From assembly GCA_018710985.1 (NCBI GenBank), contig DVIV01000005.1, forward strand, positions 1,210 to 65,209: a stretch of DNA of 64,000 nucleotides, written 5' to 3'. This DNA is from Candidatus Limiplasma pullicola (lineage in GTDB: Bacteria > Bacillota > Clostridia > Christensenellales > Aristaeellaceae). The number at the start of each line of letters is the position of its first letter. Within the stretch, counting starts at the first letter, position 1. Below the pieces are notes generated by a model. It worked only from the letters and a program-made list of their open reading frames with translations. It did not search any database and was not told the origin of the DNA. This document shows, piece by piece, positions 1-64,000 of this stretch. Made by a program: the position numbers and the translations under genes.

Positions 1-7
1 GCGGCGT

Positions 8-3000
8 ATGCGGCTGATGGCGCTGGTGGTGGCGGCCATGATGATTTGCGGACTGGCTATTGCCGAGCCCGTGCACGAGCATCAATGGAGCGCATGGCAG
101 AAGAGCGCGGATCATCCGAATCAGGAAACCCGCACCTGCCTTACGTGCAGCGCCGTCGAAACGCGGGAACATGAGTGGGGCCCGTGGACCGACATGGGCG
201 ACGGCACGGAAAAGCATACATGCATCAACTGTCAGAAGGAAGAATTCCGCAAGATCGAGACGCCTGCGATCCAAAGCGACAGCGGAGAAGGCGCGGGAAT
301 CAGCCTGCTGAACGAAAATGATACGGGCATGACGCCGGACCCGGACCCGAACGCGAATACGCCCGCGGACCCGGACCCGAATGCGAATACGCCCGCGGAC
401 CCGGACCCGAACGCGAATACGCCCGCGGACCCGGACCCGAACGCGAACACGCCCGCGGACCCGGACCCGAACGCGAACACGCCCGCGGACCCGGACCCGA
501 ACGCGAATACGCCCACGGACCCGGATACGGGCACGGACAACCCGGACGGAGACCCCGTTGCCGGACAGGCGGAGCTGCAGATCAGCCTGACGGTGGACCG
601 CACCGAAGCGAAGGCCGGGGATGAGCTGACATATACGGTCACCGTGACCAATGCTGGCACGGCCGATGCTCAGAATGTCAAGGTGAGCTTTGCGCTGCCG
701 GCGGATCTGCAAATTGTGGAAACGTCCTACGGCGGTACCCTGGCCGAAACCACACTTTCGCCACTGAACCAGGGAGATACGACGACCGTCTCGCTCAAGG
801 CTAGGGTGCTGGAAACCGCCGCTCATGGTACAACGTTGACGGTTACGGCCTCGGCGAACAATACGGCCAGCGAACCGGCGGTGACAACGGTGCTGGAGTC
901 CCCGCAGCTGTCGCTTGCCTTAACCGCCAGCAGCGACACGGTCACGGCGGGCGAAACGCTGGCGTATACAGTTACGCTCACCAACGACGGCAGAGGACCG
1001 GCCGTCAATGCGACCGTTGCGGTCACGCTCCCGCAGGGCCTTGAAAACGTGGCGCCGGATACGCCCGACGGGACCGTCTATGCGGACGGCCTGTGGACGG
1101 TGCCCGCGCTGGCGGCGGGCGAGAGCATGGCGCTTGTCCTGCGGGCGACGGTGATGCGCGGCATGCCTGACGGTACGGACCTGACCGCGCAGGCGCAGGG
1201 AATGGGCGTTTCAGCTGACGGCAGCGCGATGCCGGCAACGTTCGCAGCGCCCATTGTGGTCAGCGCGCCGGTCACGCTGTCCGCCCCCGCGCTGACCATC
1301 ACGGTGACTGCGGATCATAAGACCGCCGCCACGGGCAGCACCGTGAACTATATTGTGACCGTGTCCAACAGCGGAAGCGCCGAGGCAACTGGGGTGGACG
1401 TAACGGTCAGCCTGCCGGCTGCCAACCTGAAACTGGGCACGGTTACGCCCAAGGAAGGCACCAGCTGGGTTGAAAAAAGCGCAACATGGACCATTCCTTC
1501 GTTGGCTATGGGCGATGAGGCCACCCTCCAGCTGATGACGTTCGTGACGGACGTGAAGCCGGGCGACACCGTCACGGGCAGCGCTTCGGTTGTGCAGGTA
1601 GACGGAACGTCCCCGGCCACGCAGATTACCGCCAGTGCGGCGTTCACCGGTGAAAACGCCGCGGTCAACCTGTCGATCACCAAGACGGCGGATCGCCTTA
1701 GCGCGCAGCCCGGCGAGGAGCTGCGCTACACGCTGGTGGTCACCAACAACGGCAAGGCCGCCATCAATAGCATCCAGGTGAGTGAAAAGCTGCCCGACAA
1801 GCTGCTCTTTGCGGAAAAGGAGCTCACCCAGGGAACGACCTATGACGAGGCTACCGGCCTGTGGACCATCCCCGTGCTGGAGCCGGGCGCGCAGGCGACG
1901 CTGGTGGTCAGGAGCGTGGTGATGGACGCCAGGGAGGGCCAAAACCTGGTCAACACCGCCGAAATCATCAGCGTGGACGGGGCAGAGCCGGCGGTCCATC
2001 CCACGGCAACCGCGTCGGTGCTCATCAACGCGATCAGCTACGGCTTCCTCACCGTCAACAAGACGGTGACGGGCAGCGGCGCCAGCCGGCACCGCGACTT
2101 CCCCTTCCAGGTGGTCTTTACCGACGCGGCCGGGGTGGCCGTGCACGGTATCGGCATCTATGTGAAGGGCACCGAAAGCCATACCTTTGATACGGCCTAT
2201 CCCCTCACCTTCGAGCTTCGCCATGACGAAACGGTATGGATCGGCGTGCCCACGGGCATGAGCTATACCGTGACGGAAACGGATATCAAGGGTTACGGCC
2301 TGACCAGCAAAAATGACAAGGGCGTGATCCAGACCGATCAGCTCATTCAGGCGACCTTTGTCAACGACCGCCAGCGCAATACCGATATTCCCAAGACCGG
2401 CTATGCCGATCAGGCTCCGGATGCAGCCGTGGAGCAGCCGGCCGTGGCCGAGGATCTTACGCAGGCCTATGCCCAGAATGACGACCTGGTAGGCTGGCTC
2501 AAGGCCGGCGATGGAATCGACCTGCCGGTGGTGCAGTCCGATAACACCTATTATCTGGACCATGGCTTCACGGGGGAAGAGAACAAGAACGGCACGCTCT
2601 TCCTCAACATGAACAACCAGCTCTTTCCCGCGGATGACGTGCTGCTCATCCATGGGCATAACATGAAGGATGGCTCCATGTTCGGCACGCTTTCCAAATT
2701 TGAGCGCTACGACTATGCCTGCGAGCATCCCATCGTAACCTTCCAGACCATCCACGATGAGGAGCCCGTCTACTACGTGCCGATATCGGTGTTCAACGCC
2801 TCCATGCTGCCGGACCATTCCAGCTATTTTGACATCACGCAGATCGTCTTTCCCGATGACGAGGAGGGCGGGGAGGAGGACTCCTCGACCTTCCGCCAGA
2901 GCACCGCGTTCAGGACCTATCTGGACGAGCTGAAGGCGGTTTCGCTGTGGGAATCGCCCGTGGACGTGAACGTGGACGACAAGCTGCTCATGCTGATCAC

Positions 3001-3100
3001 CTGCAGCTACGACCTGGAGGACGGCCGGCTGATGGTGGTCTGCCGCAGGCTCAGGGACGGGGAAACGCCCGAAGAGGTCGCCGAACTTTTTGCCAAATAA
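8..3100 (+). CDS. Secreted multidomain surface protein with C-terminal class B sortase domain (DUF11 repeats, Cna-B/SpaA-like domain, IPKTG, SrtB-like domain)
   Basis: Continuous 1030-codon ORF. Signal peptide (..MICGLAIA/EP). Two H-x-W..C-x-x-C modules. PDPNANTPAD decapeptide repeats. Four DUF11-type repeats (AGDELTYTVTVTNAG, AGETLAYTVTLTNDG, TGSTVNYIVTVSNSG, PGEELRYTLVVTNNG). A Cna-B-like domain ending FVNDRQRNTDIPKTG. Then DDLVGWL..YYLDH..LLIHGHNM..LMLITCSY..RLMVVCRR, typical of SrtB. Confidence 0.85.
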   Translation: MRLMALVVAAMMICGLAIAEPVHEHQWSAWQKSADHPNQETRTCLTCSAVETREHEWGPWTDMGDGTEKHTCINCQKEEFRKIETPAIQSDSGEGAGISLLNENDTGMTPDPDPNANTPADPDPNANTPADPDPNANTPADPDPNANTPADPDPNANTPADPDPNANTPTDPDTGTDNPDGDPVAGQAELQISLTVDRTEAKAGDELTYTVTVTNAGTADAQNVKVSFALPADLQIVETSYGGTLAETTLSPLNQGDTTTVSLKARVLETAAHGTTLTVTASANNTASEPAVTTVLESPQLSLALTASSDTVTAGETLAYTVTLTNDGRGPAVNATVAVTLPQGLENVAPDTPDGTVYADGLWTVPALAAGESMALVLRATVMRGMPDGTDLTAQAQGMGVSADGSAMPATFAAPIVVSAPVTLSAPALTITVTADHKTAATGSTVNYIVTVSNSGSAEATGVDVTVSLPAANLKLGTVTPKEGTSWVEKSATWTIPSLAMGDEATLQLMTFVTDVKPGDTVTGSASVVQVDGTSPATQITASAAFTGENAAVNLSITKTADRLSAQPGEELRYTLVVTNNGKAAINSIQVSEKLPDKLLFAEKELTQGTTYDEATGLWTIPVLEPGAQATLVVRSVVMDAREGQNLVNTAEIISVDGAEPAVHPTATASVLINAISYGFLTVNKTVTGSGASRHRDFPFQVVFTDAAGVAVHGIGIYVKGTESHTFDTAYPLTFELRHDETVWIGVPTGMSYTVTETDIKGYGLTSKNDKGVIQTDQLIQATFVNDRQRNTDIPKTGYADQAPDAAVEQPAVAEDLTQAYAQNDDLVGWLKAGDGIDLPVVQSDNTYYLDHGFTGEENKNGTLFLNMNNQLFPADDVLLIHGHNMKDGSMFGTLSKFERYDYACEHPIVTFQTIHDEEPVYYVPISVFNASMLPDHSSYFDITQIVFPDDEEGGEEDSSTFRQSTAFRTYLDELKAVSLWESPVDVNVDDKLLMLITCSYDLEDGRLMVVCRRLRDGETPEEVAELFAK
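331..526 (+). repeat. Tandem 30-bp coding repeat, about 6.5 copies (PDPNANTPAD)
   Basis: Copies in register at 331, 361, 391, 421, 451 and 481, differing only at 1-2 synonymous or near-synonymous positions. A partial seventh copy starts at 511. Confidence 0.95.
2387..2401 (+). other. IPKTG sorting-signal-like pentapeptide, internal to the ORF
   Basis: att ccc aag acc ggc, in frame with the start at 8. It is not followed by a hydrophobic helix and K/R tail but by an acidic linker and the sortase domain (from about 2480). Confidence 0.7.
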
Positions 3101-3107
3101 CGCCGAC

Positions 3108-3140
3108 GGCCCCTTCCTGCGAAGGAAGGGGCCGCCTTTT
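3108..3140 (+). terminator. Rho-independent terminator (a second hairpin lies at 3141..3167)
   Basis: GGCCCCTTCC-loop-GGAAGGGGCC followed by GCCTTTT. Immediately after it comes CAATCCCCCGGC-TAA-GCCGGGGGATTG. Confidence 0.7.
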
Positions 3141-3236
3141 CAATCCCCCGGCTAAGCCGGGGGATTGCTGTTTGCAGGAAAGGAAACGGCATTTTTTCGC
3201 TTGACTTGCCCAGTCTGTCCCGCCTGCAAGAAACCG

Positions 3237-3265
3237 TTGATTTTCTCTGGAAAAGATAGTATATT
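3237..3265 (+). promoter_or_regulatory. Sigma-A-type promoter for the sulfatase/anSME pair
   Basis: TTGATT (3237..3242), 17-nt spacer, TATATT (3260..3265), about 70 nt upstream of ATG 3334. Confidence 0.5.
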
Positions 3266-3333
3266 AAAACCGCATCAGAGCCCCGTTGACAGCGGATTTG
3301 TCCATGAAAACGGAGGCAGAGAGGAGAATCGAA

Positions 3334-5013
3334 ATGCAGCGTACCAGAAAAATGGCGCTGCGGGTTGCGACGGTCGCGCTGGCGGCGACAACCGCCTGTT
3401 CCGCATCGGGCGGCGCGGGCGCGCTTTCGGAAAGCGGCGATTCACCCGCGACGGAGGCCGTCAAAAACGGGGACGGCAGCTACAACATCCTGTTTGTGAC
3501 CACCGATCAGGAGCACTACTTCGACCAGTATCCGCAGGGCACTTCCTACAAGGCCCGCGAGCTGCTGGCCGAGCTGGGCACCACCTTTGAAAAGCACTAC
3601 ACCTGCGCCAACATGTCCACCTCGGCCCGCTCGGTCATTTACACCGGCCAGCACATCCCCCAGACCAAAATGCTGGACAACATAGACGTAGCGTGGCAGT
3701 CGCCCATGAGCCCGGACCTGACCACCGTGGGGGACAGGCTGAGACAGGCCGGCTACTACACCGCCTTCAAGGGAAAGTGGCATATGGGCGGCAGCGGCAT
3801 CCTGGGCCTCCACGAGAGCAGCCTTTCCGATCTGGAGGACTATGGCTTCGCGGACTGGGGCGGTACGGACTATATAGGCACCCTCTATGAAGGGCTCAAC
3901 GCCGATCCCGTCATCTCCTCCGAGGCCGTGGAATGGCTGGAAGGGACGGGAAAGGCGCTCAACGAACAGGGACAGTCCTTTTTCCTGGCCGTCAACATGG
4001 TCAATCCCCATGACATCATGAACTATGACAACTCCGGCGCCCAGAGCAATCTGCTGGCGCTGGGCGGGAAGCCGGACGATCCGGTGTACCAGAAGACCTA
4101 TGCCGATCCCGCCCCTTCCAGCTGGGATTTCGACCTCAACGCCCCGGATGTGCCCGAAGCCCTGAGCATTTACAACAGCGAGTGGTGCAGCTATACCGGC
4201 GCGGTGACGGATGAAGCGGGCTGGAAGGATTATCAGGACTACTACTATAATTGCATTCAGGACAACGACAACCACCTCATGGAGCTGCTGGACTATGTGG
4301 TGGACAGTGGCCTGCTGAAAAACACCATCATCGTCTTTACCTCCGACCATGGGGAGATGCATGGCAGCCACGGCCTGAAGGGGAAGGGCGGATTCGTGTA
4401 TGAGAACTGCATCCACGTGCCCCTCTACATCGTCCATCCTGAATACGAGGGAGGCAGGCGGATTTCCGCGGTCACCAGCCACCTGGACCTGGCGCCCACC
4501 TTCCTGGACATGACCGGCCTGCCTGACGAGGAGAAGGAGCGGCTGTGCGAAGGGCTTCCGGGCCACAGCCTGATGGACCTGATGGACGGGTCCGCCTCGT
4601 CCGTGCGGGACGGAGCGCTGTTCTGCTATGAATCGCTGCTGATGAGCGCCGTGCAGGTGGACGTGGCCCTGGACGGGAGCATGAGCTACCAGATCGACCT
4701 GACCAACCGGGGCATGGTGCGCGGGCTGATCACGGAGGACTACAAATTCGTGCGCTACTTTGCGCCGCTGGAGTTCAACACCCCGCAGACCCTGGAGGAG
4801 CTCTACGCCATGAATGACGTTCAGCTCTTTGATCTCAGGCAGGACCCGGAGGAGTTGAACAACCTCGCGGCGGACCCGGAGGCCAACGGAGAGCTGATTC
4901 TGGAGCTGAACGCCCGGCTGAACCGGCTGATTGAAGAGGAGATCGGGCAGGATGACGGGCAGGAGATAACCGTGATCCTCCAGACGCTTCAGCAAAGCGA
5001 TCTGGGCGCATAA
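3334..5013 (+). CDS. Sulfatase (formylglycine-dependent family), predicted lipoprotein, Ser-type with an atypical core motif
   Basis: Start chosen at ATG 3334 after GGAGGCAGAGAGGAG. Signal/lipobox MQRTRKMALRVATVALAATTAC. Motifs LFVTTDQEH, STSARSVIYTG (FGly-motif position) and FTSDHGEMHGSHGLKGKG. Confidence 0.85.
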   Translation: MQRTRKMALRVATVALAATTACSASGGAGALSESGDSPATEAVKNGDGSYNILFVTTDQEHYFDQYPQGTSYKARELLAELGTTFEKHYTCANMSTSARSVIYTGQHIPQTKMLDNIDVAWQSPMSPDLTTVGDRLRQAGYYTAFKGKWHMGGSGILGLHESSLSDLEDYGFADWGGTDYIGTLYEGLNADPVISSEAVEWLEGTGKALNEQGQSFFLAVNMVNPHDIMNYDNSGAQSNLLALGGKPDDPVYQKTYADPAPSSWDFDLNAPDVPEALSIYNSEWCSYTGAVTDEAGWKDYQDYYYNCIQDNDNHLMELLDYVVDSGLLKNTIIVFTSDHGEMHGSHGLKGKGGFVYENCIHVPLYIVHPEYEGGRRISAVTSHLDLAPTFLDMTGLPDEEKERLCEGLPGHSLMDLMDGSASSVRDGALFCYESLLMSAVQVDVALDGSMSYQIDLTNRGMVRGLITEDYKFVRYFAPLEFNTPQTLEELYAMNDVQLFDLRQDPEELNNLAADPEANGELILELNARLNRLIEEEIGQDDGQEITVILQTLQQSDLGA

Positions 5014-5035
5014 GGCCGGAAAGGAAGGCGGCGGT

Positions 5036-6184
5036 ATGCCTGATTCCGGAAGGACCTATGCCATGATGGCGAAGCCGGTGTCCAGCGCCTGCAACCTGCG
5101 GTGCGCCTATTGCTACTATACCGGGAAGGAAGCGCTGCTCCATCAGGGGAACGGGAGAATGTCCCATGAGGTGCTGGAGGCCTTCATCAGGCAAAACCTG
5201 GCCATGCACGGCAGGGACGCGGTCGTGGAGTTTGCCTGGCACGGAGGCGAACCGACCCTGGCGGGGCTGCCGTTCTACGAAGAGGCCGTGCGCCTGGAGC
5301 AAAAGTACGGCGCGGGGCGGCGGATTGTCAACACCCTGCAGACCAACGCCACGCTGCTTACCGACGAATGGTGCCGCTTTTTCAGGCAGCATGCGTTTCA
5401 CATCGGCGTGAGCATCGACGGCCCCGAGGAGCTTCACAACGCCTACCGGAAAGGGGTGAACGGGGCGGGCGCCTTTGAGGCGACGATGAGGGGAATCCGG
5501 CTGCTTTGGCAGCACGGCGTCCCCTTTGCCACCCTCACCACGGTGAACCGGGTCAATATGGAGCATCCGCTGAAGGTCTACCGCTTCCTGCGCGGGCTTA
5601 GCGACTATCTCCAGTTCCTCCCCGTGGTAGAGGCCCTGCCCGGCGAGCTGGAGGAGGAGGAGGGACAGCATCTGGCCACTCCGCCCGGCATTCACGCTTT
5701 GGGGCTGGTCCATCCCGTCGCGCCCTTTTCTGTTACGCCCGCGGGATATGGGGACTTTCTGTGCGCCATCTGGAAAGCGTGGCTCGGACAGGATGCGGGC
5801 AGGGTCCATGTGCAGCTCTTTGACGTTGCCCTGGGGCACCTTCAGGGCCTGCCCTCCACGCTGTGCGTCCATGACCCCCTGTGCGGCCACAGCGGCTGTG
5901 TGGAGGCCAACGGGGACGTATATGCTTGCGACCGTTACGCCTTTCCCGAATACCGCCTGGGGTCCCTTCTGCGCACGCCGCTGGAGGAGCTGATGGAGAA
6001 AAACCGGAGCTTTGGCATGCACAAGACCTGTTCGCTTCCGCAGGACTGTCTGGACTGCCCCTATGTGCGGCTGTGCTTCGGCGGCTGTCCCAAGGACCGG
6101 CTCAGCCATCGGAAAAACTACCTCTGCGAAGGCTACAGGCGCTTTTTTGCACGGGTGCTGGCGGACTGGAACGAGGGCGTGTGA
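5036..6184 (+). CDS. Anaerobic sulfatase-maturating enzyme (radical SAM/SPASM)
   Basis: CNLRCAYCYY (CX3CX2C) near the N-terminus. C-terminal Cys clusters (CGHSGC..CDRY.., CxxCxxxxxCxGGC). Lies directly downstream of the sulfatase gene. Confidence 0.85.
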   Translation: MPDSGRTYAMMAKPVSSACNLRCAYCYYTGKEALLHQGNGRMSHEVLEAFIRQNLAMHGRDAVVEFAWHGGEPTLAGLPFYEEAVRLEQKYGAGRRIVNTLQTNATLLTDEWCRFFRQHAFHIGVSIDGPEELHNAYRKGVNGAGAFEATMRGIRLLWQHGVPFATLTTVNRVNMEHPLKVYRFLRGLSDYLQFLPVVEALPGELEEEEGQHLATPPGIHALGLVHPVAPFSVTPAGYGDFLCAIWKAWLGQDAGRVHVQLFDVALGHLQGLPSTLCVHDPLCGHSGCVEANGDVYACDRYAFPEYRLGSLLRTPLEELMEKNRSFGMHKTCSLPQDCLDCPYVRLCFGGCPKDRLSHRKNYLCEGYRRFFARVLADWNEGV

Positions 6185-6205
6185 ACGGGTTTCACGGAAC
6201 ATCAT

Positions 6206-6237
6206 AAAGGCGGGCTGCACGAAGCAGCCCGCCTTTT
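6206..6237. terminator. Bidirectional rho-independent terminator between convergent genes
   Basis: AAA-GGCGGGCTGC-ACGAA-GCAGCCCGCC-TTTT. Confidence 0.75.
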
Positions 6238-6251
6238 GCCATGCGGGGAAA

Positions 6252-8219
6252 TTACGGCTCCACGATGTTGAAATCCGGCGTAAACACCACGATGTGTTCG
6301 CAAAGGGTGTCCAGGACATCCTCGCCGCCGGTGAGCTCGGCGGCCTGCCGCACCCCGTCGGCGTTGCCCTGAAGCAGGGCGAAAAGCGCGGCCTTGGGCA
6401 TGCGCCACTCGGCGTCAGCATCGGGGTCCTGCACGCCCTCCTGATAGAGAAGCACGCCGGCGCGCAGGGTGATGACAAACTGCTCCTGGGTGTCGGTCAC
6501 CACCAGGTTGATCGTGCTGTTGAGGTCCACCACCGCATTGCTGTCCAGCCGGATGCCCAGGTATTCCAGCATCAGGTTTACGCCCATCTTCATCTGCATC
6601 TCCGCGGCGCCGCTCATGGGGTTGGACGCGGGGTCCTCGTCGCTGCGCAGCTCCTGGGCGGCGGTCAGATAGGCGTTGCGCCAGGGGCCGGACTCCGCCT
6701 GGTAGCCCAGCTGCTCCAGGGCGTCGGCGCACAGCCAGCGGGCTTCCAGATTGTCCGGGTCGGCATAGACAAGGACGTTGGTGATCTGGGCCACCCACTG
6801 ATATTCGCCCTTTTCAAAGTCCTCCCGGGCCATTTGCAGCACCTTGTCGGTGTCGCCCAGGTATTCCACCAGCTTCAGGGCATAGTCCGTGGGGGTCATC
6901 TCATCCAGATGCACCGGGTTGGCGTCATACCAGCCCATATACTTCTGGTAGACGGCCTTGACGTTGTGCTTGAGGGTGCCGTAGTACTGACGGGTATACC
7001 ACACCTGCTCCAGCTCGGCGGGCAGGCGGATCATGTCGGCAATTTCGGTTTCGGTGTAGCCCTGATTGATATAGAACAGGGTCTGGTCATGGATGAACTT
7101 GTAAACCGCCGCCGTGTTGGTCATGTACTGCTCAATCACGTCGTTGCCCCAGTGCGGCCAGTTGTGGGCCTGGAAGACCACCTCCGCCTGCTCTCCGTAC
7201 AGGGCCAGCGCCTCCATGATATAGTTGGCCCATGCGTTTCCGTCCCGCACCTGGGCGCCGCGCAGGGTGTAGAGGTTGTGCAGGGTGCCGGTGCAGTTTT
7301 CCGCCAGCCACAGCGCGTTCTTTTCCGGCAGCCAGGTGTTCATTTCCGCGGGCGCCTCGGTGCCGGGGGTCATCTGGAACTCGAAGGTAACCCCGTCGAT
7401 GACGCGGGTCTCGCCGGTCGTGGTGATGATATCGTTGGGGGAAATGTAGGACAGGGTGCCCTTGGACTGGTTCATGCCGATGCCTACGCTCATGGCGCCC
7501 TGCGCATCCTTGTCCAGCAGGGTCCCGTACTGATAGGCGGCGCGGCGTCCCATGGCGGTGCCGGCATAGACGTTCTCGCTGATGGCGTACTCCTCAAAGC
7601 CCTCCGGGGCGATGATGGGGATGTTCCGCTCCTCGACCTCTTCCTCGGACACAATGCCCTTGATGCCGCCGAAGTGATCCACATGGGAATGGCTGATGAT
7701 GACGCCCATGATGGGGTACTCGCCCAGCTGCTCGTCCACCAGCTCCTTGGCAGCCCGTGCACACTCCACCGAGATCAGGGGATCAAAGACGATCCAGCCG
7801 GTCTCGCCCTTGACAAAGGTGATGTTGGAGATGTCATAGCCGCGCACCTGATAGATGCCGTCGGTCACCTCAAACAGGCCGTAGATGTGGTTGAGCTGGG
7901 TGTCGCGCCACAGGCTGGGGTTGACGGTGTCGGGAGCGTCCGCATCCTCCAGGAAGGCGTAGGCGTCCTGGCTCCAGATCAGCTTGCCGTCCTCGCTCCT
8001 CAGCTCCAGGGACTCCGGCGCGCAAATCAGGCCCTTCTGGGCGAATTCCAGCTCCTGCTGATCGTCAAAGTCCAGCTGCTCATAGACGCTCTGGTTTATC
8101 TGGGCGGTGATCTCCGTGGCGCCCTTCTGCTCCGCGTTCAGCTCCGCCGTTTCCGCATGCGCCGGGAAGAGGGCAAACACCATGCCCAGCAGGCAGAGAA
8201 TAGCTGTCCATCGTTTCAT
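6252..8219 (-). CDS. Alkyl/aryl-sulfatase of the metallo-beta-lactamase fold (SdsA1/BDS1-type), secreted
   Basis: Signal peptide MKRWTAILCLLGMVFALFPAHA. MBL motif ISHSHVDHFGG. Length and C-terminal region typical of type III alkylsulfatases. AGGAGG RBS. Confidence 0.8.
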   Translation of the reverse strand: MKRWTAILCLLGMVFALFPAHAETAELNAEQKGATEITAQINQSVYEQLDFDDQQELEFAQKGLICAPESLELRSEDGKLIWSQDAYAFLEDADAPDTVNPSLWRDTQLNHIYGLFEVTDGIYQVRGYDISNITFVKGETGWIVFDPLISVECARAAKELVDEQLGEYPIMGVIISHSHVDHFGGIKGIVSEEEVEERNIPIIAPEGFEEYAISENVYAGTAMGRRAAYQYGTLLDKDAQGAMSVGIGMNQSKGTLSYISPNDIITTTGETRVIDGVTFEFQMTPGTEAPAEMNTWLPEKNALWLAENCTGTLHNLYTLRGAQVRDGNAWANYIMEALALYGEQAEVVFQAHNWPHWGNDVIEQYMTNTAAVYKFIHDQTLFYINQGYTETEIADMIRLPAELEQVWYTRQYYGTLKHNVKAVYQKYMGWYDANPVHLDEMTPTDYALKLVEYLGDTDKVLQMAREDFEKGEYQWVAQITNVLVYADPDNLEARWLCADALEQLGYQAESGPWRNAYLTAAQELRSDEDPASNPMSGAAEMQMKMGVNLMLEYLGIRLDSNAVVDLNSTINLVVTDTQEQFVITLRAGVLLYQEGVQDPDADAEWRMPKAALFALLQGNADGVRQAAELTGGEDVLDTLCEHIVVFTPDFNIVEP

Positions 8220-8246
8220 GTTCCGTATCCTCCTTCATTCTTTTCT

Positions 8247-10283
8247 TCACATTTGCTTTTGAACCAGTATGACTGCGAAGGTACCGTCATACGCTTCCTC
8301 CGACCGGTCCAAACCGCTGCCGTCGGAGATGGGGAAGCGGATCTCGTAGATCTGGTCCTGCATAAGGGACGCGCCCGCCTCCAGGGATTCGCCGCCCTGA
8401 CGGCACAGCGTCCATGACCCGGTCATCTCCTGCAGTTTGCCCTCCGCGTCCAGGTAGAACAGGGCGTAGTCCTCCAGCGCGCCTGTCAGGCCGTTGAGCC
8501 GCAGGGCCAGCGTCTGCTCTTCCCGCAGGTTGTTCACCCTCACGGTCATCAGGTATCCGGCGGCCCGGAAGCCGTCGGGCAGGGCGTTGTCTGGCAGGCG
8601 GAGGCGCCCCGTGTCCTCCGGCGGAATCTCCCTGGCGGGGCTGTCCGGCAGGTAAGCGAACACGTCCCGCCAGCACACCATTTCCATGATGCCCGTGGGG
8701 GAGTAGAGGCCGTTGCCGTCGGGATCGGCGATAAGGCCCACGGCCAGGTTGTTGTAGCCGGCAACGGTGGACACATCCTGCCTCAGCACGGTTTCGCCGG
8801 TCGCGAAGTCCAGCACCTCGTAGTGCCACATGCCGCTGTCCAGATCCTGCCAGTAGCCGTAGAGGTAACCGGTGGCGGTGCTGAGCTTGATCATGGCGGT
8901 TTCGTGGATGTCCGGCCGGGACCAGATTTTTTCCGCCGTATAGCCGCTGTCCGTCTTCACAACGTCCACCCGCTCCACGCCGGGAGCGATGTAGGCATTG
9001 CCCTGCGCCATCCAGTTCGCGTCGTAGATGTTGTCGTAGGACTGAATGGAAGAGTTGGAGTCGAGCGCGGCCAGGCCGGCGTTGCCCGCGCCGAACCAGT
9101 TGGCCACCACCACCGCGACGGTTCCGTTCCCGCCGTCATAGACCAGGATGGAGTTTTCCACCGATACGGGGATGTCCTCCTCCAGCTCATCCAGCACGGG
9201 AATCCGGGCCACCACCTCTCCGCTCTCGGAGGAGAGCGCCAGCAGGCTGATGGGGTCCAGATTATCGGTGAAGAGAACCAGATCCTCCGTCAGGGTCGGG
9301 CTGGTGCCGCTGCCCCACGAAAGGCCCCCGCCCGTGTAGTGCGCATCTTCGCCGGCGTCGTTGGCGCCGTTGCTGTCATAGGGGGTGCGCCACGCGACCC
9401 GGACCCCCTCGTCCGCCGTCAGCATGTAGCACGCCAGGTTGGTCAGGATCACGGCCCCGTCCTGATTGGCGGCAATGCCGTTTTCCGCGCCCTCTCCCCC
9501 GGCCAGGGGATAGAAGAAGATGTTGCCCTCCAGAGGCACTTTCTCTCCGGTATCCAGCTGCTGCATATAGTCCTGGGAAATGTACCCCAGAAATCCGGCG
9601 GGATCACGGTCCGGGACGATGCGAAAGCCCCCGGTGGTAAACCAGAGATTGCCCTCATAGTCGTAGACGACGCTGAGCAGGCGCTGGTCGATATCCTCGC
9701 CCAGGGCCGCGACGGCCTCAGCCACGATGTCCACATCCATGGCCTTCTCAAACACGGGCAGGACCTGCCCCTGCGCGTCCATCGTCCTGAGCACCAGCAG
9801 ATGCCCGTGAGAGGTGGGCGCCACCACGCGGTCCGCCCAGTCGACGAAGGAGTAGGAGATCTGGAGCGAATACCCACCCCCGTCGTCGCGTGTGGGCACG
9901 AACGAACCGGCGCGGGTGATGGTTTCCGCGTCCAGATCCGTCACGGCGATGCCCCCCAGAAAGGGGGTGATGGCATGACCCCGGCTGTCGTAAAAGGCGG
10001 CTGAGGGCGCATGGATGTTCTGGGTTTCCACGGCAACGGACACCGTGGAACAGATGCCAAGCGGCGCCACCGCATCGGTGACGTCGGTGGCGTAGACGTC
10101 GTTGTGAATGGAATTGTCGCTGTCTGCCATATAGGGGTTGACCGCCACGTCCTTCACCGGCAAGGGGCGGGGGACCAAAGCGCCCGCCGTCTCCTCCTGG
10201 GCATACGCCCATTGCACGGAAGCGCCGGCCAGCAGCATGAGGGTCAGCGCCAGTGCGCATCCCCGAAAGAAAATCTGTTTCAT
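8247..10283 (-). CDS. Secreted protein of unknown function (possibly beta-propeller-like)
   Basis: Signal peptide MKQIFFRGCALALTLMLLAGASVQWAYA. GGGAGGG RBS. Same strand as the alkylsulfatase gene and 28 nt upstream of it. No motif recognised. Confidence 0.7.
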   Translation of the reverse strand: MKQIFFRGCALALTLMLLAGASVQWAYAQEETAGALVPRPLPVKDVAVNPYMADSDNSIHNDVYATDVTDAVAPLGICSTVSVAVETQNIHAPSAAFYDSRGHAITPFLGGIAVTDLDAETITRAGSFVPTRDDGGGYSLQISYSFVDWADRVVAPTSHGHLLVLRTMDAQGQVLPVFEKAMDVDIVAEAVAALGEDIDQRLLSVVYDYEGNLWFTTGGFRIVPDRDPAGFLGYISQDYMQQLDTGEKVPLEGNIFFYPLAGGEGAENGIAANQDGAVILTNLACYMLTADEGVRVAWRTPYDSNGANDAGEDAHYTGGGLSWGSGTSPTLTEDLVLFTDNLDPISLLALSSESGEVVARIPVLDELEEDIPVSVENSILVYDGGNGTVAVVVANWFGAGNAGLAALDSNSSIQSYDNIYDANWMAQGNAYIAPGVERVDVVKTDSGYTAEKIWSRPDIHETAMIKLSTATGYLYGYWQDLDSGMWHYEVLDFATGETVLRQDVSTVAGYNNLAVGLIADPDGNGLYSPTGIMEMVCWRDVFAYLPDSPAREIPPEDTGRLRLPDNALPDGFRAAGYLMTVRVNNLREEQTLALRLNGLTGALEDYALFYLDAEGKLQEMTGSWTLCRQGGESLEAGASLMQDQIYEIRFPISDGSGLDRSEEAYDGTFAVILVQKQM

Positions 10284-10315
10284 GATATCCCTCCCGCATA
10301 GCGTAAACCGGTACT

Positions 10316-10386
10316 ATTGTAAGGAAAGCATGCGGAGGGTTCCAGTACGAAAAATGCCGGGCTGCTCATCAAAATTCGTACTTGAC
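10316..10386 (-). promoter_or_regulatory. Copy B of the 45-bp motif (10386..10342) plus TACAAT -10 (10321..10316)
   Basis: Minus strand reads GTCAAGTACGAATTTTGATGAGCAGCCCGGCATTTTTCGTACTGG, then 20 nt, then TACAAT. 36/45 identical to 12491..12535. Confidence 0.55.
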
Positions 10387-10401
10387 AGCGGGACTGCCTG
10401 T

Positions 10402-11703
10402 TTATATCTGGAGGTAAACGGAGGAGCGGAACACCGTCCCGTCCGGCTCAAAGCGCGCGTTGCCCCGGTGCTTCTGGGCCACGGCCTGAATGGAGGCAAG
10501 CCCCACCCCCAGTTCGCTGCGCTTGCTGGAGCGGTAGGCGCCGTTTTCCCGGGTGACCCGGCCGTCGAAGCTGTTGTCCATGGTGACGGTGAGCACGCCG
10601 CTTCGCACCGAGCCGTCCAGATGGACGAACTTTGGGCCCCGGGCCATCCGGCTGCAGGCTTCCATGGCATTTTCCAGCAGATTGCCAAAGATGATGCACA
10701 GCTCTCCGTCGGGTATCCCCTCCAGCCGCTGCGGAAGGTCCAGACGGACCCGGGTGTCCACGCTCTCATTTTCAAGCCTGGAAATATAATAGGAAACAAT
10801 CGCGTGAACCGCCGGATTTTTGCAGTACGTTCTGGGGGCGACGGGAATGGCCTCCAGCAAAGAAGCGACATACTCCTTCAGCCGGGCCGGGTCGGTGTCC
10901 GCCAGCTGACGGATCACCGCAAGCTGATGGCGCAGGTCGTGACGCTGCCGGCGCAGCTGCTCCTCATGCTCCATCATCAGCCGGTTGTGCTTTTGCTGTT
11001 CGTCCATTTGCAACTCCATCAGGTGCGTTTCGAAATTCAGCTGCTCCTGAAGGATGGTCTGCTTGCGGATCTCCTCCAGCGAGTTCACCAGCACCCAGTA
11101 AACCAGCACCACGCAGAAAAGCAGCGCAATCCGGGCAAACAGGAACTGCCAGCTTTGCACCATCTGATCCTGCAGCCCGCCGCTGAGCACGCTGACCATC
11201 CCGGCCATCACGGCGGGCAGCAGCCAGATGACCCGCCACAGCCGGGGCGCGTCCATGCGGTAGACCTGCCCGGCGGCATAGCGGAACAGGCGGTACATGG
11301 GCTTCCAGGCCAGGATGAACAAAAGCAGGCAGATCAGGCCGCACTCCCAGCTTCGGGCGGAGACGTGCATCAGCCGGGCCGCCAGAAAGGCGGCGACGCC
11401 CGTGGCGATGATCTGGTAATTGACCAGCAGCATATAGGTGAACAGCAGCTTGCCGGGAGACAGCCTGATATTGAGAAAATAGAGGGCCAGCGAGAGGGGA
11501 ATGACCGCGAGGCCCACCAGCAGCACCAGATCCGGCCTGCCCAGGGCGACCATCCAGGCCACCCCCAGCAGATGGACCGCCAGGTTGAACGCCACGGTAA
11601 GCGCCATCCACAGCTTTCCAAAGCGCAGAATATCCAGAAAAGGAAGATAGGCCAGCAGGTGGATGGGCAGATAAGCGCAAAAGGTGTAAAAAACCGTCTC
11701 CAT
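10402..11703 (-). CDS. Membrane sensor histidine kinase, AgrC/LytS-like (GHKL, HATPase_c_5 type)
   Basis: Multi-TM N-terminal half. H-box RHDLRHQLAVIRQL. C-terminal GHKL (NLLENAMEA.., GVGLASI). Start overlaps the regulator stop (ATGA). Confidence 0.8.
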   Translation of the reverse strand: METVFYTFCAYLPIHLLAYLPFLDILRFGKLWMALTVAFNLAVHLLGVAWMVALGRPDLVLLVGLAVIPLSLALYFLNIRLSPGKLLFTYMLLVNYQIIATGVAAFLAARLMHVSARSWECGLICLLLFILAWKPMYRLFRYAAGQVYRMDAPRLWRVIWLLPAVMAGMVSVLSGGLQDQMVQSWQFLFARIALLFCVVLVYWVLVNSLEEIRKQTILQEQLNFETHLMELQMDEQQKHNRLMMEHEEQLRRQRHDLRHQLAVIRQLADTDPARLKEYVASLLEAIPVAPRTYCKNPAVHAIVSYYISRLENESVDTRVRLDLPQRLEGIPDGELCIIFGNLLENAMEACSRMARGPKFVHLDGSVRSGVLTVTMDNSFDGRVTRENGAYRSSKRSELGVGLASIQAVAQKHRGNARFEPDGTVFRSSVYLQI

Positions 11704-12425
11704 CAGTCGCCCCTCCTGTTGCGGGCAAACAGACCGTCCTCCCAGGCGCGTCTGGCCTTGCCCATCAGTTCACGGCGTATGGGAATGTTTTTGCCGTTGG
11801 TCATCACAAAGCATCTCAGGTCCGTGTTCACGCGCGCCACAAAGGCCAGATGCACCAGATAACTCTTGTGGGGCTGAAAAAAAGGCTGATCCGCAAGCCG
11901 GGCCGCCATGGTGGCGATTTTCTCATAGGTGGTGATGACCGTTTCATCCTTCAGGTGAATGTTGACGACATGGCCCTGCTGCTCCAGATAACAGATGTCG
12001 GCGACGGGGATGTTTTCCTGCCTGCCGTTGCGATGGATGGCAAGAGAGGGCGCATCCTGCTTATTGAGGCGCGCCAGCGTCACAATGTCCGTCACATCCT
12101 TGAGCCGGACCGGTTTTTCGATGTATTTGAGGGCCGAGAGGCGGTAGCTGTCCAACGCATGGTCCGTGCTGCTGGTGATAAAGGCGACCGGCAGCTCCTC
12201 TCCCTGCTCCCGGAGCCGCTTTACCGCTTCCAGCCCGGTTATGCCGTCCATATAGATATCCATCAGCAGCAGATCGAATTCGTGTGGCCGCCACGCCTCC
12301 AGCAGCGCCTCACCGCTGGAAAACACCGTGCAGACGCAGGGAACGCCGCTCTGCGCCAGCAGCGCCAGCAGCGCCTCCTTCTCCTCCGCCTGATCCTCGC
12401 AGATAGCGATATGCAGTGGTTCCAT
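11703..12425 (-). CDS. LytTR-family response regulator
   Basis: Receiver domain (IAICEDQ.., DLLLMDIYMDG) plus C-terminal LytTR-like domain (..YLEQQGHVVNIHL..SYLVHLAFV). Start moved to ATG 12425 behind AGGTGGA. Confidence 0.8.
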   Translation of the reverse strand: MEPLHIAICEDQAEEKEALLALLAQSGVPCVCTVFSSGEALLEAWRPHEFDLLLMDIYMDGITGLEAVKRLREQGEELPVAFITSSTDHALDSYRLSALKYIEKPVRLKDVTDIVTLARLNKQDAPSLAIHRNGRQENIPVADICYLEQQGHVVNIHLKDETVITTYEKIATMAARLADQPFFQPHKSYLVHLAFVARVNTDLRCFVMTNGKNIPIRRELMGKARRAWEDGLFARNRRGD

Positions 12426-12458
12426 ACATTTCCACCTATACATATTCATCCTTCCGGC

Positions 12459-12487
12459 ATTATAGCATCAATGCGCAAAACCGTCAA
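12459..12487 (-). promoter_or_regulatory. Sigma-A-type promoter of the two-component operon
   Basis: Minus strand: TTGACG (12487..12482), 17 nt, TATAAT (12464..12459). Confidence 0.6.
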
Positions 12488-12490
12488 TTT

Positions 12491-12561
12491 GTCAAGTACG
12501 AGTTTTGCAAAGCTCCTCGACATTTTTGGTACTGGTATCGGAGAAAAAACCTTTTTACAAT
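12491..12561 (+). promoter_or_regulatory. Copy A of the 45-bp motif (12491..12535) plus TACAAT -10 (12556..12561)
   Basis: GTCAAGTACGAGTTTTGCAAAGCTCCTCGACATTTTTGGTACTGG, then 20 nt, then TACAAT. Points into the 12650.. operon. Confidence 0.55.
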
Positions 12562-12649
12562 ACTTTCTGCCAGAACGCTCCGTGCATTCCGAAAGCAGGT
12601 TTGCGGACAAACGCTGTATCCCCGCTGTGGGACGGCAGGAGGGAATGGA

Positions 12650-12916
12650 ATGATCAAGGATGACTTTGCACGCTGTGAGGCCCTGTTTCCGGAGCAGCGG
12701 ACACAGCTGCGGCAGATAGCCCTGGCCCTGCGCCGGGAACAGGTCAACACCATGGAGCAGCTGTGCTGGCTGTTCCAGAACAGCCCTGAATCGCTGGCCG
12801 GCATGCGCTCCATCGGCGAGAAACGCATGAAGGTGATCGAACAGGTTTACAGAGCCTATCAGGCCGAAGGCTGCCTGGCGGCAGCCCAGAGAGAAAGACG
12901 GGAGGGAATCCTTTGA
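12650..12916 (+). CDS. Small helix-hairpin-helix-like protein, unknown function
   Basis: ATG 12650 behind GGAGGGAATGGA. Contains LAGMRSIGEKRMKVIEQ (HhH-like). Its stop overlaps the next start (TGATG). Confidence 0.5.
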   Translation: MIKDDFARCEALFPEQRTQLRQIALALRREQVNTMEQLCWLFQNSPESLAGMRSIGEKRMKVIEQVYRAYQAEGCLAAAQRERREGIL

Positions 12917-14409
12917 TGTGGAATACGGACATTCCTCAGGAGGAAACGGAGCGCTGCCTGCTGTGCCCCGAGGCGCCGTGCACGAAGGCGTGCCCGCATG
13001 GGCTGGACCCCGCCGCGTTGCTGCGCAGCGTGCGTTTCCAGAACATCGCGGGAGCGGCGGACCGCCTGCCGGAGCGGGCGGCGTGCATTGACTGCCCCGC
13101 GCCCTGCGAGGACGCTTGCCTGCGCCCGGGCGGCCCCATCCGGATTCGCCGGCTGACCACCAGCCTGAAAAAGGAGCTCGTGGAAGACTTCCGCAACTTT
13201 CCGGTGGACCTGTCCAGCACGTTTTGCGGCGTCAGGCTGGAAAATCCCTTCCTGCTGTCCTCCTCGGTGGTGGCCAGCAGCTACGAAAAAATGGCCCGCG
13301 CTTTCGAAATGGGCTGGGCGGGCGCCTGCTTCAAGACGATCTGCGACTTTATCCCCCGCGAGGCGTCTCCCCGCTATTCCGCCCTTTCCGGAGAGGGCTG
13401 CTTCTACGGCTTCAAAAACATCGAACAGCTCTCCTGCAATTCCCTGGAGGAGGATCTGGACATCATACGCCGCCTGAAGCGGGACTATCCCGCCAAGGTC
13501 GTCATCGCCTCCATCATGGGCCGCAACGAGGAGGAATGGACCCGGCTGGCCGGGCTGGTGCAGGAAGCCGGGGCCGACATGGTGGAGTGCAATTTCTCCT
13601 GCCCCAACATGGAGCAGGAGGGGCTGGGGGTAGACGTGGGCCAAAGCCCGGAGACGGTGGAACGCTATACGGCCGCCGCCCGTCGGGAATGCAGCATTCC
13701 CCTGCTGGCCAAGCTCACCCCCAACGTGGGGGACATGCGGCCCATGGCCCGGGCTGCCCGCCGGGGCGGCGCCGACGGCCTGGCCGCGATCAATACGGTC
13801 AAGAGCATCATGGGCATGAATCTGGACACCTATGCCACCAGTCCGTCGGTGCGGGGCCTGTCCGGCGTGGGAGGCTATTCCGGCAAGGCGGTAAAGCCCA
13901 TTGCCCTGCGGTTTATCTGGGAGCTGGCCTCCGACCCGGAGTGGCCCAATCCGCCCATCAGCGGCATGGGAGGCATCGAAACCTGGCAGGATGCGGTGGA
14001 ATTCCTGCTGCTGGGGGCCGACCATGTGCAGATCACGACCGCCGTCATGCAGTACGGCCTGCGCATCATCAACGATCTGATCGAGGGGCTTGCCTTCTAC
14101 CTGCGCGAAAAGGCGCTGCCCCATGTAACCGCCCTGAAGGGGCTGGGGGTTGAAAATGTGGCCGGCCTGGAAGCGCTGGAGCGGGAGAGCATTCTGCTGC
14201 CCCGGTTCGACCGGCAACGCTGCCTGGGGTGCGGCCGGTGCGCGCTTTCCTGCCGGGATGGGGGACATGAGGCCATCGCCATGCGGGAGGGCAGGCCGGT
14301 CATGAATCCCTCCGCCTGCGTGGGCTGCCACCTGTGCGTGCTGGTCTGCCCCGTCCGGGCCATCAGCGGCTTTGGCCGCCGGGTGAAGTCCCGCACGCAA
14401 TCACCCTGA
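12916..14409 (+). CDS. Dihydropyrimidine/dihydroorotate dehydrogenase-family flavoprotein with Fe-S domains (PreA-like)
   Basis: N-terminal Cys-rich segment. TIM-barrel motifs (ECNFSCPN, GGYSGKAVKPIAL, GMGGIETWQDA). C-terminal 2x[4Fe-4S] (CLGCGRCALSC, CVGCHLCVLVCP). Confidence 0.75.
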   Translation: MWNTDIPQEETERCLLCPEAPCTKACPHGLDPAALLRSVRFQNIAGAADRLPERAACIDCPAPCEDACLRPGGPIRIRRLTTSLKKELVEDFRNFPVDLSSTFCGVRLENPFLLSSSVVASSYEKMARAFEMGWAGACFKTICDFIPREASPRYSALSGEGCFYGFKNIEQLSCNSLEEDLDIIRRLKRDYPAKVVIASIMGRNEEEWTRLAGLVQEAGADMVECNFSCPNMEQEGLGVDVGQSPETVERYTAAARRECSIPLLAKLTPNVGDMRPMARAARRGGADGLAAINTVKSIMGMNLDTYATSPSVRGLSGVGGYSGKAVKPIALRFIWELASDPEWPNPPISGMGGIETWQDAVEFLLLGADHVQITTAVMQYGLRIINDLIEGLAFYLREKALPHVTALKGLGVENVAGLEALERESILLPRFDRQRCLGCGRCALSCRDGGHEAIAMREGRPVMNPSACVGCHLCVLVCPVRAISGFGRRVKSRTQSP

Positions 14410-14418
14410 AGGGAGAGT

Positions 14419-14847
14419 TTGACTTTGAAAGAACTGTCCATCGACGCGACGGTCGAAAACATAGCGCCCGTCACCGACTTTGTCAACCGCGAGCTGGAGG
14501 GCCACAACTGCCCGCAGCGGATTCTGCGGCAAATCGACGTAGCCATCGACGAGCTTTTCAGCAACATCGCCCATTACGCCTACAACCCCGATGTGGGGCC
14601 TGCCACCGTGCGGGTCGAGGTCACGCAGGAGCCTCTGGCGGTGGTCATCACCTTTATTGACCACGGCATGCCCTATGATCCCCTTTCCCGGGGAACCCCC
14701 GATGTGCATGCCCCGCTGGAGGAGCGGCAGGCGGGCGGTCTGGGCATTTTTCTGGTCAGGCAGACCATGGACGACGTGACCTATCAATACCACAATGGCC
14801 AGAACATCCTGAAAATCAAAAAACGGCTGGCAGGAGGGGACAGATAG
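14419..14847 (+). CDS. RsbW/SpoIIAB-type anti-sigma-factor-like Ser kinase (GHKL)
   Basis: N-box DELFSNI, G1 IDHGMPYDP, G2 GGLGIFLV. About 140 aa. TTG start behind GGGAGAG. Confidence 0.8.
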   Translation: MTLKELSIDATVENIAPVTDFVNRELEGHNCPQRILRQIDVAIDELFSNIAHYAYNPDVGPATVRVEVTQEPLAVVITFIDHGMPYDPLSRGTPDVHAPLEERQAGGLGIFLVRQTMDDVTYQYHNGQNILKIKKRLAGGDR

Positions 14848-14848
14848 C

Positions 14849-15454
14849 GTGGGACTTCTCACAGACGCCATGAATTTTGCCATCGCTGCTCACGGCGATA
14901 CGCTGCGCAAGGGGGACGGCCTTCCGGCGATCCTCCACGCCATGGAAGCGGCCGTTGTGGCCGCCTCCGTAACCGGGGAGGAGGAAGTGCTGGCCGCCGC
15001 CGTGCTGCATGACACGGTGGAGGATGCGGGCGTGACCCCCGAGGAGATCCGCGCACGGTTTGGAGAGCGGGTGGCCGCGCTGGTGAGGGCGGAAACCGAG
15101 GACAAGATGCGCCACCTGCCCCCCGAGCACAGCTGGCACGCCCGCAAGGAGGCGGCGATTGCGCAGCTGGCGGCGGCGGAAGATCCGGGCGTATGCATCG
15201 TGGCCCTGGGCGACAAGCTGTCCAACCTGCGCTCCTTCTACCGCAGCAAGGAACGCCGGGGCGAAGCCATGTGGGAGGCTTTCCACCAGAAAGACCCCAG
15301 CCAGCACCACTGGTACTATCGAACCATCGCAAACGTCCTGATGCCACTTTCCCACACGGCGGCCTGGCAGGAATACGATTGGCTGATCCGCCAGGTTTTC
15401 GGGGAAGGCGACAGCCCATCGCGCGCATTTTCCGGCGCGAAAGCAGATGAGTGA
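14849..15454 (+). CDS. HD-domain protein of the RelA/SpoT hydrolase type (small alarmone hydrolase-like)
   Basis: AIAAHGDTLRKGDGLPAILHAMEAA...AAVLHDTVEDAGVTPEEIRARFGERVAALV. GTG start 1 nt after the preceding stop. Confidence 0.7.
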   Translation: MGLLTDAMNFAIAAHGDTLRKGDGLPAILHAMEAAVVAASVTGEEEVLAAAVLHDTVEDAGVTPEEIRARFGERVAALVRAETEDKMRHLPPEHSWHARKEAAIAQLAAAEDPGVCIVALGDKLSNLRSFYRSKERRGEAMWEAFHQKDPSQHHWYYRTIANVLMPLSHTAAWQEYDWLIRQVFGEGDSPSRAFSGAKADE

Positions 15455-15467
15455 GGAGGCATACGAA

Positions 15468-16640
15468 ATGAACTGGACTGTGGAAAAAGAAACCCTGACA
15501 ATCGCCCTCAGCGGGCATATCGACTCCGGCAACGCGCCGGCCGTTGAGGCCGAGATCATGGACATCCGGGGCAATCAGCCCCACAGCGCGCTGGTTCTGG
15601 ATTTGAAGGACCTGGTGTACATCTCCAGCGCGGGGCTGCGGGTGGTGCTGCGGCTGAGAAAGCTTGAGGAGGACTTCAAACTGGTCAATGCCTCCGCCGA
15701 GGTCTACGAGATCCTGGACATGACCGGATTTACCGAGATGATGACGGTGGAAAAGGCCCGCCGGAGCCTGTCCGTCGAGGGCTGCGAGGCCATCGGCCGG
15801 GGAGCCAACGGCATCGTCTACCGCATCGACAAGGACACCGTGGTCAAGGTGTACCAGAACCCCGACTGCCTGGCCGACGTGCAGCGCGAGCGGGAGCTGG
15901 CCCGCAAGGCGTTTGTTCTGGGCATTCCCACCGCGATTCCCTACGATGTGGTGCGGGTGGGAGAGAGCTATGGCTCGGTGTTTGAGCTGCTCAACTCGCG
16001 CTCCTTCTCCAAGCTCATCGCGGCCGACCCCGCGTCCATGGACACCTATGTGGACCTGTACGTGGACCTGCTGAAAAAGATGCACAGCACGCATGTCAAG
16101 CCCGGAGAGATGCCGGACATGAAGGCGGTGGTCCTGGACTGGGTGGCGTTCCTTCGGGACTACCTGCCCGCCGACCAAGCGGATAAGCTGGTGGCTCTGG
16201 TGGAGGCGGTCCCGCAGCGGGATACCATGCTGCACGGGGACTATCACACCAACAACATCGTCATGCAGAACAACGAAGTGCTCATCATCGACATGGATAC
16301 GCTGTGCGTGGGACATCCCGTCTTTGAGCTGGCCTCCATGTATCTGGCCTTTGTGGCTTTCGGCGAGCTGGACCACAGCGTGACGTCCAATTTCCTAAAA
16401 CTGCCCTATGAGACCGCCGGACTTTTCTGGAAGAAGGCCCTGGCCAGGTATCTGGACACCCAGGACGCGCAGCGGGTGCGCGAGGTGGAGGAAAAGGCCA
16501 TGGTGATCGGCTATGCCCGGCTCATGCGCCGCACGATTCGCCGCAACGGCTTTGACACGGAGGAGGGCAGGGCCAATATCGAGCTGTGCAAGGCTCACCT
16601 GTCGGAACTGCTGAACCGGGTGAATACGCTGACCTTTTAA
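15468..16640 (+). CDS. STAS domain fused to an APH/choline-kinase-like (protein-kinase-fold) domain
   Basis: STAS: ..LDLKDLVYISSAGLRVVLRL... Kinase fold: GRGANGIVYRIDKDTVVKVY, HGDYHTNNIVM, LIIDMD. ATG 15468 behind GAGGAGG. Confidence 0.75.
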   Translation: MNWTVEKETLTIALSGHIDSGNAPAVEAEIMDIRGNQPHSALVLDLKDLVYISSAGLRVVLRLRKLEEDFKLVNASAEVYEILDMTGFTEMMTVEKARRSLSVEGCEAIGRGANGIVYRIDKDTVVKVYQNPDCLADVQRERELARKAFVLGIPTAIPYDVVRVGESYGSVFELLNSRSFSKLIAADPASMDTYVDLYVDLLKKMHSTHVKPGEMPDMKAVVLDWVAFLRDYLPADQADKLVALVEAVPQRDTMLHGDYHTNNIVMQNNEVLIIDMDTLCVGHPVFELASMYLAFVAFGELDHSVTSNFLKLPYETAGLFWKKALARYLDTQDAQRVREVEEKAMVIGYARLMRRTIRRNGFDTEEGRANIELCKAHLSELLNRVNTLTF

Positions 16641-16659
16641 GCGAGAGGAGAAATGCATC

Positions 16660-16956
16660 ATGGAAATCATGAAAGAAAGCCACGACACCGACCTGACCCT
16701 GAAGCTGCGCGGACGGCTGGACACCTCCACCGCGCCGGAGCTGGAGGGCGAGCTCAAGAACTGTCTGGAGGGCGTCCAGAGCCTGACGCTGGATCTCAAG
16801 GAGCTGGAGTACATCTCCTCTGCCGGGCTGCGCGTGCTGCTGAGCGCGCAGAAAACCATGAACAAGCAGGGGTCCATGGTGGTTCGCAACGTCAACCCGA
16901 TTGTCAGGGATGTCTTTGACATAACGGGTTTCAGCGACTTTCTGACCATAGAATGA
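16660..16956 (+). CDS. STAS-domain anti-anti-sigma-type protein (SpoIIAA/RsbV-like)
   Basis: 98 aa, LDLKELEYISSAGLRVLLSA with the conserved Ser. Confidence 0.8.
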   Translation: MEIMKESHDTDLTLKLRGRLDTSTAPELEGELKNCLEGVQSLTLDLKELEYISSAGLRVLLSAQKTMNKQGSMVVRNVNPIVRDVFDITGFSDFLTIE

Positions 16957-17753
16957 GCCTGAAAATCGCGTATCTGGGGATTGATTTGCTCCACAGCGCC
17001 CTGCGCACGGTGCTGCAGGAGGATTGCCGGGTGTTGAAGCTCTTTACCTGCGCCACCGACAACGTCACCGAATTCAACACTGAAGTGCTGGAGACGGCCA
17101 GGGCGCACCGCATTCCCGTCAGCCTCAAGCCGTTGGCGGCAGAGGACCTGGCATGGCTGGCGGAGCAGGGATGCGAGCTTCTGCTGTGCGGCGGGTACTA
17201 TCATCGCCTGCCCATCACGGAGGCCTTTCCGATGGTGAACATCCACCCGGCGCCCCTGCCCGCGTTCCGCGGCCCGTGGCCCATGCCCGTGATGCTGCTG
17301 CGGGGGGAACGCCGGGGCGGGGTGGCGATGCACAAGATGGAAGCGACCTTCGACACCGGGGATTTGCTGCTTGAAGAGACGTTTCCCCTGTCCTCCACGG
17401 CCACGCTGGCCGACTATATGGCACAGGTGGAGGCGCTGCTTCCCGGCATGGTGCGGCGGCTGCTCAGAGAGATGCCCGTCCTGCTGGCGAACGCCAGACC
17501 TCAGGGCGAGGGAACCTACTGGCCCTGTCCCACCGAGAAGGACTGGACCATCACGCCCAAGATGCCGGCCGCTCAGGCCGATACCATCCTGAGGGCCTTC
17601 TATGGCTACGAGTGCGTCTACCGGTCGGGAGCGCGCGCCTATGAGCTCATCGGCGGGCGGGTGCTCCGCGAGCCCGGGGCGGGGCCAAGTTTTCCTGTGG
17701 ATGGCGGCTGGGTGTGCGCCCCGCGGGTGAGGAAGCTGAACTGCGATGAATGA
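16953..17753 (+). CDS. Formyltransferase-family protein (Fmt/ArnA-like, N- and C-terminal domains)
   Basis: VNIHPAPLPAFRG (N/H of the catalytic triad), FDTGDLL (Asp), C-terminal Fmt-C-like segment. ATGA overlap with the STAS gene. Confidence 0.65.
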   Translation: MSLKIAYLGIDLLHSALRTVLQEDCRVLKLFTCATDNVTEFNTEVLETARAHRIPVSLKPLAAEDLAWLAEQGCELLLCGGYYHRLPITEAFPMVNIHPAPLPAFRGPWPMPVMLLRGERRGGVAMHKMEATFDTGDLLLEETFPLSSTATLADYMAQVEALLPGMVRRLLREMPVLLANARPQGEGTYWPCPTEKDWTITPKMPAAQADTILRAFYGYECVYRSGARAYELIGGRVLREPGAGPSFPVDGGWVCAPRVRKLNCDE

Positions 17754-18579
17754 ATGCTGGGAACAGGTGGACCGGCTGCGGCGGCAGGCGGGACACGTCC
17801 TGTCCGCCCATGGCTTTCCGTCCATCTGGATCTGGAAGGAAGCCCTGGGCCTTGAACTGGTTGTGGAGGAGGACTACTTCACCGTCAGGGCGGGAAAAAA
17901 CGTCTGGTTTTTCCCCTGCGGCAACGAAAAGGGAAAGCGGGCCTTTCTGGCCGGGCATGCGGGGGAGCCGGACCTGAAGCTGCGCTATCTGAGCGACGCG
18001 GATGCCGCCTGGCTGCAGGCGCAGTATCCCGGCCAATGGAAGCTGGTCCGCCGCCCCGACGACGATGAATACCTCTACCTGCGGGAGAGCCATATCGCCA
18101 TGGAGGGCAGCCGGTTCAGCCACCTAAGGTGGCGGGTCCACAAGATTCAGCGGGACCTCGCCCCCCGCACGCAGATCCTTGACCAGAGCAATGCCGCCGA
18201 CGCCCGGCACATTCTGGATGCCTGGGTCTCCGGCCGTTCCGCCTGGGACGGGGACGACCGGGAGGTGGCGCTGCGGGCCCTGGAGATGCAGAGCGCGCTG
18301 GGGATGCACGGCGTCATCGTCTATCTGGCGGGGCAGCCGGCCGGCTTTATGCTGGGCTTTCCCCTGGCGGCGGACACCTTTGACGCGGCGGTGGGCAAGT
18401 GCGCGGCGGACGTGCAGGGCCTGACCTACTATGTCCTGCGGGAGCTGATGCTCTCCCTGCCGGAACAATACCGGTGGATGAATCTGGAGGAGGACCTGGG
18501 CCTGCCCGGTCTGCGGGATATGAAGGAACACTTCCTGCCTGACGGCAGGCATCAAATCTGGGAGGCGCAGCGGCTGTGA
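17746..18579 (+). CDS. DUF2156-like protein (MprF C-terminal / aminoacyl-tRNA transferase-like fold)
   Basis: Pattern ..DDDEYLYLRESHIAMEGSRFSHLRWRVHKIQRD.. and ..NLEEDLGLPGLRDMKEHFLP resembles the DUF2156/LPG_synthase_C family as I recall it. Overlaps both neighbours. Confidence 0.5.
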   Translation: MNECWEQVDRLRRQAGHVLSAHGFPSIWIWKEALGLELVVEEDYFTVRAGKNVWFFPCGNEKGKRAFLAGHAGEPDLKLRYLSDADAAWLQAQYPGQWKLVRRPDDDEYLYLRESHIAMEGSRFSHLRWRVHKIQRDLAPRTQILDQSNAADARHILDAWVSGRSAWDGDDREVALRALEMQSALGMHGVIVYLAGQPAGFMLGFPLAADTFDAAVGKCAADVQGLTYYVLRELMLSLPEQYRWMNLEEDLGLPGLRDMKEHFLPDGRHQIWEAQRL

Positions 18580-20309
18580 AGCAGGATGTTTTCACCGGAA
18601 AAATGTTTCATCGCCTGTTCTGGCCGTCCCTGTGGGCCTCCGTGGGGCTGGCCTTTTCCGATATGGCGGATGCGCTGGTGGTGGGCTGGCGAATGGGAGA
18701 AACCGGCTTGGCCGCCATTGGCATGACGCTGCCCCTCTTCATGGTCATCAACCTCTTTATGCACGGCCTTGGCATCGGCGGCAGCGTCCACTATGCCCAG
18801 CTGCTGGGCGCGGGAAAGCGCGAGGAGGCGGTGGACAGCTTCGTGCGGGTGCTCAGGCTGGCGCTGGTTGTGAGCTGCCTGCTTGCGCTGGCGGTCAACC
18901 TGTTTCCTCACGCGGCCCTGAGCCTGCTGGGCGCGGGGGTGGCCGACGAGGCGCTGTACCGGCAGACCGAAACCTATGCGCGCCTGATCGCTCTGGGCGC
19001 CCCGGTTTTTTTCCTCAACTATATCCTCAATTATTACCTGCGGGCTGACGGGCAGCAGAAGCGGGCCAGCGCGGGCTTTCTGGCGGGCACGCTGGTGGAT
19101 ATCGGGCTGAATCTGGTGCTGGTGCTGCTGCTGAACCTGGGCACCGCGGGCGCTGCGATGGCCACGATCGCGGGCTCGGCCACGGCGACGGCGGCCTATC
19201 TGCCCGGATTGCTGGGCAGAAAAGGCTCCCTGTACATAAAGCGGGTTCGCTCCGGCTGGGGCGAAGCCCTCGCCTGCCTGCGCACCGGGCTTTCCTCCTC
19301 GGTGCAGTACATCTATCAGCTGATCTTTCTGCTCATCGCCACCCGCACGCTGCTCAGCTGCTTCGGGCAGACCGGCGTGGCCGTCTTTGACATGGTACAA
19401 AACGCCTCCTACCTCATCCTCTATCTGTATGACGCCGCGGCCAAGGCGCTTCAGCCCCTGGCCGGCACCTTCCATGGGGAGAGAAACCGGGAGGCGGCAG
19501 GCCGCTCTCTGCGCCTGGCCGTGAGCTGGGGCCTGGGGCTGGGAGTGCTGGCCGCCGCCCTGGTGAGCCTGTTTCCCCGGTGGGTGTGCTCCGCCTTCGG
19601 CCTTTCGGGGACGGAGGTGCTGTCCATGGGGGCGCTGGCGCTGCGGCTCTACTGCCTCTCCAGCGTCTTTGCCGGGGTCGGTACTTTGCTGGAGGCGTAT
19701 TACCAGTCGGTGGAGCGCGAGAAGGACGCCTTCGTTCTGGCAACGCTGCGCGGATGCGCGGTGATCCTGCCGGTTACGCTGTTGCTGGCCCTGAGCTGGC
19801 CGCAGGGCCTGTGGTGGACCTTTCCCATCACGGAGGTGCTGTCGCTGGGCGTCTTTGCGCTCTGGCGCCGCCTTCGCCCGGACAAGGGAGAACCCTTTTC
19901 TCCCCAGCGCGTTTTCCGCCGCCAGATCCGCAGCAGCACCGGGGAGCTGGGAAGCCTTTCCCAGGATGTGGAGGCTTTCTGCGAAATGTGGGGGGCCACG
20001 CCCCGGCAGCGCTATCTGGTGGAGCTGACGGTGGAGGAAATCGGCGTGGTGATCATCTCCAAGGCCTTTGCCTCTCAGCCGGACGGATATATCCAGCTGA
20101 CGCTTATCGCGTGCGAGGACGGCGGATTTCAGCTGCATGTGCGGGACAATGCCGCCGGCTTTGACCCCTTCTCGCTGGCGACGGGGAAGGTGGCGGACCC
20201 GGAGGCGTTTGACATGGACGCCATCGGCATGCTGATGGTGAAAAAGCAGGCCAAGAGCTTTTTTTACCGTCAGTATCAGGGATTCAACACTTTGGTAGTC
20301 AGTATTTGA
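18576..20309 (+). CDS. MATE-family efflux transporter fused to a C-terminal degenerate GHKL (RsbW-like) domain
   Basis: About 440 aa of MATE-type TM helices (FWPSLWASVGLAFSDMADALVVG..). From about 19908: LVELTVEEIGVVI (no N-box Asn), VRDNAAGFDPF (G1-like), DAIGMLMVKK (G2-like). Confidence 0.7.
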   Translation: MKQDVFTGKMFHRLFWPSLWASVGLAFSDMADALVVGWRMGETGLAAIGMTLPLFMVINLFMHGLGIGGSVHYAQLLGAGKREEAVDSFVRVLRLALVVSCLLALAVNLFPHAALSLLGAGVADEALYRQTETYARLIALGAPVFFLNYILNYYLRADGQQKRASAGFLAGTLVDIGLNLVLVLLLNLGTAGAAMATIAGSATATAAYLPGLLGRKGSLYIKRVRSGWGEALACLRTGLSSSVQYIYQLIFLLIATRTLLSCFGQTGVAVFDMVQNASYLILYLYDAAAKALQPLAGTFHGERNREAAGRSLRLAVSWGLGLGVLAAALVSLFPRWVCSAFGLSGTEVLSMGALALRLYCLSSVFAGVGTLLEAYYQSVEREKDAFVLATLRGCAVILPVTLLLALSWPQGLWWTFPITEVLSLGVFALWRRLRPDKGEPFSPQRVFRRQIRSSTGELGSLSQDVEAFCEMWGATPRQRYLVELTVEEIGVVIISKAFASQPDGYIQLTLIACEDGGFQLHVRDNAAGFDPFSLATGKVADPEAFDMDAIGMLMVKKQAKSFFYRQYQGFNTLVVSI

Positions 20310-20318
20310 GGTGGGGTT

Positions 20319-22412
20319 ATGAGGCTTTCTCTGCGCAAAAAAGTGATGGTGGCCGTGCTGCTGATGGCCCTGATTGTGGCCGGGGCCACCGCGCTTGTGA
20401 GCTATAACATGTACGCCCGCTCCATGGAGGAGCACTATGAGCGGCTGACCATGAACACCGCCAGGTCCGCGGCCTCCATGGTGGATGTCCAGGCGGTGGC
20501 GGAACTGAAGGACCGCACGCTGGAGATTTACCGCGGCTTCTGCCCGGACGAGAACACGCCCCCGGACTTTGAAGCCTTTGATGAGGCGGACTGGGACGCC
20601 TACTATGCCGCCTACGACGAAATCCTCCAAAGCGACGCCTACCGGAAAACCTTCGCCACCCTGAACGCCCTCAAGGAGGACAACGGCGTACTCTGGCTGT
20701 ATGTGGCCTACATGGATGAGCAGACCGGTCAGGGCATTTACATCGTGGATGCGGATTCCACGCAAGACGCCTGCCTGCCGGGCACCTGCGGGGATATCGA
20801 GCCGGAAAATCTGGTGCTGATGGAGCAGGGCGTGTACGACTTCCCGCCCTACATCACCAATTACGAGGAATTCGGCTGGCTGTCCTCCGCGGCCGCGGCC
20901 ATTACCGCCCCGGACGGAACGGTGGTGGCCAACGCGTTTGTGGACTTTTCCATGAACCAGGTGATGGCCGACCGTCAGGCCTTTCTGCTGCGGCTGGCGG
21001 CTGTGCTGGCCGCGGTGACGCTGGTGCTGATTGTGACGCTGGCCTACGGGTTCGGCCGGGCGGTGGTGCGCCCCATCAACCAGCTGGCGAAGGCCACCGG
21101 CTCCTTCGTTTCCGACAAGGAGCGCAATCAGAGCAGCTCCGCCATCTCCCTGCTGGAGATACGGACGGGGGACGAGATTGAAAACCTGTCCTGCTCGATC
21201 CGGCAGATGGAGCAGGAGATCAACACCTATATCGCCAACCTGACCCAGGTCACGGCGGAGCGGGAGCGCATCGGCGCCGAGCTGGACGTGGCCCGAAACA
21301 TCCAGGCTTCCATGCTGCCCTGCATCTTCCCGCCCTTTCCGCAGCGCGAGGAGTTCAGCATCTTTGCCTCCATGGACCCGGCCAAGGAGGTCGGCGGCGA
21401 TTTTTATGACTTTTTCCTGGTGGACGACGACCACCTGGCCCTGGTGATGGCCGATGTGTCGGGCAAAGGGGTTCCGGCGGCCATGTTCATGGTCATTGCC
21501 AAGACCCTGCTGAAAAACGCCGCCCAGACTGGCGCTTCCCCCAGGGCCGTGCTGGAGAAGGTCAACGACCAGCTGTGCGAAAACAACGATGCCGAAATGT
21601 TCGTTACCGTGTGGCTGGGAATTCTGGAGATTTCCACCGGAAAGCTGGTATGCGCCAACGCCGGCCACGAGTTTCCGGCCATCCGCCGCGCGGGCGGAGA
21701 ATTCGAGCTTTTCCGCGACAAGCACGGCTTTGTGCTGGCGGGCATGGAGCATGCCCGTTACCGGGAGTACGAGCTGACCCTCTGCGGAGGAGATACCCTT
21801 TTCGTCTACACCGACGGCGTTCCCGAAGCTACGGACAGCCAGAACCGGCTCTACGGTACCGACCGGATGCTTGCCGCGCTGAACCGGCAGAAGGAGGCAG
21901 GCTGCCAGGAGCTCATCCGGGGGCTGCGGGCGGACATTGACGGCTTTGTGGGCGACAACCCGCAGTTTGACGACATCACCATGCTGGCGCTGGAGTTCAA
22001 AAACCTGGGCGAGACGCGCATGCGCAAAATGGGGCTGCGGCCCGATCTGGCCCAGCTGGAGCAGGCCACGGCCTTCTTTGAGAACATTCTCGCAGAGCAC
22101 AACGCCCCCAGGCGGGTGGTGGAGCAGATGAAGGTTGTGACGGACGAGATTTTTTCCAACATCGTCTTTTACAGCGGGGCCACGGCGGTCACCCTGGGGT
22201 GCGAGGCGGGAGAGGGATATGCCCGGCTGCGCTTCTCCGACAACGGCCGGCCCTATGACCCCACGCAAAAGCCGGACCCGGATGTCACGCTTCCTCCGGA
22301 GGAGCGGGAAGCCGGGGGCATGGGCATCTATATCGTCCGAAAGCTGACGGACGGACTGTCCTATTACTACGCCGACGGCCTGAATGTGCTAACCTTGGAA
22401 AAGCGATGGTGA
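20319..22412 (+). CDS. Membrane sensor phosphatase: TM, Cache-like ectodomain, TM, HAMP, PP2C (SpoIIE/RsbU), C-terminal RsbW-type GHKL
   Basis: GGDFYDFFLVDDDHLALVMADVSGKGVPAAMFM, VYTDGVPEA (PP2C). C-terminal 127 aa (from 22029) carry DEIFSNI, SDNGRPYDP and GGMGIYIV. Confidence 0.8.
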   Translation: MRLSLRKKVMVAVLLMALIVAGATALVSYNMYARSMEEHYERLTMNTARSAASMVDVQAVAELKDRTLEIYRGFCPDENTPPDFEAFDEADWDAYYAAYDEILQSDAYRKTFATLNALKEDNGVLWLYVAYMDEQTGQGIYIVDADSTQDACLPGTCGDIEPENLVLMEQGVYDFPPYITNYEEFGWLSSAAAAITAPDGTVVANAFVDFSMNQVMADRQAFLLRLAAVLAAVTLVLIVTLAYGFGRAVVRPINQLAKATGSFVSDKERNQSSSAISLLEIRTGDEIENLSCSIRQMEQEINTYIANLTQVTAERERIGAELDVARNIQASMLPCIFPPFPQREEFSIFASMDPAKEVGGDFYDFFLVDDDHLALVMADVSGKGVPAAMFMVIAKTLLKNAAQTGASPRAVLEKVNDQLCENNDAEMFVTVWLGILEISTGKLVCANAGHEFPAIRRAGGEFELFRDKHGFVLAGMEHARYREYELTLCGGDTLFVYTDGVPEATDSQNRLYGTDRMLAALNRQKEAGCQELIRGLRADIDGFVGDNPQFDDITMLALEFKNLGETRMRKMGLRPDLAQLEQATAFFENILAEHNAPRRVVEQMKVVTDEIFSNIVFYSGATAVTLGCEAGEGYARLRFSDNGRPYDPTQKPDPDVTLPPEEREAGGMGIYIVRKLTDGLSYYYADGLNVLTLEKRW

Positions 22413-22450
22413 CAGCCTGCGGGCCTTCACCGCAAGGAGGTTCTTTCCAA

Positions 22451-24193
22451 ATGAACGGTTTATTCATCATGATCATTGCCATTGTGGTACTGCTGGCGGC
22501 CTATCTCATCTACGGCCGCTATCTGGCCAGAACCTGGGGGATTGACCCCAAGGCCAAAACCCCCGCCTATGAGCTGGAAGACGGCGTGGACTATGTGCCT
22601 GCCGATACCAATGTGGTCTTCGGCCATCAGTTTGCCTCCATCGCCGGGGCGGCCGCCATCAACGGCCCCATTCAGGCGTCGGTATTCGGCTGGATTCCGG
22701 TGCTGCTGTGGATTCTGCTGGGCGGCGTGTTCTTCGGCGCCGTGCAGGACTTTGCGGCCATGTACGCTTCGGTCAAAAACAAGGGGCGCACCATCGGCTA
22801 CATCATCGAGTCCTACATCGGCAAAACGGGCAAAAAGCTCTTCCTTCTGTTCTGCTGGCTCTTTTCCATTCTGGTGGTAGCCGCCTTTGTGGATATCGTG
22901 GCCGGCACCTTCAATGGCTTTCAGGCGGGCTCCGACGGGGTCATCACGCCCATTCGGGCCAACGGTTCGGTGGCCACCACATCCATGATCTTCATCGTGG
23001 AGGCCGTGGCGCTGGGCTTTCTGCTGCGGTATGGGAAGCTCCATAAATGGGGCAACACCGCCGTTGCCATCGTCATGCTGGTGGCGGCCGTCATCCTGGG
23101 GCTGCGCCTGCCCCTGTATATCAGCCTGAACAACTGGCATCTTCTGGTCTTTGTCTACGTGCTCATCGCGTCGGTGGCGCCTATCTGGGCCCTGCTCCAG
23201 CCCCGCGACTACCTTAACAGCTACCTGCTGATCGCCATGATCGTGGCGGCCGTGATCGGCGTGTTCGCCGCGCGGCCGGAGGTGAACCTTCCCGCGTTCT
23301 CCGGCTTCACCGTCAACGGCCAGACGCTCTTCCCCTTCCTCTTCGTCACCATCGCCTGCGGCGCCGTGTCCGGCTTCCACTCGCTGGTGTCCTCCGGCAC
23401 TGCCTCCAAGCAGATCAAAAATGAGAAAAGCATGCTCCCCGTCTCCTTCGGCGCCATGCTGATGGAGTCCATGCTGGCGGTGATCGCCCTGATCGCCGTG
23501 GCCTCCTTCTCCTCTTCGGCGGAGACCGCCGCGCTGGGCTACACCACCCCCTCCCAGATCTTCGCCGGCGGGGTCTCAAATTTCCTGGCGGTCATGAACC
23601 TGCCTCAGGACGTGGTGTATACCCTCATCAACCTGGCGGTGTCCGCCTTCGCCCTCACCTCCCTGGATTCGGTGGCCCGCGTGGGGCGGCTTTCCTTCCA
23701 GGAGCTGTTCCAGGATGAGTCCGTCAGGCCCGAGGAGATGAGCCTTGTGCGCCGGGTGCTGACGAACAAGTATTTTGCCACCATCCTCACGCTGGTGCTG
23801 GCCTTCTTCCTCACGCAGGTGGGATACGATTCCATCTGGCCGCTGTTCGGCGCCTCCAACCAGCTGCTCTCCGCCCTGGCCTTCCTGGCCTGCGCGGTAT
23901 TCCTCAAGCACACCAAGCGCAAAAGTTTCATGCTCTGGATTCCCATGTTTACGATGATCGCGGTGACCTTCTCCGCCCTGGCCCTGACCATCTGGAATCT
24001 GGGCAGCGGCATCGTGGGAGGGAGCTACCAGTGGATCGCGGGGATGACGGTCACGGTGAACGGCGCCAGCGTGCTGACCGCGTGGGGAGCCGGCATCCAG
24101 CTGCTGTTTGCAGTGCTGATTCTGGCCCTGGGCGTCGTCGTTGTGATACAGGGAATCCGCAAGCTGCTGGCGAAACCCGCCGCCGCGATGTAA
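22451..24193 (+). CDS. cstA: Carbon starvation protein A (peptide/pyruvate transporter family)
   Basis: MNGLFIMIIAIVVLLAAYLIYGRYLARTWGIDP.., FGHQFASIAGAAAINGPI. ATG 22451 behind AAGGAGG. Confidence 0.85.
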   Translation: MNGLFIMIIAIVVLLAAYLIYGRYLARTWGIDPKAKTPAYELEDGVDYVPADTNVVFGHQFASIAGAAAINGPIQASVFGWIPVLLWILLGGVFFGAVQDFAAMYASVKNKGRTIGYIIESYIGKTGKKLFLLFCWLFSILVVAAFVDIVAGTFNGFQAGSDGVITPIRANGSVATTSMIFIVEAVALGFLLRYGKLHKWGNTAVAIVMLVAAVILGLRLPLYISLNNWHLLVFVYVLIASVAPIWALLQPRDYLNSYLLIAMIVAAVIGVFAARPEVNLPAFSGFTVNGQTLFPFLFVTIACGAVSGFHSLVSSGTASKQIKNEKSMLPVSFGAMLMESMLAVIALIAVASFSSSAETAALGYTTPSQIFAGGVSNFLAVMNLPQDVVYTLINLAVSAFALTSLDSVARVGRLSFQELFQDESVRPEEMSLVRRVLTNKYFATILTLVLAFFLTQVGYDSIWPLFGASNQLLSALAFLACAVFLKHTKRKSFMLWIPMFTMIAVTFSALALTIWNLGSGIVGGSYQWIAGMTVTVNGASVLTAWGAGIQLLFAVLILALGVVVVIQGIRKLLAKPAAAM

Positions 24194-24390
24194 TTTCCAC
24201 CTCTCCATTTATAGGCGAAACGCCGCGCCGGCCTCCGTCTGCGACAGCTGCATCGACGAAGGCCGGCGCGGCGCATGTGCGGCAGCTGCTGGCGATGTAT
24301 AAGGGGTAACGGCGGGCGTTATCATGTGACTACCGTTTTGACTACTTTATATCGTAAAAAATCGGAATATATCGGAAATAAATTTATGAT

Positions 24391-24421
24391 GAAAACCCGC
24401 AATCCCTTATGGATTGCGGGT
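24391..24421 (-). terminator. Rho-independent terminator of the tRNA-Lys gene
   Basis: Minus strand: ACCCGCAATCC-loop-GGATTGCGGGT followed by TTTT. Confidence 0.7.
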
Positions 24422-24426
24422 TTCTG

Positions 24427-24502
24427 TGGTACACCATCAGGGGCTCGAACCCTGGACACCCTGATTAAGAGTCAGGTGCTCTACCAACTGAGCTAATGGT
24501 GC
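24427..24502 (-). tRNA. tRNA-Lys (anticodon CUU), CCA encoded
   Basis: Minus strand GCACCATTAGCTCAGTTGGTAGAGCACCTGACTCTTAATCAGGGTGTCCAGGGTTCGAGCCCCTGATGGTGTACCA folds into a cloverleaf with anticodon loop CTCTTAA. 76 nt. Confidence 0.9.
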
Positions 24503-24555
24503 ATATCCGCCAGCCGGGGCGCTTTCGTGAAGCGTTATCACAACCAGCGAAGATT

Positions 24556-24583
24556 ATTATACTCCATCAAAGGAGAATGTCAA
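24556..24583 (-). promoter_or_regulatory. Near-consensus sigma-A promoter of tRNA-Lys
   Basis: Minus strand: TTGACA (24583..24578), 16 nt, TATAAT (24561..24556). Confidence 0.6.
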
Positions 24584-24603
24584 CCCCCAAAATGCGAAAA
24601 ATT

Positions 24604-25518
24604 TCAATTTTCCGCATTTGACTGTTCGCAAGGAAACAGGCGCGTGCTTTCCGCGTCCATAAAGGCGGGCGTAAACGCGCTGTCGGCGGATTCCCGGCTT
24701 TGCAGATATCCCTCCAGCCCCAGCGCCAGCATGAAATCGCACACGCGCGCGTATTCCCTGGCCGTCAGCCGCCGGTCCAGGCCGGGCAAAGCTGTGCCGT
24801 TCATGGGCGTGTACTGCCGCATCAGGCTGACGGGGGTGCCGGCGGGCAGCTCGTTTGCAATGGCCTCCAGAATGCGCATGCTTTCGGAGGTGCGCAGCGG
24901 CAGAATCAGATGACGCACCAGCGTTCCGCTGCGCATCAGACCGTCCGCGTCATACACGGGCGCACCCTTGGCTTGGCACATGGCGCGGATGGCCGCCAGC
25001 GCCACGGGAAAATAGTCCGGCGCGCCGGCCAGCTGCCGCGCGGTTACCGCACTGTAATACTTGAGATCCGGCAGAAACACATCCACCACTTCGGCCGCAG
25101 CCTCGACCAGCTCCACCGTTTCATAGCCGCTGCTGTTCCACACCACGGGGATGGATGGCCTGCGCAGGTGAAGCGCCTCGAAGATGGCCGGGGCAAAATG
25201 CGACGGCGTGACCAGATTGAGGTTATGTACCCCCAAATCCTCCACCCGCGCGAACAGTTCGCTCAGCTCCCGGGCATTCATGGCCCGCCCCAGGCTGTGG
25301 TGGCTGATGGATTCGTTCTGGCAAAACACGCAGCCCAGCGCGCAGCCGCTGAAAAACACCGTGCCGCTGCCACGCGTGCCACTGATGCAGGGCTCCTCCC
25401 ACAGATGCGCCGCCGCGCGGGCCACTACCGGCAGCGTGCCCATGCGGCAATAGCCCTCGCCGCGCTCGGGTGTGCGCACAGCATTGCACCGCCGGGGACA
25501 CAGGTTGCATCGAGTCAT
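24604..25518 (-). CDS. Radical SAM protein, PflX/YjjW-like (pyruvate formate-lyase-activase family)
   Basis: MTRCNLCPRRCNA...GYCRMG...FFSGCALGCVFCQNESIS. ATG 25518 behind AGGAGG. Confidence 0.75.
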   Translation of the reverse strand: MTRCNLCPRRCNAVRTPERGEGYCRMGTLPVVARAAAHLWEEPCISGTRGSGTVFFSGCALGCVFCQNESISHHSLGRAMNARELSELFARVEDLGVHNLNLVTPSHFAPAIFEALHLRRPSIPVVWNSSGYETVELVEAAAEVVDVFLPDLKYYSAVTARQLAGAPDYFPVALAAIRAMCQAKGAPVYDADGLMRSGTLVRHLILPLRTSESMRILEAIANELPAGTPVSLMRQYTPMNGTALPGLDRRLTAREYARVCDFMLALGLEGYLQSRESADSAFTPAFMDAESTRLFPCEQSNAEN

Positions 25519-25641
25519 CCGCCATCCTCCTTTTGCGCAGGGGCGCTGCGAGAAGTGTAGCACAGCGCTGCCCGGCTGTAAAGCGCAAGTGCGTCAAACC
25601 GCGACGTACACACAAGTTTTTCACGACATCCGGCAAAATGC

Positions 25642-25670
25642 TTGTATTTCCAAAAACGTTGTGGTATACT
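25642..25670 (+). promoter_or_regulatory. Sigma-A-type promoter of the rimP-nusA-infB operon
   Basis: TTGTAT, 17 nt, TATACT (with TGG immediately upstream), about 270 nt before the rimP ATG. Confidence 0.5.
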
Positions 25671-25941
25671 GCTTATTGCCTGTTGTTGCAGGCTGTTTCT
25701 GGCAACGTTTCGACCCAGAAGAAAGAAGGGTTTTTCGTAAAGAGTGGGTATCGCTTTCCTTTTCTTTTCATGCGGCGCGCCCGTAAGGGGCGCGGCGGCG
25801 CCGGAGGGCGTACTCCTTCGGGCCGTGCTTTGCGGTTGGCAAAGCGGCATGGGGAAAGGGCATGGGCGATAGCATACCGCTCTTTTTGATTGCTTTTTTG
25901 CAATGGGTATTCTGATCAGAAAACGGATGGGGTAGGAAGGT

Positions 25942-26469
25942 ATGGCAAAGAGCAAGGGCGCGCACGGCGCGGGCCGTTCTGCCGTGGCTGAGGTGGAGCG
26001 CCTCGCGGAGGCTGTGGCCCGGGAAATGGGCCTGGAGCTGGTGGAGGTTACGCTGCAGAAGGAAAGCCGCGGCAAGTGCCTGTGCGTATACGTGGATAAG
26101 GAAGGCGGCCTGTCGCTGGACGACTGCGAACGGTATCACAAGCGCCTCCAGCCCATGCTGGAGGATGTGGATTATGATATCATGGAGGTATCCAGCCCCG
26201 GCGCGGATCGCCCCGTGAAGACCCGGCGCGATTTTGAGAAAAACAAGGGGGCGCTGGTAGAGGTAAGGCTCTTTGCCGCCCGCAACGGCGCGAAGGCGTT
26301 TCGCGGCCTGCTGACCGCTATGGATGATGCCACCGTGACCATCACCGACGCGATGGAGCAGCCGCTGGTGTTTCAGCGGCGGGAGGTGGCGGTGGTCAAG
26401 CCCGTGATCGAGCTGGATGAGGACGACTTTGCCGACGTCGAATGTGACGCCTTGGATGACGAAGAATAG
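25942..26469 (+). CDS. rimP: Ribosome maturation factor RimP
   Basis: Position upstream of nusA. ..LELVEVTLQKESRGKCLCVYVDKEGGLSLDDCE.., ..EVSSPGADRPV... Confidence 0.85.
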   Translation: MAKSKGAHGAGRSAVAEVERLAEAVAREMGLELVEVTLQKESRGKCLCVYVDKEGGLSLDDCERYHKRLQPMLEDVDYDIMEVSSPGADRPVKTRRDFEKNKGALVEVRLFAARNGAKAFRGLLTAMDDATVTITDAMEQPLVFQRREVAVVKPVIELDEDDFADVECDALDDEE

Positions 26470-26486
26470 AGAAAGCAGGGGAAACC

Positions 26487-27740
26487 ATGAGATCGACCAA
26501 AAAGAACCAGCAAAGCGGCGGTCAGGCGGAAATTATCGCGGCAGTCAAGGCATTGGCCAGCGAAAAGGATATCAGCGAGGAGATGCTCTATAACGCCATT
26601 GAGGAAGCCCTCAAGGCGGCTTATAAGAAAAATGTCTCCCGTGACGAAAACGCGCCCACCAACCTGAGCGTCACCCTGGACCGCACCACCGGCGTGGCCC
26701 AGGTGTTTGCCCGTAAAACCATCACCGACGAGGTGGAGGATTCGGCCAATCAGATCTCCCTGGAGGACGCGCTCAAGATCCGCTCCGACTATCGCATGGG
26801 CGACATCGCCGAAATCGACGTGACCCCCTCCGGATTTTTGCGCACTGCGGCCCAGACGGCCAAGCAGGTCATCATGCAGCGCATCCGCGAGGCGGAACAG
26901 GGCAAGATCTATGATGAGTATTCCGAAAAGGAAAACGAGATCCTCACCGCCATCGTCCAGCGCGTGGAGCCCAAGGGCGTCTATGTGGAGCTGGGCCGCA
27001 CCGAAGGCATTTTGCCCGACAGCGAGTGGATGCCCGGCGAGGAATACCACATCGACGACCATATCAAGGTTTATGTGCTGGAGGTCAACCGCACCGGGCG
27101 TGAAATGCTGCGCGGCCCGCAGGTGCGCGTCAGCCGCATCCATCCCGGCCTGGTGAAGCGCCTCTTTGAGATGGAGGTGCCCGAGATCGCCGCGGGCGTG
27201 GTGCAGGTCAAGTCCATCGCCCGCGAGGCGGGCAGCCGCACCAAGATGGCCGTGCACTCCACCGAGGTCACCATCGATCCCGTGGGCGCGTGCGTGGGCC
27301 CGCGCGGCAACCGCGTGGAAAAGGTGGTTGCCGAGCTGAAAAACGAGAAGATCGATATCATCAAGTGGTCGCCCGACCCGGCGGAGTTCATCGCCAACGC
27401 GCTCAATCCCGCGCATGTGCTCAGCGTCTTTGTGGCGGAGAATGAAAAGGCCTGCCGCGTGGTCGTGCCCGATAACCAGCTTAGCCTGGCCATCGGCAAG
27501 GAGGGCCAGAACGCCCGCCTGGCTGCCAAACTCACCGGCTGGCGCATCGACATCAAGAGCCAGAGCCAGGCCGCGCAGATGTTCGACATGGCCATGGACG
27601 AACCCGTGCCCGAGGAGCCCATGGGCTTCCAGGCCTACTACGACGAGCCCGCGCCGCTGGAGGAGGTGCGCCAGTCCGGTCTGCCGGAGCTGCGCGACAT
27701 TCCCCTCGAAACGGACCCCGACGAGGACGACACCCTCTGA
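26487..27740 (+). CDS. nusA: Transcription termination/antitermination factor NusA
   Basis: S1 and KH domains (..RVSRIHPGLVKRLFEMEVPEI.., ..DPVGACVGPRGNRV.., ..LAIGKEGQNARLAAKLTGWRIDI). Confidence 0.95.
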   Translation: MRSTKKNQQSGGQAEIIAAVKALASEKDISEEMLYNAIEEALKAAYKKNVSRDENAPTNLSVTLDRTTGVAQVFARKTITDEVEDSANQISLEDALKIRSDYRMGDIAEIDVTPSGFLRTAAQTAKQVIMQRIREAEQGKIYDEYSEKENEILTAIVQRVEPKGVYVELGRTEGILPDSEWMPGEEYHIDDHIKVYVLEVNRTGREMLRGPQVRVSRIHPGLVKRLFEMEVPEIAAGVVQVKSIAREAGSRTKMAVHSTEVTIDPVGACVGPRGNRVEKVVAELKNEKIDIIKWSPDPAEFIANALNPAHVLSVFVAENEKACRVVVPDNQLSLAIGKEGQNARLAAKLTGWRIDIKSQSQAAQMFDMAMDEPVPEEPMGFQAYYDEPAPLEEVRQSGLPELRDIPLETDPDEDDTL

Positions 27741-27776
27741 TGCCCGGCGCGTCCCATACAGAAGGAGTTGTGAACC

Positions 27777-28073
27777 GTGCCGCCAAAGCCGCGTAAGATT
27801 CCCATGCGCATGTGCGTAGGCTGCCGCGAAATGAAGCCCAAAAAGGAGCTTCTGCGCGTGGTGCGATCGCCCGAAGGGCTGGTCAGCCTGGACCCGACGG
27901 GCAAGAAACCCGGCCGGGGCGCATATTGTTGCTATAACGCGGAATGCCTGCGCCGCGCCCTCAAGCAGGGTCAGCTGGACCGCCAGCTGGAGGTCAGGCT
28001 GGGCGAGGAGGTCAACGCACAGTTGACCCAAACCATGCTTGAGCTGCTGGCAAGCCGGGAGGCGCAGCCATGA
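27777..28073 (+). CDS. ylxR: YlxR/RnpM-family (DUF448) RNA-binding protein
   Basis: RMCVGCREMKPKKELLRVV..GRGAY. GTG start behind GAAGGAG. Confidence 0.85.
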   Translation: MPPKPRKIPMRMCVGCREMKPKKELLRVVRSPEGLVSLDPTGKKPGRGAYCCYNAECLRRALKQGQLDRQLEVRLGEEVNAQLTQTMLELLASREAQP

Positions 28074-28393
28074 ACCATGAGGCGGAAAGCCGGGTAACTT
28101 CCTTTCTGGGCCTGTGCCTGCGTGCCGGACGGCTCACCACCGGGCAGGAGGCCTGCGTGGAGCTGATCCGCAGCGGCGGCGCTGCGCTGGCCCTGGTGGA
28201 TGCGGGCGCGTCCGCCAACACGCTCAAGCGCCTGTCGGACGCATGCCGCAGCCACGATACGCCGCTCTATGCGCTGTCGCCCGGCGCGCTGGGGCACAGC
28301 ATCGGAAAGCCTTCCCGCATGACGGTGGCAGTTGCCCCGGACGGCATGGCGGACAGGCTGCTGGAAATGCTCAGGGACCAACCCCGCCTGTGA
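28070..28393 (+). CDS. ylxQ: L7Ae-family ribosome-associated protein YlxQ
   Basis: [24 protein letters not shown]... Conserved position between ylxR and infB. Confidence 0.8.
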
Positions 28394-28472
28394 GGCGGAA
28401 ACGATCGCGCGGCAATGCCTTTGGCCGCCGGTCCAATACATTGCAAGATTATGCGGGGGTGCAAGCGGTACA

Positions 28473-31409
28473 ATGACCAAAGTGAAACTCAAGGATGCCA
28501 CCAAGGAGCTGCTCAAGGGCGCAGAGGATATGCTGGGCAGCGTGTCCACCATGCGCAAAAGCGCGGATGAGCTGGCTCAGGCCGCCCGGAAGCTGGAAAA
28601 CCAGTTTCTCCGTGAGGAGGAGCAGCGCCGTGCGGAGGAGAAGCAGGCCGAGCAGCAGCGCCTGTTGAGCCAGCACGCCAAGGCATATACCATGCCCGAT
28701 ATGGATGAGGCCGAGGAGGCGCCCAAGGTGGAAACAAAAGCGGAAGTCAAGCCCGTCGCACCCAAGGAGGAAGCCAAACCCGCGCCGGTGGAGGAGAAAA
28801 AGCCGGAACCCGTCAAGCCTGCCCCGGCGCCGGCGGCGGTACAGCCTGCCGCCCCTGCCCAGCCTGCCGCGCAACGGGCGCCGCAGCCCGCGCCCAAGCC
28901 GGCTCCGGCGCCCGTTGCCGCCCGTCCGGCCCCGCAGCCCGCACCGCAGGCGGCTCCCGCACCTGCCGCAGCCCGTCCGGCGCCGCAGCCGGCGCCTGCC
29001 GCTGCTGCCCGGCCCGTCGCGCAGCCCGCGCGTCCCGTGCAGGGCGTCCAGCCCGCGCGGCCGGTCCAGCCTGCACGTCCCGTGCAGGGTGGTCAGCCCG
29101 TCCGTCCGGCGCAGCCCGTCCGTCCCGTACAGGGCGGTCAGCCCGGCCCGCGTCCCGCGGCGAACCCGCAGGGTCCGTATGGGCGTCCCGCGAATCCGCA
29201 GGGCCCCTATGGCCGCCCGGCGAACCCGCAGGGCCCGTATGGCCGTCCGGCGAACCCGCAGGGTCCCTATGGCCGTCCCGCAAATCCGCAGGGCCCGTAT
29301 GGCCGTCCCGCGAACCCGCAGGGCCCCTATGGCCGTCCCGCCGGTCAGGGCGGACAGGGCGGTCCGCGCCCCATGGGCGGCGGTTTCGGCAACCGTCCCG
29401 CCGGCCCGCGCCCCCCGATGGGCGGCCGCAAGCCCACGGTGGAAATGACGCCTTCCGTTGAGAAGGAGCGCGTCAGCAACTACGATCCCAACAAGAAAAA
29501 CTACGTGCGTCAGCACGATCCCGAGCGCGTGGCCCGCAACCGCAAGCAGCTCGCGCGCGAGAATTTTAACGGCTTTGACGACGATGTGGTGCGCGGCGGC
29601 CGCCGCGCGCGCGTCAAGAAGCCCAGCGCGCAGCAGCTTATGGCTCCCATCAAGATCGAAAAGGCCTATATGACCGCTGAAACCATCACCGTCAAGGACC
29701 TGACCGAGCGCATCGGCAAGCCCGCGGGCGAGATTCTCAAGAAGCTCCTGCTGCTGGGCGTGATGGCCAACATCAACAGCGAGCTGGACTTCGACACGGC
29801 AAGCCTGGTGTGCAGCGACTTCGGCGTCACGCTGGAGATGAACCTGGCCAAGACCGCCGAGGACGACCTGGCCGAGACCGACTTCGAGGACGCGGAGGAG
29901 GACCTCCAGCCCCGTCCGCCGGTGGTCACCATCATGGGCCACGTCGATCACGGCAAGACCTCGCTCCTGGACTACATCCGCCATTCGCACGTCACCTCTG
30001 GCGAGGCGGGCGGCATCACCCAGCACATCGGCGCCTACACCGTCACGGTGGACGGCCGCGTGATTACCTTCCTGGATACGCCGGGTCACGAGGCGTTCAC
30101 CGCCATGCGTGCCCGCGGCGCACAGGCCACGGATATCGCGATCCTCGTGGTTGCGGCCGATGACGGCGTAATGCCCCAGACCGTGGAGGCCATCAACCAT
30201 GCCAAGGCCGCCGAAGTGCCCATTATCGTGGCCATCAACAAGATGGATAAGCCCGCCGCCAATCCCGAACGCGTCAAGCAGGACCTGACCGCCTATGAGC
30301 TGGTGCCCGAGGAATGGGGCGGCGACACCATCATGGTGCCCGTCAGCGCGCATACCGGCGAGGGCGTCGAATCGCTGCTGGAGATGATCCTGCTGGAGGC
30401 GGACATGCAGCAGCTCCGCGCCAACCCCAACCGCATGGCCAAGGGCGTGATCATCGAGGCCAAGCTGGACAAGTCGCGCGGCCCCGTGGCCACCGTGCTT
30501 CTGCAAAACGGCACTTTGCACGTGGGCGACAACATCGTGGCCGGCATGGCCAGCGGCCGTGTGCGCGCCATGGTCAACGACCGCGGCGAGCGCGTGACCG
30601 AGGCGGGTCCCTCCATGCCCGTGGAGATTTCCGGCTTCACCGACGTGCCCAGCGCGGGCGACGATATGATGGCCGTGGCGGACGATCATCTGGGCCGCCA
30701 GGTGGTGCAGGAGCGCCGCGACAAGCTCAAGGCCGCGCGTGTGGCTGCTTCCAGCAAGGTATCGCTGGATAACCTGTTCAGCCGCATCGACCAGAGCAAG
30801 CTGACCAACCTCAACATCATCATCAAGGCCGACGTGCAGGGCAGCGTGGAAGCCGTCAAGCAGGCGCTTGAAAAGCTGTCCAACGACGAGGTCAAGGTGC
30901 GTGTGCTGCACAGCGCCGTGGGCGCCATCACCAAGGACGACGTCAACCTCGCCTCCGCGTTCGACGCCATCATCATCGGCTTCAACATCCGCCCCGACGC
31001 CTCCGCGCGCGAGGCCGCCGACCGCGAGGGCGTGGATGTGCGCCTCTACCGCGTGATCTATCAGGCCATCGAGGACGTGCAGAAGGCCATGAAGGGCCTG
31101 CTGGAGCCGGAGTACAAGGAAGTCATGCTCGGCCATGCCGAGGTGCGCAGCACCTTCCGCATCACCGGCGCGGGCACCGTGGCCGGCTGCTACGTCAAGG
31201 ACGGCAAGCTCCAGCGCAACGCTGAAGCCCGCCTTATCCGTGACAACGTGGTGGTGTTCGAGGGCAAGCTCTCCAGCCTCAAGCGCTTCAAGGATGACGC
31301 CAAGGAGGTCGCCGAGGGCTACGAGTGCGGCGTGAGCTTCGACAGCTTCAACGACATCAAGGAAGGCGACGTAATCGAATGCTACGTCATGGAGGAGGTC
31401 GAGCGCTGA
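28473..31409 (+). CDS. infB: Translation initiation factor IF-2
   Basis: GTPase ([26 protein letters not shown]) and C-terminal domains. Long P/A/Q-rich N-terminal region. Start set at ATG 28473 (MTKVKLKD), not certain. Confidence 0.95.
29161..29340 (+). repeat. Six tandem 30-bp coding repeats in infB ([10 protein letters not shown])
   Basis: Copies in register every 30 nt from 29161, with synonymous differences. Confidence 0.9.
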
Positions 31410-31460
31410 GCGCGCTCCCTCCCCGCCGCATGACCATACGTTTTTGAAGGAAGCGATCCA

Positions 31461-31841
31461 TTGAGCTATCAACGCATTGACCGCATTTCGGAGCAGGTCC
31501 GCCGCGAGGTGGACCGCATTATCCGTGAGCGCCTGTCCGACCCCCGTATCCGCGGCACTTTCAGCGTGACACGGGCCGAAGTAACGCGCGATCTGCGCTA
31601 TGCCAAGATCTATGTCAGCATTCTGGAGGAGGCCGACCGCGCACCCATGATGGCCGCGCTCAAAAAGGCGGCGGGCTTTGTGCGTCATGAGCTGGGCCAG
31701 AGCATGATTATCCGCTATGCGCCCGAAATCCTCTTTGAGGAGGATCACAACATCGAGTACGGCATCCATATCGCATCTGTGCTCAGACAGGTGAGCCCGG
31801 AGGAAGAAACGAACGATGAATCAAGCGACGGTCAGGAATAA
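31461..31841 (+). CDS. rbfA: Ribosome-binding factor A
   Basis: TTG start behind GAAGGAAG. RISEQVRREVDRIIRE..DPRI..VTRAEVTRDLRYAKIYVS. Confidence 0.9.
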   Translation: MSYQRIDRISEQVRREVDRIIRERLSDPRIRGTFSVTRAEVTRDLRYAKIYVSILEEADRAPMMAALKKAAGFVRHELGQSMIIRYAPEILFEEDHNIEYGIHIASVLRQVSPEEETNDESSDGQE

Positions 31842-32817
31842 CCCCGATCTGCGGCAGCAGGTGCTGTCCGCCGTTCAAGCGGCGGGCAGCGTCTTGCTGT
31901 TTTGTCATGTCTCGCCCGATGGCGATACGCTGGGCAGCGCCCTGGCGCTCCGGCTGCGCCTCATGGCGCTGGGCAAGTCCGTGCGCCTGCTCCTGGATGG
32001 CGAGGTACCCTCCAACCTCGCTTTCTTGCCAGGCATGGACGCCGTGGAGGGACCGGATGTCATGACGGGAGGGGCCGATCTGGCCCTTGCGGTGGATGTG
32101 AGCTGCGAGGAGCGGCTGGGGGCCTGCGCTCCGGCGTTTTTTGCCGCCGCGTGCACCGCCGTGGTGGATCACCATGGCTCAAACCCCGGCTTTGGCCAGA
32201 TCAACTGGATTGACGGCGACGCGCCGGCAACCGCCGTGCTGGTGTACCGGTTGCTGGAGGCGATGAAAGGCCCCATCACCTGCGACGAGGCCATCTGCCT
32301 CTATACGGGCCTGTCCACCGACACGGGCAATTTCATCTATGAGAGCACCAGCGCCGAGAGCTTCCGCATGATGGCTGCGCTCATGGACGCGGGCCTGCCC
32401 CTGGCGGAATATGCCAGACGGCTGTTCCGGGTCAAGGAACTGCCGTTCGTGCGGCTGCTGGGTCAGGCTCTGCCTTCCCTGCGGCTGACCTGCGGGGGAA
32501 AGGTGGCGGGCCTTACGCTGACCGCCGCGCAGATGCGCGAGGCGGGAGCGAAGGCGGGGCATACCGACGGGCTGGTGGACTATGCCATCGATCTGGAGGG
32601 CGTGACGATGGCCTACTTTGCGCGCGAGACCGAGGACGGCCGCGTCAAGGTGAGCCTGCGTGCGCTGGAACCCTGCCGCGTGGATCAGGTGGCGGCCCGG
32701 TTTGGGGGCGGCGGACACCGGCTGGCCAGCGGCCTGACCGTGGATCTGCCCCTTGCGGAAGCGGCGCAGGCTGTGGAAGCCGCGCTGATCGAGGCGTTTG
32801 GGAGCGTGAACGCATGA
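31816..32817 (+). CDS. nrnA: DHH/DHHA1 phosphoesterase (NrnA-like oligoribonuclease/pAp phosphatase)
   Basis: HVSPDGDTLGSALAL, VVDHHGSNP, GGGGHRLASG. Confidence 0.8.
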   Translation: MNQATVRNNPDLRQQVLSAVQAAGSVLLFCHVSPDGDTLGSALALRLRLMALGKSVRLLLDGEVPSNLAFLPGMDAVEGPDVMTGGADLALAVDVSCEERLGACAPAFFAAACTAVVDHHGSNPGFGQINWIDGDAPATAVLVYRLLEAMKGPITCDEAICLYTGLSTDTGNFIYESTSAESFRMMAALMDAGLPLAEYARRLFRVKELPFVRLLGQALPSLRLTCGGKVAGLTLTAAQMREAGAKAGHTDGLVDYAIDLEGVTMAYFARETEDGRVKVSLRALEPCRVDQVAARFGGGGHRLASGLTVDLPLAEAAQAVEAALIEAFGSVNA

Positions 32818-33719
32818 CGCAGCCAAAGCCGCTGTGCGGCTTTCTCAACGTGCTCAAGCCGCCGGGAATGTCCTCTGCGCAGGTGGTGGGTTATGTGCGC
32901 CGCCTGCTGAATGGCGCAAAGGCAGGGCATGCGGGTACGCTGGACCCTGAGGCGGCGGGCATCCTGCCGGTCATGGTGGGCAAGGCCGCCCGCCTGTTTG
33001 ACGATTTGCAGGACAAGGAGAAGGAATATGTGGCCGAGGTCGCCTTCGGCGTAGCCACCGATACGCAGGATGCGCAGGGCGTGCCCGTGGCCCGCGGGGA
33101 CCGTTGGCCGGATGAGTCCGCCATCAGGGCCGCCCTTCCGCGCTTCTTGGGGACGATTCTGCAGACGCCGCCCATGTACAGCGCGCTCAAGCAGGACGGA
33201 CAGCGGCTGTATGACCTGGCGCGCAGAGGCCGCGAGGCGGTCGTGCCCGCCAGGGAGGTGACGGTCCATTCCCTGCGCCTGACGGGCCTTTCGCCCAATC
33301 ACGGGGCGCTTTTGCGCGTCTGCTGCTCCAGAGGCTTTTATGTGCGCACGCTGTGCCACGATTTGGGCGAGGCCCTGGGCTGTCCGGCGCATATGCGCTT
33401 TCTGCTGCGCACGCGCAGCGGCCCCTTCGGGCTGGATACGGCGGTCACACTGGAGGCGCTTGCGGAAAAGGCCGCGCGGGGCACGCTGGCCGAATGCCTG
33501 CTTCCGCCTGAAGCGGGCCTTGGGCATATGCCGATGGCGCAGGTCCCGCCCGATCTGGTCAAGGCCGTGAGAAATGGCGGCCATATACCGTGGAATCGCT
33601 TTGCCGCGCAGGGCATGGACGCGGACAAGCCCTTTGGCCTGCGGCTGGGGGACACGCTGCTGGCCGTGGCGCAGCGGCGGGGCGACGAGGTCAAAGTGAG
33701 AACCTGGCTCGCGGAATGA
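32814..33719 (+). CDS. truB: tRNA pseudouridine(55) synthase
   Basis: GFLNVLKPPGMSSAQVV..KAGHAGTLDPEAAGILPV..PPMYSALK. Confidence 0.95.
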   Translation: MTQPKPLCGFLNVLKPPGMSSAQVVGYVRRLLNGAKAGHAGTLDPEAAGILPVMVGKAARLFDDLQDKEKEYVAEVAFGVATDTQDAQGVPVARGDRWPDESAIRAALPRFLGTILQTPPMYSALKQDGQRLYDLARRGREAVVPAREVTVHSLRLTGLSPNHGALLRVCCSRGFYVRTLCHDLGEALGCPAHMRFLLRTRSGPFGLDTAVTLEALAEKAARGTLAECLLPPEAGLGHMPMAQVPPDLVKAVRNGGHIPWNRFAAQGMDADKPFGLRLGDTLLAVAQRRGDEVKVRTWLAE

Positions 33720-33739
33720 GCCGGTGAGGAGGACGACAG

Positions 33740-34534
33740 ATGCAGATCGTTCTGGACGGCCGGTATGCAGCCGACCGCAGCGTGGTGGCGCTGGGCATGT
33801 TTGACGGCGTACATATCGGTCACCAGGTATTGCTTAAAAAAGGACATGCGCTGGCTGACCGGGCAGGTGTGCCGCTGGTGGCGTGCACCTTTATGGACCA
33901 TCCCCTGCGGCTGATTGCGCCGGACAGGTGCCCGCCGATGCTGACAACCTTTGACGAGCGGGTCCGTCTGATGGAGAATCTGGGCGTGGACGTGCTTTAC
34001 GCCATGCCCTTTGACCGCTCCGTGATGGACATGCCGCCGGAGGACTATGTGGGTCATCTGACGCGCCAGTTCCATCCCACGGACGTGGTATGCGGCTACA
34101 ACCACACCTTTGGCAGAAGGGGCGAGGGAACGCCGGCGCTGCTGGCGGCGCTGGGCGGCGCGCTGGGCTTCGCGGCCGCGGTGGTGCCCAAAATCACGCT
34201 GAACGGGCAGGAGGTCAGTTCGACGGCTATTCGCGGCTGGCTCAGGCAAGGCGACGCGGCGCGCGCGCGTGCGCTGCTGGGACGGCCCTACCTGCGCCAG
34301 GCGGCGGTGGCTGCGCGCCGTGGCGGACGCTGGGAGCTGTTCATGCCGCCCAACGGCAAGCAGGATGTGCCCAGAGGAAGCTACCGGACGCTGTGCTCCG
34401 ACAGCGAGCATACCTGGCCGGTGCTGTTGCACGTGGAGCGCGAGGGACGCGCCCTGTGCAGTCTGCCTGCGGGCACATCCCTGCACGACGAGCTGGACAT
34501 CAGGTTTCTCAAGGGCCTGTCGGTGGAAAACTGA
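33740..34534 (+). CDS. ribF: FAD synthetase (RibF-like) with a short, degenerate riboflavin-kinase region
   Basis: VALGMFDGVHIGHQVLL, ..GYNHTFG.. (FMN adenylyltransferase). After LLGRPY only 86 aa remain, and I find no G-x-P-T-A-N-type motif. Confidence 0.75.
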   Translation: MQIVLDGRYAADRSVVALGMFDGVHIGHQVLLKKGHALADRAGVPLVACTFMDHPLRLIAPDRCPPMLTTFDERVRLMENLGVDVLYAMPFDRSVMDMPPEDYVGHLTRQFHPTDVVCGYNHTFGRRGEGTPALLAALGGALGFAAAVVPKITLNGQEVSSTAIRGWLRQGDAARARALLGRPYLRQAAVAARRGGRWELFMPPNGKQDVPRGSYRTLCSDSEHTWPVLLHVEREGRALCSLPAGTSLHDELDIRFLKGLSVEN

Positions 34535-34554
34535 TTTGGAAAGGAGCGGTCTGC

Positions 34555-36027
34555 GTGCAAAAGAAAAACCTTTGGCAGGAGGCGCTGTACTGGGTAGCGC
34601 TGGCAGCATTGCTGACGGCGGGAGGCTTTCTGCTCTTCACCAATCTGGGCGTGACGGGCATCAGCGATTGCGACGAGGCGCGCCACGGCATCAACGCCTA
34701 TGAGATGATGCAGAGCGGCGATTACGTGGTCACCACCTACCGGGGCGAGCCGGACTACTGGAACCTCAAGCCGCCGCTGACGGATTACTGCATCATGCTG
34801 GGGTACCGGATCTTCGGATACAACGCGCTGGGGCTCAGGTTTTACAGCGCGCTGAGCATGATGCTGACCATGATCGTGCTGGCCCTGTGGACCCGGCGGC
34901 GCTACGGCCGGGTCGCCAGCCTGTGCACGCAGCTGATGCTGCTGGGATGCGGATTCATCTATGGTCCGCATTTCGCCCGCTTCGGCGATGCGGATGCGCA
35001 GATGCTGCTGTTTTACGTGGTGGCCATGATCTGCATGCTGGAAAGCCACCGGCGGCCGCGGCTGCTCTACGGTACCGCCCTGTGCTTCGGCCTGGCGTTC
35101 ATGAGCAAGAGCTGGCATGCCGCTCTCATCCCGGTCACGTGCCTGGTCTACCTGCTGATTACAGGCGAGATCCGCAGGCTCAGGCCACGGCACTATCTGG
35201 GGCTCCTCTCCTTCGGACTGCTTCCCATCGCGCCCTGGGCAATCGCGCGCTATCAGCGGGACGGAATGCTGTTTTTCGAAAAGATGTTCACCATTGATGT
35301 GGTCAAGCGCGCAACGTCCGTCCATGAGGAGCACTGGGGCGGAACGGGATTTTATGTCTCCTACCTGCTTTCGGACAGAACCGTTATCGTGGCGGCGGCT
35401 GTCGTGCTGATCGCCCTCTGCTGGAAGGCAGTACGCCGCCTGCGCATCTCCCGCGACCAATGGGGCATCCTGCTGTGGTTTGCCGTGCCGCTGATACTCT
35501 ACAGCCTGTGTGTGAGCAAGCTGCTGTGGTATATCTATGTGTGCCTGCCGCCGCTGGCTGTCGGATTTGGCATGGCCTGCGGCAAGCTGGCGCGCGGCGC
35601 GCTGCGCTCCGGCTGGAAAGCCCTGCCTCGCCTGGCCTGCCTGGCCGCGGCAGTTGCGCTGATTGTTCCCATGGGCCTGAGGAACTGGCAAAGCGTGAGT
35701 ACCGTCGGCAACGAGGACCGTTACCAGCGCCTGATGTGGGAAATGTTTGACCGTGAGATGGACGCGGGCACGCGCATCTATGTGCAGTATGAATCCGAGA
35801 ATAACTACTACGCGGTGGACTACCGCTCCTGGGTGCAGGACGACGAGCTGACCGCCATGCTCGCGGGGGACCTGGTGTGCCTTAACGGCGGCATTGAGGC
35901 CTTTTGCGAGGAGCAGGAGAGCGCTTACCTCATCTGCCACCAAATCGGCATGGAGTGGGACATTCTGGGCGAATATCCCCTGGTGTATCAGGACGGGCCG
36001 ATCATGCTGGTGGAAAACCTGATGTAA
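34555..36027 (+). CDS. GT-C glycosyltransferase, family 39 / ArnT-PMT-like
   Basis: GTG 34555 behind AAAGGAG. Many TM helices, DEARHG loop after TM1. The upstream part of the 34090 ORF overlaps ribF and is rejected. Confidence 0.7.
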   Translation: MQKKNLWQEALYWVALAALLTAGGFLLFTNLGVTGISDCDEARHGINAYEMMQSGDYVVTTYRGEPDYWNLKPPLTDYCIMLGYRIFGYNALGLRFYSALSMMLTMIVLALWTRRRYGRVASLCTQLMLLGCGFIYGPHFARFGDADAQMLLFYVVAMICMLESHRRPRLLYGTALCFGLAFMSKSWHAALIPVTCLVYLLITGEIRRLRPRHYLGLLSFGLLPIAPWAIARYQRDGMLFFEKMFTIDVVKRATSVHEEHWGGTGFYVSYLLSDRTVIVAAAVVLIALCWKAVRRLRISRDQWGILLWFAVPLILYSLCVSKLLWYIYVCLPPLAVGFGMACGKLARGALRSGWKALPRLACLAAAVALIVPMGLRNWQSVSTVGNEDRYQRLMWEMFDREMDAGTRIYVQYESENNYYAVDYRSWVQDDELTAMLAGDLVCLNGGIEAFCEEQESAYLICHQIGMEWDILGEYPLVYQDGPIMLVENLM

Positions 36028-36032
36028 CCCCC

Positions 36033-36072
36033 AAAAAAGGGAGGCGCCCCGCACGGGACGCCTCCCTTTTTT
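36033..36072. terminator. Bidirectional rho-independent terminator
   Basis: AAAAAA-GGGAGGCG..loop..CGCCTCCC-TTTTTT between convergent genes. Confidence 0.8.
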
Positions 36073-36082
36073 GAAGCCGCAG

Positions 36083-36940
36083 TTACTGGCTGACCGGAGC
36101 AACCGTGATTCTGGGCATAACGGTAGGCGTAGCGGTAGGCGTGGGCGTGGGCTGAAGCAGCTCGTTGAGCTGCAGCACCTGGGCCTCGCTCTCCTCCAAC
36201 GCTTCACCCAATTCTTCCACTTTTGCCTCAAGATCGGTCTTGGAAGCGGTCAATTCTTCCACTTGCTTTTCCAGATTCGCCTTGTCGGAGGTGAGGCCCT
36301 CCACTTTGTCTGTCAACACGGAGCTGCTCTCCTCCAGCGCGCCATATTGCTCCTGCAGGGTGGCAAGCTGGTCGGCCAGATCGCTGGCCTGGGACTGGGC
36401 GGCGGTGAGCTGCGCCTGGGTATCGGCAAGGACCTCCTCCACCTTGGTCAGCGAGGCATCCAGCGCGTTGGCCCGGTCCTGCTCCTCGGTCAGCTGCGAC
36501 TGGGTATCGGTGAGGACCTCCTCCACCTTGGTCAGCGAGGCGTCCAGCGCGTTGGCCCGGTCCTGCTCCTCGGTCAGCTGCGACTGCGTATTCGAGGCGA
36601 GTGTCACGGATTCGGACAGCTGGTTTTCCAGGTCCGCGCGGACGGCTTCGGCGCTTTCCAGCAAGGTGTTGAGCTCGGTGATTTCCTCGTCCTTGGCGTC
36701 GAGCGCGGCGGTCATGGCGGTGAGCTGCTCTTCCAAATCAGCCCCGGAAGCGGTGATCTCCTCAAGCTGGGAGGTGAGCTCCTCAAGCTGGGCGGTGAGC
36801 TCGGCGTTTTGCCCGGCGGTGGTGTTCTTGCCCACAAATCCCACAATGGCCAGCACAACGGCCACGAGCAGCGCAATGCACACGATGTAGAGAGGCGTTT
36901 GGTTCTGGTTCCGGGTAGTCGTTGATTTGGTTTCAGCCAT
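36083..36940 (-). CDS. Membrane-anchored coiled-coil protein with PT-rich tail, unknown function
   Basis: ATG 36940 behind AGGAGG. One TM (LYIVCIALLVAVVLAIVGFVG), then heptad-like E/L/Q/T-rich sequence, then PTPTPTATPT. Confidence 0.7.
   Translation of the reverse strand: MAETKSTTTRNQNQTPLYIVCIALLVAVVLAIVGFVGKNTTAGQNAELTAQLEELTSQLEEITASGADLEEQLTAMTAALDAKDEEITELNTLLESAEAVRADLENQLSESVTLASNTQSQLTEEQDRANALDASLTKVEEVLTDTQSQLTEEQDRANALDASLTKVEEVLADTQAQLTAAQSQASDLADQLATLQEQYGALEESSSVLTDKVEGLTSDKANLEKQVEELTASKTDLEAKVEELGEALEESEAQVLQLNELLQPTPTPTATPTVMPRITVAPVSQ
36416..36583. repeat. Two tandem 84-bp copies (28-aa unit QSQLTEEQDRANALDASLTKVEEVL.DT)
   Basis: 36416..36499 and 36500..36583 differ at 3 positions. 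Confidence 0.9.
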
Positions 36941-37064
36941 AGCGGGTGACCTCCTGTTCAGTTTTTTCAGCCTTTGATTCATTATATCACAGGGAAGTAA
37001 AAAAAGAAAGCGATCCGGCCGTACAGAATATGCCGACGGAGGGAGAAGAACGGCGCACATGCTG

Positions 37065-37093
37065 TTGTAAAATGGCAGAAAACAGGCTACAAT
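37065..37093 (+). promoter_or_regulatory. Sigma-A-type promoter of kdgK
   Basis: TTGTAA, 17 nt, TACAAT. Confidence 0.5.
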
Positions 37094-37143
37094 CATGGCA
37101 TCACGTGCGTCGCGCACAGCGGCACCAAAGGAGGCCAAACCCA

Positions 37144-38223
37144 ATGGAGCATCAAAACCCATTGCCCGCCGGCGGCAAGAAATTCATCACCGTTGGGGAA
37201 ATCATGCTGCGTCTGACACCGCCCAACTATGACAAAATCCGCATGGCCTCCATGTTTGAGGCCAGCTATGGCGGGAGCGAGGCCAACATCGCTCTGGCCC
37301 TGGCCAATCTGGGCGTGGACAGCACGTTTTTCAGCGTAGTGCCTGACAACAGCCTGGGGAAAAGCGCCGTGCGCTGGCTGCGCAGCAATGACGTGCACTG
37401 CGAGCCCATGATTCTCTCCACGCCGGAGGAGACGCCCACGCACCGCCTTGGCACCTATTATCTCGAGACGGGCTATGGCATCCGCGCCAGCAAGGTCATT
37501 TACGACCGCAAACACAGCGTCATCACGGAATACGACTTTTCCGGCCTGGATCTGGACAGGCTGCTGGACGGCTTTGACTGGCTGCATCTGAGCGGCATCA
37601 CGCCCGCGCTGGCGCCCAACTGCCGCCAGCTGGTGCTGGACTGTCTGAAAGCGGCCCGCGCCAGGGGCATGACCATCAGCTTTGACGGCAACTTCCGCAG
37701 CGCCCTGTGGACATGGGAACAGGCGCGGGATTTCTGCACCCTGTGTCTGCCGTATGTCGATGTGCTGCTGGGCATCGAGCCCTACCATCTGTGGCGGGAC
37801 GAAAACGATCACAGCCGGGGCGATGTGAAGGACGGCGTATCCCTGCAGCCCACCTATGAACAGCAGGATGAGATCTTCCAGGCGTTTGTGGCGCGCTATC
37901 CCAACCTGCGCGTGATTGCGCGCCATGTGCGCTATGCCCACAGCGGCAGCGAAAACAGCCTCAAGGCGTACATGTGGTATGAGGGACATACGTTTGAAAG
38001 CCGGACGTTCACCTTCACGATTCTGGACCGCGTGGGCGGAGGCGACGCCTTTGCCAGCGGGCTGATCTATGCCATGCTGCACGGCGACCATCCCATGGAC
38101 ATGCTCAACTTCGCGGTGGCCAGCAGCGTACTCAAGCACACCATCCACGGCGACGCCAACATCACCGACGATGCCTGCGGCATCCGCAACCTGATGAACA
38201 TGAGCTACGACATCAAAAGGTAG
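37144..38223 (+). CDS. kdgK: PfkB-family sugar kinase, 2-dehydro-3-deoxygluconokinase-like
   Basis: ATG 37144 behind AGGAGG. FITVGEIMLRLTPPN, YGGSEANIALALANLG, DRVGGGDAFASGLIYA. Confidence 0.65.
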   Translation: MEHQNPLPAGGKKFITVGEIMLRLTPPNYDKIRMASMFEASYGGSEANIALALANLGVDSTFFSVVPDNSLGKSAVRWLRSNDVHCEPMILSTPEETPTHRLGTYYLETGYGIRASKVIYDRKHSVITEYDFSGLDLDRLLDGFDWLHLSGITPALAPNCRQLVLDCLKAARARGMTISFDGNFRSALWTWEQARDFCTLCLPYVDVLLGIEPYHLWRDENDHSRGDVKDGVSLQPTYEQQDEIFQAFVARYPNLRVIARHVRYAHSGSENSLKAYMWYEGHTFESRTFTFTILDRVGGGDAFASGLIYAMLHGDHPMDMLNFAVASSVLKHTIHGDANITDDACGIRNLMNMSYDIKR

Positions 38224-38308
38224 CGGAAAAATAGCAGTTGACAAGCCTTTGCGCCGCGGGTATACTTGCCGTGTTGCACAAGCACCATCTGGAACGGGAG
38301 GGCTTTTT

Positions 38309-39163
38309 ATGCAGCCGATGATCCTGCAGTCCGACTTCGGGTATGCCGACGGCGCGGTCTGCGCCATGTACGGTGTGGCTGAGAACGTGTGCCCGGAGCT
38401 GCGCGTGTTTGACCTCACGCACGATATCCCGCAGTATGACATCTGGGAGGCCAGCTACCGGCTGATTCAGACGGTGAGCTACTGGCCGGAGGGCAGCGTG
38501 TTCGTCAGCGTGGTAGACCCCGGCGTGGGTTCCACCAGACGCTCCATCGCGGTGCGCACCTGTACGGGCCAGTACGTGATCACGCCCGACAACGGCACCC
38601 TTACGCACGTCAAGCGCATCTGCGGCATCGCACAGGCCCGCGTGATTGATGAAACGGTCAACCGTCTGCCCAATTCCGGTGAAAGCTATACCTTCCACGG
38701 CCGCGACATCTATGCCTACACCGGCGCGCGGCTGGCCAGCGGCGCCATCACCTTTGAGCAGGTGGGGCCTGAGGTCCCGGCGGACAGCGTGATTGAGCTG
38801 CCCGTGGTGGAGGCCGCCATGGAGGGCGACTGCGTCAGCGGCACCATCGACGTGCTGGACGTGCGCTTCGGATCGCTGTGGACCAACATCCCGCGCGAGC
38901 TGTTTCTCAGGCTGGGCCTGAAGCACGGCAACCGCGTCGAGGTGACCATCTCCAACGATACGCGCACGCTGTACAAAAATATCATGGTCTATGCGCGTTC
39001 CTTTGCCGACGTCAACGTGGGCGAGCCGCTTCTCTACGTCAACAGCCTGGACTGCGTGGCCGTGGCCATCAACCAGGGCAGCTTTTCCAAGGCGTACAAC
39101 ATCGGTACCGGCATCACCTGGCGCATTTCGCTGCGCAAGGCCCCGCGCATCATCTATGAATGA
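38309..39163 (+). CDS. SAM hydroxide adenosyltransferase family protein (DUF62, chlorinase/fluorinase-related)
   Basis: MQPMILQSDFGYADGAVCAMYGV.., VSVVDPGVGS.R, ..TPDNGTLT.., FHGRDIYAY. Confidence 0.75.
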   Translation: MQPMILQSDFGYADGAVCAMYGVAENVCPELRVFDLTHDIPQYDIWEASYRLIQTVSYWPEGSVFVSVVDPGVGSTRRSIAVRTCTGQYVITPDNGTLTHVKRICGIAQARVIDETVNRLPNSGESYTFHGRDIYAYTGARLASGAITFEQVGPEVPADSVIELPVVEAAMEGDCVSGTIDVLDVRFGSLWTNIPRELFLRLGLKHGNRVEVTISNDTRTLYKNIMVYARSFADVNVGEPLLYVNSLDCVAVAINQGSFSKAYNIGTGITWRISLRKAPRIIYE

Positions 39164-39226
39164 GCTTCCCCCGCGGGGAGGGTCCCCGCTTGCCATAAAC
39201 CAAAGAGGAAGAGGAGAGGAATCATC

Positions 39227-39775
39227 ATGAAAAACACCTCCATCAAGACCGTGGTCGCCATCGGCATCGGCGCCGCGCTGTTCTTCGTGCTGGGCCGCTT
39301 CGTGGCCATCCCCAGCGGCGTGCCCAACACCAACATCAGCCTGCAGTACGCCGTGCTGGGCCTGCTGGCCGCCATGTACGGCCCCGTCGCTGGCGGCCTG
39401 ATCGGCTTCATCGGCCACACGCTGATCGACCTGAGCTGGGGCGGCAGCCCCTGGTGGAGCTGGGTCATTGCCAGCGCCTTCGTGGGCGTGGTGGTCGGCC
39501 TGTTCGCCAAGAAGATCTCCCTTGAGGAAGGCAACTTCGGCAAGAAGGAAGTCATCACCTTCGCCATCGCCAACGTGGTGGCCAACGTGGTGGCCTGGCT
39601 GGGCATCGCGCCTGTACTGGACATCCTGATCTATGCCGAACCCGCGAGCAAGGTGTTCGCCCAGGGCGCCATGGCGGCTGTGGTCAACTCCCTCACCGCG
39701 GTGATCGTGGGCGCGCTGTTGGCCGCCGCCTACGCCAAGACCATCGCCAAGAAGGGTTCGCTTGACAAGGAGTAA
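39227..39775 (+). CDS. ECF-transporter substrate-specific (S) component, UPF0397-like
   Basis: MKNTSIKTVVAIGIGAALFFVLGRFVAIP..NISLQYAVL..GPVAGGLIGFIGHTLIDL..PWWSWVIAS. About 6 TM. Confidence 0.75.
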   Translation: MKNTSIKTVVAIGIGAALFFVLGRFVAIPSGVPNTNISLQYAVLGLLAAMYGPVAGGLIGFIGHTLIDLSWGGSPWWSWVIASAFVGVVVGLFAKKISLEEGNFGKKEVITFAIANVVANVVAWLGIAPVLDILIYAEPASKVFAQGAMAAVVNSLTAVIVGALLAAAYAKTIAKKGSLDKE

Positions 39776-39784
39776 TTCCCGATT

Positions 39785-39817
39785 CTGAATGGACCGCGCT
39801 CTGCGCGGTCCATTCAG
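39785..39817 (+). repeat. GC-rich hairpin H1 (CTGAATGGACCGCG-loop-CGCGGTCCATTCAG)
   Basis: 14-bp perfect stem directly after the S-component stop. Its core recurs at 39981..40001. Confidence 0.7.
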
Positions 39818-39980
39818 ACTGTCAAAAATCTTTTGGGCGGCTTGGCGGGCCCAAAGGCCCTCCGAGCTTCATTCGTATCGCCCGGCTTTGTCGGGCGGAG
39901 AGCTTGCGCCCCTGGGCGCAAACATTTCTGAAGCATCTGGCGGAAAAGGCCGCCGCAGGCTGACTTTTTCGACACGCTGT

Positions 39981-40006
39981 GGGCCGCGCCCTGCGCGGTC
40001 CATTTT
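39981..40006 (+). promoter_or_regulatory. Hairpin H6 (GGGCCGCG-loop-CGCGGTCC) followed by ATTTTG, just upstream of the ecfA RBS
   Basis: Core GCGC(T/C)CTGCGCGGTCCATT is shared with H1. Lies about 20 nt before GAGGTG/TTG 40027. Confidence 0.45.
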
Positions 40007-40026
40007 GCGCATGCGAGGTGACGACG

Positions 40027-41754
40027 TTGCAGGCCCCCATCATCTCCTTCAAGGACTTTTCCTTCCAATACCGGGCGCAGAAGCAGCCTACGCTGCGCCA
40101 CATCAACCTGGACATCTATCCGGGCGAGCGGGTGCTCATCGCCGGGCCGTCGGGCAGCGGCAAGAGCACGCTGGGCAGCTGCCTGAACGGGCTGATCCCC
40201 TCCAGCTATCCCGGCACGGTCACGGGCAGCCTTACCGTGGACGGCGTGGATGCGCCCAAGGCGGGCGTATTTGAGCTGTCGCGCCATGTGGGCACGGTGC
40301 TGCAGGACCCGGACGGGCAGTTCATCGGCCTGACTGTGGGCGAGGATATCGCCTTTGCGCTGGAAAACGACTGCACGCCGCAGGCCGCCATGCGCGAGGC
40401 GGTGGACCGCGTGGCTGCGCTGGTGGGCGTGGAGAACCATCTGGGCCACGCCCCCCATGAACTCAGCGGCGGACAGAAGCAGCGCGTGAGCCTCGCGGGC
40501 GTGATGGTGGACGAGGTGAAGGTGCTGCTCTTTGACGAGCCGCTGGCCAACCTGGACCCGGCCACGGGCAAGCAGGCCATCGAGCTGATTGACGACATCC
40601 AGCACAGGACCGGCGCCACGGTGGTGATCATCGAGCACCGGCTGGAGGATGTGCTGTGGCGAAGCGTGGACCGCATCGTGTTGATGAACGAGGGGGAGAT
40701 CCTGGCCGACCTGCGGCCGGACGAGCTGCTCTCTGGCAGCCTGCTGAGCGAAAACGGCATTCGGGAGCCGCTGTATCTGACGGCGCTTCGCTACGCGGGC
40801 GTGGAAATCACGCCGGAAAAAAAGCCCGCGCACGTGGACAGCCTGAGGCTGGATGCGGCGGACGCGGCGCGCGTGCGCGCCTGGTTTCAGGCGCGCGTCC
40901 CGGAAGCGGAGCCGCCGGAGCGGCCTGTGCTGTTGGAGGCGCGAAACCTTGGCTTTGGGTATATGAAAGAACGGCGCGTGCTCACGGACGTGAGCTTTGC
41001 CATCCGTCGGGGAGAAATGCTGGCCATCGTGGGTCGCAACGGCGCGGGCAAGTCCACCCTGTCCAAGCTGATCTGCGGGTTTGAGGCGCCAAACGAGGGC
41101 ACGTTGTTTTTCAACGGGCGCGATATGTCCGCAGACAGCATCCGCGAGCGGGCGGCTCATATCGGCTATGTGATGCAAAACCCCAACCAGATGATCTCCA
41201 AGACCATGATCTTTGACGAGGTGGCGCTGGGGCTTGCGACGCTTGGACTAAGCGCGGAGGAAACGCGCGCGCGCGTGGAGGATACCCTGCGCGTGTGCGG
41301 GCTGTATCCGTTCCGCAACTGGCCCATTTCGGCGCTGAGCTTCGGGCAGAAAAAGCGCGTCACGATTGCCAGCGTGCTGGCGATGGGACCGGAGCTGATT
41401 ATCCTGGACGAGCCGACCGCCGGGCAGGATTTCCGGCACTATACGGAGATCATGGAGTTCCTGCGCGGGCTGAACGCCCAGGGCGTAACCGTTGTGATGA
41501 TCACCCACGACATGCACCTGATGCTGGAATACACGCCTCGCGCGCTGGTATTCAGCGAGGGACGGCTCATTGCCGACAAATCGGCCGCCGCCGTGCTGTG
41601 CGATCCGGAGCTGGTCGAGCGGGCGGCGCTCAAGGAAACCAGCCTGTTCACGTTGGCAGGCCGGGCGGGTATCTCGCAGCCGGAAACCTTTGTGGAACGC
41701 TTCATCGCTTACGACAGGGAGGTGCGCAGCCATGGCCGCCACGACGGTGCTTAA
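40027..41754 (+). CDS. ECF-transporter ATPase, duplicated (EcfA-EcfA' fusion, YkoD-like)
   Basis: Two ABC cassettes (GPSGSGKST..LSGGQKQR..LLFDEP and GRNGAGKST..LSFGQKKR..IILDEP). Start uncertain: TTG 40027 behind GAGGTG, while the ORF opens at 39979. Confidence 0.85.
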   Translation: MQAPIISFKDFSFQYRAQKQPTLRHINLDIYPGERVLIAGPSGSGKSTLGSCLNGLIPSSYPGTVTGSLTVDGVDAPKAGVFELSRHVGTVLQDPDGQFIGLTVGEDIAFALENDCTPQAAMREAVDRVAALVGVENHLGHAPHELSGGQKQRVSLAGVMVDEVKVLLFDEPLANLDPATGKQAIELIDDIQHRTGATVVIIEHRLEDVLWRSVDRIVLMNEGEILADLRPDELLSGSLLSENGIREPLYLTALRYAGVEITPEKKPAHVDSLRLDAADAARVRAWFQARVPEAEPPERPVLLEARNLGFGYMKERRVLTDVSFAIRRGEMLAIVGRNGAGKSTLSKLICGFEAPNEGTLFFNGRDMSADSIRERAAHIGYVMQNPNQMISKTMIFDEVALGLATLGLSAEETRARVEDTLRVCGLYPFRNWPISALSFGQKKRVTIASVLAMGPELIILDEPTAGQDFRHYTEIMEFLRGLNAQGVTVVMITHDMHLMLEYTPRALVFSEGRLIADKSAAAVLCDPELVERAALKETSLFTLAGRAGISQPETFVERFIAYDREVRSHGRHDGA

Positions 41755-42565
41755 TTACCTGCCCCGCAAAAGCCCGGTGCACGCCCTCACGGGTGCGACG
41801 AAGCTGGCGTTTTTCCTGCTGTTCACCTTTGCCAGCATGGTCACCTATGACACGCGCGTGCTGCTGGTGCTGATGGTGTTCAGCTTCGCGGCCTTTCGCT
41901 TAAGCCGCATCCGCATCCGCGAGGTGCGCTTCATGCTGGTGTTCATGCTGGTGTTTCTGCTGCTCAACAACTTTTTCATCTACCTCTTCGACCCCGATCA
42001 GGGCACCAAGATCTATGGCACGCGCCATGTGCTTTTGCACATTGCGGGCCGCTACGACGTGACCAGCGAGCAGCTGTTCTACATGCTCAATATCTCCCTG
42101 AAATACTTCGTGGCCCTGCCCGTGGCGATTCTCTTTATCTCCGCCACCAACCCCAGCGAGTTTGCCGCCAGCCTCAATAAAATCGGCGTGCCCTACCGCA
42201 TCGGCTATGCGGTGAGCATCGCGCTGCGCTACATTCCGGACATTCAGCGCGACTATCACAACATCAGCCAGGCCCAGCAGGCCCGCGGTGTGGAGCTGGG
42301 CAAGAAGGAAAAGCTGGTCAAGCGCCTCAAAAACAGCGTGAGCATCCTCCTGCCGCTGATCATGTCCAGCCTGGCCAGGGTGGATGTGATCTCCAACGCC
42401 ATGGAGCTGCGCGGCTTCGGCAAGCACAAGAAGCGCACCTGGTACGTCGAGCGGCCCTTCCGAAAGGGTGACTGGATCGCACTGGGACTGGGCGCGGCGC
42501 TGCTGGCCATGAGCCTGATCGTGACCTTCTGGGACGGGAACCGGTTTTACAATCCGTTTGTGTGA
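41732..42565 (+). CDS. ECF-transporter transmembrane (T) component
   Basis: ATG 41732 behind AGGGAGG, overlapping the ecfA end. ..ARGVELG.., ..AMELRGFG.. (EcfT signature Ala-Arg-Gly regions). Confidence 0.8.
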   Translation: MAATTVLNYLPRKSPVHALTGATKLAFFLLFTFASMVTYDTRVLLVLMVFSFAAFRLSRIRIREVRFMLVFMLVFLLLNNFFIYLFDPDQGTKIYGTRHVLLHIAGRYDVTSEQLFYMLNISLKYFVALPVAILFISATNPSEFAASLNKIGVPYRIGYAVSIALRYIPDIQRDYHNISQAQQARGVELGKKEKLVKRLKNSVSILLPLIMSSLARVDVISNAMELRGFGKHKKRTWYVERPFRKGDWIALGLGAALLAMSLIVTFWDGNRFYNPFV

Positions 42566-42631
42566 AAAAAGAGCTGCGGGGCGCGGTCCGAAGGGGCTGC
42601 GCTCCATTCCTTTATGCCGCGCCCCGTTCCT

Positions 42632-44668
42632 TTACGCTGCGCCCAGCGTCGAAAGACAGTCCTCAAGCGTGCTTTCATCGGCGAGGTAGGTCATGACCGC
42701 ATCTACGAGGGCCTGAAACGCGCCGTCATGCGCCTGGCTTTCGCACAGCAGGGGATGCAGCTGCAGATCCAGCCAGGGCAGCACCTGCGAGCGGTAGAGG
42801 TCGATGCCTTCCTGCGTGACCTCGTAGTTGGCGGGATGGTCCGCGTTGGTTCCCGTCGTTTCGGCCAGCTGTTCCAGTTCCGGGTATAACGCAGGGACGG
42901 CGCTTTCGGGCGAGAACAGCGCGGCATGCGTGGGTGAGCGGGTGGCGGCGGCGTGCTCCAGAAAGGCGAGGGCCGCCTCCCGGTTCGGGCTGTTGGGGTT
43001 GAGCACGTAGACACGCAGCTCCGTGGGCACGCGCTGCGGCGCATCGGCGCTTACCGACGGGCGCGGCACGGGGCGCGTCGCCGGTCCCGGGTCGGCGGGG
43101 TCGTGGCCGCGCAGGACGAGGCCGTACGCCGTCTCCAAACCGCCGCCGTCTCCGGCGGGCGCGTCCGGCGGCAGATTTGCTGCCCTGAGCGCCTCCAGCT
43201 CCGGGGCGAGCGCGTCCGCTGGCAGGCCGCCTTCCTCCATCAACAGCTGAACGAGCAGATAGCGCGCGTACTCTTCCCGCGTCCACGGCATGCGGTGGGA
43301 GGCGGCCAGCTCGGCAAAGGTGGCGGGCGGGGCGTCCGCGCCCTCCACGATTTGCCAGGCCCACACCACGGGCGTTCCGGCACAGGCCAGCAGCCGCCCT
43401 TCCCACACCAGCGCGTCCCGGAAGACCGGGGCCATGCCCTCGGCCTCGGCCAGCAGCGCATCTGACTCGATGGCGGGGAAGAAGCCGTCCCGGAGCAGGC
43501 CGAGCAGCTCGCCGTCCAGCCGCAGATAAAACAGATCGGTCGTATCGCCCGCACGGATGGCCTCGACCGCGTCGCGGGCGCAGAAGTGCCCGGTTTCAGT
43601 ACGGCGGGAGAGGACCATGCCGGGGTACGCCTGCTGGAAGCTGTGGTCCAGATCCCGCTCCAGTGATGGCAGGCCGCGAACGGTCAGCAAAGTCCGGGCT
43701 TCCTCCGGCCCATCCAGCGCGATCAGACGGATGCCGTCCACGCCCGCCGCCACATACCAGTCTCCAATCACGCCCCGGAAGCTGACCGCCGTGGGCAGAG
43801 CGCAGGCGCGGATAGGCTGCCAGCCCGCGCCGTCCCAGCGGGCGAGCGCGCCGTCCACCATGGCATAGAGCGCGCTGCGCTTCTCGGACCAGCAGATGCC
43901 GCGCAGGTCCGCGGGAGCGCCCAGCGCCTCCCGTACCTCGCCGGTGGCTGCGTCGAGCAGGACGGCCTGGCTGCCGCCGTCCGCGCGCCGAATCCCCAGC
44001 AGCAGGCCGTTTTGGTAAGGCGTGAGGCGCGTATAGCCCTCAAGGCCCAGGTCCTGCGCGCTGCCGTCAGTGATGTCCGCACACACAAGGCGCACCGTGC
44101 CGCTGGCCGTGTCGCCGCACACGAGGTACAGCGCCCCTTCCTGCCAAAACAGCGCACGCATGTTTTGCGTCAGTGCGTCGAGCGGCGTGTCCGCATAGTC
44201 CAGCATCAGCGAAAGGTCCTCCCCGGTCCAGCGCCAGAGCTTCCGCGCTTCGGTGTCCATGAGTAGCAAGGTGTCGCCCGTATGCACAAGGCGCGTACCC
44301 GGCGTGCTCAGACCGGCTTCACGCCACGCCTCGCTTGAAATCAGCACCTGGGGCGTCTCATCCTCCGGCCGCCAGGCAAGGAGCGAAAACCCGTCGGAAT
44401 AGTACAGCCGCTGTCCGTCCGTGGCGCCGCTGTACACCGAGCCGTCCATCTCGCGGCCGACGAAGCCCAGGCCGCGAAGCGCCGTCACGGCCAGCGCCGT
44501 GGCCGCCGCCAGCACAAGGACGATCACCGCTGCCACCACAAGAGAAATCCTTCGTTTCATGGGCTTTTCCTCCTTTGCTTTTTGCAGGACGGCGCCGGCC
44601 GTCCCTTCCGGGAGCCTGAGGCCGTCCACGTGGTGTGCAATCGCCTGCCGGATCACCTCATCCTTCAT
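42632..44668 (-). CDS. Putative anti-sigma factor: short cytoplasmic N-terminus, one TM, large extracytoplasmic domain with a solute-binding-protein-like C-terminus
   Basis: ATG 44668 behind GGAGG, overlapping the sigma gene's stop. TM ISLVVAAVIVLVLAAATALAV. C-terminal ..RVYVLNPNSPNREAALAFLEH... Confidence 0.6.
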   Translation of the reverse strand: MKDEVIRQAIAHHVDGLRLPEGTAGAVLQKAKEEKPMKRRISLVVAAVIVLVLAAATALAVTALRGLGFVGREMDGSVYSGATDGQRLYYSDGFSLLAWRPEDETPQVLISSEAWREAGLSTPGTRLVHTGDTLLLMDTEARKLWRWTGEDLSLMLDYADTPLDALTQNMRALFWQEGALYLVCGDTASGTVRLVCADITDGSAQDLGLEGYTRLTPYQNGLLLGIRRADGGSQAVLLDAATGEVREALGAPADLRGICWSEKRSALYAMVDGALARWDGAGWQPIRACALPTAVSFRGVIGDWYVAAGVDGIRLIALDGPEEARTLLTVRGLPSLERDLDHSFQQAYPGMVLSRRTETGHFCARDAVEAIRAGDTTDLFYLRLDGELLGLLRDGFFPAIESDALLAEAEGMAPVFRDALVWEGRLLACAGTPVVWAWQIVEGADAPPATFAELAASHRMPWTREEYARYLLVQLLMEEGGLPADALAPELEALRAANLPPDAPAGDGGGLETAYGLVLRGHDPADPGPATRPVPRPSVSADAPQRVPTELRVYVLNPNSPNREAALAFLEHAAATRSPTHAALFSPESAVPALYPELEQLAETTGTNADHPANYEVTQEGIDLYRSQVLPWLDLQLHPLLCESQAHDGAFQALVDAVMTYLADESTLEDCLSTLGAA

Positions 44669-45161
44669 CGCCGCCACCTCCTGTCAGTCTGTCGCGGAGC
44701 GCCGCTTCGGCCCGCCTGAGCCGGTGATGCGCCGTGGAGCGGCTCAAGCCCAGCGCCGCGGCGGTTTCCTCAAGGGTCATGTCCTGATAGTAGTAGAGGA
44801 CGAGCACCTGCCGGTACTTTTCCGGCAGGCGCAGGATGTCCAGAAACAGCAGCCTCTCCTGCGGTGGCACGCTCATGGCGGCGGGCGGCAGCTCGTCCAG
44901 CGCGCGCGTCAGGTCCACGTGGCGCGCCCATCGGCTGCGGCGCATGTCCCGGCAGACGTTGAGCGCAATGCGTATCAGCCATGTTTTTTCGCCCCGGCCC
45001 TCATAGCGTTCCATGAAGCGCCAGGCGCGCAGAAAGGTTTCCTGCGCCGCGTCCTCGGCTTCGCGCACGTCCAGCAGCGTCAGATAACACGTGCGAAGAA
45101 TCGCATCGCCGTAACGGGCGATCCATTCCTCCAGCCGCCGCTCATTGATGTTTCCGTCCAT
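44658..45161 (-). CDS. ECF-type RNA polymerase sigma factor (sigma-70 family, regions 2 and 4)
   Basis: ..DAAQETFLRAWRFMERY.. and ..YYYQDMTLEETAAALGLSRSTAHHRLRRA... AAGGAGG RBS. Confidence 0.85.
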   Translation of the reverse strand: MDGNINERRLEEWIARYGDAILRTCYLTLLDVREAEDAAQETFLRAWRFMERYEGRGEKTWLIRIALNVCRDMRRSRWARHVDLTRALDELPPAAMSVPPQERLLFLDILRLPEKYRQVLVLYYYQDMTLEETAAALGLSRSTAHHRLRRAEAALRDRLTGGGGDEG

Positions 45162-45237
45162 GGCGCGCGCCTCCTTTCATAGACATAGACGGAACGGAGT
45201 CCCGCTTTTTTCCAATGCAGGCACAAAAAAACCCTTC

Positions 45238-45265
45238 GCATTTTTCGGCGTGGGCTGCATAGATT
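45238..45265 (+). promoter_or_regulatory. Sigma-E-like promoter
   Basis: GCATTTT, 13 nt, CATAGATT, about 25 nt upstream of ATG 45289. Confidence 0.4.
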
Positions 45266-45288
45266 GAAAATGAGCGAGGTGACGCCGC

Positions 45289-45477
45289 ATGCCTGTGGAA
45301 AAATGCTACCCCTCCGGGAAGAATACGCCCCTGATGATTGTGGGGTATGCCCTTCTGGCGCTGGGGGTGCTGCTTTTGTTTCTGTGCATTCCCTGCTGGG
45401 CATGGCTGGCGCTGCTGGGACTGGGGCTGATTGTTGCGGGGGCGCTGCTTCTTAGGCTTAGCAAGGCTTGGAGGTGA
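45289..45477 (+). CDS. Small two-TM membrane protein (62 aa), unknown function
   Basis: GAGGTGA RBS. Contains ..LMIVGYALLALGVLLLFLCIPCWAWLALLGLGLIVAGALLL... Its stop lies inside the RBS of the next small ORF. Confidence 0.5.
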   Translation: MPVEKCYPSGKNTPLMIVGYALLALGVLLLFLCIPCWAWLALLGLGLIVAGALLLRLSKAWR

Positions 45478-45482
45478 GAAAA

Positions 45483-45563
45483 ATGTCGGTCAGGATGATC
45501 TGCGTGCGTGCGCCAAGGTTCTTAAGCGGCTTCTTTCGGCTGTTTCTGCGCAGGCGCGCTTAA
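45483..45563 (+). CDS. spoVM: Stage V sporulation protein M homologue (26 aa)
   Basis: Not in the ORF track. GGAGGTG lies 6 nt upstream. MSVRMICVRAPRFLSGFFRLFLRRRA, compared with B. subtilis SpoVM MKFYTIKLPKFLGGIVRAMLGSFRKD (from memory). Same length, shared P-[KR]-F-L-[GS]-G-x-x-R core. Confidence 0.6.
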   Translation: MSVRMICVRAPRFLSGFFRLFLRRRA

Positions 45564-45700
45564 ATGGCGCGGGTAAGCCGGCGGCGTGACTGCCCCGGAA
45601 AAGCCCGGAAAACCTCACCGGACGGCTTTGTACATCACCGGCGCACGTCCTTGCGAGCGGCCCGCAGGGCCGGGGAAGGGCGTGCGCCGGTTTGCGCCTG

Positions 45701-46699
45701 TCAGGGTTCGCGTGCGTCGATGGCGGTCAGCCAGGTCCTGCCGGTCTGGCCGTCCGAGTCCTGCCAGGCGGTGGTGATCAGCCAGGCAGGGAAAAAGGTC
45801 ACGCCATCGTCGGTGTGATAGGCGGGGCGGATGTCCAGCACCACGGGCCAGTGGGCGGGCAGCGCGCGCCCACGCTCGTCCTCGCGGGGAACCTGCCGGG
45901 TGCAGTCAAACTGTCCGGCCAGTTCCTCAAGCGCTTCCAGCGGCGCTTTCACTGCCCCGGCATAGGGCGCGGCGCTCACCTCGCGCGGTGCATAGGACAA
46001 AATGAATTCACGGATTTCTCCCGCGTCACCCACATAGAGGTTGGCGACGCAGCTGTGGCTCACGCCGTCCCCGCCCGGCCAGTAGCAGGGCGAAACGGGC
46101 AGGTCACGCAGGGAGAAGGCGAGCTGTACCCAGGTGTAGTCCAGCCGCGGGGTGAACCACTCGTCCAGCGTGCGCTGAACGAAGGCCTCCCGCGCTTCGG
46201 GAGCCTCGTTCAGCGCGGATTGCCGCGCCTCGTCCTCCGGACGCAGCGCTTCGAGAAGCTGCCCCTGCCCCAGCCCGCAGGCTTCTACAAAGGCAAGCGC
46301 CGTGTCGCAGGCCTGCCTGCGCGCCTCGTCCGTGTGGCCTGTGCCGGGGGAGAGGGGAGCGGCGTTTCCGGCTGCAAAGGCAGGACCGAAGCGCTCCAGC
46401 CCACCGTCTGACCAGCCCGCGCCGGTTGCGCGCATGGCCCGGCCGACAGCCGCCTCGTCCGGAACGACCCATTCCGTGGTCAGAATCGCCAGCTGCTCCG
46501 GCGCAAAGTCCGGCGGCGCAGGGCAGTCCACACGGAGGGTCAACGCCGTTTCACCGGTTTCCGGGCTCGTGCCCACGATGTCGCCCCGGAGTCGTCCGCC
46601 GTCCTGCACAACGCCTGAGGCATCGCGCACCTCCCCGGCCTGCGCTGCGCAGGGCAGCAGCAGACATAGAATCAGCATAGCCGCTTTGATGCGTTTCAT
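45701..46699 (-). CDS. Secreted protein, unknown function
   Basis: ATG 46699 (MKRIKAAMLILCLLLPCAAQA) behind AAAGGAGG. ATGA overlap with the upstream gene. Confidence 0.6.
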   Translation of the reverse strand: MKRIKAAMLILCLLLPCAAQAGEVRDASGVVQDGGRLRGDIVGTSPETGETALTLRVDCPAPPDFAPEQLAILTTEWVVPDEAAVGRAMRATGAGWSDGGLERFGPAFAAGNAAPLSPGTGHTDEARRQACDTALAFVEACGLGQGQLLEALRPEDEARQSALNEAPEAREAFVQRTLDEWFTPRLDYTWVQLAFSLRDLPVSPCYWPGGDGVSHSCVANLYVGDAGEIREFILSYAPREVSAAPYAGAVKAPLEALEELAGQFDCTRQVPREDERGRALPAHWPVVLDIRPAYHTDDGVTFFPAWLITTAWQDSDGQTGRTWLTAIDAREP

Positions 46700-47466
46700 G
46701 GGTCCATTTCCTCCTTTTCGGTGGGGACAGGCGCGGCGAGCAACGCGCTTTCCAGGCTCGCACACGCCTGGACGGGGTCGTAGACGGCCCATTCCAGACG
46801 GAGGGGAATCACGTCCCCGTCCGTGAGGGCGGGCAGGTCCGACGCGGCGATAAAGTCCGGGGGAAGCTGGATAGCCAGCATGACGCCGTCATCCTCTGCC
46901 TGCCAGGTGACGGACAAGCCGTCATCCGGCCAGCCGTCCCCGCCGCCGGGGCGGGTGTAGCAGGCGAAGCCATCCTCCAAAAGCACCGGAGCAGACACGG
47001 CCTCCTCAACGCCTTGCCCGTCCGCAAGGCGCACGCCGTCCTCCTCCAGCCACCCGACGGACAGCTTCTGCCCGTCCTGCGCCGCTATCCGAAGGGACAG
47101 CGTGAGCCGCCCTTCGATCCAGGCCGCGTCTAGCGCGGACACCTCCGTAAGCCGCAGGGCGGAAGCATCCGTCACGGATAAGGGGCGAAGGTGAAGTTCC
47201 GGCTGAACGCGTTCGCGGTTATGAAACAAGCGGTACGGGTTCGTCTCCCAAAAGGACAGAAGCCCCAGCTGCGCCGCAACCGCCGTGACGCAGACCAGCA
47301 GCGCCGCCGCCAACGCGGGGACAAGCCTCCGTATCGCGCGCCGGCGGGGCGCGGGCGCATCCGGCAGCGAGGCAAGCGCCTGCACGAGCCGCGCGCCTGC
47401 CTCGGGCGGTTTTTCCCGCACGGCCAGCCTGCGCATGGCCTGGTCAAATTCCCTGTCATCCATCAT
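46696..47466 (-). CDS. Putative anti-sigma factor / membrane protein
   Basis: Overlaps the sigma gene's stop (ATGA). N-terminal cytoplasmic segment, then TM LVPALAAALLVCVTAVAA. Confidence 0.55.
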   Translation of the reverse strand: MMDDREFDQAMRRLAVREKPPEAGARLVQALASLPDAPAPRRRAIRRLVPALAAALLVCVTAVAAQLGLLSFWETNPYRLFHNRERVQPELHLRPLSVTDASALRLTEVSALDAAWIEGRLTLSLRIAAQDGQKLSVGWLEEDGVRLADGQGVEEAVSAPVLLEDGFACYTRPGGGDGWPDDGLSVTWQAEDDGVMLAIQLPPDFIAASDLPALTDGDVIPLRLEWAVYDPVQACASLESALLAAPVPTEKEEMDP

Positions 47467-47933
47467 GAAAGTCCTTCCTCCTCGATGATCGCCTTGAGCC
47501 TGCGCCGCCCGCGGCTGAGGCGGGAGGCGGCGGTGCCGCGCGGTATGCCCAGCACGGCGGCGATCTCCTCCAATGGGTAGTTTTCAAAATACATCAGTTC
47601 CAGCGGCACGCGCTCCTTTTCGGGCAGACGCATCAGAAGCGGCGTCAGCTCCGGCTTCCGCTCCTCCCCGGCGGGCAGGTCGGGCCAGTCGCCGCGAAGT
47701 TCCACCCGGCCGCGGCGGCGCAGAATGCTGCGCGCCTCGTTGAGACAGGCGCGCATCAGCCACGCGTCGAACGCGTCCTCGCGCCGAAGACAGGCAAGAC
47801 GGCGGTAACAGTTGAGCACCGCCTGCGCGGCGGCGTCCTCCGCGTCTGCATGGCTGTGCGTGACGCATCGCGCCAGGCGCACCATGCCCGGCCACAACGC
47901 CCGCACCCGCGCCTCGAAGCCGCTTCTGTCCAT
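47463..47933 (-). CDS. ECF-type RNA polymerase sigma factor
   Basis: ..DAEDAAAQAVLNCYRRL.. and ..MYFENYPLEEIAAVLGIPRGTAASRLSRGR... Start set at ATG 47933 behind GGAGGGGGA. Confidence 0.8.
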   Translation of the reverse strand: MDRSGFEARVRALWPGMVRLARCVTHSHADAEDAAAQAVLNCYRRLACLRREDAFDAWLMRACLNEARSILRRRGRVELRGDWPDLPAGEERKPELTPLLMRLPEKERVPLELMYFENYPLEEIAAVLGIPRGTAASRLSRGRRRLKAIIEEEGLS

Positions 47934-48070
47934 GCCGCCGTCCCCCTCCTGCCGCTTGGTTCGTTTGAAGGCCTTCACCTGATAGACGCGCGATCGGATG
48001 GAAAGTTTGCAAACAAAGGAAAAAAGTGCGGCCCCGGGAAAGGGGGCCGCACGAAGATGCGGAATGACCG

Positions 48071-49792
48071 CTATTCCAGCCAGTCCAGCTGCGCCTCGGT
48101 GGCGGCGATAAGCACATCCGCCGCCTTCACATAGCCGTCCTCAAGGCCGACGGTGAGCGCAAGCCAGTCCATGGGGCCGTCCGCGACGGCCACATGGAGC
48201 CAGCCGCCCTGCTCGGCCAGCACGCGCAGGCGGGTCCCTGCGGGCAGGTCCGCGAGGGTTTTGTCAAACCAGCCAGTCCCGGCCTTCAGTGCGGTATCCA
48301 CGGTCGCGGTCGCCATGGGCGGCAGGGACGATTCGTTTTGCAGGGGTTCCATGCTGCACACGGAGCCGGGATACGCCACATAGATGCCGCTCATGTAGCC
48401 CTCGGTACGACCGATGCGCACATGATACCAGGGGTAGGGATCGCCGGGCAACTCCTCCAGGACCTCGACGGTCACGCCGCTGAAGTAGTCGCCCAGAATG
48501 TCCGAACGTGTGGAGGTTTCCCGGCGCAGCCGCACACCCGTCACCACGCCGAGGCCGTCGGGCAGAACGTCGCCCTCGGCCTCATAGAAGGCGGCTTCGG
48601 TGCGGGGAAAGGCGCTGATGTCCCAGAAGTCCAGGAATAGGGGCAGGAGGACCGGGGTATAGCTGACGGTGGCAGCCTGCCCGGCGGAGGCGCGGCTGGT
48701 CATGCGGTACCAATGGCAGCTGACGCCCGCGTCGCCGGTTTTGCTGTCGATCTGGAAAAACGCGCCTGTATCGGCGTTTTCATAGACGTAGCCGTTGAGG
48801 CGGCAGTAGCGCAAAGTATGGTTTTCGCTGGCGGCGAGGGCGATGGGGGTGACGGAGAAAACTTCGCTCTCCGCATCGGAGATGGGATAGCGCAGCTCGA
48901 ACGCGCCGCCGCCCCCGTAGCGCACGGTCACCTCGCGGCCGGGAAGCAGCGCCTTGTCCCCCACGGGCAGGAAGAACCAGCCGTCCGCACCATGCCAGAG
49001 GGAACACAGCATCCGCTCCTCCCCTCGCTCAAACACAGTCAGTCCCGTGCTTTCATGACCTTGCCGCACAACGTAGGCGCCGCTGCCGGGCGTCCAGCCG
49101 GACAGGTTGGGGTTGGAGAGCGCGGAGGCCAGCTCCGGCGGCGTTTCCCCGGAAAACTCGGTTACCTGCACGTCCTCCAGGGGATAGGTGCGCACCCCCT
49201 CCGAGGGCTGGGAGACAGGCTCCGGGACGAAGCCGTAGCTGTCCAGCTCCTCGTCGCGCCACTGCGCAAGCGCTTTCGGCCAGGCGGATTCCGGGCCGTA
49301 GCAGGACAGGAAGTATTCGTTCAACGCCTGGGCGGGGGTGAGGGCGCCGCTGCTCAATCCCTCCGCCAAAGCCGGGGTGGGGGTCACGCCCCATTGCGCG
49401 AGCCACTCGGCCATTTCGGCGCGGGCTGCCGCATCCCAGCGGGTAAACCAGCCGTTTTCACGGGCGGCATACAGCCCCTGCCGCACGCTGTTTTCACCGG
49501 GGTAGTTGGGATAATCCGACGGAGCGCGGAAAGGCGAGGTGCCGGACCGTTCGCCGTTTGCCGCCTGCACGACGGTGTACTCCCATCCGGGATGGTTGAA
49601 AAAGGTCACGGTCACGCCTTCGGCGGTTTCCTCCACCTCGAAGGTGAAGGCGTCCGCGTCCTCGGCCGTGTAGCCGTACACCTCGGTGAGGCAGATGGAG
49701 GCATAGGCGACGGCGTCGTCCGCGGGGGAGGCGGCGAGGACCGCGCAGGGAAACAGCAGGCATGCAGCCATCAGGCACAGCAGGCGTTTCAT
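48071..49792 (-). CDS. Secreted protein with C-terminal SH3b-like domains
   Basis: Signal peptide MKRLLCLMAACLLFPCAVLA. C-terminal ..VRLRRETSTRSDILGDYFSGVTVEVLEE..WYHVRIGRTEGYM.. and ..GTRLRVLAEQGGWLHV... Confidence 0.65.
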   Translation of the reverse strand: MKRLLCLMAACLLFPCAVLAASPADDAVAYASICLTEVYGYTAEDADAFTFEVEETAEGVTVTFFNHPGWEYTVVQAANGERSGTSPFRAPSDYPNYPGENSVRQGLYAARENGWFTRWDAAARAEMAEWLAQWGVTPTPALAEGLSSGALTPAQALNEYFLSCYGPESAWPKALAQWRDEELDSYGFVPEPVSQPSEGVRTYPLEDVQVTEFSGETPPELASALSNPNLSGWTPGSGAYVVRQGHESTGLTVFERGEERMLCSLWHGADGWFFLPVGDKALLPGREVTVRYGGGGAFELRYPISDAESEVFSVTPIALAASENHTLRYCRLNGYVYENADTGAFFQIDSKTGDAGVSCHWYRMTSRASAGQAATVSYTPVLLPLFLDFWDISAFPRTEAAFYEAEGDVLPDGLGVVTGVRLRRETSTRSDILGDYFSGVTVEVLEELPGDPYPWYHVRIGRTEGYMSGIYVAYPGSVCSMEPLQNESSLPPMATATVDTALKAGTGWFDKTLADLPAGTRLRVLAEQGGWLHVAVADGPMDWLALTVGLEDGYVKAADVLIAATEAQLDWLE

Positions 49793-49822
49793 GCAAAGAT
49801 CACTCCTTTGACGGCGATGGGG

Positions 49823-51397
49823 TTAAATGGCTTTGAGGGGATTGCCATACAGAAGAACGCGAAACACGGGTTCCACCTGCACGTCGAACTGACGCAGGGG
49901 CTGGCCGTCGCCGTTCAGGCTCCAGGCGGTGATGTAGCGCCGGCCGTCCGGGTTCATGCCTTCGCCCAGGTACTTCATGGCCCCGGCCTCCTTCGCGGCC
50001 GTCGGCTCCACCCGTGCGGCAAATTCCTTCAGATAGGCAGACAGGCGGGCGTACCAGTCCTGATCGTGATGATCGGGCGAGGCGCAGGCAATGGCGCGGT
50101 CACGTCCGCGCGCGACGGCGCCGTTGCGCAGGGAAATCATATGCCCTTCTCCATCCACGGACAGGACAAGCTCCGATTCCCCGTCGCTGCCCAGGACCGT
50201 CCATCCGCCGCCGTCCGACGGGGAGGCGCTGAAGGCGAAGCCTGCGGTGTCCTGGTTCAGGTCGGCGCTCTGCCAAAGGGCCTGAGCATAGGCCACGGCG
50301 GCATCCTTGTTCTCAAGCGCTCCGGGCCGCGGGACCTGCGGCGCGGAGGGAATGGCGGGCACGGGCAGGTATTCGCCGGTGGCAAACGCGCCCACCAGCG
50401 CCATGCATGCCAGCAGCACGGTCGCTGCCGCCAGCCGGCGCCGCACGCGCGCGCCCCCAACGATGGAGGCGACGCGCATCTTGAGCCTGGAACCGGCCAT
50501 GGTCATGCCCGTGGCCAGCACGCCTGTGCCGGGCGCGTCGCGCCGGGCAGCGGCCAGTACCAGCACCGAGGCATACGCCCTGCGCTGGCGCGCGTCCATG
50601 CCGTCGGTGACGCGCTCGTCGCAGGCGAGCTCGCCGTCGGTGCGGCTGAGACGGGCAGCCAGCCATACCAGCGGATTGAACCAGTGGAGGACGCAGCAGG
50701 CCAGGCGTACGAGGCCCCACCAGTGGTCGCGTCCTCGATAGTGGCACAGCTCATGCCGGAGCACCTCCACGGCCTCGGAGGGCGGGAGGGTGAGCGGCAG
50801 GGCGATGTAGGGCTTCACCACCCCCACCAGACAGGCGGAGGGCAATGGGTCGGTGAAGTAGACGGGCAGGGGCCGGATGCTCATCCGGCGGCAAAGGGCC
50901 TGATACTGCTCCCTGAGCTGCCCGGATATGGGTTCGATACGCCCCCGGCGCAGCAGCAGGCGAAAGCGCACGTTGCACAGGACGAACCATCCCGCGACCA
51001 GCGCCGCGCCCATGGCGTACACCTGCATGCCCCGCAGGGCCAGCATGCCGTTGTAGGACGCGTCCACGAGATCGTCAAAAACCCGCTCCTGTACGGAACC
51101 GTTCATGGCGGCCTGATGCAGGTCTTGCGCCGCATCCGTCAGCCGCACCTTGATCTGCCCGGCGATGGGGCGGATGGCATCGTCCAGGGCAAAGGGCGAG
51201 CGAATTTCATTGATGGCGGGGTTGGGCAAAACCAGCGGGCAGAGAAGCCTCAGCGCCACCAGCAGCCACAAGAAGCGGATGACGCGGCTGCCCAGCTGGG
51301 GCCGCAGGAAGCGGCGGATGGGCAGCATGAGCAAAATGGCGATGCTGGCCATCAGGTTGGCTTCCAGCAGAAAGTTGTAGAGGGTTGCGGTACGCAT
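49823..51397 (-). CDS. M56-family (BlaR1/MecR1-like) membrane metalloprotease with a non-PBP extracellular domain
   Basis: HELCHYRGRDHWW zinc motif within a multi-TM N-terminal half. The C-terminal ~200 aa lack recognisable penicillin-binding motifs. ATG 51397 behind AAAGGAG. Confidence 0.75.
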   Translation of the reverse strand: MRTATLYNFLLEANLMASIAILLMLPIRRFLRPQLGSRVIRFLWLLVALRLLCPLVLPNPAINEIRSPFALDDAIRPIAGQIKVRLTDAAQDLHQAAMNGSVQERVFDDLVDASYNGMLALRGMQVYAMGAALVAGWFVLCNVRFRLLLRRGRIEPISGQLREQYQALCRRMSIRPLPVYFTDPLPSACLVGVVKPYIALPLTLPPSEAVEVLRHELCHYRGRDHWWGLVRLACCVLHWFNPLVWLAARLSRTDGELACDERVTDGMDARQRRAYASVLVLAAARRDAPGTGVLATGMTMAGSRLKMRVASIVGGARVRRRLAAATVLLACMALVGAFATGEYLPVPAIPSAPQVPRPGALENKDAAVAYAQALWQSADLNQDTAGFAFSASPSDGGGWTVLGSDGESELVLSVDGEGHMISLRNGAVARGRDRAIACASPDHHDQDWYARLSAYLKEFAARVEPTAAKEAGAMKYLGEGMNPDGRRYITAWSLNGDGQPLRQFDVQVEPVFRVLLYGNPLKAI

Positions 51398-51446
51398 GGC
51401 GGACAAGCTCCTTTCGTGGCTCTGGTCTTTCGCATGTTGCCGACAA

Positions 51447-51487
51447 CTGTCTACCTACAGAATACACCTGTCTACCATCCATGTCAA
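51447..51487 (-). promoter_or_regulatory. Sigma-A promoter (TTGACA-17-TATTCT) overlapped by two 9-bp direct repeats spaced 12 bp apart
   Basis: -35 at 51487..51482, -10 at 51464..51459. CTGTCTACC occurs at 51447..51455 and 51468..51476 (GGTAGACAG in gene orientation). Confidence 0.6.
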
Positions 51488-51536
51488 GAAATGACTTGTA
51501 ACAAAAAAGCGCCCCCGGCGCGGGGCGCGCAAGCGG

Positions 51537-51902
51537 TTATTTGGCGCGGGGCTTGAAGGCCAGCGCGATCAGCGTGCCGAAGAACACGGCTGCTGCGATG
51601 CCGCCCGCCGTGGCGCTCAGACCGCCTGTGAAGGCGCCGATGAAGCCGATTTCATCCACGGCGCTCATCACCCCCTGGCACAGCGCGTGCCCGAAGCCCG
51701 TGAGGGGCACGGTTGCGCCCGCGCCGGCAAAGTCCGCCAGCGGACCGTACAGGCCCACGGCGCTGAGCAGCACGCCCGTGAGTATGTAGCATACCAGAAT
51801 GCGGGCAGGCGTGAGCCGCGTGCGCAGCACCAGCAGCTCGCCGATGGCGCACAGCGCGCCGCCCACCAGAAAGACCTTCAGATACATCCAAAGTAGCGAC
51901 AT
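51537..51902 (-). CDS. spoVAE: Stage V sporulation protein AE (SpoVAEB-type)
   Basis: ..FLVGGALCAIGELLV.., ..GAGATVPLTGFGHAL... Follows spoVAD. Confidence 0.85.
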   Translation of the reverse strand: MSLLWMYLKVFLVGGALCAIGELLVLRTRLTPARILVCYILTGVLLSAVGLYGPLADFAGAGATVPLTGFGHALCQGVMSAVDEIGFIGAFTGGLSATAGGIAAAVFFGTLIALAFKPRAK

Positions 51903-51923
51903 GGGTTTGCCTCCATGGTTATG

Positions 51924-52955
51924 TCAGGGTTTTGGGGACTCCAGGACGACCGCGTGGGCGATGCCGGGGATGGTTTCGCCCTGCTGGCTGCTGGTCACGC
52001 TCATCAGCGCGCCCGTGGCCATAAAGATGATGCGCCTGAGCTCCCCCCGTTGGAGGGCGGGCAGAAGGCTTGCGCACAGCACAGACGCGCTGCATCCGCA
52101 GCCGCTACCCCCGGCGTGCGCATCCTGCCGCTCACGATCGTAGATCATCAGGCCGCAATCGCGGTGGAGACGTTCCTCCAGCGGCATGCGCTGCTCGCGC
52201 ATGAGCTGCAGCAGCAGATCGCGCCCAACCTGCCCCAGATCGCCGGTTACGATCAGGTCGTAGTCCGCAGGCCGGGTATGGGTGTCCGCCATCAGGGCCA
52301 GCAGGGTGTCGGCGGCGGCGGGGGCCATGGCCGCGCCCATGTTGTTGGCGTCAGTCACGCCCAGGTCCACCACGCGGCCCATGCAGATACGCGCGATCTG
52401 GGCCAGCGGCGGGACGGAGGGCTGCAGGCTCAGCAAAGCCGCGCCTGCGCCGGTTACGGTCCACTGCGCCGTGGGCGGGCGCTGGGAGCCAAATTCCAGC
52501 GGAAAGCGGTACTGGCGCTCAGCGGTGCAGAAATGGCTGCTGGCCGCGCAGACCACGGTGGAGGCGTGTTCGCCGTCCAGAAGCATGCCTCCCAGGCACA
52601 GGCTTTCGGCCATGGTGGAACAGGCGCCATAAAGCCCGATAAAGGGAATCCCCAGCTCCCGCGCGGAAAAGGAGGCGGTGATGATCTGGTTGAGCAAATC
52701 GCCGCCGAGAAGAAACTGCACGTTTTCGGGTTTCAGACCGCCCTTGAGGATGGCTTTGCGGATGGCGTCCAGGTACAGGCGCTTCTCCGCCAGCTCAAAG
52801 GTCTCCTGCCCGTAGAGCTCATCCTGTGCCACATGATCGAACAGCGCTCCCAGCGGCCCCTCGCCCTCTTTTTTACCCACAAAGGCCGCCGATGCGCACA
52901 CGGCGGGCCGGAGCGGAAGTTCAATGGTTTGCAGGCCGGTGCGCTTGAGCGGCAT
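51924..52955 (-). CDS. spoVAD: Stage V sporulation protein AD (thiolase-like fold)
   Basis: About 340 aa. ..VGKKEGEGPLG..FD.., ..GACSTMAESL... Lies between spoVAC and spoVAE. Confidence 0.85.
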   Translation of the reverse strand: MPLKRTGLQTIELPLRPAVCASAAFVGKKEGEGPLGALFDHVAQDELYGQETFELAEKRLYLDAIRKAILKGGLKPENVQFLLGGDLLNQIITASFSARELGIPFIGLYGACSTMAESLCLGGMLLDGEHASTVVCAASSHFCTAERQYRFPLEFGSQRPPTAQWTVTGAGAALLSLQPSVPPLAQIARICMGRVVDLGVTDANNMGAAMAPAAADTLLALMADTHTRPADYDLIVTGDLGQVGRDLLLQLMREQRMPLEERLHRDCGLMIYDRERQDAHAGGSGCGCSASVLCASLLPALQRGELRRIIFMATGALMSVTSSQQGETIPGIAHAVVLESPKP

Positions 52956-52978
52956 GGCAGTTCCCTCCTCGCGTTGCC

Positions 52979-53437
52979 TTAATGGAAAAACAGAGCGTAG
53001 ATCACGCCCACCAGAACGGATGCGCCGATGCCGTATACCAGCACCGGCCCCGCGATGGAAAACAGCCTGGCGCCCAGCCCCAGCACCAGCCCCTCGCGGC
53101 GGAATTCCAGCGCGGGCGATACCATGGCGTTGGCAAAACCCGTGATGGGCACGAAGGACCCAGCGCCCGCGTATTTGCCCAGCTTGTCAAATACGCCCAC
53201 GCCCGTGAGCAGCGCGGTGAGAAACACCAGGGAGATGCTGGTCAGGCTGGAGGCTGCGCGCGCGTTCATGTCCAGCCAATGGACGCCCGCATCCGCGATG
53301 GCCTGGCCCAGCACGCAGATGAGGCCGCCCACCCAAAAGGCGCGCCCCAGCCCCGCGCCCAGGGGCGAGGGGGGCGAGAGCTGCTCGGTGAGCCAGGAGT
53401 AGTGCTGGGGATTGGTATGAACACGCTGCTTATCCAT
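52979..53437 (-). CDS. spoVAC: Stage V sporulation protein AC
   Basis: ..FWVGGLICVLGQAI.., ..AGAGSFVPITGFANAMVSPALEFRREGLVLG.. closely parallels B. subtilis SpoVAC. Confidence 0.9.
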   Translation of the reverse strand: MDKQRVHTNPQHYSWLTEQLSPPSPLGAGLGRAFWVGGLICVLGQAIADAGVHWLDMNARAASSLTSISLVFLTALLTGVGVFDKLGKYAGAGSFVPITGFANAMVSPALEFRREGLVLGLGARLFSIAGPVLVYGIGASVLVGVIYALFFH

Positions 53438-53606
53438 GCTGCCCGCCTCCGTTGGGAAGGGCAGACGGACGTCCCTGCCCTACGGGCGGCGGGTCACGGC
53501 GGTAGATTTCCCGCTCCGTGGGACGTGGCCCGTGGGCCAGCGCGGACGGCGCGAAGGTGACGCGCTTGACGCTCATGCAAAACCCTCCATTCGTTGCTTT
53601 CGTTTC

Positions 53607-53636
53607 AAGTATGCCGCGCGGGGTTGAAAAGCATGC
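53607..53636 (-). promoter_or_regulatory. Forespore-type (sigma-G/F-like) promoter candidate for spoVAC-AD-AE
   Basis: Minus strand: GCATG (53636..53632), 18 nt, CATACTT (53613..53607). Compare the consensus GHATR-N17/18-CATNNTA. Confidence 0.35.
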
Positions 53637-53693
53637 ACGCCGATTTGCAAAGAAAGGCGAATGGAAAGCAGTCTTCAAAAATGGTTTTGTTGG

Positions 53694-53722
53694 TTGATCT
53701 TTGTAAAAAAATATGATACGAT
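53694..53722 (+). promoter_or_regulatory. Sigma-A-type promoter candidate for the beta-helix surface protein gene
   Basis: TTGATC, 17 nt, TACGAT. Confidence 0.4.
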
Positions 53723-53799
53723 GTAAAACTGAAAAGGAGATTGCTGGTAACACAGACGGCGGCTCGCTTCCCAAAATAATTTGAAAAAGGGGATTGCAA

Positions 53800-55176
53800 A
53801 TGAAAAACAGAATCTGGATACTGCTGGCGCTGATCATGACCCTGGCGTTTGTGCCGCTTCTGGCCGGAGAAGCGGAGGGAAAACCCGACGATGATTCTTT
53901 CGGCTTAAATACGGTGTACTACAACGGGAAGTATTATCCGACCCTGAAGGAAGCACTCACGGCCGTGTACATGAGCAAGCCGGCAGGCGTGGCGGAGCTG
54001 TATTGCAAAACCGGCGCCGACGTGGGTCCCCTCACGCATGGGCATGTGGCGGATGATATCATTATCTACGGAAACGGAGCCAGGGTGTCCGGCGGCGAGT
54101 ACGATATGGAAATCGATACTTACATGTTTGACCGCAACACAGGCAATCAAAGCGAGACCGGTTCCTTTCTGGATAAGGACATCACCGTCAAGGTATACGA
54201 CCTCAACGGCATCGCGGCCTGGGGCCAGCGGAATACGAACCATACGATCAACCTGTATTTTGAAAACTGCAAGAACATGAACCGCATCTACTTCACCAAC
54301 ACGGCCAATGACAAAGGCCGCATCAACGTCACCCTCAGCGGCTGTTCCTTTGACGCCAATCAGGGGAGTAATGCCAATACGTCTGTTTACAGCAACGCCC
54401 CCGGAGACATTCTCATCAGCGATACCACGTTTACGGATATTGCCGTGGGACTGAACATCAACCACAAATCGGCGGGCGTTCAGAATATTACGCTGGAAAA
54501 CTGCACCTTTACCGATTGCGCGCTGAGCGCGAGCACCAAAACCTATGGTGCGCCCGTTCGCATCGTGGCACGGCTCGGCGCGACGACCAATCTGACCGTC
54601 GAAGGCGCGAAGTTCCATTACAGCGCGGGCAATCAGAACGTCGGAAACGGCGATGTCCTCATCGGGGACGGCCGCTACGACGCGCCCGAAAAGCAGGGCA
54701 CCGTGACCCTGCAGATGACGGACACCGAGGCGGACGTGGTGGTGCAAAAGGCAATGTATTATGATGAGGCGGGCAACGTGACCGATCCGCAGAAGGCCCA
54801 GACGACGGTCGTTTCCCGAAGTGATATGCTGATAGCGGATACCGATAACCACTTCATATTGGACTGCCACGATCAGATCAGCCTTGTTGGCGAAAAGCAG
54901 GCAACCTGTATCGCAGAAGGCTATACAGGTGACAGGGTTTGCAGCGTGTGCGGCATGGTGGTGGAGAAAGGGAAGAGCATCCCCAAAACGGAGCACAATT
55001 TCCAGAATGGCGTATGCACCATGTGCGGCATGGCGCAGCCCAGCGAACCTGCCGCCGTGCCGCCCCGGACGGGCGAGGGCAACCAGCGGACCCTTTGGCT
55101 GGCTCTGCTGCTGGTATCCGGCGCGTGCCTTGCGGCAGCGGTGCTTGCCAGAAGAAAAGGCAGGCATCAGGCATGA
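53800..55176 (+). CDS. Cell-wall-sorted surface protein with a right-handed beta-helix-like region, Cys modules and a PPRTG sorting signal
   Basis: Signal peptide. Repetitive N..T/..G..N-rich segments (beta-helix-like). CIAEGYTGDRVCSVCG and HNFQNGVCTMCG. Then PPRTG (55060..55074), a hydrophobic helix and RRKGRHQA. Confidence 0.75.
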   Translation: MKNRIWILLALIMTLAFVPLLAGEAEGKPDDDSFGLNTVYYNGKYYPTLKEALTAVYMSKPAGVAELYCKTGADVGPLTHGHVADDIIIYGNGARVSGGEYDMEIDTYMFDRNTGNQSETGSFLDKDITVKVYDLNGIAAWGQRNTNHTINLYFENCKNMNRIYFTNTANDKGRINVTLSGCSFDANQGSNANTSVYSNAPGDILISDTTFTDIAVGLNINHKSAGVQNITLENCTFTDCALSASTKTYGAPVRIVARLGATTNLTVEGAKFHYSAGNQNVGNGDVLIGDGRYDAPEKQGTVTLQMTDTEADVVVQKAMYYDEAGNVTDPQKAQTTVVSRSDMLIADTDNHFILDCHDQISLVGEKQATCIAEGYTGDRVCSVCGMVVEKGKSIPKTEHNFQNGVCTMCGMAQPSEPAAVPPRTGEGNQRTLWLALLLVSGACLAAAVLARRKGRHQA

Positions 55177-55184
55177 GCCCCCAG

Positions 55185-55221
55185 CGCTCGCGGAATGCTG
55201 GTTCCGCGAGCGTTTTCTTTT
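55185..55221 (+). terminator. Rho-independent terminator
   Basis: CGCTCGCGGAA-loop-TTCCGCGAGCG followed by TTTTCTTTT. Confidence 0.8.
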
Positions 55222-55338
55222 GGACGGAACGCCACGTCGACAGGCCCTGCATAACGCCGTCCGCGCCTGTCGGGCGGGAGACGGTGCGAAAGTGAGCGGA
55301 TCAGCGACCATTTTTTCACTGAAAACATGCCTTTTATC

Positions 55339-55367
55339 TTGACATGGGGCGGCACGTTGGCTATACT
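55339..55367 (+). promoter_or_regulatory. Sigma-A promoter of rpmH
   Basis: TTGACA, 17 nt, TATACT. Confidence 0.6.
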
Positions 55368-55450
55368 AGAATAGTTGTTTTGTGGTATCCTGCGTGCTGC
55401 CAACGCTGCGCGCGACGCCATACATTGATTTCTGTAAGGAGTGTTTACTG

Positions 55451-55585
55451 ATGTTCCGTACCTATCAGCCCAAAAAGCGCCAGCGCAGCAAGGTGCACGG
55501 CTTCCGTGCCCGTATGTCCACCAAGAACGGCCGCCGTGTGCTGGCCGCCCGCCGCCGCCGCGGCCGCAAGGTGCTCAGCGCCTGA
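55451..55585 (+). CDS. rpmH: 50S ribosomal protein L34
   Basis: [44 protein letters not shown]. Confidence 0.95.
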
Positions 55586-55713
55586 TTGCGCCTGACGGCT
55601 TCATACGCATGGTTCGGCAAAGCCCGCCCCATTTCTGATATCGGGTGAAGTGGGTACGGGCTTTTCCGATACCGCCCAAAAGCGCGCAACCCGGAAAGGA
55701 CGATGGCAAGGTC

Positions 55714-56061
55714 GTGCAAAGGCAGAACCGTTTGGGCCCCAACCGGCAGTTCAGCTATGTCTACCGCCGGGGCAAGCGGGTTTCCACCAGGGATCTGACG
55801 CTGCTGTATGTGAAAAACAGGCAAAAGCGCGTGGGCTTTTCGGTGAGCAAAAAGGTGGGGGTGGCTGTGGTGCGCAACCGCACCAAGCGCCGTCTGCGCG
55901 AATGCGTGCGCCCGCTTCTGGAACGTATGAACGGCGGCCTGTACGTATTCGTGGCGCGGCCCTCCGCGGCGGAGCAGTCCTTTGCACAGCTCAACCGGCA
56001 GGTGGGCCAGCTGCTTACCCGCGCTGGTACGCTCGCTGCGCCTGATCACAACACGCCATGA
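55714..56061 (+). CDS. rnpA: Ribonuclease P protein component
   Basis: ..[50 protein letters not shown]. The GTG start is uncertain (the ORF opens at 55645). Confidence 0.8.
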
Positions 56062-56297
56062 AGCGCGTCCTGTTGGGTCTCATCCGCTTCTACCGGATGC
56101 ATATCAGCCCCCACACGCCGCCTGCGTGCCGCTTCCAGCCCACATGCTCGCAGTATGCCTACACGGCGATTGAGCGCTTCGGCGCACTGCGGGGCGGTTG
56201 GCTGGCGCTGAAGCGGCTTTTGCGCTGTAACCCGTTCTGCAAAGGCGGCTACGACCCCGTCCCCGACATCCCGGATACCACATTAAGGAGGGAATGA
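56058..56297 (+). CDS. yidD: Membrane protein insertion efficiency factor YidD
   Basis: [53 protein letters not shown]. Confidence 0.9.
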
Positions 56298-56303
56298 CCC
56301 CCG

Positions 56304-57284
56304 ATGAACGACTTTCTGGTCGCAATCCTCAATGGCATCAACTCCGTCATTCACAACTACGGCTGGAGCATGGTCGTCTTTACGATTCTGATCAAGCTGA
56401 TCCTGCTGCCCCTGGACTACAAGAGCCGCAAGAGCATGCGCCGCATGACCAAGCTGCAGCCGCAGATTGCCAAGCTGCAAAAGAAATACGCCAACGACAA
56501 GGAGAAGCTCAACCAGAAGAGCGCCGAGCTCTACCGCCGCGAGGGCATCAACCCCATGAGCGGCTGCCTGCCGATGCTGGTGTCCATGGTGATTCTGTTC
56601 ATCATGTTCGCCGCCATGCGCACCGTGGCCAATACGGAGATGGCCAGCCAGGCCCTGAACCTGCTGACCACCGGCACGCAGACCAACGAAAGCTGGCTGT
56701 GGATCAAGAACATCTGGATGCCCGACAGCCCCTTCAATCCCGTCATTGCCGACAGCGCCAACCTGCGCGTCATCCCCGCCGATATCTGGGCCAAGGTGTT
56801 CGCTTCGCTCGATCCGGCTTCGGTGACGGCGCTGGCGCAATACGGCATCGACGCCGCCACCATCAGCGGCGAAACCGTCTTTGCGGCGCTTCAGACCTTG
56901 CCCATCTACGCGCAGGAGACGCAGCTGTGGGCCACCATGCCGCAGATCAACCTGCTGATCGTCAATTTGAGCATCTACGCGCACAACAACGGCTGGTTCA
57001 TCCTGCCCATTCTGGCCGCCGTCACCCAGTATCTGATGACGCTGTCCCAGCCGCAGACCGCCGCCGCCGATCCCAACAATCCCGCGGCCGGTACCAACAA
57101 GTTCATGAAGTACTTCTTCCCCCTGTTCTCGCTGTGGATCTGCTCCAGCTATAACGCGATCTTCGCCCTCTACTGGGTGGTCAGCAACGTGTTTGCGTGG
57201 GTGCAGGGCCTGGTGATGAACAAGATGTTTGAGAAGATGGACGAAAACCAGGTTGAGACCGCAGGGGAGGGAACGTTGAAATGA
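56304..57284 (+). CDS. yidC: Membrane protein insertase YidC/OxaA
   Basis: ..GWSMVVFTILIKLILLPL..KS..SM..M..LQP....LQKKY.., ..GINPMSGCLPMLV... Confidence 0.9.
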   Translation: MNDFLVAILNGINSVIHNYGWSMVVFTILIKLILLPLDYKSRKSMRRMTKLQPQIAKLQKKYANDKEKLNQKSAELYRREGINPMSGCLPMLVSMVILFIMFAAMRTVANTEMASQALNLLTTGTQTNESWLWIKNIWMPDSPFNPVIADSANLRVIPADIWAKVFASLDPASVTALAQYGIDAATISGETVFAALQTLPIYAQETQLWATMPQINLLIVNLSIYAHNNGWFILPILAAVTQYLMTLSQPQTAAADPNNPAAGTNKFMKYFFPLFSLWICSSYNAIFALYWVVSNVFAWVQGLVMNKMFEKMDENQVETAGEGTLK

Positions 57285-58198
57285 GGTCTGTGGAATCCAG
57301 CGCCAAAACCATGGAAGAGGCCGTGACCCAGGGACTTGAAAAGCTGGGGGTCTCCTTTGCGGATGTCAAGATCGACATTCTGGATGAAGGCAGCAAGGGA
57401 TTTCTGGGCATTTTGGGCGGCAAGCCCGTGGTGGTACGCCTGACCGTGCGCGAGGACGTCGAGGGCGGGGAGGACGTGCTGTCCTCCGTCGCGCTGGAAG
57501 ATGCCGTCAAGGAGCCGGAGCAAAAGCCTGCCCGCAAGCGCAAGCCCAAGGCTGACAAGCCGGAGGACAAGCCGGAAAAACCCGCTGCGCAGGAAAAGGC
57601 GGACCAGCCCAAGGCCCACAGGGCCGAAAAGCCTGCCAAAGCGCCCAAAGCCGAAAAGCCCGCGAAAGCGGAGAAGGCGCCCAAGGCGGAAAAGCCTGCC
57701 AACCCTGTGCCGGAGGCGGCGCAGCCCCCTGCCGATGCAGAGGCGCCGGAGGGCCGCGCCTTCACCTTCCTGACGGACGTGACCCGCCTGATGGGCGTGG
57801 AAGTCACCATCAACGCCCGTCGGGACGAGGAAGGCAATGTCCGTGTGGATATGTTCGGCGACACGCTGGGCATTTTGATCGGCCGCCGCGGCGAAACGCT
57901 GGACGCGCTGCAGTATTTGACCAGCCTGTATGTCAACAAAGGCAGCGAGGATTACATCCGCGTTACGCTGGACACTGAAAACTACCGCGCCAAGCGGGAG
58001 GAGGCGCTGCGCCGCCTGGCCAACCGCATGGCCAACCGCGCCGTCAAGACGGGCCGCAAGGTGGTCATGGAGCCCATGAACCCCTACGAGCGCCGCATCC
58101 TGCACAGCGCCCTGCAGCAGAACGACGCCGTGACCACGCACAGCGAGGGCGAGGAACCCAACCGCCACGTGGTCATCACCCTCAAGCAGCAGAACTGA
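57281..58198 (+). CDS. jag: Jag/KhpB RNA-binding protein (Jag_N, KH, R3H) with a K/P/E/A-rich insert
   Basis: N-terminal ..SAKTMEEAVTQGLEKLG... C-terminal ..MEPMNPYERRILHSALQ... (R3H). Low-complexity insert at about 57518..57750. Confidence 0.85.
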   Translation: MRSVESSAKTMEEAVTQGLEKLGVSFADVKIDILDEGSKGFLGILGGKPVVVRLTVREDVEGGEDVLSSVALEDAVKEPEQKPARKRKPKADKPEDKPEKPAAQEKADQPKAHRAEKPAKAPKAEKPAKAEKAPKAEKPANPVPEAAQPPADAEAPEGRAFTFLTDVTRLMGVEVTINARRDEEGNVRVDMFGDTLGILIGRRGETLDALQYLTSLYVNKGSEDYIRVTLDTENYRAKREEALRRLANRMANRAVKTGRKVVMEPMNPYERRILHSALQQNDAVTTHSEGEEPNRHVVITLKQQN

Positions 58199-58216
58199 CG
58201 GCCCGCAGCAGGCCTG

Positions 58217-58254
58217 AAAAGCAGTCGTGGAGGCATGTTCCACGGCTGCTTTTC
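58217..58254 (+). terminator. Rho-independent terminator after jag
   Basis: AAAAGCAGTCGTGGA-loop-TCCACGGCTGCTTTT (one mismatch) running into TTTTC. Confidence 0.7.
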
Positions 58255-58279
58255 TCAGGCGCTTTCATCCGCACATGCC

Positions 58280-58308
58280 TTGTGAGGAAACAAACGTTGT
58301 GCTATAAT
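58280..58308 (+). promoter_or_regulatory. Sigma-A promoter of rex. The -35 coincides with a Rex half-site-like TTGTGA
   Basis: TTGTGA, 17 nt, TATAAT (preceded by TGC). TTGTGAGGAAACAA only partly matches the TTGTGAA-N-TTCACAA Rex box. Confidence 0.5.
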
Positions 58309-58397
58309 AGAAAATGAATTTTCAGACAAATGTCGCGGAGCGGCCCAAAGGGGGGGAGGCCGCTGCTTTGACAGCTCGGAATGGAGGAACGTTCGCT

Positions 58398-59027
58398 ATG
58401 GCAGGCTATGTATCCGAGGCGGTCATCAAGCGGTTGCCCGCCTACTACCGTCATCTCAAGGAACTGGAAAAAGAAGGCATTCATCAGATCTCTTCCCAGG
58501 GACTCGGCAATCGCATGCACCTGACCGCATCCCAGATTCGTCAGGACATCAACTGCTTCGGTGGATTTGGCCGGCAGGGATATGGCTATTCCGTCAGCGG
58601 CCTGCGCGAGCACATCGGCCACATTCTGGGCGTGGACCGCACGCACCGCATGATCATCGTGGGCGCGGGCAACATAGGCCGTGCAGTGGCGCTTTCGGAC
58701 TCCTTCCCCGCCAACGGCTTTGAAACCGTCGCCATTTTCGATAACGACGAAACCAAGATCGGCATGACCGTAGGCAGCCTGACCGTGCAGGATGTGGCAG
58801 AGCTGAAACGTTATCTGGATGAGAACACGGTGGACATCGCCGTGCTGGCGGTGCCGGTTTCGCATGCGCAGCGGATGGTGGAAGTGCTTTGTGAACGCGG
58901 AGTCAAGGGCTTCTGGAACTTTGCGCCGCTGGATCTGAAGGTGCCGGAGGGAACGTCCGTAGTGAATGTGCACCTGGACGAAGGCCTTGAGATATTGAGT
59001 TTCCGCATGCTCAGGGAACTGGCCTGA
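58398..59027 (+). CDS. rex: Redox-sensing transcriptional repressor Rex
   Basis: VIKRLPAYYRHLKELEKEG...SSQGLG......ASQIRQDINCFGGFGRQGYGY, IVGAGNIGRA. Confidence 0.9.
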   Translation: MAGYVSEAVIKRLPAYYRHLKELEKEGIHQISSQGLGNRMHLTASQIRQDINCFGGFGRQGYGYSVSGLREHIGHILGVDRTHRMIIVGAGNIGRAVALSDSFPANGFETVAIFDNDETKIGMTVGSLTVQDVAELKRYLDENTVDIAVLAVPVSHAQRMVEVLCERGVKGFWNFAPLDLKVPEGTSVVNVHLDEGLEILSFRMLRELA

Positions 59028-59052
59028 GCTGCGGCGGCAGGGAGGGTATTGG

Positions 59053-60915
59053 ATGGCGTCAGGGCGCTATGATGCGGGCGGCCCGGGCCTGGCACGATCC
59101 GGGCCGAGCGTGAAGCGTGCGCAAAGGCTGGCCGTGGACGGACATGGCGAATTTGCCGCCCCTGCGCGGCTGGGTGAGACGCAGTACCGCAGCGTGCTGG
59201 ATGCCGGGCCGGACGGCGAAACCGCCGTCCCCTCCGCGCGGGACGCCTTTGTCTATGACGACGATCTCTCCTGGGAACAGCCGCTGGAAACGGCGCCCGT
59301 GAAAAAAACGGAACCCAGGCCGCCCCGACCCGCGTCGGCCCCGCCGAAGGGACAAAAACCGGCGCATGGCGGCGGCCAGCCGCCCAGAAAGCCCGGCGGC
59401 CACGGCAGCCGAGAAAAGCCGGATCATCCCGGCTGGCGCGCATATGTGTGCGTGGCCGTGATCACGCTGAGCGTGCTGGGCATGCTGGTGCTGGCGGTCA
59501 TCATGATGCCGCAGATGGCAGGGTATTTCTGGAAGGATTTCGGCAACTATGCCTTTATCAATGGCGAGCTGTTGCGCTACGATCCCGAAATAGTGGCAAC
59601 CTACAAGCAATACCGCGATTACATGGACCGTGATGTGATCTATCCCGGTATCTTTGTAGACGGCATCCATGTGGGGGATATGACCGTGGAGGAGGCGCGC
59701 CAGCTGCTCACGGCCAACGGGTCGGATGTGCCGGATGCCTTTTCCGTGACGGTGGCGATCGGTAACAAGACCTGGACCGTGGATTCCAGCAACGTGCCGG
59801 CCCAGCGGGATCTGGGCAACGTGCTGGAGCGCGCCTATGCCATCGGCCGCACCAATACCACGACCATTCAGAGCACGCTCAAGACGCCCTTTCGCGAGCG
59901 GACCGACCGCGCCATGGCCCTGCGGGAAAGTGGAATCAACCTGACCACGACCGCCAGCTACGATCATGAGGCCGTGCGTGCGCTGGTGGCGGACATCGCC
60001 GCCTATGTGACGCGCGACCCTGTGGATGCGCAGATCCAGTCCTTCGACTATGCTACGCGCACCTTCAGCTTTACCGAATCCCAGCCTGGCGTCACGCTGG
60101 ATGAGGACCTGCTCTATGAGCGCGTGACCGCCGCGCTGGACCGCTGGGAAAGCGGCGTGACGGTGACGGTGGACCCCATTGTGACCGAGCCAGCCGTTAC
60201 CAAGGATGAGCTGGTGGCCAGCTTTGGCCTGGTGGCGGCCTACACCACCGAAACCACCAACGACTCCAACCGGAACACCAACATAGACCTGGCCTGTCAG
60301 GCCATCAACGGTACGGCCCTCATGCCCGGCGAAACCTTCAGCTTCAATCAGGCCACCGGCCAGCGCACCACGGAGAAGGGATACAAGTCCGCCGGCGCCA
60401 TCGCCGCGGGGCAGAGCATCGAGGAGGTGGGCGGCGGTATCTGCCAGGTGTCCTCCACGCTCTTTAACGCCGTGGCGCGCGCCAATCTGGAGATCGTTTC
60501 CCGCAGCCCGCACGCCTGGCCCAGCACCTACGTCAACATCGGCGAGGACGCGACCGTCAACTGGCCCAACCTGGATTTTCAGTTCAAAAACAATACTAAC
60601 AGCCCCATCTTTGTTATCACGTACTACAAAAACCGGCGCATGAGCGCTGAAATCTGGGGCATGTCGCTGGGAGAGGGCGTGACGATCGACCTCCAGTCCA
60701 CCGTGGTCAAGACCATCGACCCGCCCAGCGAGGTCAAGTACGAGCTCAATACGGAGCTTCCCTACGGCACGGAAAAAACCACCGTCAAGGCCCGTACCGG
60801 CTATGTGGTGGAAACCGAAAAGGTGTGGTACAAGGACGGCCAGGAAACCAGCCGCGAGCTGCTGCACACCAGCAACTACCGCGCCTACCAGCAGGTGATC
60901 GAGTACAATTACTGA
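59053..60915 (+). CDS. VanW-family protein (one TM, PG-binding-like region, VanW domain, G5-like C-terminus)
   Basis: ..GETFSFNQATG.RT..KGY..A..I......E.VGGGICQVSSTLFNA... Confidence 0.8.
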   Translation: MASGRYDAGGPGLARSGPSVKRAQRLAVDGHGEFAAPARLGETQYRSVLDAGPDGETAVPSARDAFVYDDDLSWEQPLETAPVKKTEPRPPRPASAPPKGQKPAHGGGQPPRKPGGHGSREKPDHPGWRAYVCVAVITLSVLGMLVLAVIMMPQMAGYFWKDFGNYAFINGELLRYDPEIVATYKQYRDYMDRDVIYPGIFVDGIHVGDMTVEEARQLLTANGSDVPDAFSVTVAIGNKTWTVDSSNVPAQRDLGNVLERAYAIGRTNTTTIQSTLKTPFRERTDRAMALRESGINLTTTASYDHEAVRALVADIAAYVTRDPVDAQIQSFDYATRTFSFTESQPGVTLDEDLLYERVTAALDRWESGVTVTVDPIVTEPAVTKDELVASFGLVAAYTTETTNDSNRNTNIDLACQAINGTALMPGETFSFNQATGQRTTEKGYKSAGAIAAGQSIEEVGGGICQVSSTLFNAVARANLEIVSRSPHAWPSTYVNIGEDATVNWPNLDFQFKNNTNSPIFVITYYKNRRMSAEIWGMSLGEGVTIDLQSTVVKTIDPPSEVKYELNTELPYGTEKTTVKARTGYVVETEKVWYKDGQETSRELLHTSNYRAYQQVIEYNY

Positions 60916-60933
60916 AATGGAGCCAATCCAAGC

Positions 60934-60974
60934 GGCGCCCGGCGATCGTAAAGATATCGCCGGGCGCCGTTTTT
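60934..60974 (+). terminator. Rho-independent terminator between convergent vanW-like and pepT genes
   Basis: GGCGCCCGGCGAT-loop-ATCGCCGGGCGCC followed by GTTTTT. Confidence 0.8.
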
Positions 60975-60986
60975 GTGAGGGGTATG

Positions 60987-62204
60987 TTACTCGCGCGGCA
61001 GGCAGATAAGCTCCTCCAGCATACGGGCGCAAAGCTCCATATCCTCAGCCGCGATGTGCTCGAAGGGGCCGTGGAAGGCATGGCCGCCGGTGCACAGGTT
61101 GGGGCAGGGCAGACCCATGTAGCACAGCTGCGCGCCGTCCGTACCGCCGCGCACCGCCGCATCGAAGGGTTCGAAGCCCGCCGCGCGCATGGCGGCCCTT
61201 GCGTTTTCGATCAGGAAGGGATAGGGCGCGATCTTCTCCTTCATGTTGCGGTACTGCTCGCGCAACGTCAGGGTGACGGCGCCTTCGCCCCAGCGGTCGT
61301 TCATGGCCTCCGCGATGTGGCGCAGCTGCTCCCGGCGCGCCTCAAAACGCGCCGCGTCGTGGTCGCGCACGATGTAGACCAGCCGTGCGTGCGCTACGTC
61401 GCCCGCCATCTCCTCCAGATGATAGAAGCCCTCGTAGCCCTCGGTGTGGCGCGGGGTTTCCGTGTCGGGCAGCATGGCGTTGTATTCCATGGCCAGCAGG
61501 CTTGCGTTCACCATGGTGTCCTTGGCGCTGCCGGGGTGCACGTTCACGCCGCGAAAGTCCAGCGTGGCTTCGCAGGCGTTGAAGTTTTCATAGCTCAGCT
61601 CGCCCAGCTCGCCGCCGTCCACGGTGTAGGCATAGGCGGCGCCGAAACCCGCCACGTCGAAGCCCGCGATGCCCAGGCCCGTTTCCTCGTCCGGCGCGAA
61701 GGCCACCGCAGCCGGCCCATGCGGCCGGCCGGAGACGATGACGCGCTCCAGCGCGGCCATGATCTCGGCCACGCCGGCCTTGTCGTCCGCGCCCAGCAAC
61801 GTGGAGCCGTCGGTGGTGATGAGCGTTTTGCCCTTCATGCCGCACAGATCGGGGAAGCGGGCGGGGGAGAGCACCGCGCCCGTGGCGGGGAGGATGATTT
61901 CGCCTCCGTCGTAATCGGGGTGAAGCTGGGGCTTGACCCCCTCGCCGGGATAGTCGGGCGCGGTATCCATGTGGGCGATCAGGCCCAGGCAGGGCTGGCC
62001 TTCCAGCCCCGGCGTGGCGGGCAGCGATGCATAGACGAAGCAGTTGTCCGTCACGCGCACATCCGTGAGGCCCAGAGCCGTCAGCTCCTCCGCCAGGAGG
62101 CGGGCCAGAGAAAACTGACAGTCCGTGGAGGGCGTGGAGGAGGATGTAGGGTCCGACCGCGTGTGGACGGCGGCATAGCGAAGGAAGCGTTCCGTTGCAT
62201 TCAT
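60987..62204 (-). CDS. pepT: Peptidase T (tripeptide aminopeptidase, M20B)
   Basis: MNATERFLRYAAVHTRSDP.., ..IAHMDTAPD.., ..GADDKAG.AEIM.., ..TGGHAFHGP.E. Confidence 0.85.
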   Translation of the reverse strand: MNATERFLRYAAVHTRSDPTSSSTPSTDCQFSLARLLAEELTALGLTDVRVTDNCFVYASLPATPGLEGQPCLGLIAHMDTAPDYPGEGVKPQLHPDYDGGEIILPATGAVLSPARFPDLCGMKGKTLITTDGSTLLGADDKAGVAEIMAALERVIVSGRPHGPAAVAFAPDEETGLGIAGFDVAGFGAAYAYTVDGGELGELSYENFNACEATLDFRGVNVHPGSAKDTMVNASLLAMEYNAMLPDTETPRHTEGYEGFYHLEEMAGDVAHARLVYIVRDHDAARFEARREQLRHIAEAMNDRWGEGAVTLTLREQYRNMKEKIAPYPFLIENARAAMRAAGFEPFDAAVRGGTDGAQLCYMGLPCPNLCTGGHAFHGPFEHIAAEDMELCARMLEELICLPRE

Positions 62205-62234
62205 GGGTATTTTATCCTTTCAAAGCATGGGATT

Positions 62235-62263
62235 GAAAAGCGCCCGCCCCTAGGGGCGGGCGC
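62235..62263 (-). terminator. Rho-independent terminator of the 62272..63018 gene
   Basis: Minus strand: GCGCCCGCCCC-TAG-GGGGCGGGCGC followed by TTTTC. Confidence 0.7.
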
Positions 62264-62271
62264 GGATTCGC

Positions 62272-63018
62272 TCAGGCGAGCAGCCGGATCAGGATGAAGG
62301 GGGTCAGCTCGTCGCCCTGGCCGCTGGGGTTGTCCGCCATGGCGTCCTGGATCTGCGCGTCGGTGAGGGGAAAGTCGGGGCTTTTGCCCAGCTGGTCGCG
62401 CTGCAGGTCGTTGGCATCCATGAGCACCACGGGAATGCCCGTGTCCTGATAGAGCTTTGCGCACAGCTCATCGGGGTTGTCGGGGTTGATGAGGGCCATC
62501 TGGTGGTACAATTCAAAGCTCGAACGGGTGTAGAAACCGTCGATGCCGCCCACGCCCTTGCCGCACACCTTGTAAAATACGCCGTGCATGCCAAACAGCT
62601 TGGTGACCGCGCTGGCGGCGGCGGCCAGCAGCACGCGCGGCAGACCGCACATGTCGATGACCAGCTGAAGCTTGTAGGGCTCATGCATGCCCACGCCCGT
62701 GTGGTTGATGCCCGCAAAGCGCCACAGGTGGTTGGCCCACCAGCCGGGCTTGACCTCGTCGCGGGTCTTGACGGACCTGACGCACATGCACATGACCTTT
62801 GCGCCGAAGCTGAGCATGTCGCCGGGCTGATAGAGCGGACGCACGTACTTTTCCACCAGAGCCGCCTGGTCTTCGCCCACCTTGACGAAGTGGGTCTGGA
62901 TGGCGTAGCGGCTGTATTTGCGGCCGTCCCGGCCCTCGATCACGCCGCGGTCAAAGTAGGTCACGCCGTTCTGCTCGCGGCGCTGTTCCTCCAGGTTGCG
63001 GGATGGGATGATGCCCAT
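62272..63018 (-). CDS. Conserved protein, tentatively CofE-like (F420-0:gamma-glutamyl-ligase fold). Function unknown
   Basis: ATG 63018 behind GGAGG. Loose resemblance to CofE-type patterns (..PGDMLSFGAKV.., ..NPDNPDELCAKLYQDTGIPVVLMDAND.., ..ELTPFILIR). Confidence 0.45.
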   Translation of the reverse strand: MGIIPSRNLEEQRREQNGVTYFDRGVIEGRDGRKYSRYAIQTHFVKVGEDQAALVEKYVRPLYQPGDMLSFGAKVMCMCVRSVKTRDEVKPGWWANHLWRFAGINHTGVGMHEPYKLQLVIDMCGLPRVLLAAAASAVTKLFGMHGVFYKVCGKGVGGIDGFYTRSSFELYHQMALINPDNPDELCAKLYQDTGIPVVLMDANDLQRDQLGKSPDFPLTDAQIQDAMADNPSGQGDELTPFILIRLLA

Positions 63019-63039
63019 GTCAATCGCCTCCAAAAGCTG

Positions 63040-64000
63040 TTACATATCCTCAAAGAAAGGTTCGCCCGTTTCGGTGACCAATATGCCCATGTCGTTGAAA
63101 TGCAGGGGCACTGGCTTGGCCATGATGTATTTGAGAATGGCGTCGAAGCGCACGCTTTCGGTATAGGTCAGCAGCGTAAAGGCGACGCCGTGCTTTTTAG
63201 CGCGCCCCGTGCGGCCGATGCGGTGCAGGTAGTATTCGTTTTCATTGGGCAGATCATAGTTGATGACGGCCTCCACGTCGTCCACGTCGATGCCGCGGGC
63301 GGCTACGTCAGTGGCCAGCAGAATCTGGAACTTGCCCTTGCGGTACGCCTGCATGACCTCGTTGCGGGCGGACTGGCGCATGTCGCCGTGCAGGCAGTCG
63401 GCGGGATAGCCCGCGTCCTTGAGGCGCTTGCACAGGCGCTGGGTCATGTCCTTGGTGTTGACAAAGACCATCACACGCTGGTACACGTCGCTGTCGAGCA
63501 GATAGAGCAGATGCTCATATTTGTGTTCGCGCTCGGTCGCAATCACGTACTGGGTGATCTGCGGCCGGTTTTCCTTGGTGGCGGGAATGACGATCTCCAC
63601 CGGGTCCTGCTGGTACTTCCAGGCGATGGTCATCACGTCCTGGTTGGTGGTGGCGGAAAAGAGCACCAGCTGGCGCTCGATGGGCGTAGCCTCGATGATC
63701 TTGGTCACATCCTTGACAAAGCCCATGTTGAGCATTTCGTCGGCTTCGTCCAGCACCATGGTATGCACGCTGTCCAGGCGGATGTTCCCGCGGTTCATGT
63801 GGTCCAGCAGCCGGCCGGGCGTGGCCACCACGATCTGCGGGCACTGCTTGAGCTGGGAGAGCTGCTTGGTGATGGGCTGTCCGCCATAGAGGCAGGCGAT
63901 GCGCACGCCTGGGATGTAGCGCGCCAGCGCGCGCAGCTCGTCGGTAATCTGCAGGCTCAGCTCGCGCGTGGGGGCCAAAACCAGCTCCTGTACGCGCTTG
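63040..64000 (-). CDS. DEAD-box ATP-dependent RNA helicase (partial, N-terminus beyond the window)
   Basis: ..LAPTRELSLQI.., ..VATPGRLLDH.., VLDEADEMLNMGF, LFSAT, ..ARGIDV.., HRIGRTGRA. The frame stays open to position 64000. Confidence 0.9.
   Translation of the reverse strand, partial: KRVQELVLAPTRELSLQITDELRALARYIPGVRIACLYGGQPITKQLSQLKQCPQIVVATPGRLLDHMNRGNIRLDSVHTMVLDEADEMLNMGFVKDVTKIIEATPIERQLVLFSATTNQDVMTIAWKYQQDPVEIVIPATKENRPQITQYVIATEREHKYEHLLYLLDSDVYQRVMVFVNTKDMTQRLCKRLKDAGYPADCLHGDMRQSARNEVMQAYRKGKFQILLATDVAARGIDVDDVEAVINYDLPNENEYYLHRIGRTGRAKKHGVAFTLLTYTESVRFDAILKYIMAKPVPLHFNDMGILVTETGEPFFEDM

Follow-up and report, generated by a model that had tools for sequence, protein, structure and literature searches.

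At the 5' end of the window, which is the whole 64-kb stretch of DNA analysed, lies a gene whose product begins as a surface adhesin and ends as a sortase. A first-pass annotation of the same DNA had described this product as a sortase substrate by layout (signal peptide, DUF11 repeats, a Cna-B-like domain and a terminal IPKTG) fused to an SrtB-like domain, and all of its statements about the sequence, including the coordinates of the catalytic His and Cys and the motif holding the Arg, agreed with our reading. The features of the locus are as follows.

8..3100, + strand: fused adhesin-sortase ORF, 1030 aa as read
8..64, + strand: signal peptide MRLMALVVAAMMICGLAIA, followed by EP, with an A-x-A signal-peptidase-type site (A-I-A/E), read from sequence
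71..241, + strand: small H-x-W...C-x-x-C module in two copies, residues 22-78, present also at the N-terminal end of split ortholog L002
336..525, + strand: 30-nt tandem repeat, 6.3 copies, encoding a DPDPNANTPA low-complexity spacer
569..2017, + strand: four CLIPPER (DUF11) isopeptide-type stalk domains, residues ~188-670 (PF01345, TIGR01451)
2048..2371, + strand: DUF7601 (CnaB-like), residues 681-788, final domain ahead of the sorting motif (PF24547, E 1.4e-20)
2387..2401, + strand: sorting motif IPKTG, residues 794-798, predicted scissile bond T797/G798
2402..2434, + strand: flexible acidic spacer, residues 799-809, pLDDT 31-56, no hydrophobic segment
2435..3097, + strand: class B sortase catalytic domain, residues 810-1030
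2657..2659, + strand: catalytic His884 (GH of LLIHGHNM), invariant column in the family alignment
3002..3004, + strand: catalytic Cys999 (LITCSY), at least 90% conserved in the family alignment
3026..3028, + strand: catalytic Arg1007 (EDGRLMVV), invariant column in the family alignment
3107..3143, + strand: intrinsic-terminator-like hairpin of 12 bp, 9 of them GC, then a T-run, 7 nt past the stop codon

The true start of the ORF is probably about 5 codons (~15 nt) upstream of the window rather than the ATG at nt 8, since the orthologs L008 and P0122 begin MKKR[RH]MRL and window bases 2-7 encode RR. Exact matching of the window protein and of L008 against the protein and contig collections found neither. 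The N-terminus has the hydrophobic character of the Sec signal peptide found in sortase substrates (full-length orthologs start MKKRRMRL), and this segment, with a putative cleavage site, is the only strongly hydrophobic one in the protein (KD19 2.26). The H-x-W...C-x-x-C modules that follow had no Pfam match, and the place of the DPDPNANTPA repeats is taken by other repeats in the orthologs. Profile-HMM searches, suggested earlier as a check, returned Pfam matches for DUF11, DUF7601 and Sortase. The stalk matched DUF11 in four stretches (PF01345, E 5e-66; TIGR01451, E 2e-34), a domain that has been renamed CLIPPER (PMC12617251), and the DUF7601 region is collinear with, and 34% identical to, the last domains of the L002 split substrate. 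The gene stands alone, followed by a terminator of its own and with no pilus genes in its vicinity, and a tblastn search found no other sortase gene in the 64-kb window.

Sortase domain, sorting motif and membrane anchors

The Pfam Sortase profile matched residues 837-1014 at 26.9 bits (cut-off 26.6), and the NCBIfam class B sortase profile TIGR03064 matched with an E-value of 2.4e-34 and 118.7 bits, below its equivalog cut-off of 153.75. The free-standing relatives of the domain likewise fall below that cut-off (112-135 bits), and the sortase family of the fused protein also scores under the cut-off of NF040525. By these profiles the fused domain is a class B sortase homolog and not an 'equivalog'; since its score lies below the equivalog cut-off, its specificity and chemistry may differ from those of characterised SrtB enzymes. 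AlphaFold2 modelled the domain (residues 810-1030) with pLDDT >93, and the best 19 Foldseek matches in the PDB were all class B enzymes (5b23, 2oqw, 1ng5, 4ux7, 5jcv, 3psq and 4y4q among them; E 2e-17 to 5e-12, TM-score on target 0.67-0.86), while class A and C sortases matched only at E ~1e-6. The predicted fold is thus that of a class B sortase, with the beta-barrel and the class B-specific helices. A phmmer search of the PDB matched C. difficile SrtB at 6e-23, aligning Cys999 with the Cys of its TCTY and Arg1007 with the Arg of its DARMVI; the RLMVVCRR in which the Arg had first been located corresponds to residues 1007-1014. The His-Cys-Arg triad is kept in the fused orthologs, and the sortase family of the fused protein carries an acidic insert at residues ~949-968.

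The claim that the sortase part has no membrane anchor of its own is borne out by both the profile match and the hydropathy of the protein. The TIGR03064 match spans profile positions 46-235 of 235 and leaves the N-terminal anchor region unmatched. A Kyte-Doolittle scan (19-residue mean) found no TM-like segment outside the signal peptide: its maximum over residues 40-1030 was 1.64, compared with ~2.5 for the real anchors of relatives (2.55 for that of P0018). The protein lacks the N-terminal signal-anchor helix of class B sortases, and the position after the motif where a substrate has a hydrophobic helix and positive tail is occupied by an acidic spacer and then the sortase domain. The spacer takes the place of the substrate membrane helix and K/R tail as well as for the TM anchor of the sortase.

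The segment that follows the motif (YADQAPDAAVEQPAVAEDLTQAYAQN, residues 799-824, nt 2402-2479) had been described as a 26-aa acidic linker. The acidic run is as described, with five acidic residues and no basic ones; predicted disorder is limited to ~12 residues (798-809), and the remainder is modelled by AlphaFold2 as the N-terminal helix of the sortase fold. In models of residues 680-1030 and 790-1030, the motif and spacer had pLDDT values of 31-56, residues 790-809 were disordered, and IPKTG was not docked in the active site in either run, a result that weighs neither for nor against cleavage in cis.

IPKTG starts five residues past DUF7601 and so has the placement of a sorting pentapeptide, after the last folded domain, and it matches the motif of the cognate sortase. 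Because its position is homologous to that of the sorting motif in the split orthologs, and because the 10-mer RNTDIPKTGY is identical in the window protein and L002, alignment identifies it as a genuine sorting motif rather than a chance match. The sequence [DE]IPKTGYADQAPDA is invariant across five fused orthologs, and the junction RQRNT[DE]IPKTGYADQAPDA shows no variation, in contrast to the diverging stalk. Another window protein (53794..55176) ends in ...PPRTG-TM-RRKGRHQA, as the first-pass annotation had pointed out in arguing that this class of motif is in use; sortase substrates do exist in the organism, and nothing ties this protein to the fused enzyme. Since the cognate motif of the sortase family is [DE]-[IV]-P-K-T-G-[YD] and not PPxTG, the PPRTG protein lends little weight to the motif of the fused enzyme.

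Split relatives, recurrence and selection

A search of related genomes, also proposed earlier, recovered both fused and split architectures. The free-standing homologs of the sortase are 50-60% identical to it, ~300 aa long and equipped with their own TM segment, and each is directly downstream of a gene for a surface protein with this same motif, a TM segment and a K/R tail at its end. In L002 and L012, a CLIPPER and DUF7601 substrate ending RNTDIPKTGYGEGSW-TM-RKPKRAKQ lies 21 nt from the sortase gene. The L004 substrate ends DIPKTGYGED-TM-KKRSR, those of L010, L013, L014, L016 and L017 carry E/N/V/G-[IV]PKTG[YD], and a more distant clade of split relatives carries MP[EK]TGV. The closest split ortholog, L002, consists of one large adhesin and its sortase, and some relatives, such as L003, are within FctA-pilin loci.

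These split pairs support the earlier suggestion that a substrate-sortase gene pair was joined by deletion, and comparison with them indicates that the window gene is such a pair fused in frame with both membrane segments lost. The ancestral cassette would have comprised a surface protein ending in [DE]IPKTGY, a membrane helix and a K/R tail and, downstream, a dedicated class B-type sortase held in the membrane by an N-terminal anchor of its own. Both membrane segments and the intergenic spacer would then have been lost in an in-frame deletion, so that a flexible stretch of ~12 residues now tethers the motif to the catalytic domain by which it is recognised.

The same fused junction is present in four GTDB species representatives (L006-L009, of which L006 and L007 are named Ca. 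Limiplasma), in the long-read contig L001, in P0001-4, in the representative P0137 and in the 28-member P0003 cluster, which includes the full-length P0122. The fusion is found in ~30 metagenome proteins and is retained in at least five lineages. Nei-Gojobori comparisons at dS 0.2-1.6 gave dN/dS values of 0.07-0.13 (sortase part), 0.03-0.35 (motif and linker), 0.10-0.27 (DUF7601) and 0.20-0.53 (CLIPPER repeats); on these ratios the fused gene is under strong purifying selection.

A second fused lineage, with CLIPPER repeats followed by AVPKTG, a 55-61 aa spacer and a sortase, is represented by P0158 (773 aa) and P0177 (662 aa), both encoded by genes that are complete within short-read contigs. 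In a simple NJ tree on 197 columns, in which deep branches are poorly resolved, many free-standing sortases fall between these two and the Limiplasma-type clade, and monophyly of all fused sortases was recovered in 0/100 bootstraps. By this tree, the adhesin-sortase fusion arose at least twice. The distance from the motif to VGWL is 28-30 residues in the Limiplasma-type proteins and 55-61 in the P0158/P0177 lineage, and because spacer length differs between the two, no particular cis geometry is evidently conserved.

Several candidates for other arrangements were set aside. L001 resembles a natural split into a 444-aa CLIPPER protein and a 218-aa sortase, which is the product of two single-base indels with window sequence between them; other genes of L001 are broken too, HisG being divided into two gene calls. 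The 321-aa members of the P0003 cluster are not free-standing sortases: they start at an internal Met within DUF7601, the junction is still present, and they are probably partial gene calls. P0266, P0237, P0242, P0206, P0209, P0272 and P0180, considered as substrate fusions, have a long N-terminal cytoplasmic or low-complexity region and a TM segment.

Proposed function and its alternatives

An obvious question is what a sortase fused to its own substrate does. The most probable answer (roughly 0.6) is that the protein is a self-processing adhesin whose sortase domain cleaves IPKT/G and moves the stalk to a cell-wall amine. Following export of the fused protein by Sec and removal of the signal peptide, Cys999 would attack the T797-G798 bond of IPKTG, either in its own chain or in a neighbouring molecule, and a thioester would form between the CLIPPER/DUF7601 stalk and the enzyme. 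Resolution of the thioester by an amine, most plausibly that of a peptidoglycan stem peptide or cross-bridge, would leave the stalk covalently on the wall and set free a ~26-kDa soluble sortase beginning GYADQ.... The covalent tether would thus substitute for membrane co-localisation in uniting enzyme and substrate.

A difficulty for the wall-anchoring reading is the route of the acyl-enzyme to lipid II when there is no membrane tether. For S. aureus SrtB, the proposed site of IsdC attachment is assembled peptidoglycan and not lipid II. AbpA has no classical sorting signal, and the SrtB dedicated to it both anchors and ladders it (PMC4974636). Class B sortases therefore appear able to leave the classical scheme.

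Dedicated class B sortase/substrate pairs (S. aureus IsdC-SrtB, AbpA-SrtB of NF040525 and C. difficile SrtB) share the fold and triad of the fused domain, and they place the enzyme beside a single cognate non-LPXTG substrate, as the split relatives do. AbpA also resembles the fused protein in lacking the classical hydrophobic and charged tail. The fused protein differs from these pairs in that substrate and enzyme are one polypeptide, neither with a membrane segment, and its motif, [DE][IV]PKTG[YD], differs from the (S/P)PxTG of C. difficile SrtB substrates. With CLIPPER/CnaB fibrillar adhesins it shares the signal peptide, the low-complexity spacer, the tandem isopeptide-type domains and the pentapeptide right after the last Ig-like domain, whereas it has a catalytic domain in place of their hydrophobic helix and positive tail.

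An unlikely variant is a 'spring-loaded', membrane-independent, single-turnover adhesin, in which the stalk thioester leaves the membrane and discharges onto mature peptidoglycan or onto foreign amines, possibly those of host mucus or other microbes. The outcome would be a covalent adhesin, as with thioester-domain adhesins, and sortase attachment would proceed without membrane anchoring of either partner.

Just as unlikely is that the thioester is hydrolysed by water and the CLIPPER stalk is shed as a free extracellular protein. A sortase acyl-enzyme is slowly hydrolysed when a nucleophile is absent, and with neither half tethered to the membrane, lipid II is perhaps out of reach. Engineered SrtA-LPXTG fusions cleave themselves (e.g., the BISOP tag, PMC2901362), and in these, too, enzyme and motif are on one chain and cleavage is intramolecular or driven by proximity. 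BISOP-type fusions, however, are artificial and class A, and they release the target because their motif lies on the C-terminal side of the enzyme; in the natural, conserved protein described here the motif precedes the enzyme on the N-terminal side, which would make the cargo the acyl donor on the catalytic Cys. Moreover, release is hard to reconcile with the classical retention signals of the split orthologs, which imply wall anchoring, or with a CLIPPER/DUF7601 stalk typical of surface-attached fibrillar adhesins, and plain secretion needs neither motif nor enzyme, yet both are strongly constrained.

An improbable alternative is that the domain is a trans-acting sortase on a stalk, with IPKTG uncleaved or serving as an autoinhibitory pseudo-substrate like the class C lid. 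The CLIPPER stalk would then merely hold the sortase for other substrates, e.g., the PPRTG protein at 53794..55176. This would be in keeping with the sortase part being the most conserved portion of the protein, with the undocked IPKTG of the AlphaFold models and with the presence of a further sortase substrate in the window. A segment N-terminal to the catalytic domain that could occupy the groove is shared with class C sortases. The fold match to that class is far weaker (E ~1e-6 vs 1e-17), and the segment of the fused protein, predicted to be disordered, is not a DPW-type lid but a genuine substrate motif with homology to cleaved signals. All free-standing relatives are paired with an [IVM]P[KE]TG substrate and none with PPxTG, an invariant DIPKTGY at the cleavage-homologous position is most simply explained by cleavage, and the cleavable signal peptide would leave the stalk itself without attachment to the cell.

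Head-to-tail polymerisation, in which the sortase of each monomer links its Thr797 to a lysine of the next and a pilus-like fibre grows with no additional pilin sortase, is quite improbable. In streptococci, pilins are polymerised by class B sortases (the fold matches include 3psq and 4y4q), AbpA is laddered by SrtB, and some relatives (L003) are in FctA-pilin loci. The fused protein lacks the YPKN-type pilin motif, with a search for [YFW]PK or PK[NDG] finding neither in it, and it also lacks the pilus operon that accompanies sortase-assembled pilins: its gene is isolated, and in the closest split ortholog, L002, one large adhesin is paired with a sortase.

Finally, a non-functional fusion, whether the pseudogene-like decay product proposed earlier or an assembly or sequencing artefact, is effectively refuted: such fusions do arise by deletion joining adjacent genes, and the gene is broken by two indels in L001, but those breaks are single-base differences in a long-read contig with other genes split too, recurrence of the in-frame junction across many short-read assemblies made independently, and in four species representatives, excludes an assembly or sequencing error, and decay is contradicted by the sortase dN/dS of 0.07-0.13 (~0.1 at dS up to ~1), the intact triad with its invariant catalytic residues, the retention of the fusion in at least five lineages and the second origin of the architecture.

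Meaning of an adhesin-sortase fusion

In the textbook sortase pathway, the hydrophobic tail of the substrate and the N-terminal anchor of the enzyme unite the partners beside lipid II. An adhesin-sortase fusion is unexpected under this model, as both tethers are lost and a peptide bond is present instead; the fusion has nonetheless stayed under strong purifying selection in several species of gut Clostridia and has had more than one origin. The literature searched, which covers the field in part, yielded no report of a natural substrate-sortase fusion; what it gave for such fusions and for IPKTG was confined to engineered fusions and GBS pilin motifs. Proteins of this kind in gut Firmicutes are now annotated just as 'class B sortase' or 'DUF11 protein'.

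An active domain would make the fusion a natural experiment, in which proximity alone suffices in place of membrane retention and a class B sortase functions at a distance from the membrane. A sortase subfamily not curated so far, with [DE][IV]PKTG[YD] as its extended motif, would be defined as well, and protein engineering would gain a compact, genetically encoded and self-contained ligation module. For the annotation of gut Firmicutes, an active fusion would add a further route of surface attachment.

Domain architecture of the window protein

The window gene is a single plus-strand open reading frame that runs from nt 8 to a stop codon at nt 3098-3100 and encodes 1030 aa as read, with a hairpin and T-run lying 7 nt past the stop codon. 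The true start is probably not the ATG at nt 8, which would then be internal: full-length orthologs begin with MKKR[RH]MRL, and RR is encoded just ahead of this ATG, in window bases 2-7. The sequence strings quoted in the first-pass annotation were all found at the positions assigned to them there.

Features of the window protein
Four DUF11 (CLIPPER) domains, +, Pfam, E 5e-66
Residues 681-788, +, DUF7601, Pfam, E 1.4e-20
Residues 794-798, nt 2387-2401, +, IPKTG sorting motif, read from sequence
Residues 799-824, nt 2402-2479, +, acidic stretch YADQ...AQN, read from sequence
Residues 837-1014, +, Sortase domain, Pfam
nt 2657-2659, +, catalytic His884, read from sequence
nt 3002-3004, +, catalytic Cys999, read from sequence
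nt 3026 onward, +, RLMVVCRR, first residue Arg1007, read from sequence
Motif-bearing peptide, candidate ligand of the sortase domain: RNTDIPKTGYADQ

CLIPPER is the new name of DUF11, a stalk domain with an isopeptide bond (PMC12617251), and we refer to the CLIPPER and DUF7601 part of the protein as the stalk. Two features were observed toward the N-terminus. A repeated H-x-W-x(1-3)-W ... C-x-x-C mini-module at window 71-241 (residues 22-78) has no Pfam match and could represent a mini-domain of zinc-ribbon-like or disulfide type. A 30-nt tandem repeat at window 336-525 (6.3 copies, 96% identity) encodes DPDPNANTPA, and orthologs carry other low-complexity repeats at this position, namely repeated TDPNAG in L008 and GTEPEGGNQEPDG in L009.

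Sequence and predicted structure both mark the catalytic domain as a true sortase of the class B type. In two AlphaFold2 runs pLDDT was >93 over residues 810-1030, and the best 19 Foldseek matches in the PDB were all class B sortases (19/19, E 2e-17 to 5e-12), from C. perfringens, B. anthracis, S. aureus, C. difficile and L. monocytogenes together with the pilus-type SrtB of S. pyogenes and S. pneumoniae; sortases of classes A and C came in only at E ~1e-6. A PDB sequence search matched C. difficile SrtB at 6e-23, with Cys999 and Arg1007 aligned to the corresponding residues of its TCTY...DAR motif. Across the 38 sequences of a family alignment, His884 and Arg1007 never vary, and Cys999 reaches at least 90% conservation. 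The sortase domain proposed in the first-pass annotation was recovered by profile search, both by Pfam and by NCBIfam TIGR03064 'class B sortase' (E 2.4e-34). The latter match is confined to profile positions 46-235, which indicates that the anchor region is missing, and a 19-residue hydrophobicity scan found no membrane-like segment beyond the signal peptide (maximum 1.64, compared with ~2.5 in real anchors of relatives). The whole subfamily, free-standing members included, scores 112-135 bits with TIGR03064, below the equivalog cut-off of 153.75, and has no dedicated curated model.

Split relatives of the fused gene

The closest free-standing homologs of the window sortase share 50-62% identity with it and have lengths of about 280-380 aa; in them, an N-terminus rich in K/R leads into a membrane helix and then a long linker, acidic or rich in proline, ahead of the catalytic domain. 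Wherever a locus includes enough DNA on the upstream side, the gene directly upstream encodes a surface protein that ends with the same motif.

Surface proteins encoded upstream of free-standing sortases
L002/L012 (Eubacteriales MAG; closest split ortholog): 1373 aa, same N-terminal Cys module, CLIPPER repeats, DUF7601; signal RNTDIPKTGYGEGSW + TM + RKPKRAKQ, sortase gene 21 nt further on
L004/L005: FctA/SpaA/DUF7601-type; DIPKTGYGED + TM + KKRSR
L010: EIPKTGD
L013 (Ca. Limiplasma sp. chromosome): NIPKTGD
L014: VIPKTGYG
L016: GIPKTGYG
L017: EVPKTGYG
Five of the seven distant-clade loci L019-L025 (three of the five Pullichristensenella MAGs): MP[EK]TGV
L003 7437-7940 (= L015 6984-7517): small FctA-type, ends TDIPKTGYDGHCGD* shortly past the motif, no helix or K/R tail
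L011 2-451: small FctA-type, ends TDIPKTGYDNDAQDYVDNAFAWLKDLL* shortly past the motif, no helix or K/R tail

Aligned with the L002 substrate, the window protein is collinear over its last two stalk domains (34% identity over 251 residues), and the alignment closes on an identical NTDIPKTG; by this comparison the IPKTG of the window protein is a real sorting motif. Relative to the L002 pair, the window gene is without the hydrophobic helix and charged tail of the substrate, the stop codon and spacer, the N-terminal anchor of the sortase and most of the sortase linker. Read against that pair, the window gene is a substrate and its sortase in one frame, originating in a deletion that joined the two genes.

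The free-standing homologs P0005-P0036 share, ~40 residues past the TM helix, a conserved 'LY-x-G ... short hydrophobic stretch ... A-x-A-E' element (e.g., LLSSASAEG, FPIAYAESE, ITSASAEQ) that resembles a signal-peptidase I site and is absent from the Limiplasma-type fusion (the window protein and its orthologs). If this site is cleaved, even the free-standing sortases of the family would leave the membrane. The sortase family includes other domain fusions as well: P0138 (551 aa) extends ~250 residues beyond the sortase domain with no domain assigned, and P0061 and P0063 have a C-terminal PG_binding_1, i.e., a sortase with its own peptidoglycan-binding module.

The Cys module is also N-terminal in the split ortholog (L002 3859-4100) and recurs in substrates of the family; its CxxC part (...ERTC-x-x-CG...) lies just ahead of the MPETG signals in the distant-clade substrates. 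A C-x-x-C...H-x-F variant precedes the sorting signal of a second secreted protein in the window (53794-55176, +; 460 aa), which ends with a classical PPRTG + TM + RRKGRHQA signal and has no match in Pfam or NCBIfam. No sortase able to serve this protein is encoded within the window.

Conservation and recurrence of the fusion

The first-pass annotation had regarded the gene as a substrate-sortase fusion and had named an assembly or sequencing error as one result that would overturn it. The fusion proved real, as the same in-frame junction occurs in many independent sources: four GTDB species representatives (L006 Ca. Limiplasma pullistercoris, L007 Ca. L. merdipullorum, L008 and L009), of which L006 and L007 apparently come from chicken-gut MAG assemblies and L008 carries the gene complete, at 1052 aa and with its Shine-Dalgarno sequence; the long-read contig L001, where two apparent breaks are single-base indels flanking window-identical sequence; P0001-P0004; the 28-member P0003 cluster, including the 1107-aa P0122; and P0137, a 50%-identity cluster representative. 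Across five aligned orthologs RQRNT[DE]IPKTGYADQAPDA is invariant and the stalk diverges.

Pairwise Nei-Gojobori dN/dS among fused orthologs (dS 0.2-1.6) was 0.07-0.13 for the sortase domain, 0.03-0.35 for the motif plus linker, 0.10-0.27 for DUF7601 and 0.20-0.53 for the CLIPPER repeats, which makes the enzyme half the most constrained part of the protein. The first-pass annotation had also raised the possibility of a decay product of a gene pair joined by deletion. Origin from a gene pair agrees with the split relatives, but decay is contradicted by the low sortase dN/dS and the retained junction, and the reading as a non-functional remnant can effectively be ruled out.

When 1.84 billion cluster representatives were searched exhaustively without a profile, 185 proteins matched at E ≤ 1e-30, among which two fusions, P0158 and P0177, fell outside the Limiplasma-type cluster. 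P0158 (773 aa) has a signal peptide, four CLIPPER stretches, ...GGAVPKTGLPDTIFPAAWW... and a sortase, and P0177 (662 aa) has ...EDAVPKTGYGEEIIPAAWQ... and a sortase. Both are complete genes within short-read contigs, neither has a membrane helix, and the distance from motif to the conserved VGWL is 55-61 residues; their junctions are alike but differ from that of the Limiplasma-type fusion. An NJ tree built from the catalytic domains nests the Limiplasma-type clade among free-standing enzymes and puts P0158 and P0177 near the family base. From this placement and the absence of all-fused monophyly (0/100 bootstraps), we read the tree, a simple NJ tree with weak deep nodes, as pointing to at least two independent fusion events.

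Comparison of L001 8570-12160 with window 1-3142 revealed a housekeeping flank ~95% identical and a sortase half nearly identical at the protein level; the CLIPPER repeats are only ~40-60% identical, and blastn found nothing to match window nt 266-1642. The stalk is thus hypervariable or recombining on a conserved C-terminal module. Downstream, L001 and L007 lack a ~21.3-kb block (window 3143-24426), and in both the fused gene runs straight on to the radical-SAM/rimP-nusA-infB block (window 24427 onward); L006 has a different ~6.7-kb insert at this site. The region looks like a variable insertion hotspot.

Genes in the variable block
3286-5013, sulfatase
5036-6184, radical-SAM anSME-like gene
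6252-8219, -, alkyl sulfatase
20319-22412, SpoIIE/HATPase gene
22406-24193, CstA

Proposed processing of the internal motif

The exported window protein presents a conserved cognate motif ~12 disordered residues ahead of a conserved class B-type sortase domain, with no membrane tether. The domain is apparently catalytically competent, and we consider it plausible, with a probability of about 0.6, that it processes its own motif. The sortase domain would cut T797|G798, in cis or between neighboring molecules, and form the usual thioester. The CLIPPER/DUF7601 stalk would then be handed to an amine, most plausibly in peptidoglycan, freeing a soluble sortase, and a covalent link between substrate and enzyme would take the place of membrane co-localization. 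S. aureus SrtB probably acts on assembled wall rather than lipid II. AbpA, of which the anchor-less L003/L015 and L011 substrates are reminiscent, is anchored by a dedicated SrtB, which also ladders it, although it has no classical sorting signal (PMC4974636). Together, these cases make a non-classical scheme less implausible for class B enzymes.

Two observations count against self-processing: docking of the motif in the active site was not seen in two AlphaFold runs, and the two fused lineages differ in spacer length. One rival explanation is that the protein releases its stalk by hydrolysis. Another is that the sortase acts in trans, with IPKTG either uncleaved or autoinhibitory. Head-to-tail polymerization is disfavored, since the window protein has no pilin motif and there are no pilus genes nearby.

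The window protein is built of ordinary parts, namely a sortase of class B type and a fibrillar CLIPPER/CnaB adhesin that carries a sorting pentapeptide, and the split form is the familiar arrangement of a dedicated sortase beside its own substrate. Our literature search found no description of a natural single-chain substrate-sortase with neither membrane segment; the only fusions found were engineered SrtA-LPXTG self-cleaving tags, whose motif lies on the opposite side of the enzyme. Since the window protein lacks one defining feature of each parent family, the signal-anchor of sortases and the hydrophobic or charged tail of substrates, it is not a plain member of either. To a sortase specialist, a conserved, recurrent and anchor-less fusion of substrate and enzyme would be surprising.

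Follow-up and report, generated by a model that had tools for sequence, protein, structure and literature searches.

Two copies of a 45-bp element flank a LytTR two-component system. The element appears to be a control site with mirror symmetry, conserved in gut Clostridia together with one clade of LytTR response regulators. We consider it likely (with a probability of roughly 0.75) that the element is the operator of the adjacent regulator, which would activate the transcription units on both sides in a class II-like manner. The window, that is, the whole stretch of DNA analysed here, is 64 kb long. The features relevant to the argument are listed below in the order in which they lie along it.

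6252..10283, minus strand: copy-B unit, encoding a secreted beta-propeller protein and a secreted alkylsulfatase
6252..8219, minus strand: secreted alkylsulfatase (alkylsulfatase domains)
8247..10283, minus strand: p678, a secreted 678-aa beta-propeller protein of an unannotated family (AF2 model, Foldseek)
10316..10321, minus strand: outward -10 box of copy B (TACAAT), 20 nt past the element; predicted start near 10309
10342..10386, minus strand: copy B, 45-bp dyad element facing the 678-aa protein/alkylsulfatase unit
10402..11703, minus strand: sensor histidine kinase with an RHDLRH H-box at H255 and a C-terminal GHKL domain (HATPase_c_5)
11703..12425, minus strand: response regulator with receiver and LytTR domains (Pfam Response_reg, LytTR)
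12459..12487, minus strand: the regulator's own promoter, TTGACG (12487..12482), 17-nt spacer, TATAAT (12464..12459), TG at 12467..12466
12491..12535, plus strand: copy A, 45-bp dyad element between the regulator's promoter and the outward promoter of the 12650-22412 operon
12556..12561, plus strand: outward -10 box of copy A (TACAAT), 20 nt past the element; predicted start near 12568
12650..12916, plus strand: 88-aa helical, alpha-CTD-like protein, first gene after copy A; its stop overlaps the next start (12913)
12913..22412, plus strand: rest of the copy-A operon, partner-switching and other genes (Pfam)

Two copies of one element around a two-component system

A preliminary description of this DNA had reported that copy B (minus strand 10386..10342, GTCAAGTACGAATTTTGATGAGCAGCCCGGCATTTTTCGTACTGG) and copy A (plus strand 12491..12535, GTCAAGTACGAGTTTTGCAAAGCTCCTCGACATTTTTGGTACTGG) share 36 of 45 positions, including 16 of the first 17. 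It also placed TACAAT at the same spacing past each copy, and it called the hexamers at the -35 positions, TGGAAC and TGGTAT, poor. A re-reading of the letters agrees with all of this, with 20 nt separating each copy from its box (10321..10316; 12556..12561). Copy A was further said to abut the regulator's -35, and TTGACG indeed lies 3 nt from its start. On the other flank, copy B starts 15 nt past the kinase stop codon and ends 58 nt from the ATG of the 678-aa open reading frame. The two copies are the region's longest inverted repeat in a repeat search (46 nt, 80%). The probability of a match of at least 36/45 is 1.4e-13, and the resemblance is not a chance one since only about 6e-4 such pairs are expected across the window. 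The 17-mer core occurs twice in the window against 0.10 expected occurrences. Moreover, a position weight matrix (PWM) scan of the 64 kb returns copies A and B as the sole sites, with no isolated half-sites, and shuffled windows return 0.

The regulator matches Response_reg (E = 1.4e-19) and LytTR (E = 1.4e-13) in Pfam. Its open reading frame extends to 12449, and the likely start is the ATG at 12425 behind an AGGTGG ribosome-binding site, chosen from the sequence and from tblastn alignments of relatives that begin at that methionine. This gives a protein of 240 aa, in which the LLLMD motif marks D56 as the probable receiver aspartate. Its sole match in the PDB to a full-length LytTR regulator is ComE (4cbv, E = 1.6e-5), and an exact-sequence look-up of the window's regulator gave no record. 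The kinase matches HATPase_c_5 (E = 1.5e-14) and has about 6-7 N-terminal hydrophobic segments within residues 1-206. In NCBIfam, none of the components attains a curated cutoff. The regulator's promoter (TTGACG-17-TATAAT, 11/12 with an upstream TG) is the sole full sigma-70-type promoter found in a scan of 10200-12700, and its -10, -35 and spacer are kept across 14 loci. Its predicted start is near 12452 on the minus strand. The same scan detects no full promoter and no -35 at either outward TACAAT box.

Dyad symmetry and fixed spacing to the -10 box

The element is a dyad. Its arms (C.AGTACSA-N4-TG.C) are inverted and about 18 nt each, with AGTAC cores 34 bp apart around a variable centre of about 9 nt. 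Symmetry scoring of 43 unique sites gives 16.1 for a dyad centred at position 24. No other centre scores above 6.5, and no direct-repeat shift above 9.7. The classic LytTR site, taken as two ~9-bp direct repeats with a 12-13-bp spacer and 21-22-bp phasing, was rejected on the same 43 sites, where shifts of 21-22 score 6.7-6.9 against 16.1 for the dyad. The inverted repeat noted earlier in each copy is present in kind, but its 8-nt arms were drawn too narrow for a dyad that spans about 18 nt per arm. The 21-bp direct repeat noted alongside it turns out to be a pair of same-strand T-tracts, the main symmetry being the dyad. Both the symmetry analysis and a 14-locus alignment (A4) show invariant arms and a centre that is free to vary.

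The distance from the element to the -10 box is just as constrained. A TA.AAT box lies exactly 20 nt past the element in 40 of 57 unique sites, and a strong TA...T box at +20 to +22 is found in 42 of the 57, compared with 0.7% of random positions. The T-A-.-A-A-T of the copy A -10 is invariant in alignment A4, and the copy B -10 recurs at equal spacing in two relatives (TACAAT in L002, TAGAAT in L154). In L002, a 1-nt deletion inside the element is paired with a 21-nt spacer, which leaves the distal arm as far from the -10 as elsewhere. The suggestion that this is the layout of activator-dependent promoters gains weight from the recurrent 20-nt spacing and from the undetectable -35 at the window's outward promoters.

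Conservation with the regulator clade

The element is recovered from three independent anchors. One is the set of kinase homologs, another a pattern scan of metagenomic DNA, and the third the homologs of the small 88-aa protein, whose distant members also lead back to it. The kinase-anchored loci together with the window hold 25 sites in 1.04 Mb, and shuffles hold 0. The metagenome scan returned 66 contigs matching one strict pattern, most of them with a regulator gene 57-62 nt from the GTCAAG end and a small gene about 115 nt from the GTACTGG end. Because this pattern fixed the arm sequences, its hits are no argument for arm conservation.

The element follows the regulator clade, independent of kinase type and gene order. 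Where the regulator is at least 51% identical, 20 of 24 loci carry the full element and 23 carry at least the regulator-proximal arm, whereas below 45% neither the full element nor the proximal arm is found at any of 36 loci. The element is also present at L147, with a regulator 47% identical. It is kept with a different kinase type of about 600 aa (L026-L034), and in L004, whose regulator and kinase genes have opposite orientations. Carriers of the system include the culturable Catenibacillus scindens DSM 106146 (L008, L016) and Intestinimonas aquisgranensis (L004), as well as the closed chromosome OZ006967.1 (L019) and the 3-Mb contig BNJS01003841.1 (L082, L133). The earlier proposal that the adjacent LytTR regulator is the binder is supported by this co-occurrence (20/24 vs 0/36). 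In explicit contrast to the dyad of the window's clade, sister clades (L070, L073, L079) have GAGTCRTAA in direct repeat at a distance of about 20 bp.

Aligning the orthologous intergenic regions, as had been suggested, identifies copy A as orthologous across the 14 loci of A4, with both arms invariant. Both copies are kept in the closest relatives (L002, L154) with arms intact and centres diverged, which supports the proposed co-control of the two units. In addition, five lineages that lost the divergent target still have the regulator-proximal arm, their other arm having decayed or disappeared. This lends indirect backing to the proposed feedback of the regulator on its own promoter, which is the weakest part of the model. 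At some loci both copies are intact although a gene of the system is missing, namely the regulator gene in L002 and L107 and the kinase gene in L154 and L092. There the element would require a different binder or a partner encoded at another place in the genome. Copies without a nearby regulator also occur at L082/L133, L091 and L102.

The two proposed target units

Behind copy B, p678 has no match in Pfam or NCBIfam. Its AF2 model (pLDDT 83.1) matches BamB/YxaL/PQQ-type propellers in Foldseek. Orthologous copies B stand before p678 homologs in L002 and L154, and copy-B-like sites occur in L101 and L092. The p678 homologs at L156 and L157 lack the element in front, which makes copy B specific to the window's lineage.

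On the copy A side, homologs of the small gene are the first gene past the regulator-proximal copy in most loci, and the same gene order follows it in L001, L004, L115 and L154. The family-wide target of the regulator-proximal copy appears to be this small gene (12650-12916 in the window), which heads the operon. In the window, the genes behind it encode a DHO_dh/4Fe-4S protein, an RsbW-like kinase, an HD_4 protein, a STAS-APH fusion, a STAS protein, a formyltransferase-like protein, an LPG_synthase_C-like protein, and MatE-HATPase_c_2 and SpoIIE-HATPase_c_2 fusions. Across the family, the cargo operons carry giant SLH-anchored surface proteins, partner-switching modules and MalT/LuxR regulators.

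Homologs of the 88-aa protein were collected by an exhaustive HMMER search (an earlier word-indexed search gave 4 matches). Among 53 family members, 19 match Pfam RNA_pol_A_CTD at E <=0.01. The window's protein itself has no Pfam match, and its homolog in L026, at 21.2 bits, falls short of the 23.8 cutoff. In a profile search of the PDB, the eight best matches are all alpha chains (alpha-CTD), with a best E of 1.4e-3. In this alignment the family retains the residues aligned to an R, a G and a K, which we take to be the alpha-CTD DNA-binding surface by the numbering of E. coli alpha. The AF2 model of the 88-aa protein (pLDDT 82.8) gives nothing significant in Foldseek against the PDB, with all E values above 1. 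Two of these matches, at low rmsd and also with E above 1, are chains within RNAP activation complexes.

Proposed mechanism

What the sequences show directly is the anatomy of the element, how widely it is conserved, its constant distance to the -10 and its occurrence with the regulator clade. The model set out here, from binding and its stoichiometry to transcription starts and activation rather than repression, is inferred from them. A dimer of the phosphorylated regulator would most likely bind the element, with one LytTR domain per arm. The GTACTGG arm of each copy stops 20 nt short of a good -10 box. If transcription starts 7 nt past the -10, the element would span about -77 to -33 and the proximal arm would lie over the -35 position. 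Such a geometry would be that of a class II activator substituting for the -35 contact, and the kinase signal would then turn on both units together. Copy A would drive the operon of the alpha-CTD-like protein with the partner-switching genes behind it, and copy B would drive the secreted beta-propeller protein and the alkylsulfatase. Basal expression of the regulator and kinase genes would come from their own near-consensus extended -10 promoter. Immediately ahead of its -35, at about -39 to -55, is the GTCAAGTAC arm of copy A, which makes it probable that this promoter, too, is modulated by the bound protein.

A bolder extension, which we regard as speculative, is a conserved three-part module of LytTR regulator, dyad operator as its hub and stand-alone alpha-CTD paralog, wired as a feed-forward loop in which the alpha-CTD mimic licenses the cargo operons. 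If so, the regulator's first act would be to induce the mimic, which would then act on RNA polymerase or promoter DNA. For example, it might supply, or compete for, a contact with an UP element or an activator at these promoters without a -35. Such a feed-forward step, if true, is not described for any LytTR system.

Alternative explanations

The element could be a real operator bound by some other protein, instead of or together with the regulator, and the 88-aa alpha-CTD-like protein (a helix-hairpin-helix protein) would be the candidate, regulating its own gene. We give this a minor share of the probability. No neighbour on the GTACTGG side is more constant than its gene, and the protein occurs together with the element nearly as consistently as the regulator. 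The element and the small gene stand without an adjacent regulator in L018 (370-414), L085, L117, L134 and L135, the element is intact in L002 and L107 despite the missing regulator gene, and the putative DNA-contacting R, G and K are retained. Against this, the element stays with the regulator where the small gene is absent (L014, L104, L125, L030), the regulator-proximal arm is retained wherever the regulator is, and no small gene lies downstream of copy B. In addition, alpha-CTD recognises A/T-rich minor-groove sites, and a 45-bp dyad with GC-containing AGTAC cores is unlike them. It is less probable still that the regulator binds but represses, its occupancy of -77 to -33 blocking RNA polymerase at promoters driven by another sigma factor or activator. 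Overlap with the -35 position can also mean a steric block, and several relatives have an extra AGTA/TTGACA-like sequence over the predicted start. VirR, too, is reported to act mainly negatively across the transcriptome, although indirectly (PMC4877802). The outward promoters, however, have no recognisable -35 and so leave nothing obvious to repress. Occlusion would require neither the strict 20-nt phasing nor the compensation seen in L002, both of which fit the face-of-helix contact of an activator, and known LytTR regulators in such a position activate (PMC4227749, PMC4877802).

Two readings do without an operator, and we hold both to be very unlikely. The copies might be terminal inverted repeats of a mobile or invertible cassette carrying the two-component system, given that two inverted 45-nt copies flank a 2.1-kb two-gene segment and that gene order varies (the regulator is inverted in L004 and missing in L002, the kinase missing in L154). 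The single copy found in most relatives contradicts this. Moreover, the regulator and kinase alone lie between the copies, with no transposase or recombinase between or beside them, conservation reaches past the copies to the -10 boxes at fixed spacing, and copies remain at the promoters of unrelated cargo genes. The least probable of all is action as RNA, with a hairpin past the kinase gene and in a leader serving as terminator or attenuator, for which one could cite the 15 nt between the kinase stop codon and copy B and the ability of the arms to pair. Folding energies are no better than those of shuffles (z = 0.73, 0.08, 0.32), neither a T-run nor a terminator call is present at the element, and no Rfam family matches; on these grounds the hairpin was rejected. 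Copy A also lies upstream of both predicted transcription starts, and base changes from copy to copy fail to keep the pairing (AGTACGAG vs TTGGTACT).

Significance

The operator model for this uncharacterised LytTR two-component clade is highly specific, such that its regulons could be predicted straight from the DNA. The clade is common among Oscillospiraceae and Lachnospiraceae of the human gut, one strict pattern having matched 66 metagenome contigs. A receiver-LytTR regulator would appear able to use a widely spaced inverted repeat and not the textbook direct repeat, and an inverted layout bears on how LytTR dimers are arranged on DNA. The systems are tied to the control of large cell-surface proteins and to an unstudied small alpha-CTD-like protein, which is a testable lead.

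Comparison with known systems

A literature search for such a system, for a palindromic LytTR site or for a stand-alone alpha-CTD partner found nothing specific. The nearest parallels are better-known systems, mainly of the LytTR type. In the agr P2-P3 region of Staphylococcus aureus, two divergent promoters are separated by AgrA sites, which are direct-repeat pairs, each promoter having its own pair; the core elements are suboptimal, so that transcription needs the activator (PMC4227749). As with AgrA, a LytTR regulator and a multi-pass GHKL kinase are found here at divergent promoters that set the regulator operon against an effector. Unlike AgrA, one dyad-symmetric 45-bp element is common to two promoters, and the regulator's own promoter is near-consensus, not weak. 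In a Pfam scan that covered the flanking open reading frames other than very small peptide genes, no agrB/agrD- or comC/comAB-like genes appeared.

VirR of the Clostridium perfringens VirS/VirR system is likewise a clostridial LytTR regulator with a multi-pass kinase and a bipartite box just upstream of its target promoters, and the CCAGT with which the VirR box starts resembles the CCAGTAC arm here. The strict spatial organisation of VirR boxes is critical, and the direct regulon is small (PMC4877802). These boxes are two imperfect direct repeats, whereas the arms here are inverted. Boxes of the ComE, BlpR and PlnC/D type consist of 9-10-bp repeats with ~21-bp phasing. They share with the present element a bipartite site beside a -35-poor promoter, at both the regulator's own and effector operons; they differ in being direct repeats, and no genes for peptide precursors or their export were detected adjoining the window's system.

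A precedent for a LytTR protein on an inverted repeat is HigX of Caulobacter crescentus, a membrane-anchored LytTR factor that recognises an imperfect inverted repeat (PMC13384398). HigX has 8-bp halves without a spacer and is no response regulator, in contrast to the ~18-nt arms, variable centre and receiver-LytTR protein here. For the promoter geometry, the closest model is CRP. Class II CRP sites are centred at -41.5, and their proximal half replaces the -35 with strict helical phasing to the -10. The present element resembles them in that the proximal half of the dyad overlaps the -35 position (relative to predicted starts) with 20-nt phasing, and differs in its protein family and in its length of 45 bp compared with 22 bp. 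The type of switch is familiar and this is no new kind of system; it is the variant that is new.

Element copies and their gene context

The LytTR regulator and kinase genes lie between two copies (A and B) of a 45-bp element, surrounded by the following features:

10342-10386, minus strand: copy B of the 45-bp element
11703-12425, minus strand: receiver-LytTR response regulator, between the copies
between the copies, minus strand: 433-aa kinase with 6-7 hydrophobic segments, an RHDLRH H-box and a HATPase_c_5 domain
12487..12459, minus strand: the regulator's own promoter, TTGACG-17-TATAAT with an upstream TG
12491-12535, plus strand: copy A of the 45-bp element
12650-12916, plus strand: small protein, an all-helical 88-aa ORF, first gene of the copy-A operon

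The sequences and coordinates of the copies in the preliminary description are borne out exactly: they are identical at 36/45 positions without gaps, and TACAAT follows each at exactly 20 nt, with poor hexamers (TGGAAC, TGGTAT) in the -35 position. The probability of at least 36/45 matches is 1.4e-13 (~6e-4 such pairs expected in the entire window), and the 17-nt core occurs twice vs 0.10 expected. In a repeat search of 9800-13200, the pair is the longest inverted repeat (46 nt, 80%). As for motif frequency, a PWM scan of the 64-kb window returned copies A and B as the sole sites, and no isolated half-sites.

The longest regulator ORF begins at 12449 (minus strand), and relatives' alignments begin at the Met of ATG 12425; this ATG, with its AGGTGG ribosome-binding site, is probably the start rather than 12449. 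Copy A begins 3 nt from the regulator's own promoter, which is the single complete sigma-70-type promoter found by a neutral scanner in 10200-12700. In this same region, the scanner found no full promoter at either outward TACAAT box and no terminator after the kinase gene. The spacer of the regulator's promoter (window 12468-12481; columns ~49-61 of A4, an alignment of 14 intergenic regions; ATGCACAAAAA before GTCAATTT) is conserved clade-wide, beyond the normal need of a promoter spacer.

The small-protein gene overlaps the start of the next gene. Further along, the copy-A operon encodes a DHO_dh/4Fe-4S protein, followed by partner-switching parts (RsbW-like kinase, STAS proteins and SpoIIE-type phosphatase), several unusually fused. 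The fusions (15447-16640, 18576-20309 and 20319-22412, plus strand) are STAS + APH-type kinase, MatE transporter + HATPase_c_2 and SpoIIE + HATPase_c_2. Copy B points towards a secreted protein of 678 aa (p678; 8247-10283, minus strand), which has no family match and is followed by an alkylsulfatase. A sulfatase and a radical-SAM/SPASM protein that resembles an anaerobic sulfatase-maturating enzyme (3286-6184, plus strand) adjoin the alkylsulfatase unit, and the copy-B target therefore lies within a sulfatase island.

Architecture of the element

Across 43 unique 45-mers, the element has dyad symmetry around position 24 (score 16.1); other dyad centres score at most 6.5 and direct-repeat shifts at most 9.7. 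The arm consensus is C.AGTACSA-N4-TG.C, with no constraint on positions 21-27. The 21-bp direct repeat described previously resolves into a T-tract at 13-16 and another, on the same strand, at 33-37. These tracts and the ends (GTCAAG vs CCAG) are the asymmetric parts of the element, and the T-tracts, which are in phase, could bend the DNA directionally.

A -10-like hexamer begins exactly 20 nt past the element in 40/57 unique sites, and a strong TA...T box stands at +20 to +22 in 42/57 (vs 0.7% of random positions). At L002 (L numbers denote homologous loci or contigs from relatives), the regulator-proximal copy has lost 1 base and TACAAT lies at 21 nt; the distance from distal arm to -10 is therefore preserved. 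This 20-nt spacing, together with outward TACAAT boxes that are not full promoters, sustains the activator-dependent promoter layout first proposed from the window. The motif AG(T/A)(A/C)(T/C)TTGACA (e.g. TAAAATAGTATTGACAAA) occurs ~5 nt past the outward -10 (TAAAAT) in L018, L021, L026, L028, L030, L110, L147 and L149. Its sequence is similar to the reverse complement of the GTCAAGTAC arm; it could serve either as a third half-site over the start or as the -35 of a second promoter. In the window, AGTAC directly follows the TACAAT of copy B (10315..10311) and not that of copy A.

Conservation and co-occurrence with the regulator

We examined conservation through three independent anchors: kinase homologs, the DNA pattern and small-protein homologs. 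The kinase homologs form a graded family (99% down to ~25% identity), and their alignment was used to collect 80 genome loci; a PWM scan of these and the window gave 25 sites in 1.04 Mb (shuffles, 0). A strict DNA pattern, built from invariant positions and run over metagenome contigs, matched 66 contigs, most of which have a regulator gene 57-62 nt from the GTCAAG end of the element and an 88-aa gene homolog starting ~115 nt from the GTACTGG end. Distant small-protein homologs, found by exhaustive HMMER and traced to their source contigs (L147, L149 and L151), also have the element, which in L147 and L151 again points away from a LytTR regulator (the L149 contig is too short for neighbours). 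For the alignment of orthologous intergenic regions, suggested earlier as a check, the 14 complete regions of A4 share four conserved blocks: the regulator's extended -10/-35, both arms, an A-rich spacer and TA.AAT, which is invariant.

Beyond the outward promoter, L147 (~925-945) and L149 (~293-305) share a short leader, CTTGTTCTA, which the window lacks. Two element copies each are found in L018 (370-414, 6173-6217), as tandem cassettes of element, small gene and giant surface-protein gene, and in L151 (371-415, 1989-2033), where the second lies within the operon. L082 and L133, both on the 3-Mb contig BNJS01003841.1, are orphan copies, and the beta-helix surface proteins that they drive are paralogues. 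L005 (6172-8343, Pseudoflavonifractor phocaeensis) is a decaying locus: at its 3' end the kinase is joined to an alkylsulfatase C-terminus remnant, the outward arm is degraded, and the -10 and small gene are missing.

The element tracks the regulator. The full element is present at 20/24 loci with a regulator at least 51% identical to that of the window, and at least the regulator-proximal arm at 23/24, in every case 49-69 nt upstream of where the regulator begins; both are absent from all 36 loci whose regulator is less than 45% identical. L147 (47%) still has the element. The link persists with a different, ~600-aa kinase type (L026-L034) and in L004, where the regulator gene lies downstream of the kinase in reverse orientation. 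The regulator gene is missing in L002 (2446-2630) and L107, leaving the kinase directly behind the regulator's promoter, and the kinase gene is missing in L154 (4095-5000), L155 and L092. Although each of these close relatives has lost exactly one partner gene, both element copies are intact in all of them, so that for such loci one has to assume either a different binder or a partner encoded elsewhere. The small protein is a possible co-binder together with the regulator: its co-occurrence with the element is nearly as tight as that of the regulator, but element and regulator persist without the small gene in L014, L104 and L125.

Downstream genes

The gene that conservedly comes first behind the regulator-proximal copy is that of the small protein, with homologs downstream of the element in most relatives examined, including the distant L147, L149 and L151. 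Its family (~80 clusters at 50% identity, exhaustive HMMER) resembles, at the sequence level, the RNA polymerase alpha C-terminal domain; 19/53 members match Pfam RNA_pol_A_CTD, and each of the eight best PDB profile matches is a polymerase alpha C-terminal domain (best E = 1.4e-3). Pfam gives no match for the window protein itself, and its confident AF2 model (pLDDT 82.8) has no significant Foldseek match. The cargo after the small gene differs between loci: a partner-switching operon in the window, L001, L004, L115 and L154, and elsewhere 800-1500-aa SLH-anchored or Ig-like/beta-helix surface proteins, MalT/LuxR-type regulators or an NRPS-like enzyme.

Copy B is common to the closest relatives only (L002, L154), with similar sites in L101 and L092, and is absent at more distant p678 homologs (L156, L157). 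AF2 models p678 (pLDDT 83.1) as a secreted beta-propeller that carries a beta domain at its C-terminus, and the p678 family is very large and unannotated (at least 8000 matches). In L077 (1-927) and L157 (5001-7142), p678 homologs adjoin unrelated LytTR/GHKL two-component systems without the element.

Proposed mechanism

We infer that the 45-bp element is the operator of the adjacent LytTR regulator, because of its class II layout and its fit with reports on AgrA and VirR. If transcription starts 7 nt past the -10, the element would span ~-77 to -33, placing the proximal arm over the missing -35 as in class II activation. In the scheme that we infer for binding, stoichiometry, transcription starts and direction of regulation, a regulator dimer would bind with one LytTR domain per arm, a signal from the kinase would turn on the units on either side, and the regulator's own near-consensus promoter would give basal expression. 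Repression instead of activation is unlikely and would leave the missing -35 and the strict phasing unexplained. Readings of the copies as a mobile element, or of the element as an RNA structure, are contradicted.

Relative to the regulator's own promoter, the GTCAAGTAC arm lies at ~-39 to -55. In five lineages the divergent target has been lost; all keep the regulator-proximal arm, and the other arm is gone (L003, L009, L027) or decayed (L011, L012); this argues that the retained arm may also serve the regulator's own promoter, as the feedback suggested in the preliminary description needs.

Comparison with known systems

No component matched NCBIfam at the curated cutoff, and our literature search found no description of this system. 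Its significance would be greater if the alpha-CTD-like protein proves to be a functional component of the switch. Sites for AgrA are located between divergent promoters whose core elements are suboptimal (PMC4227749) and VirR boxes require a strict spatial organisation (PMC4877802); the present system would work like the agr P2/P3 and VirR-box arrangements. However, those are defined by direct repeats, a feature that the dyad here lacks. HigX is one LytTR protein with a reported inverted-repeat site (8-bp halves without a spacer) but, unlike the protein here, it is not a response regulator (PMC13384398). In contrast to the dyad of this clade, sister LytTR clades (L070, L073, L079; regulator ~25% identical) have classic direct repeats, GAGTCRTAA ~20 bp apart, ~65 nt upstream of their regulator genes.
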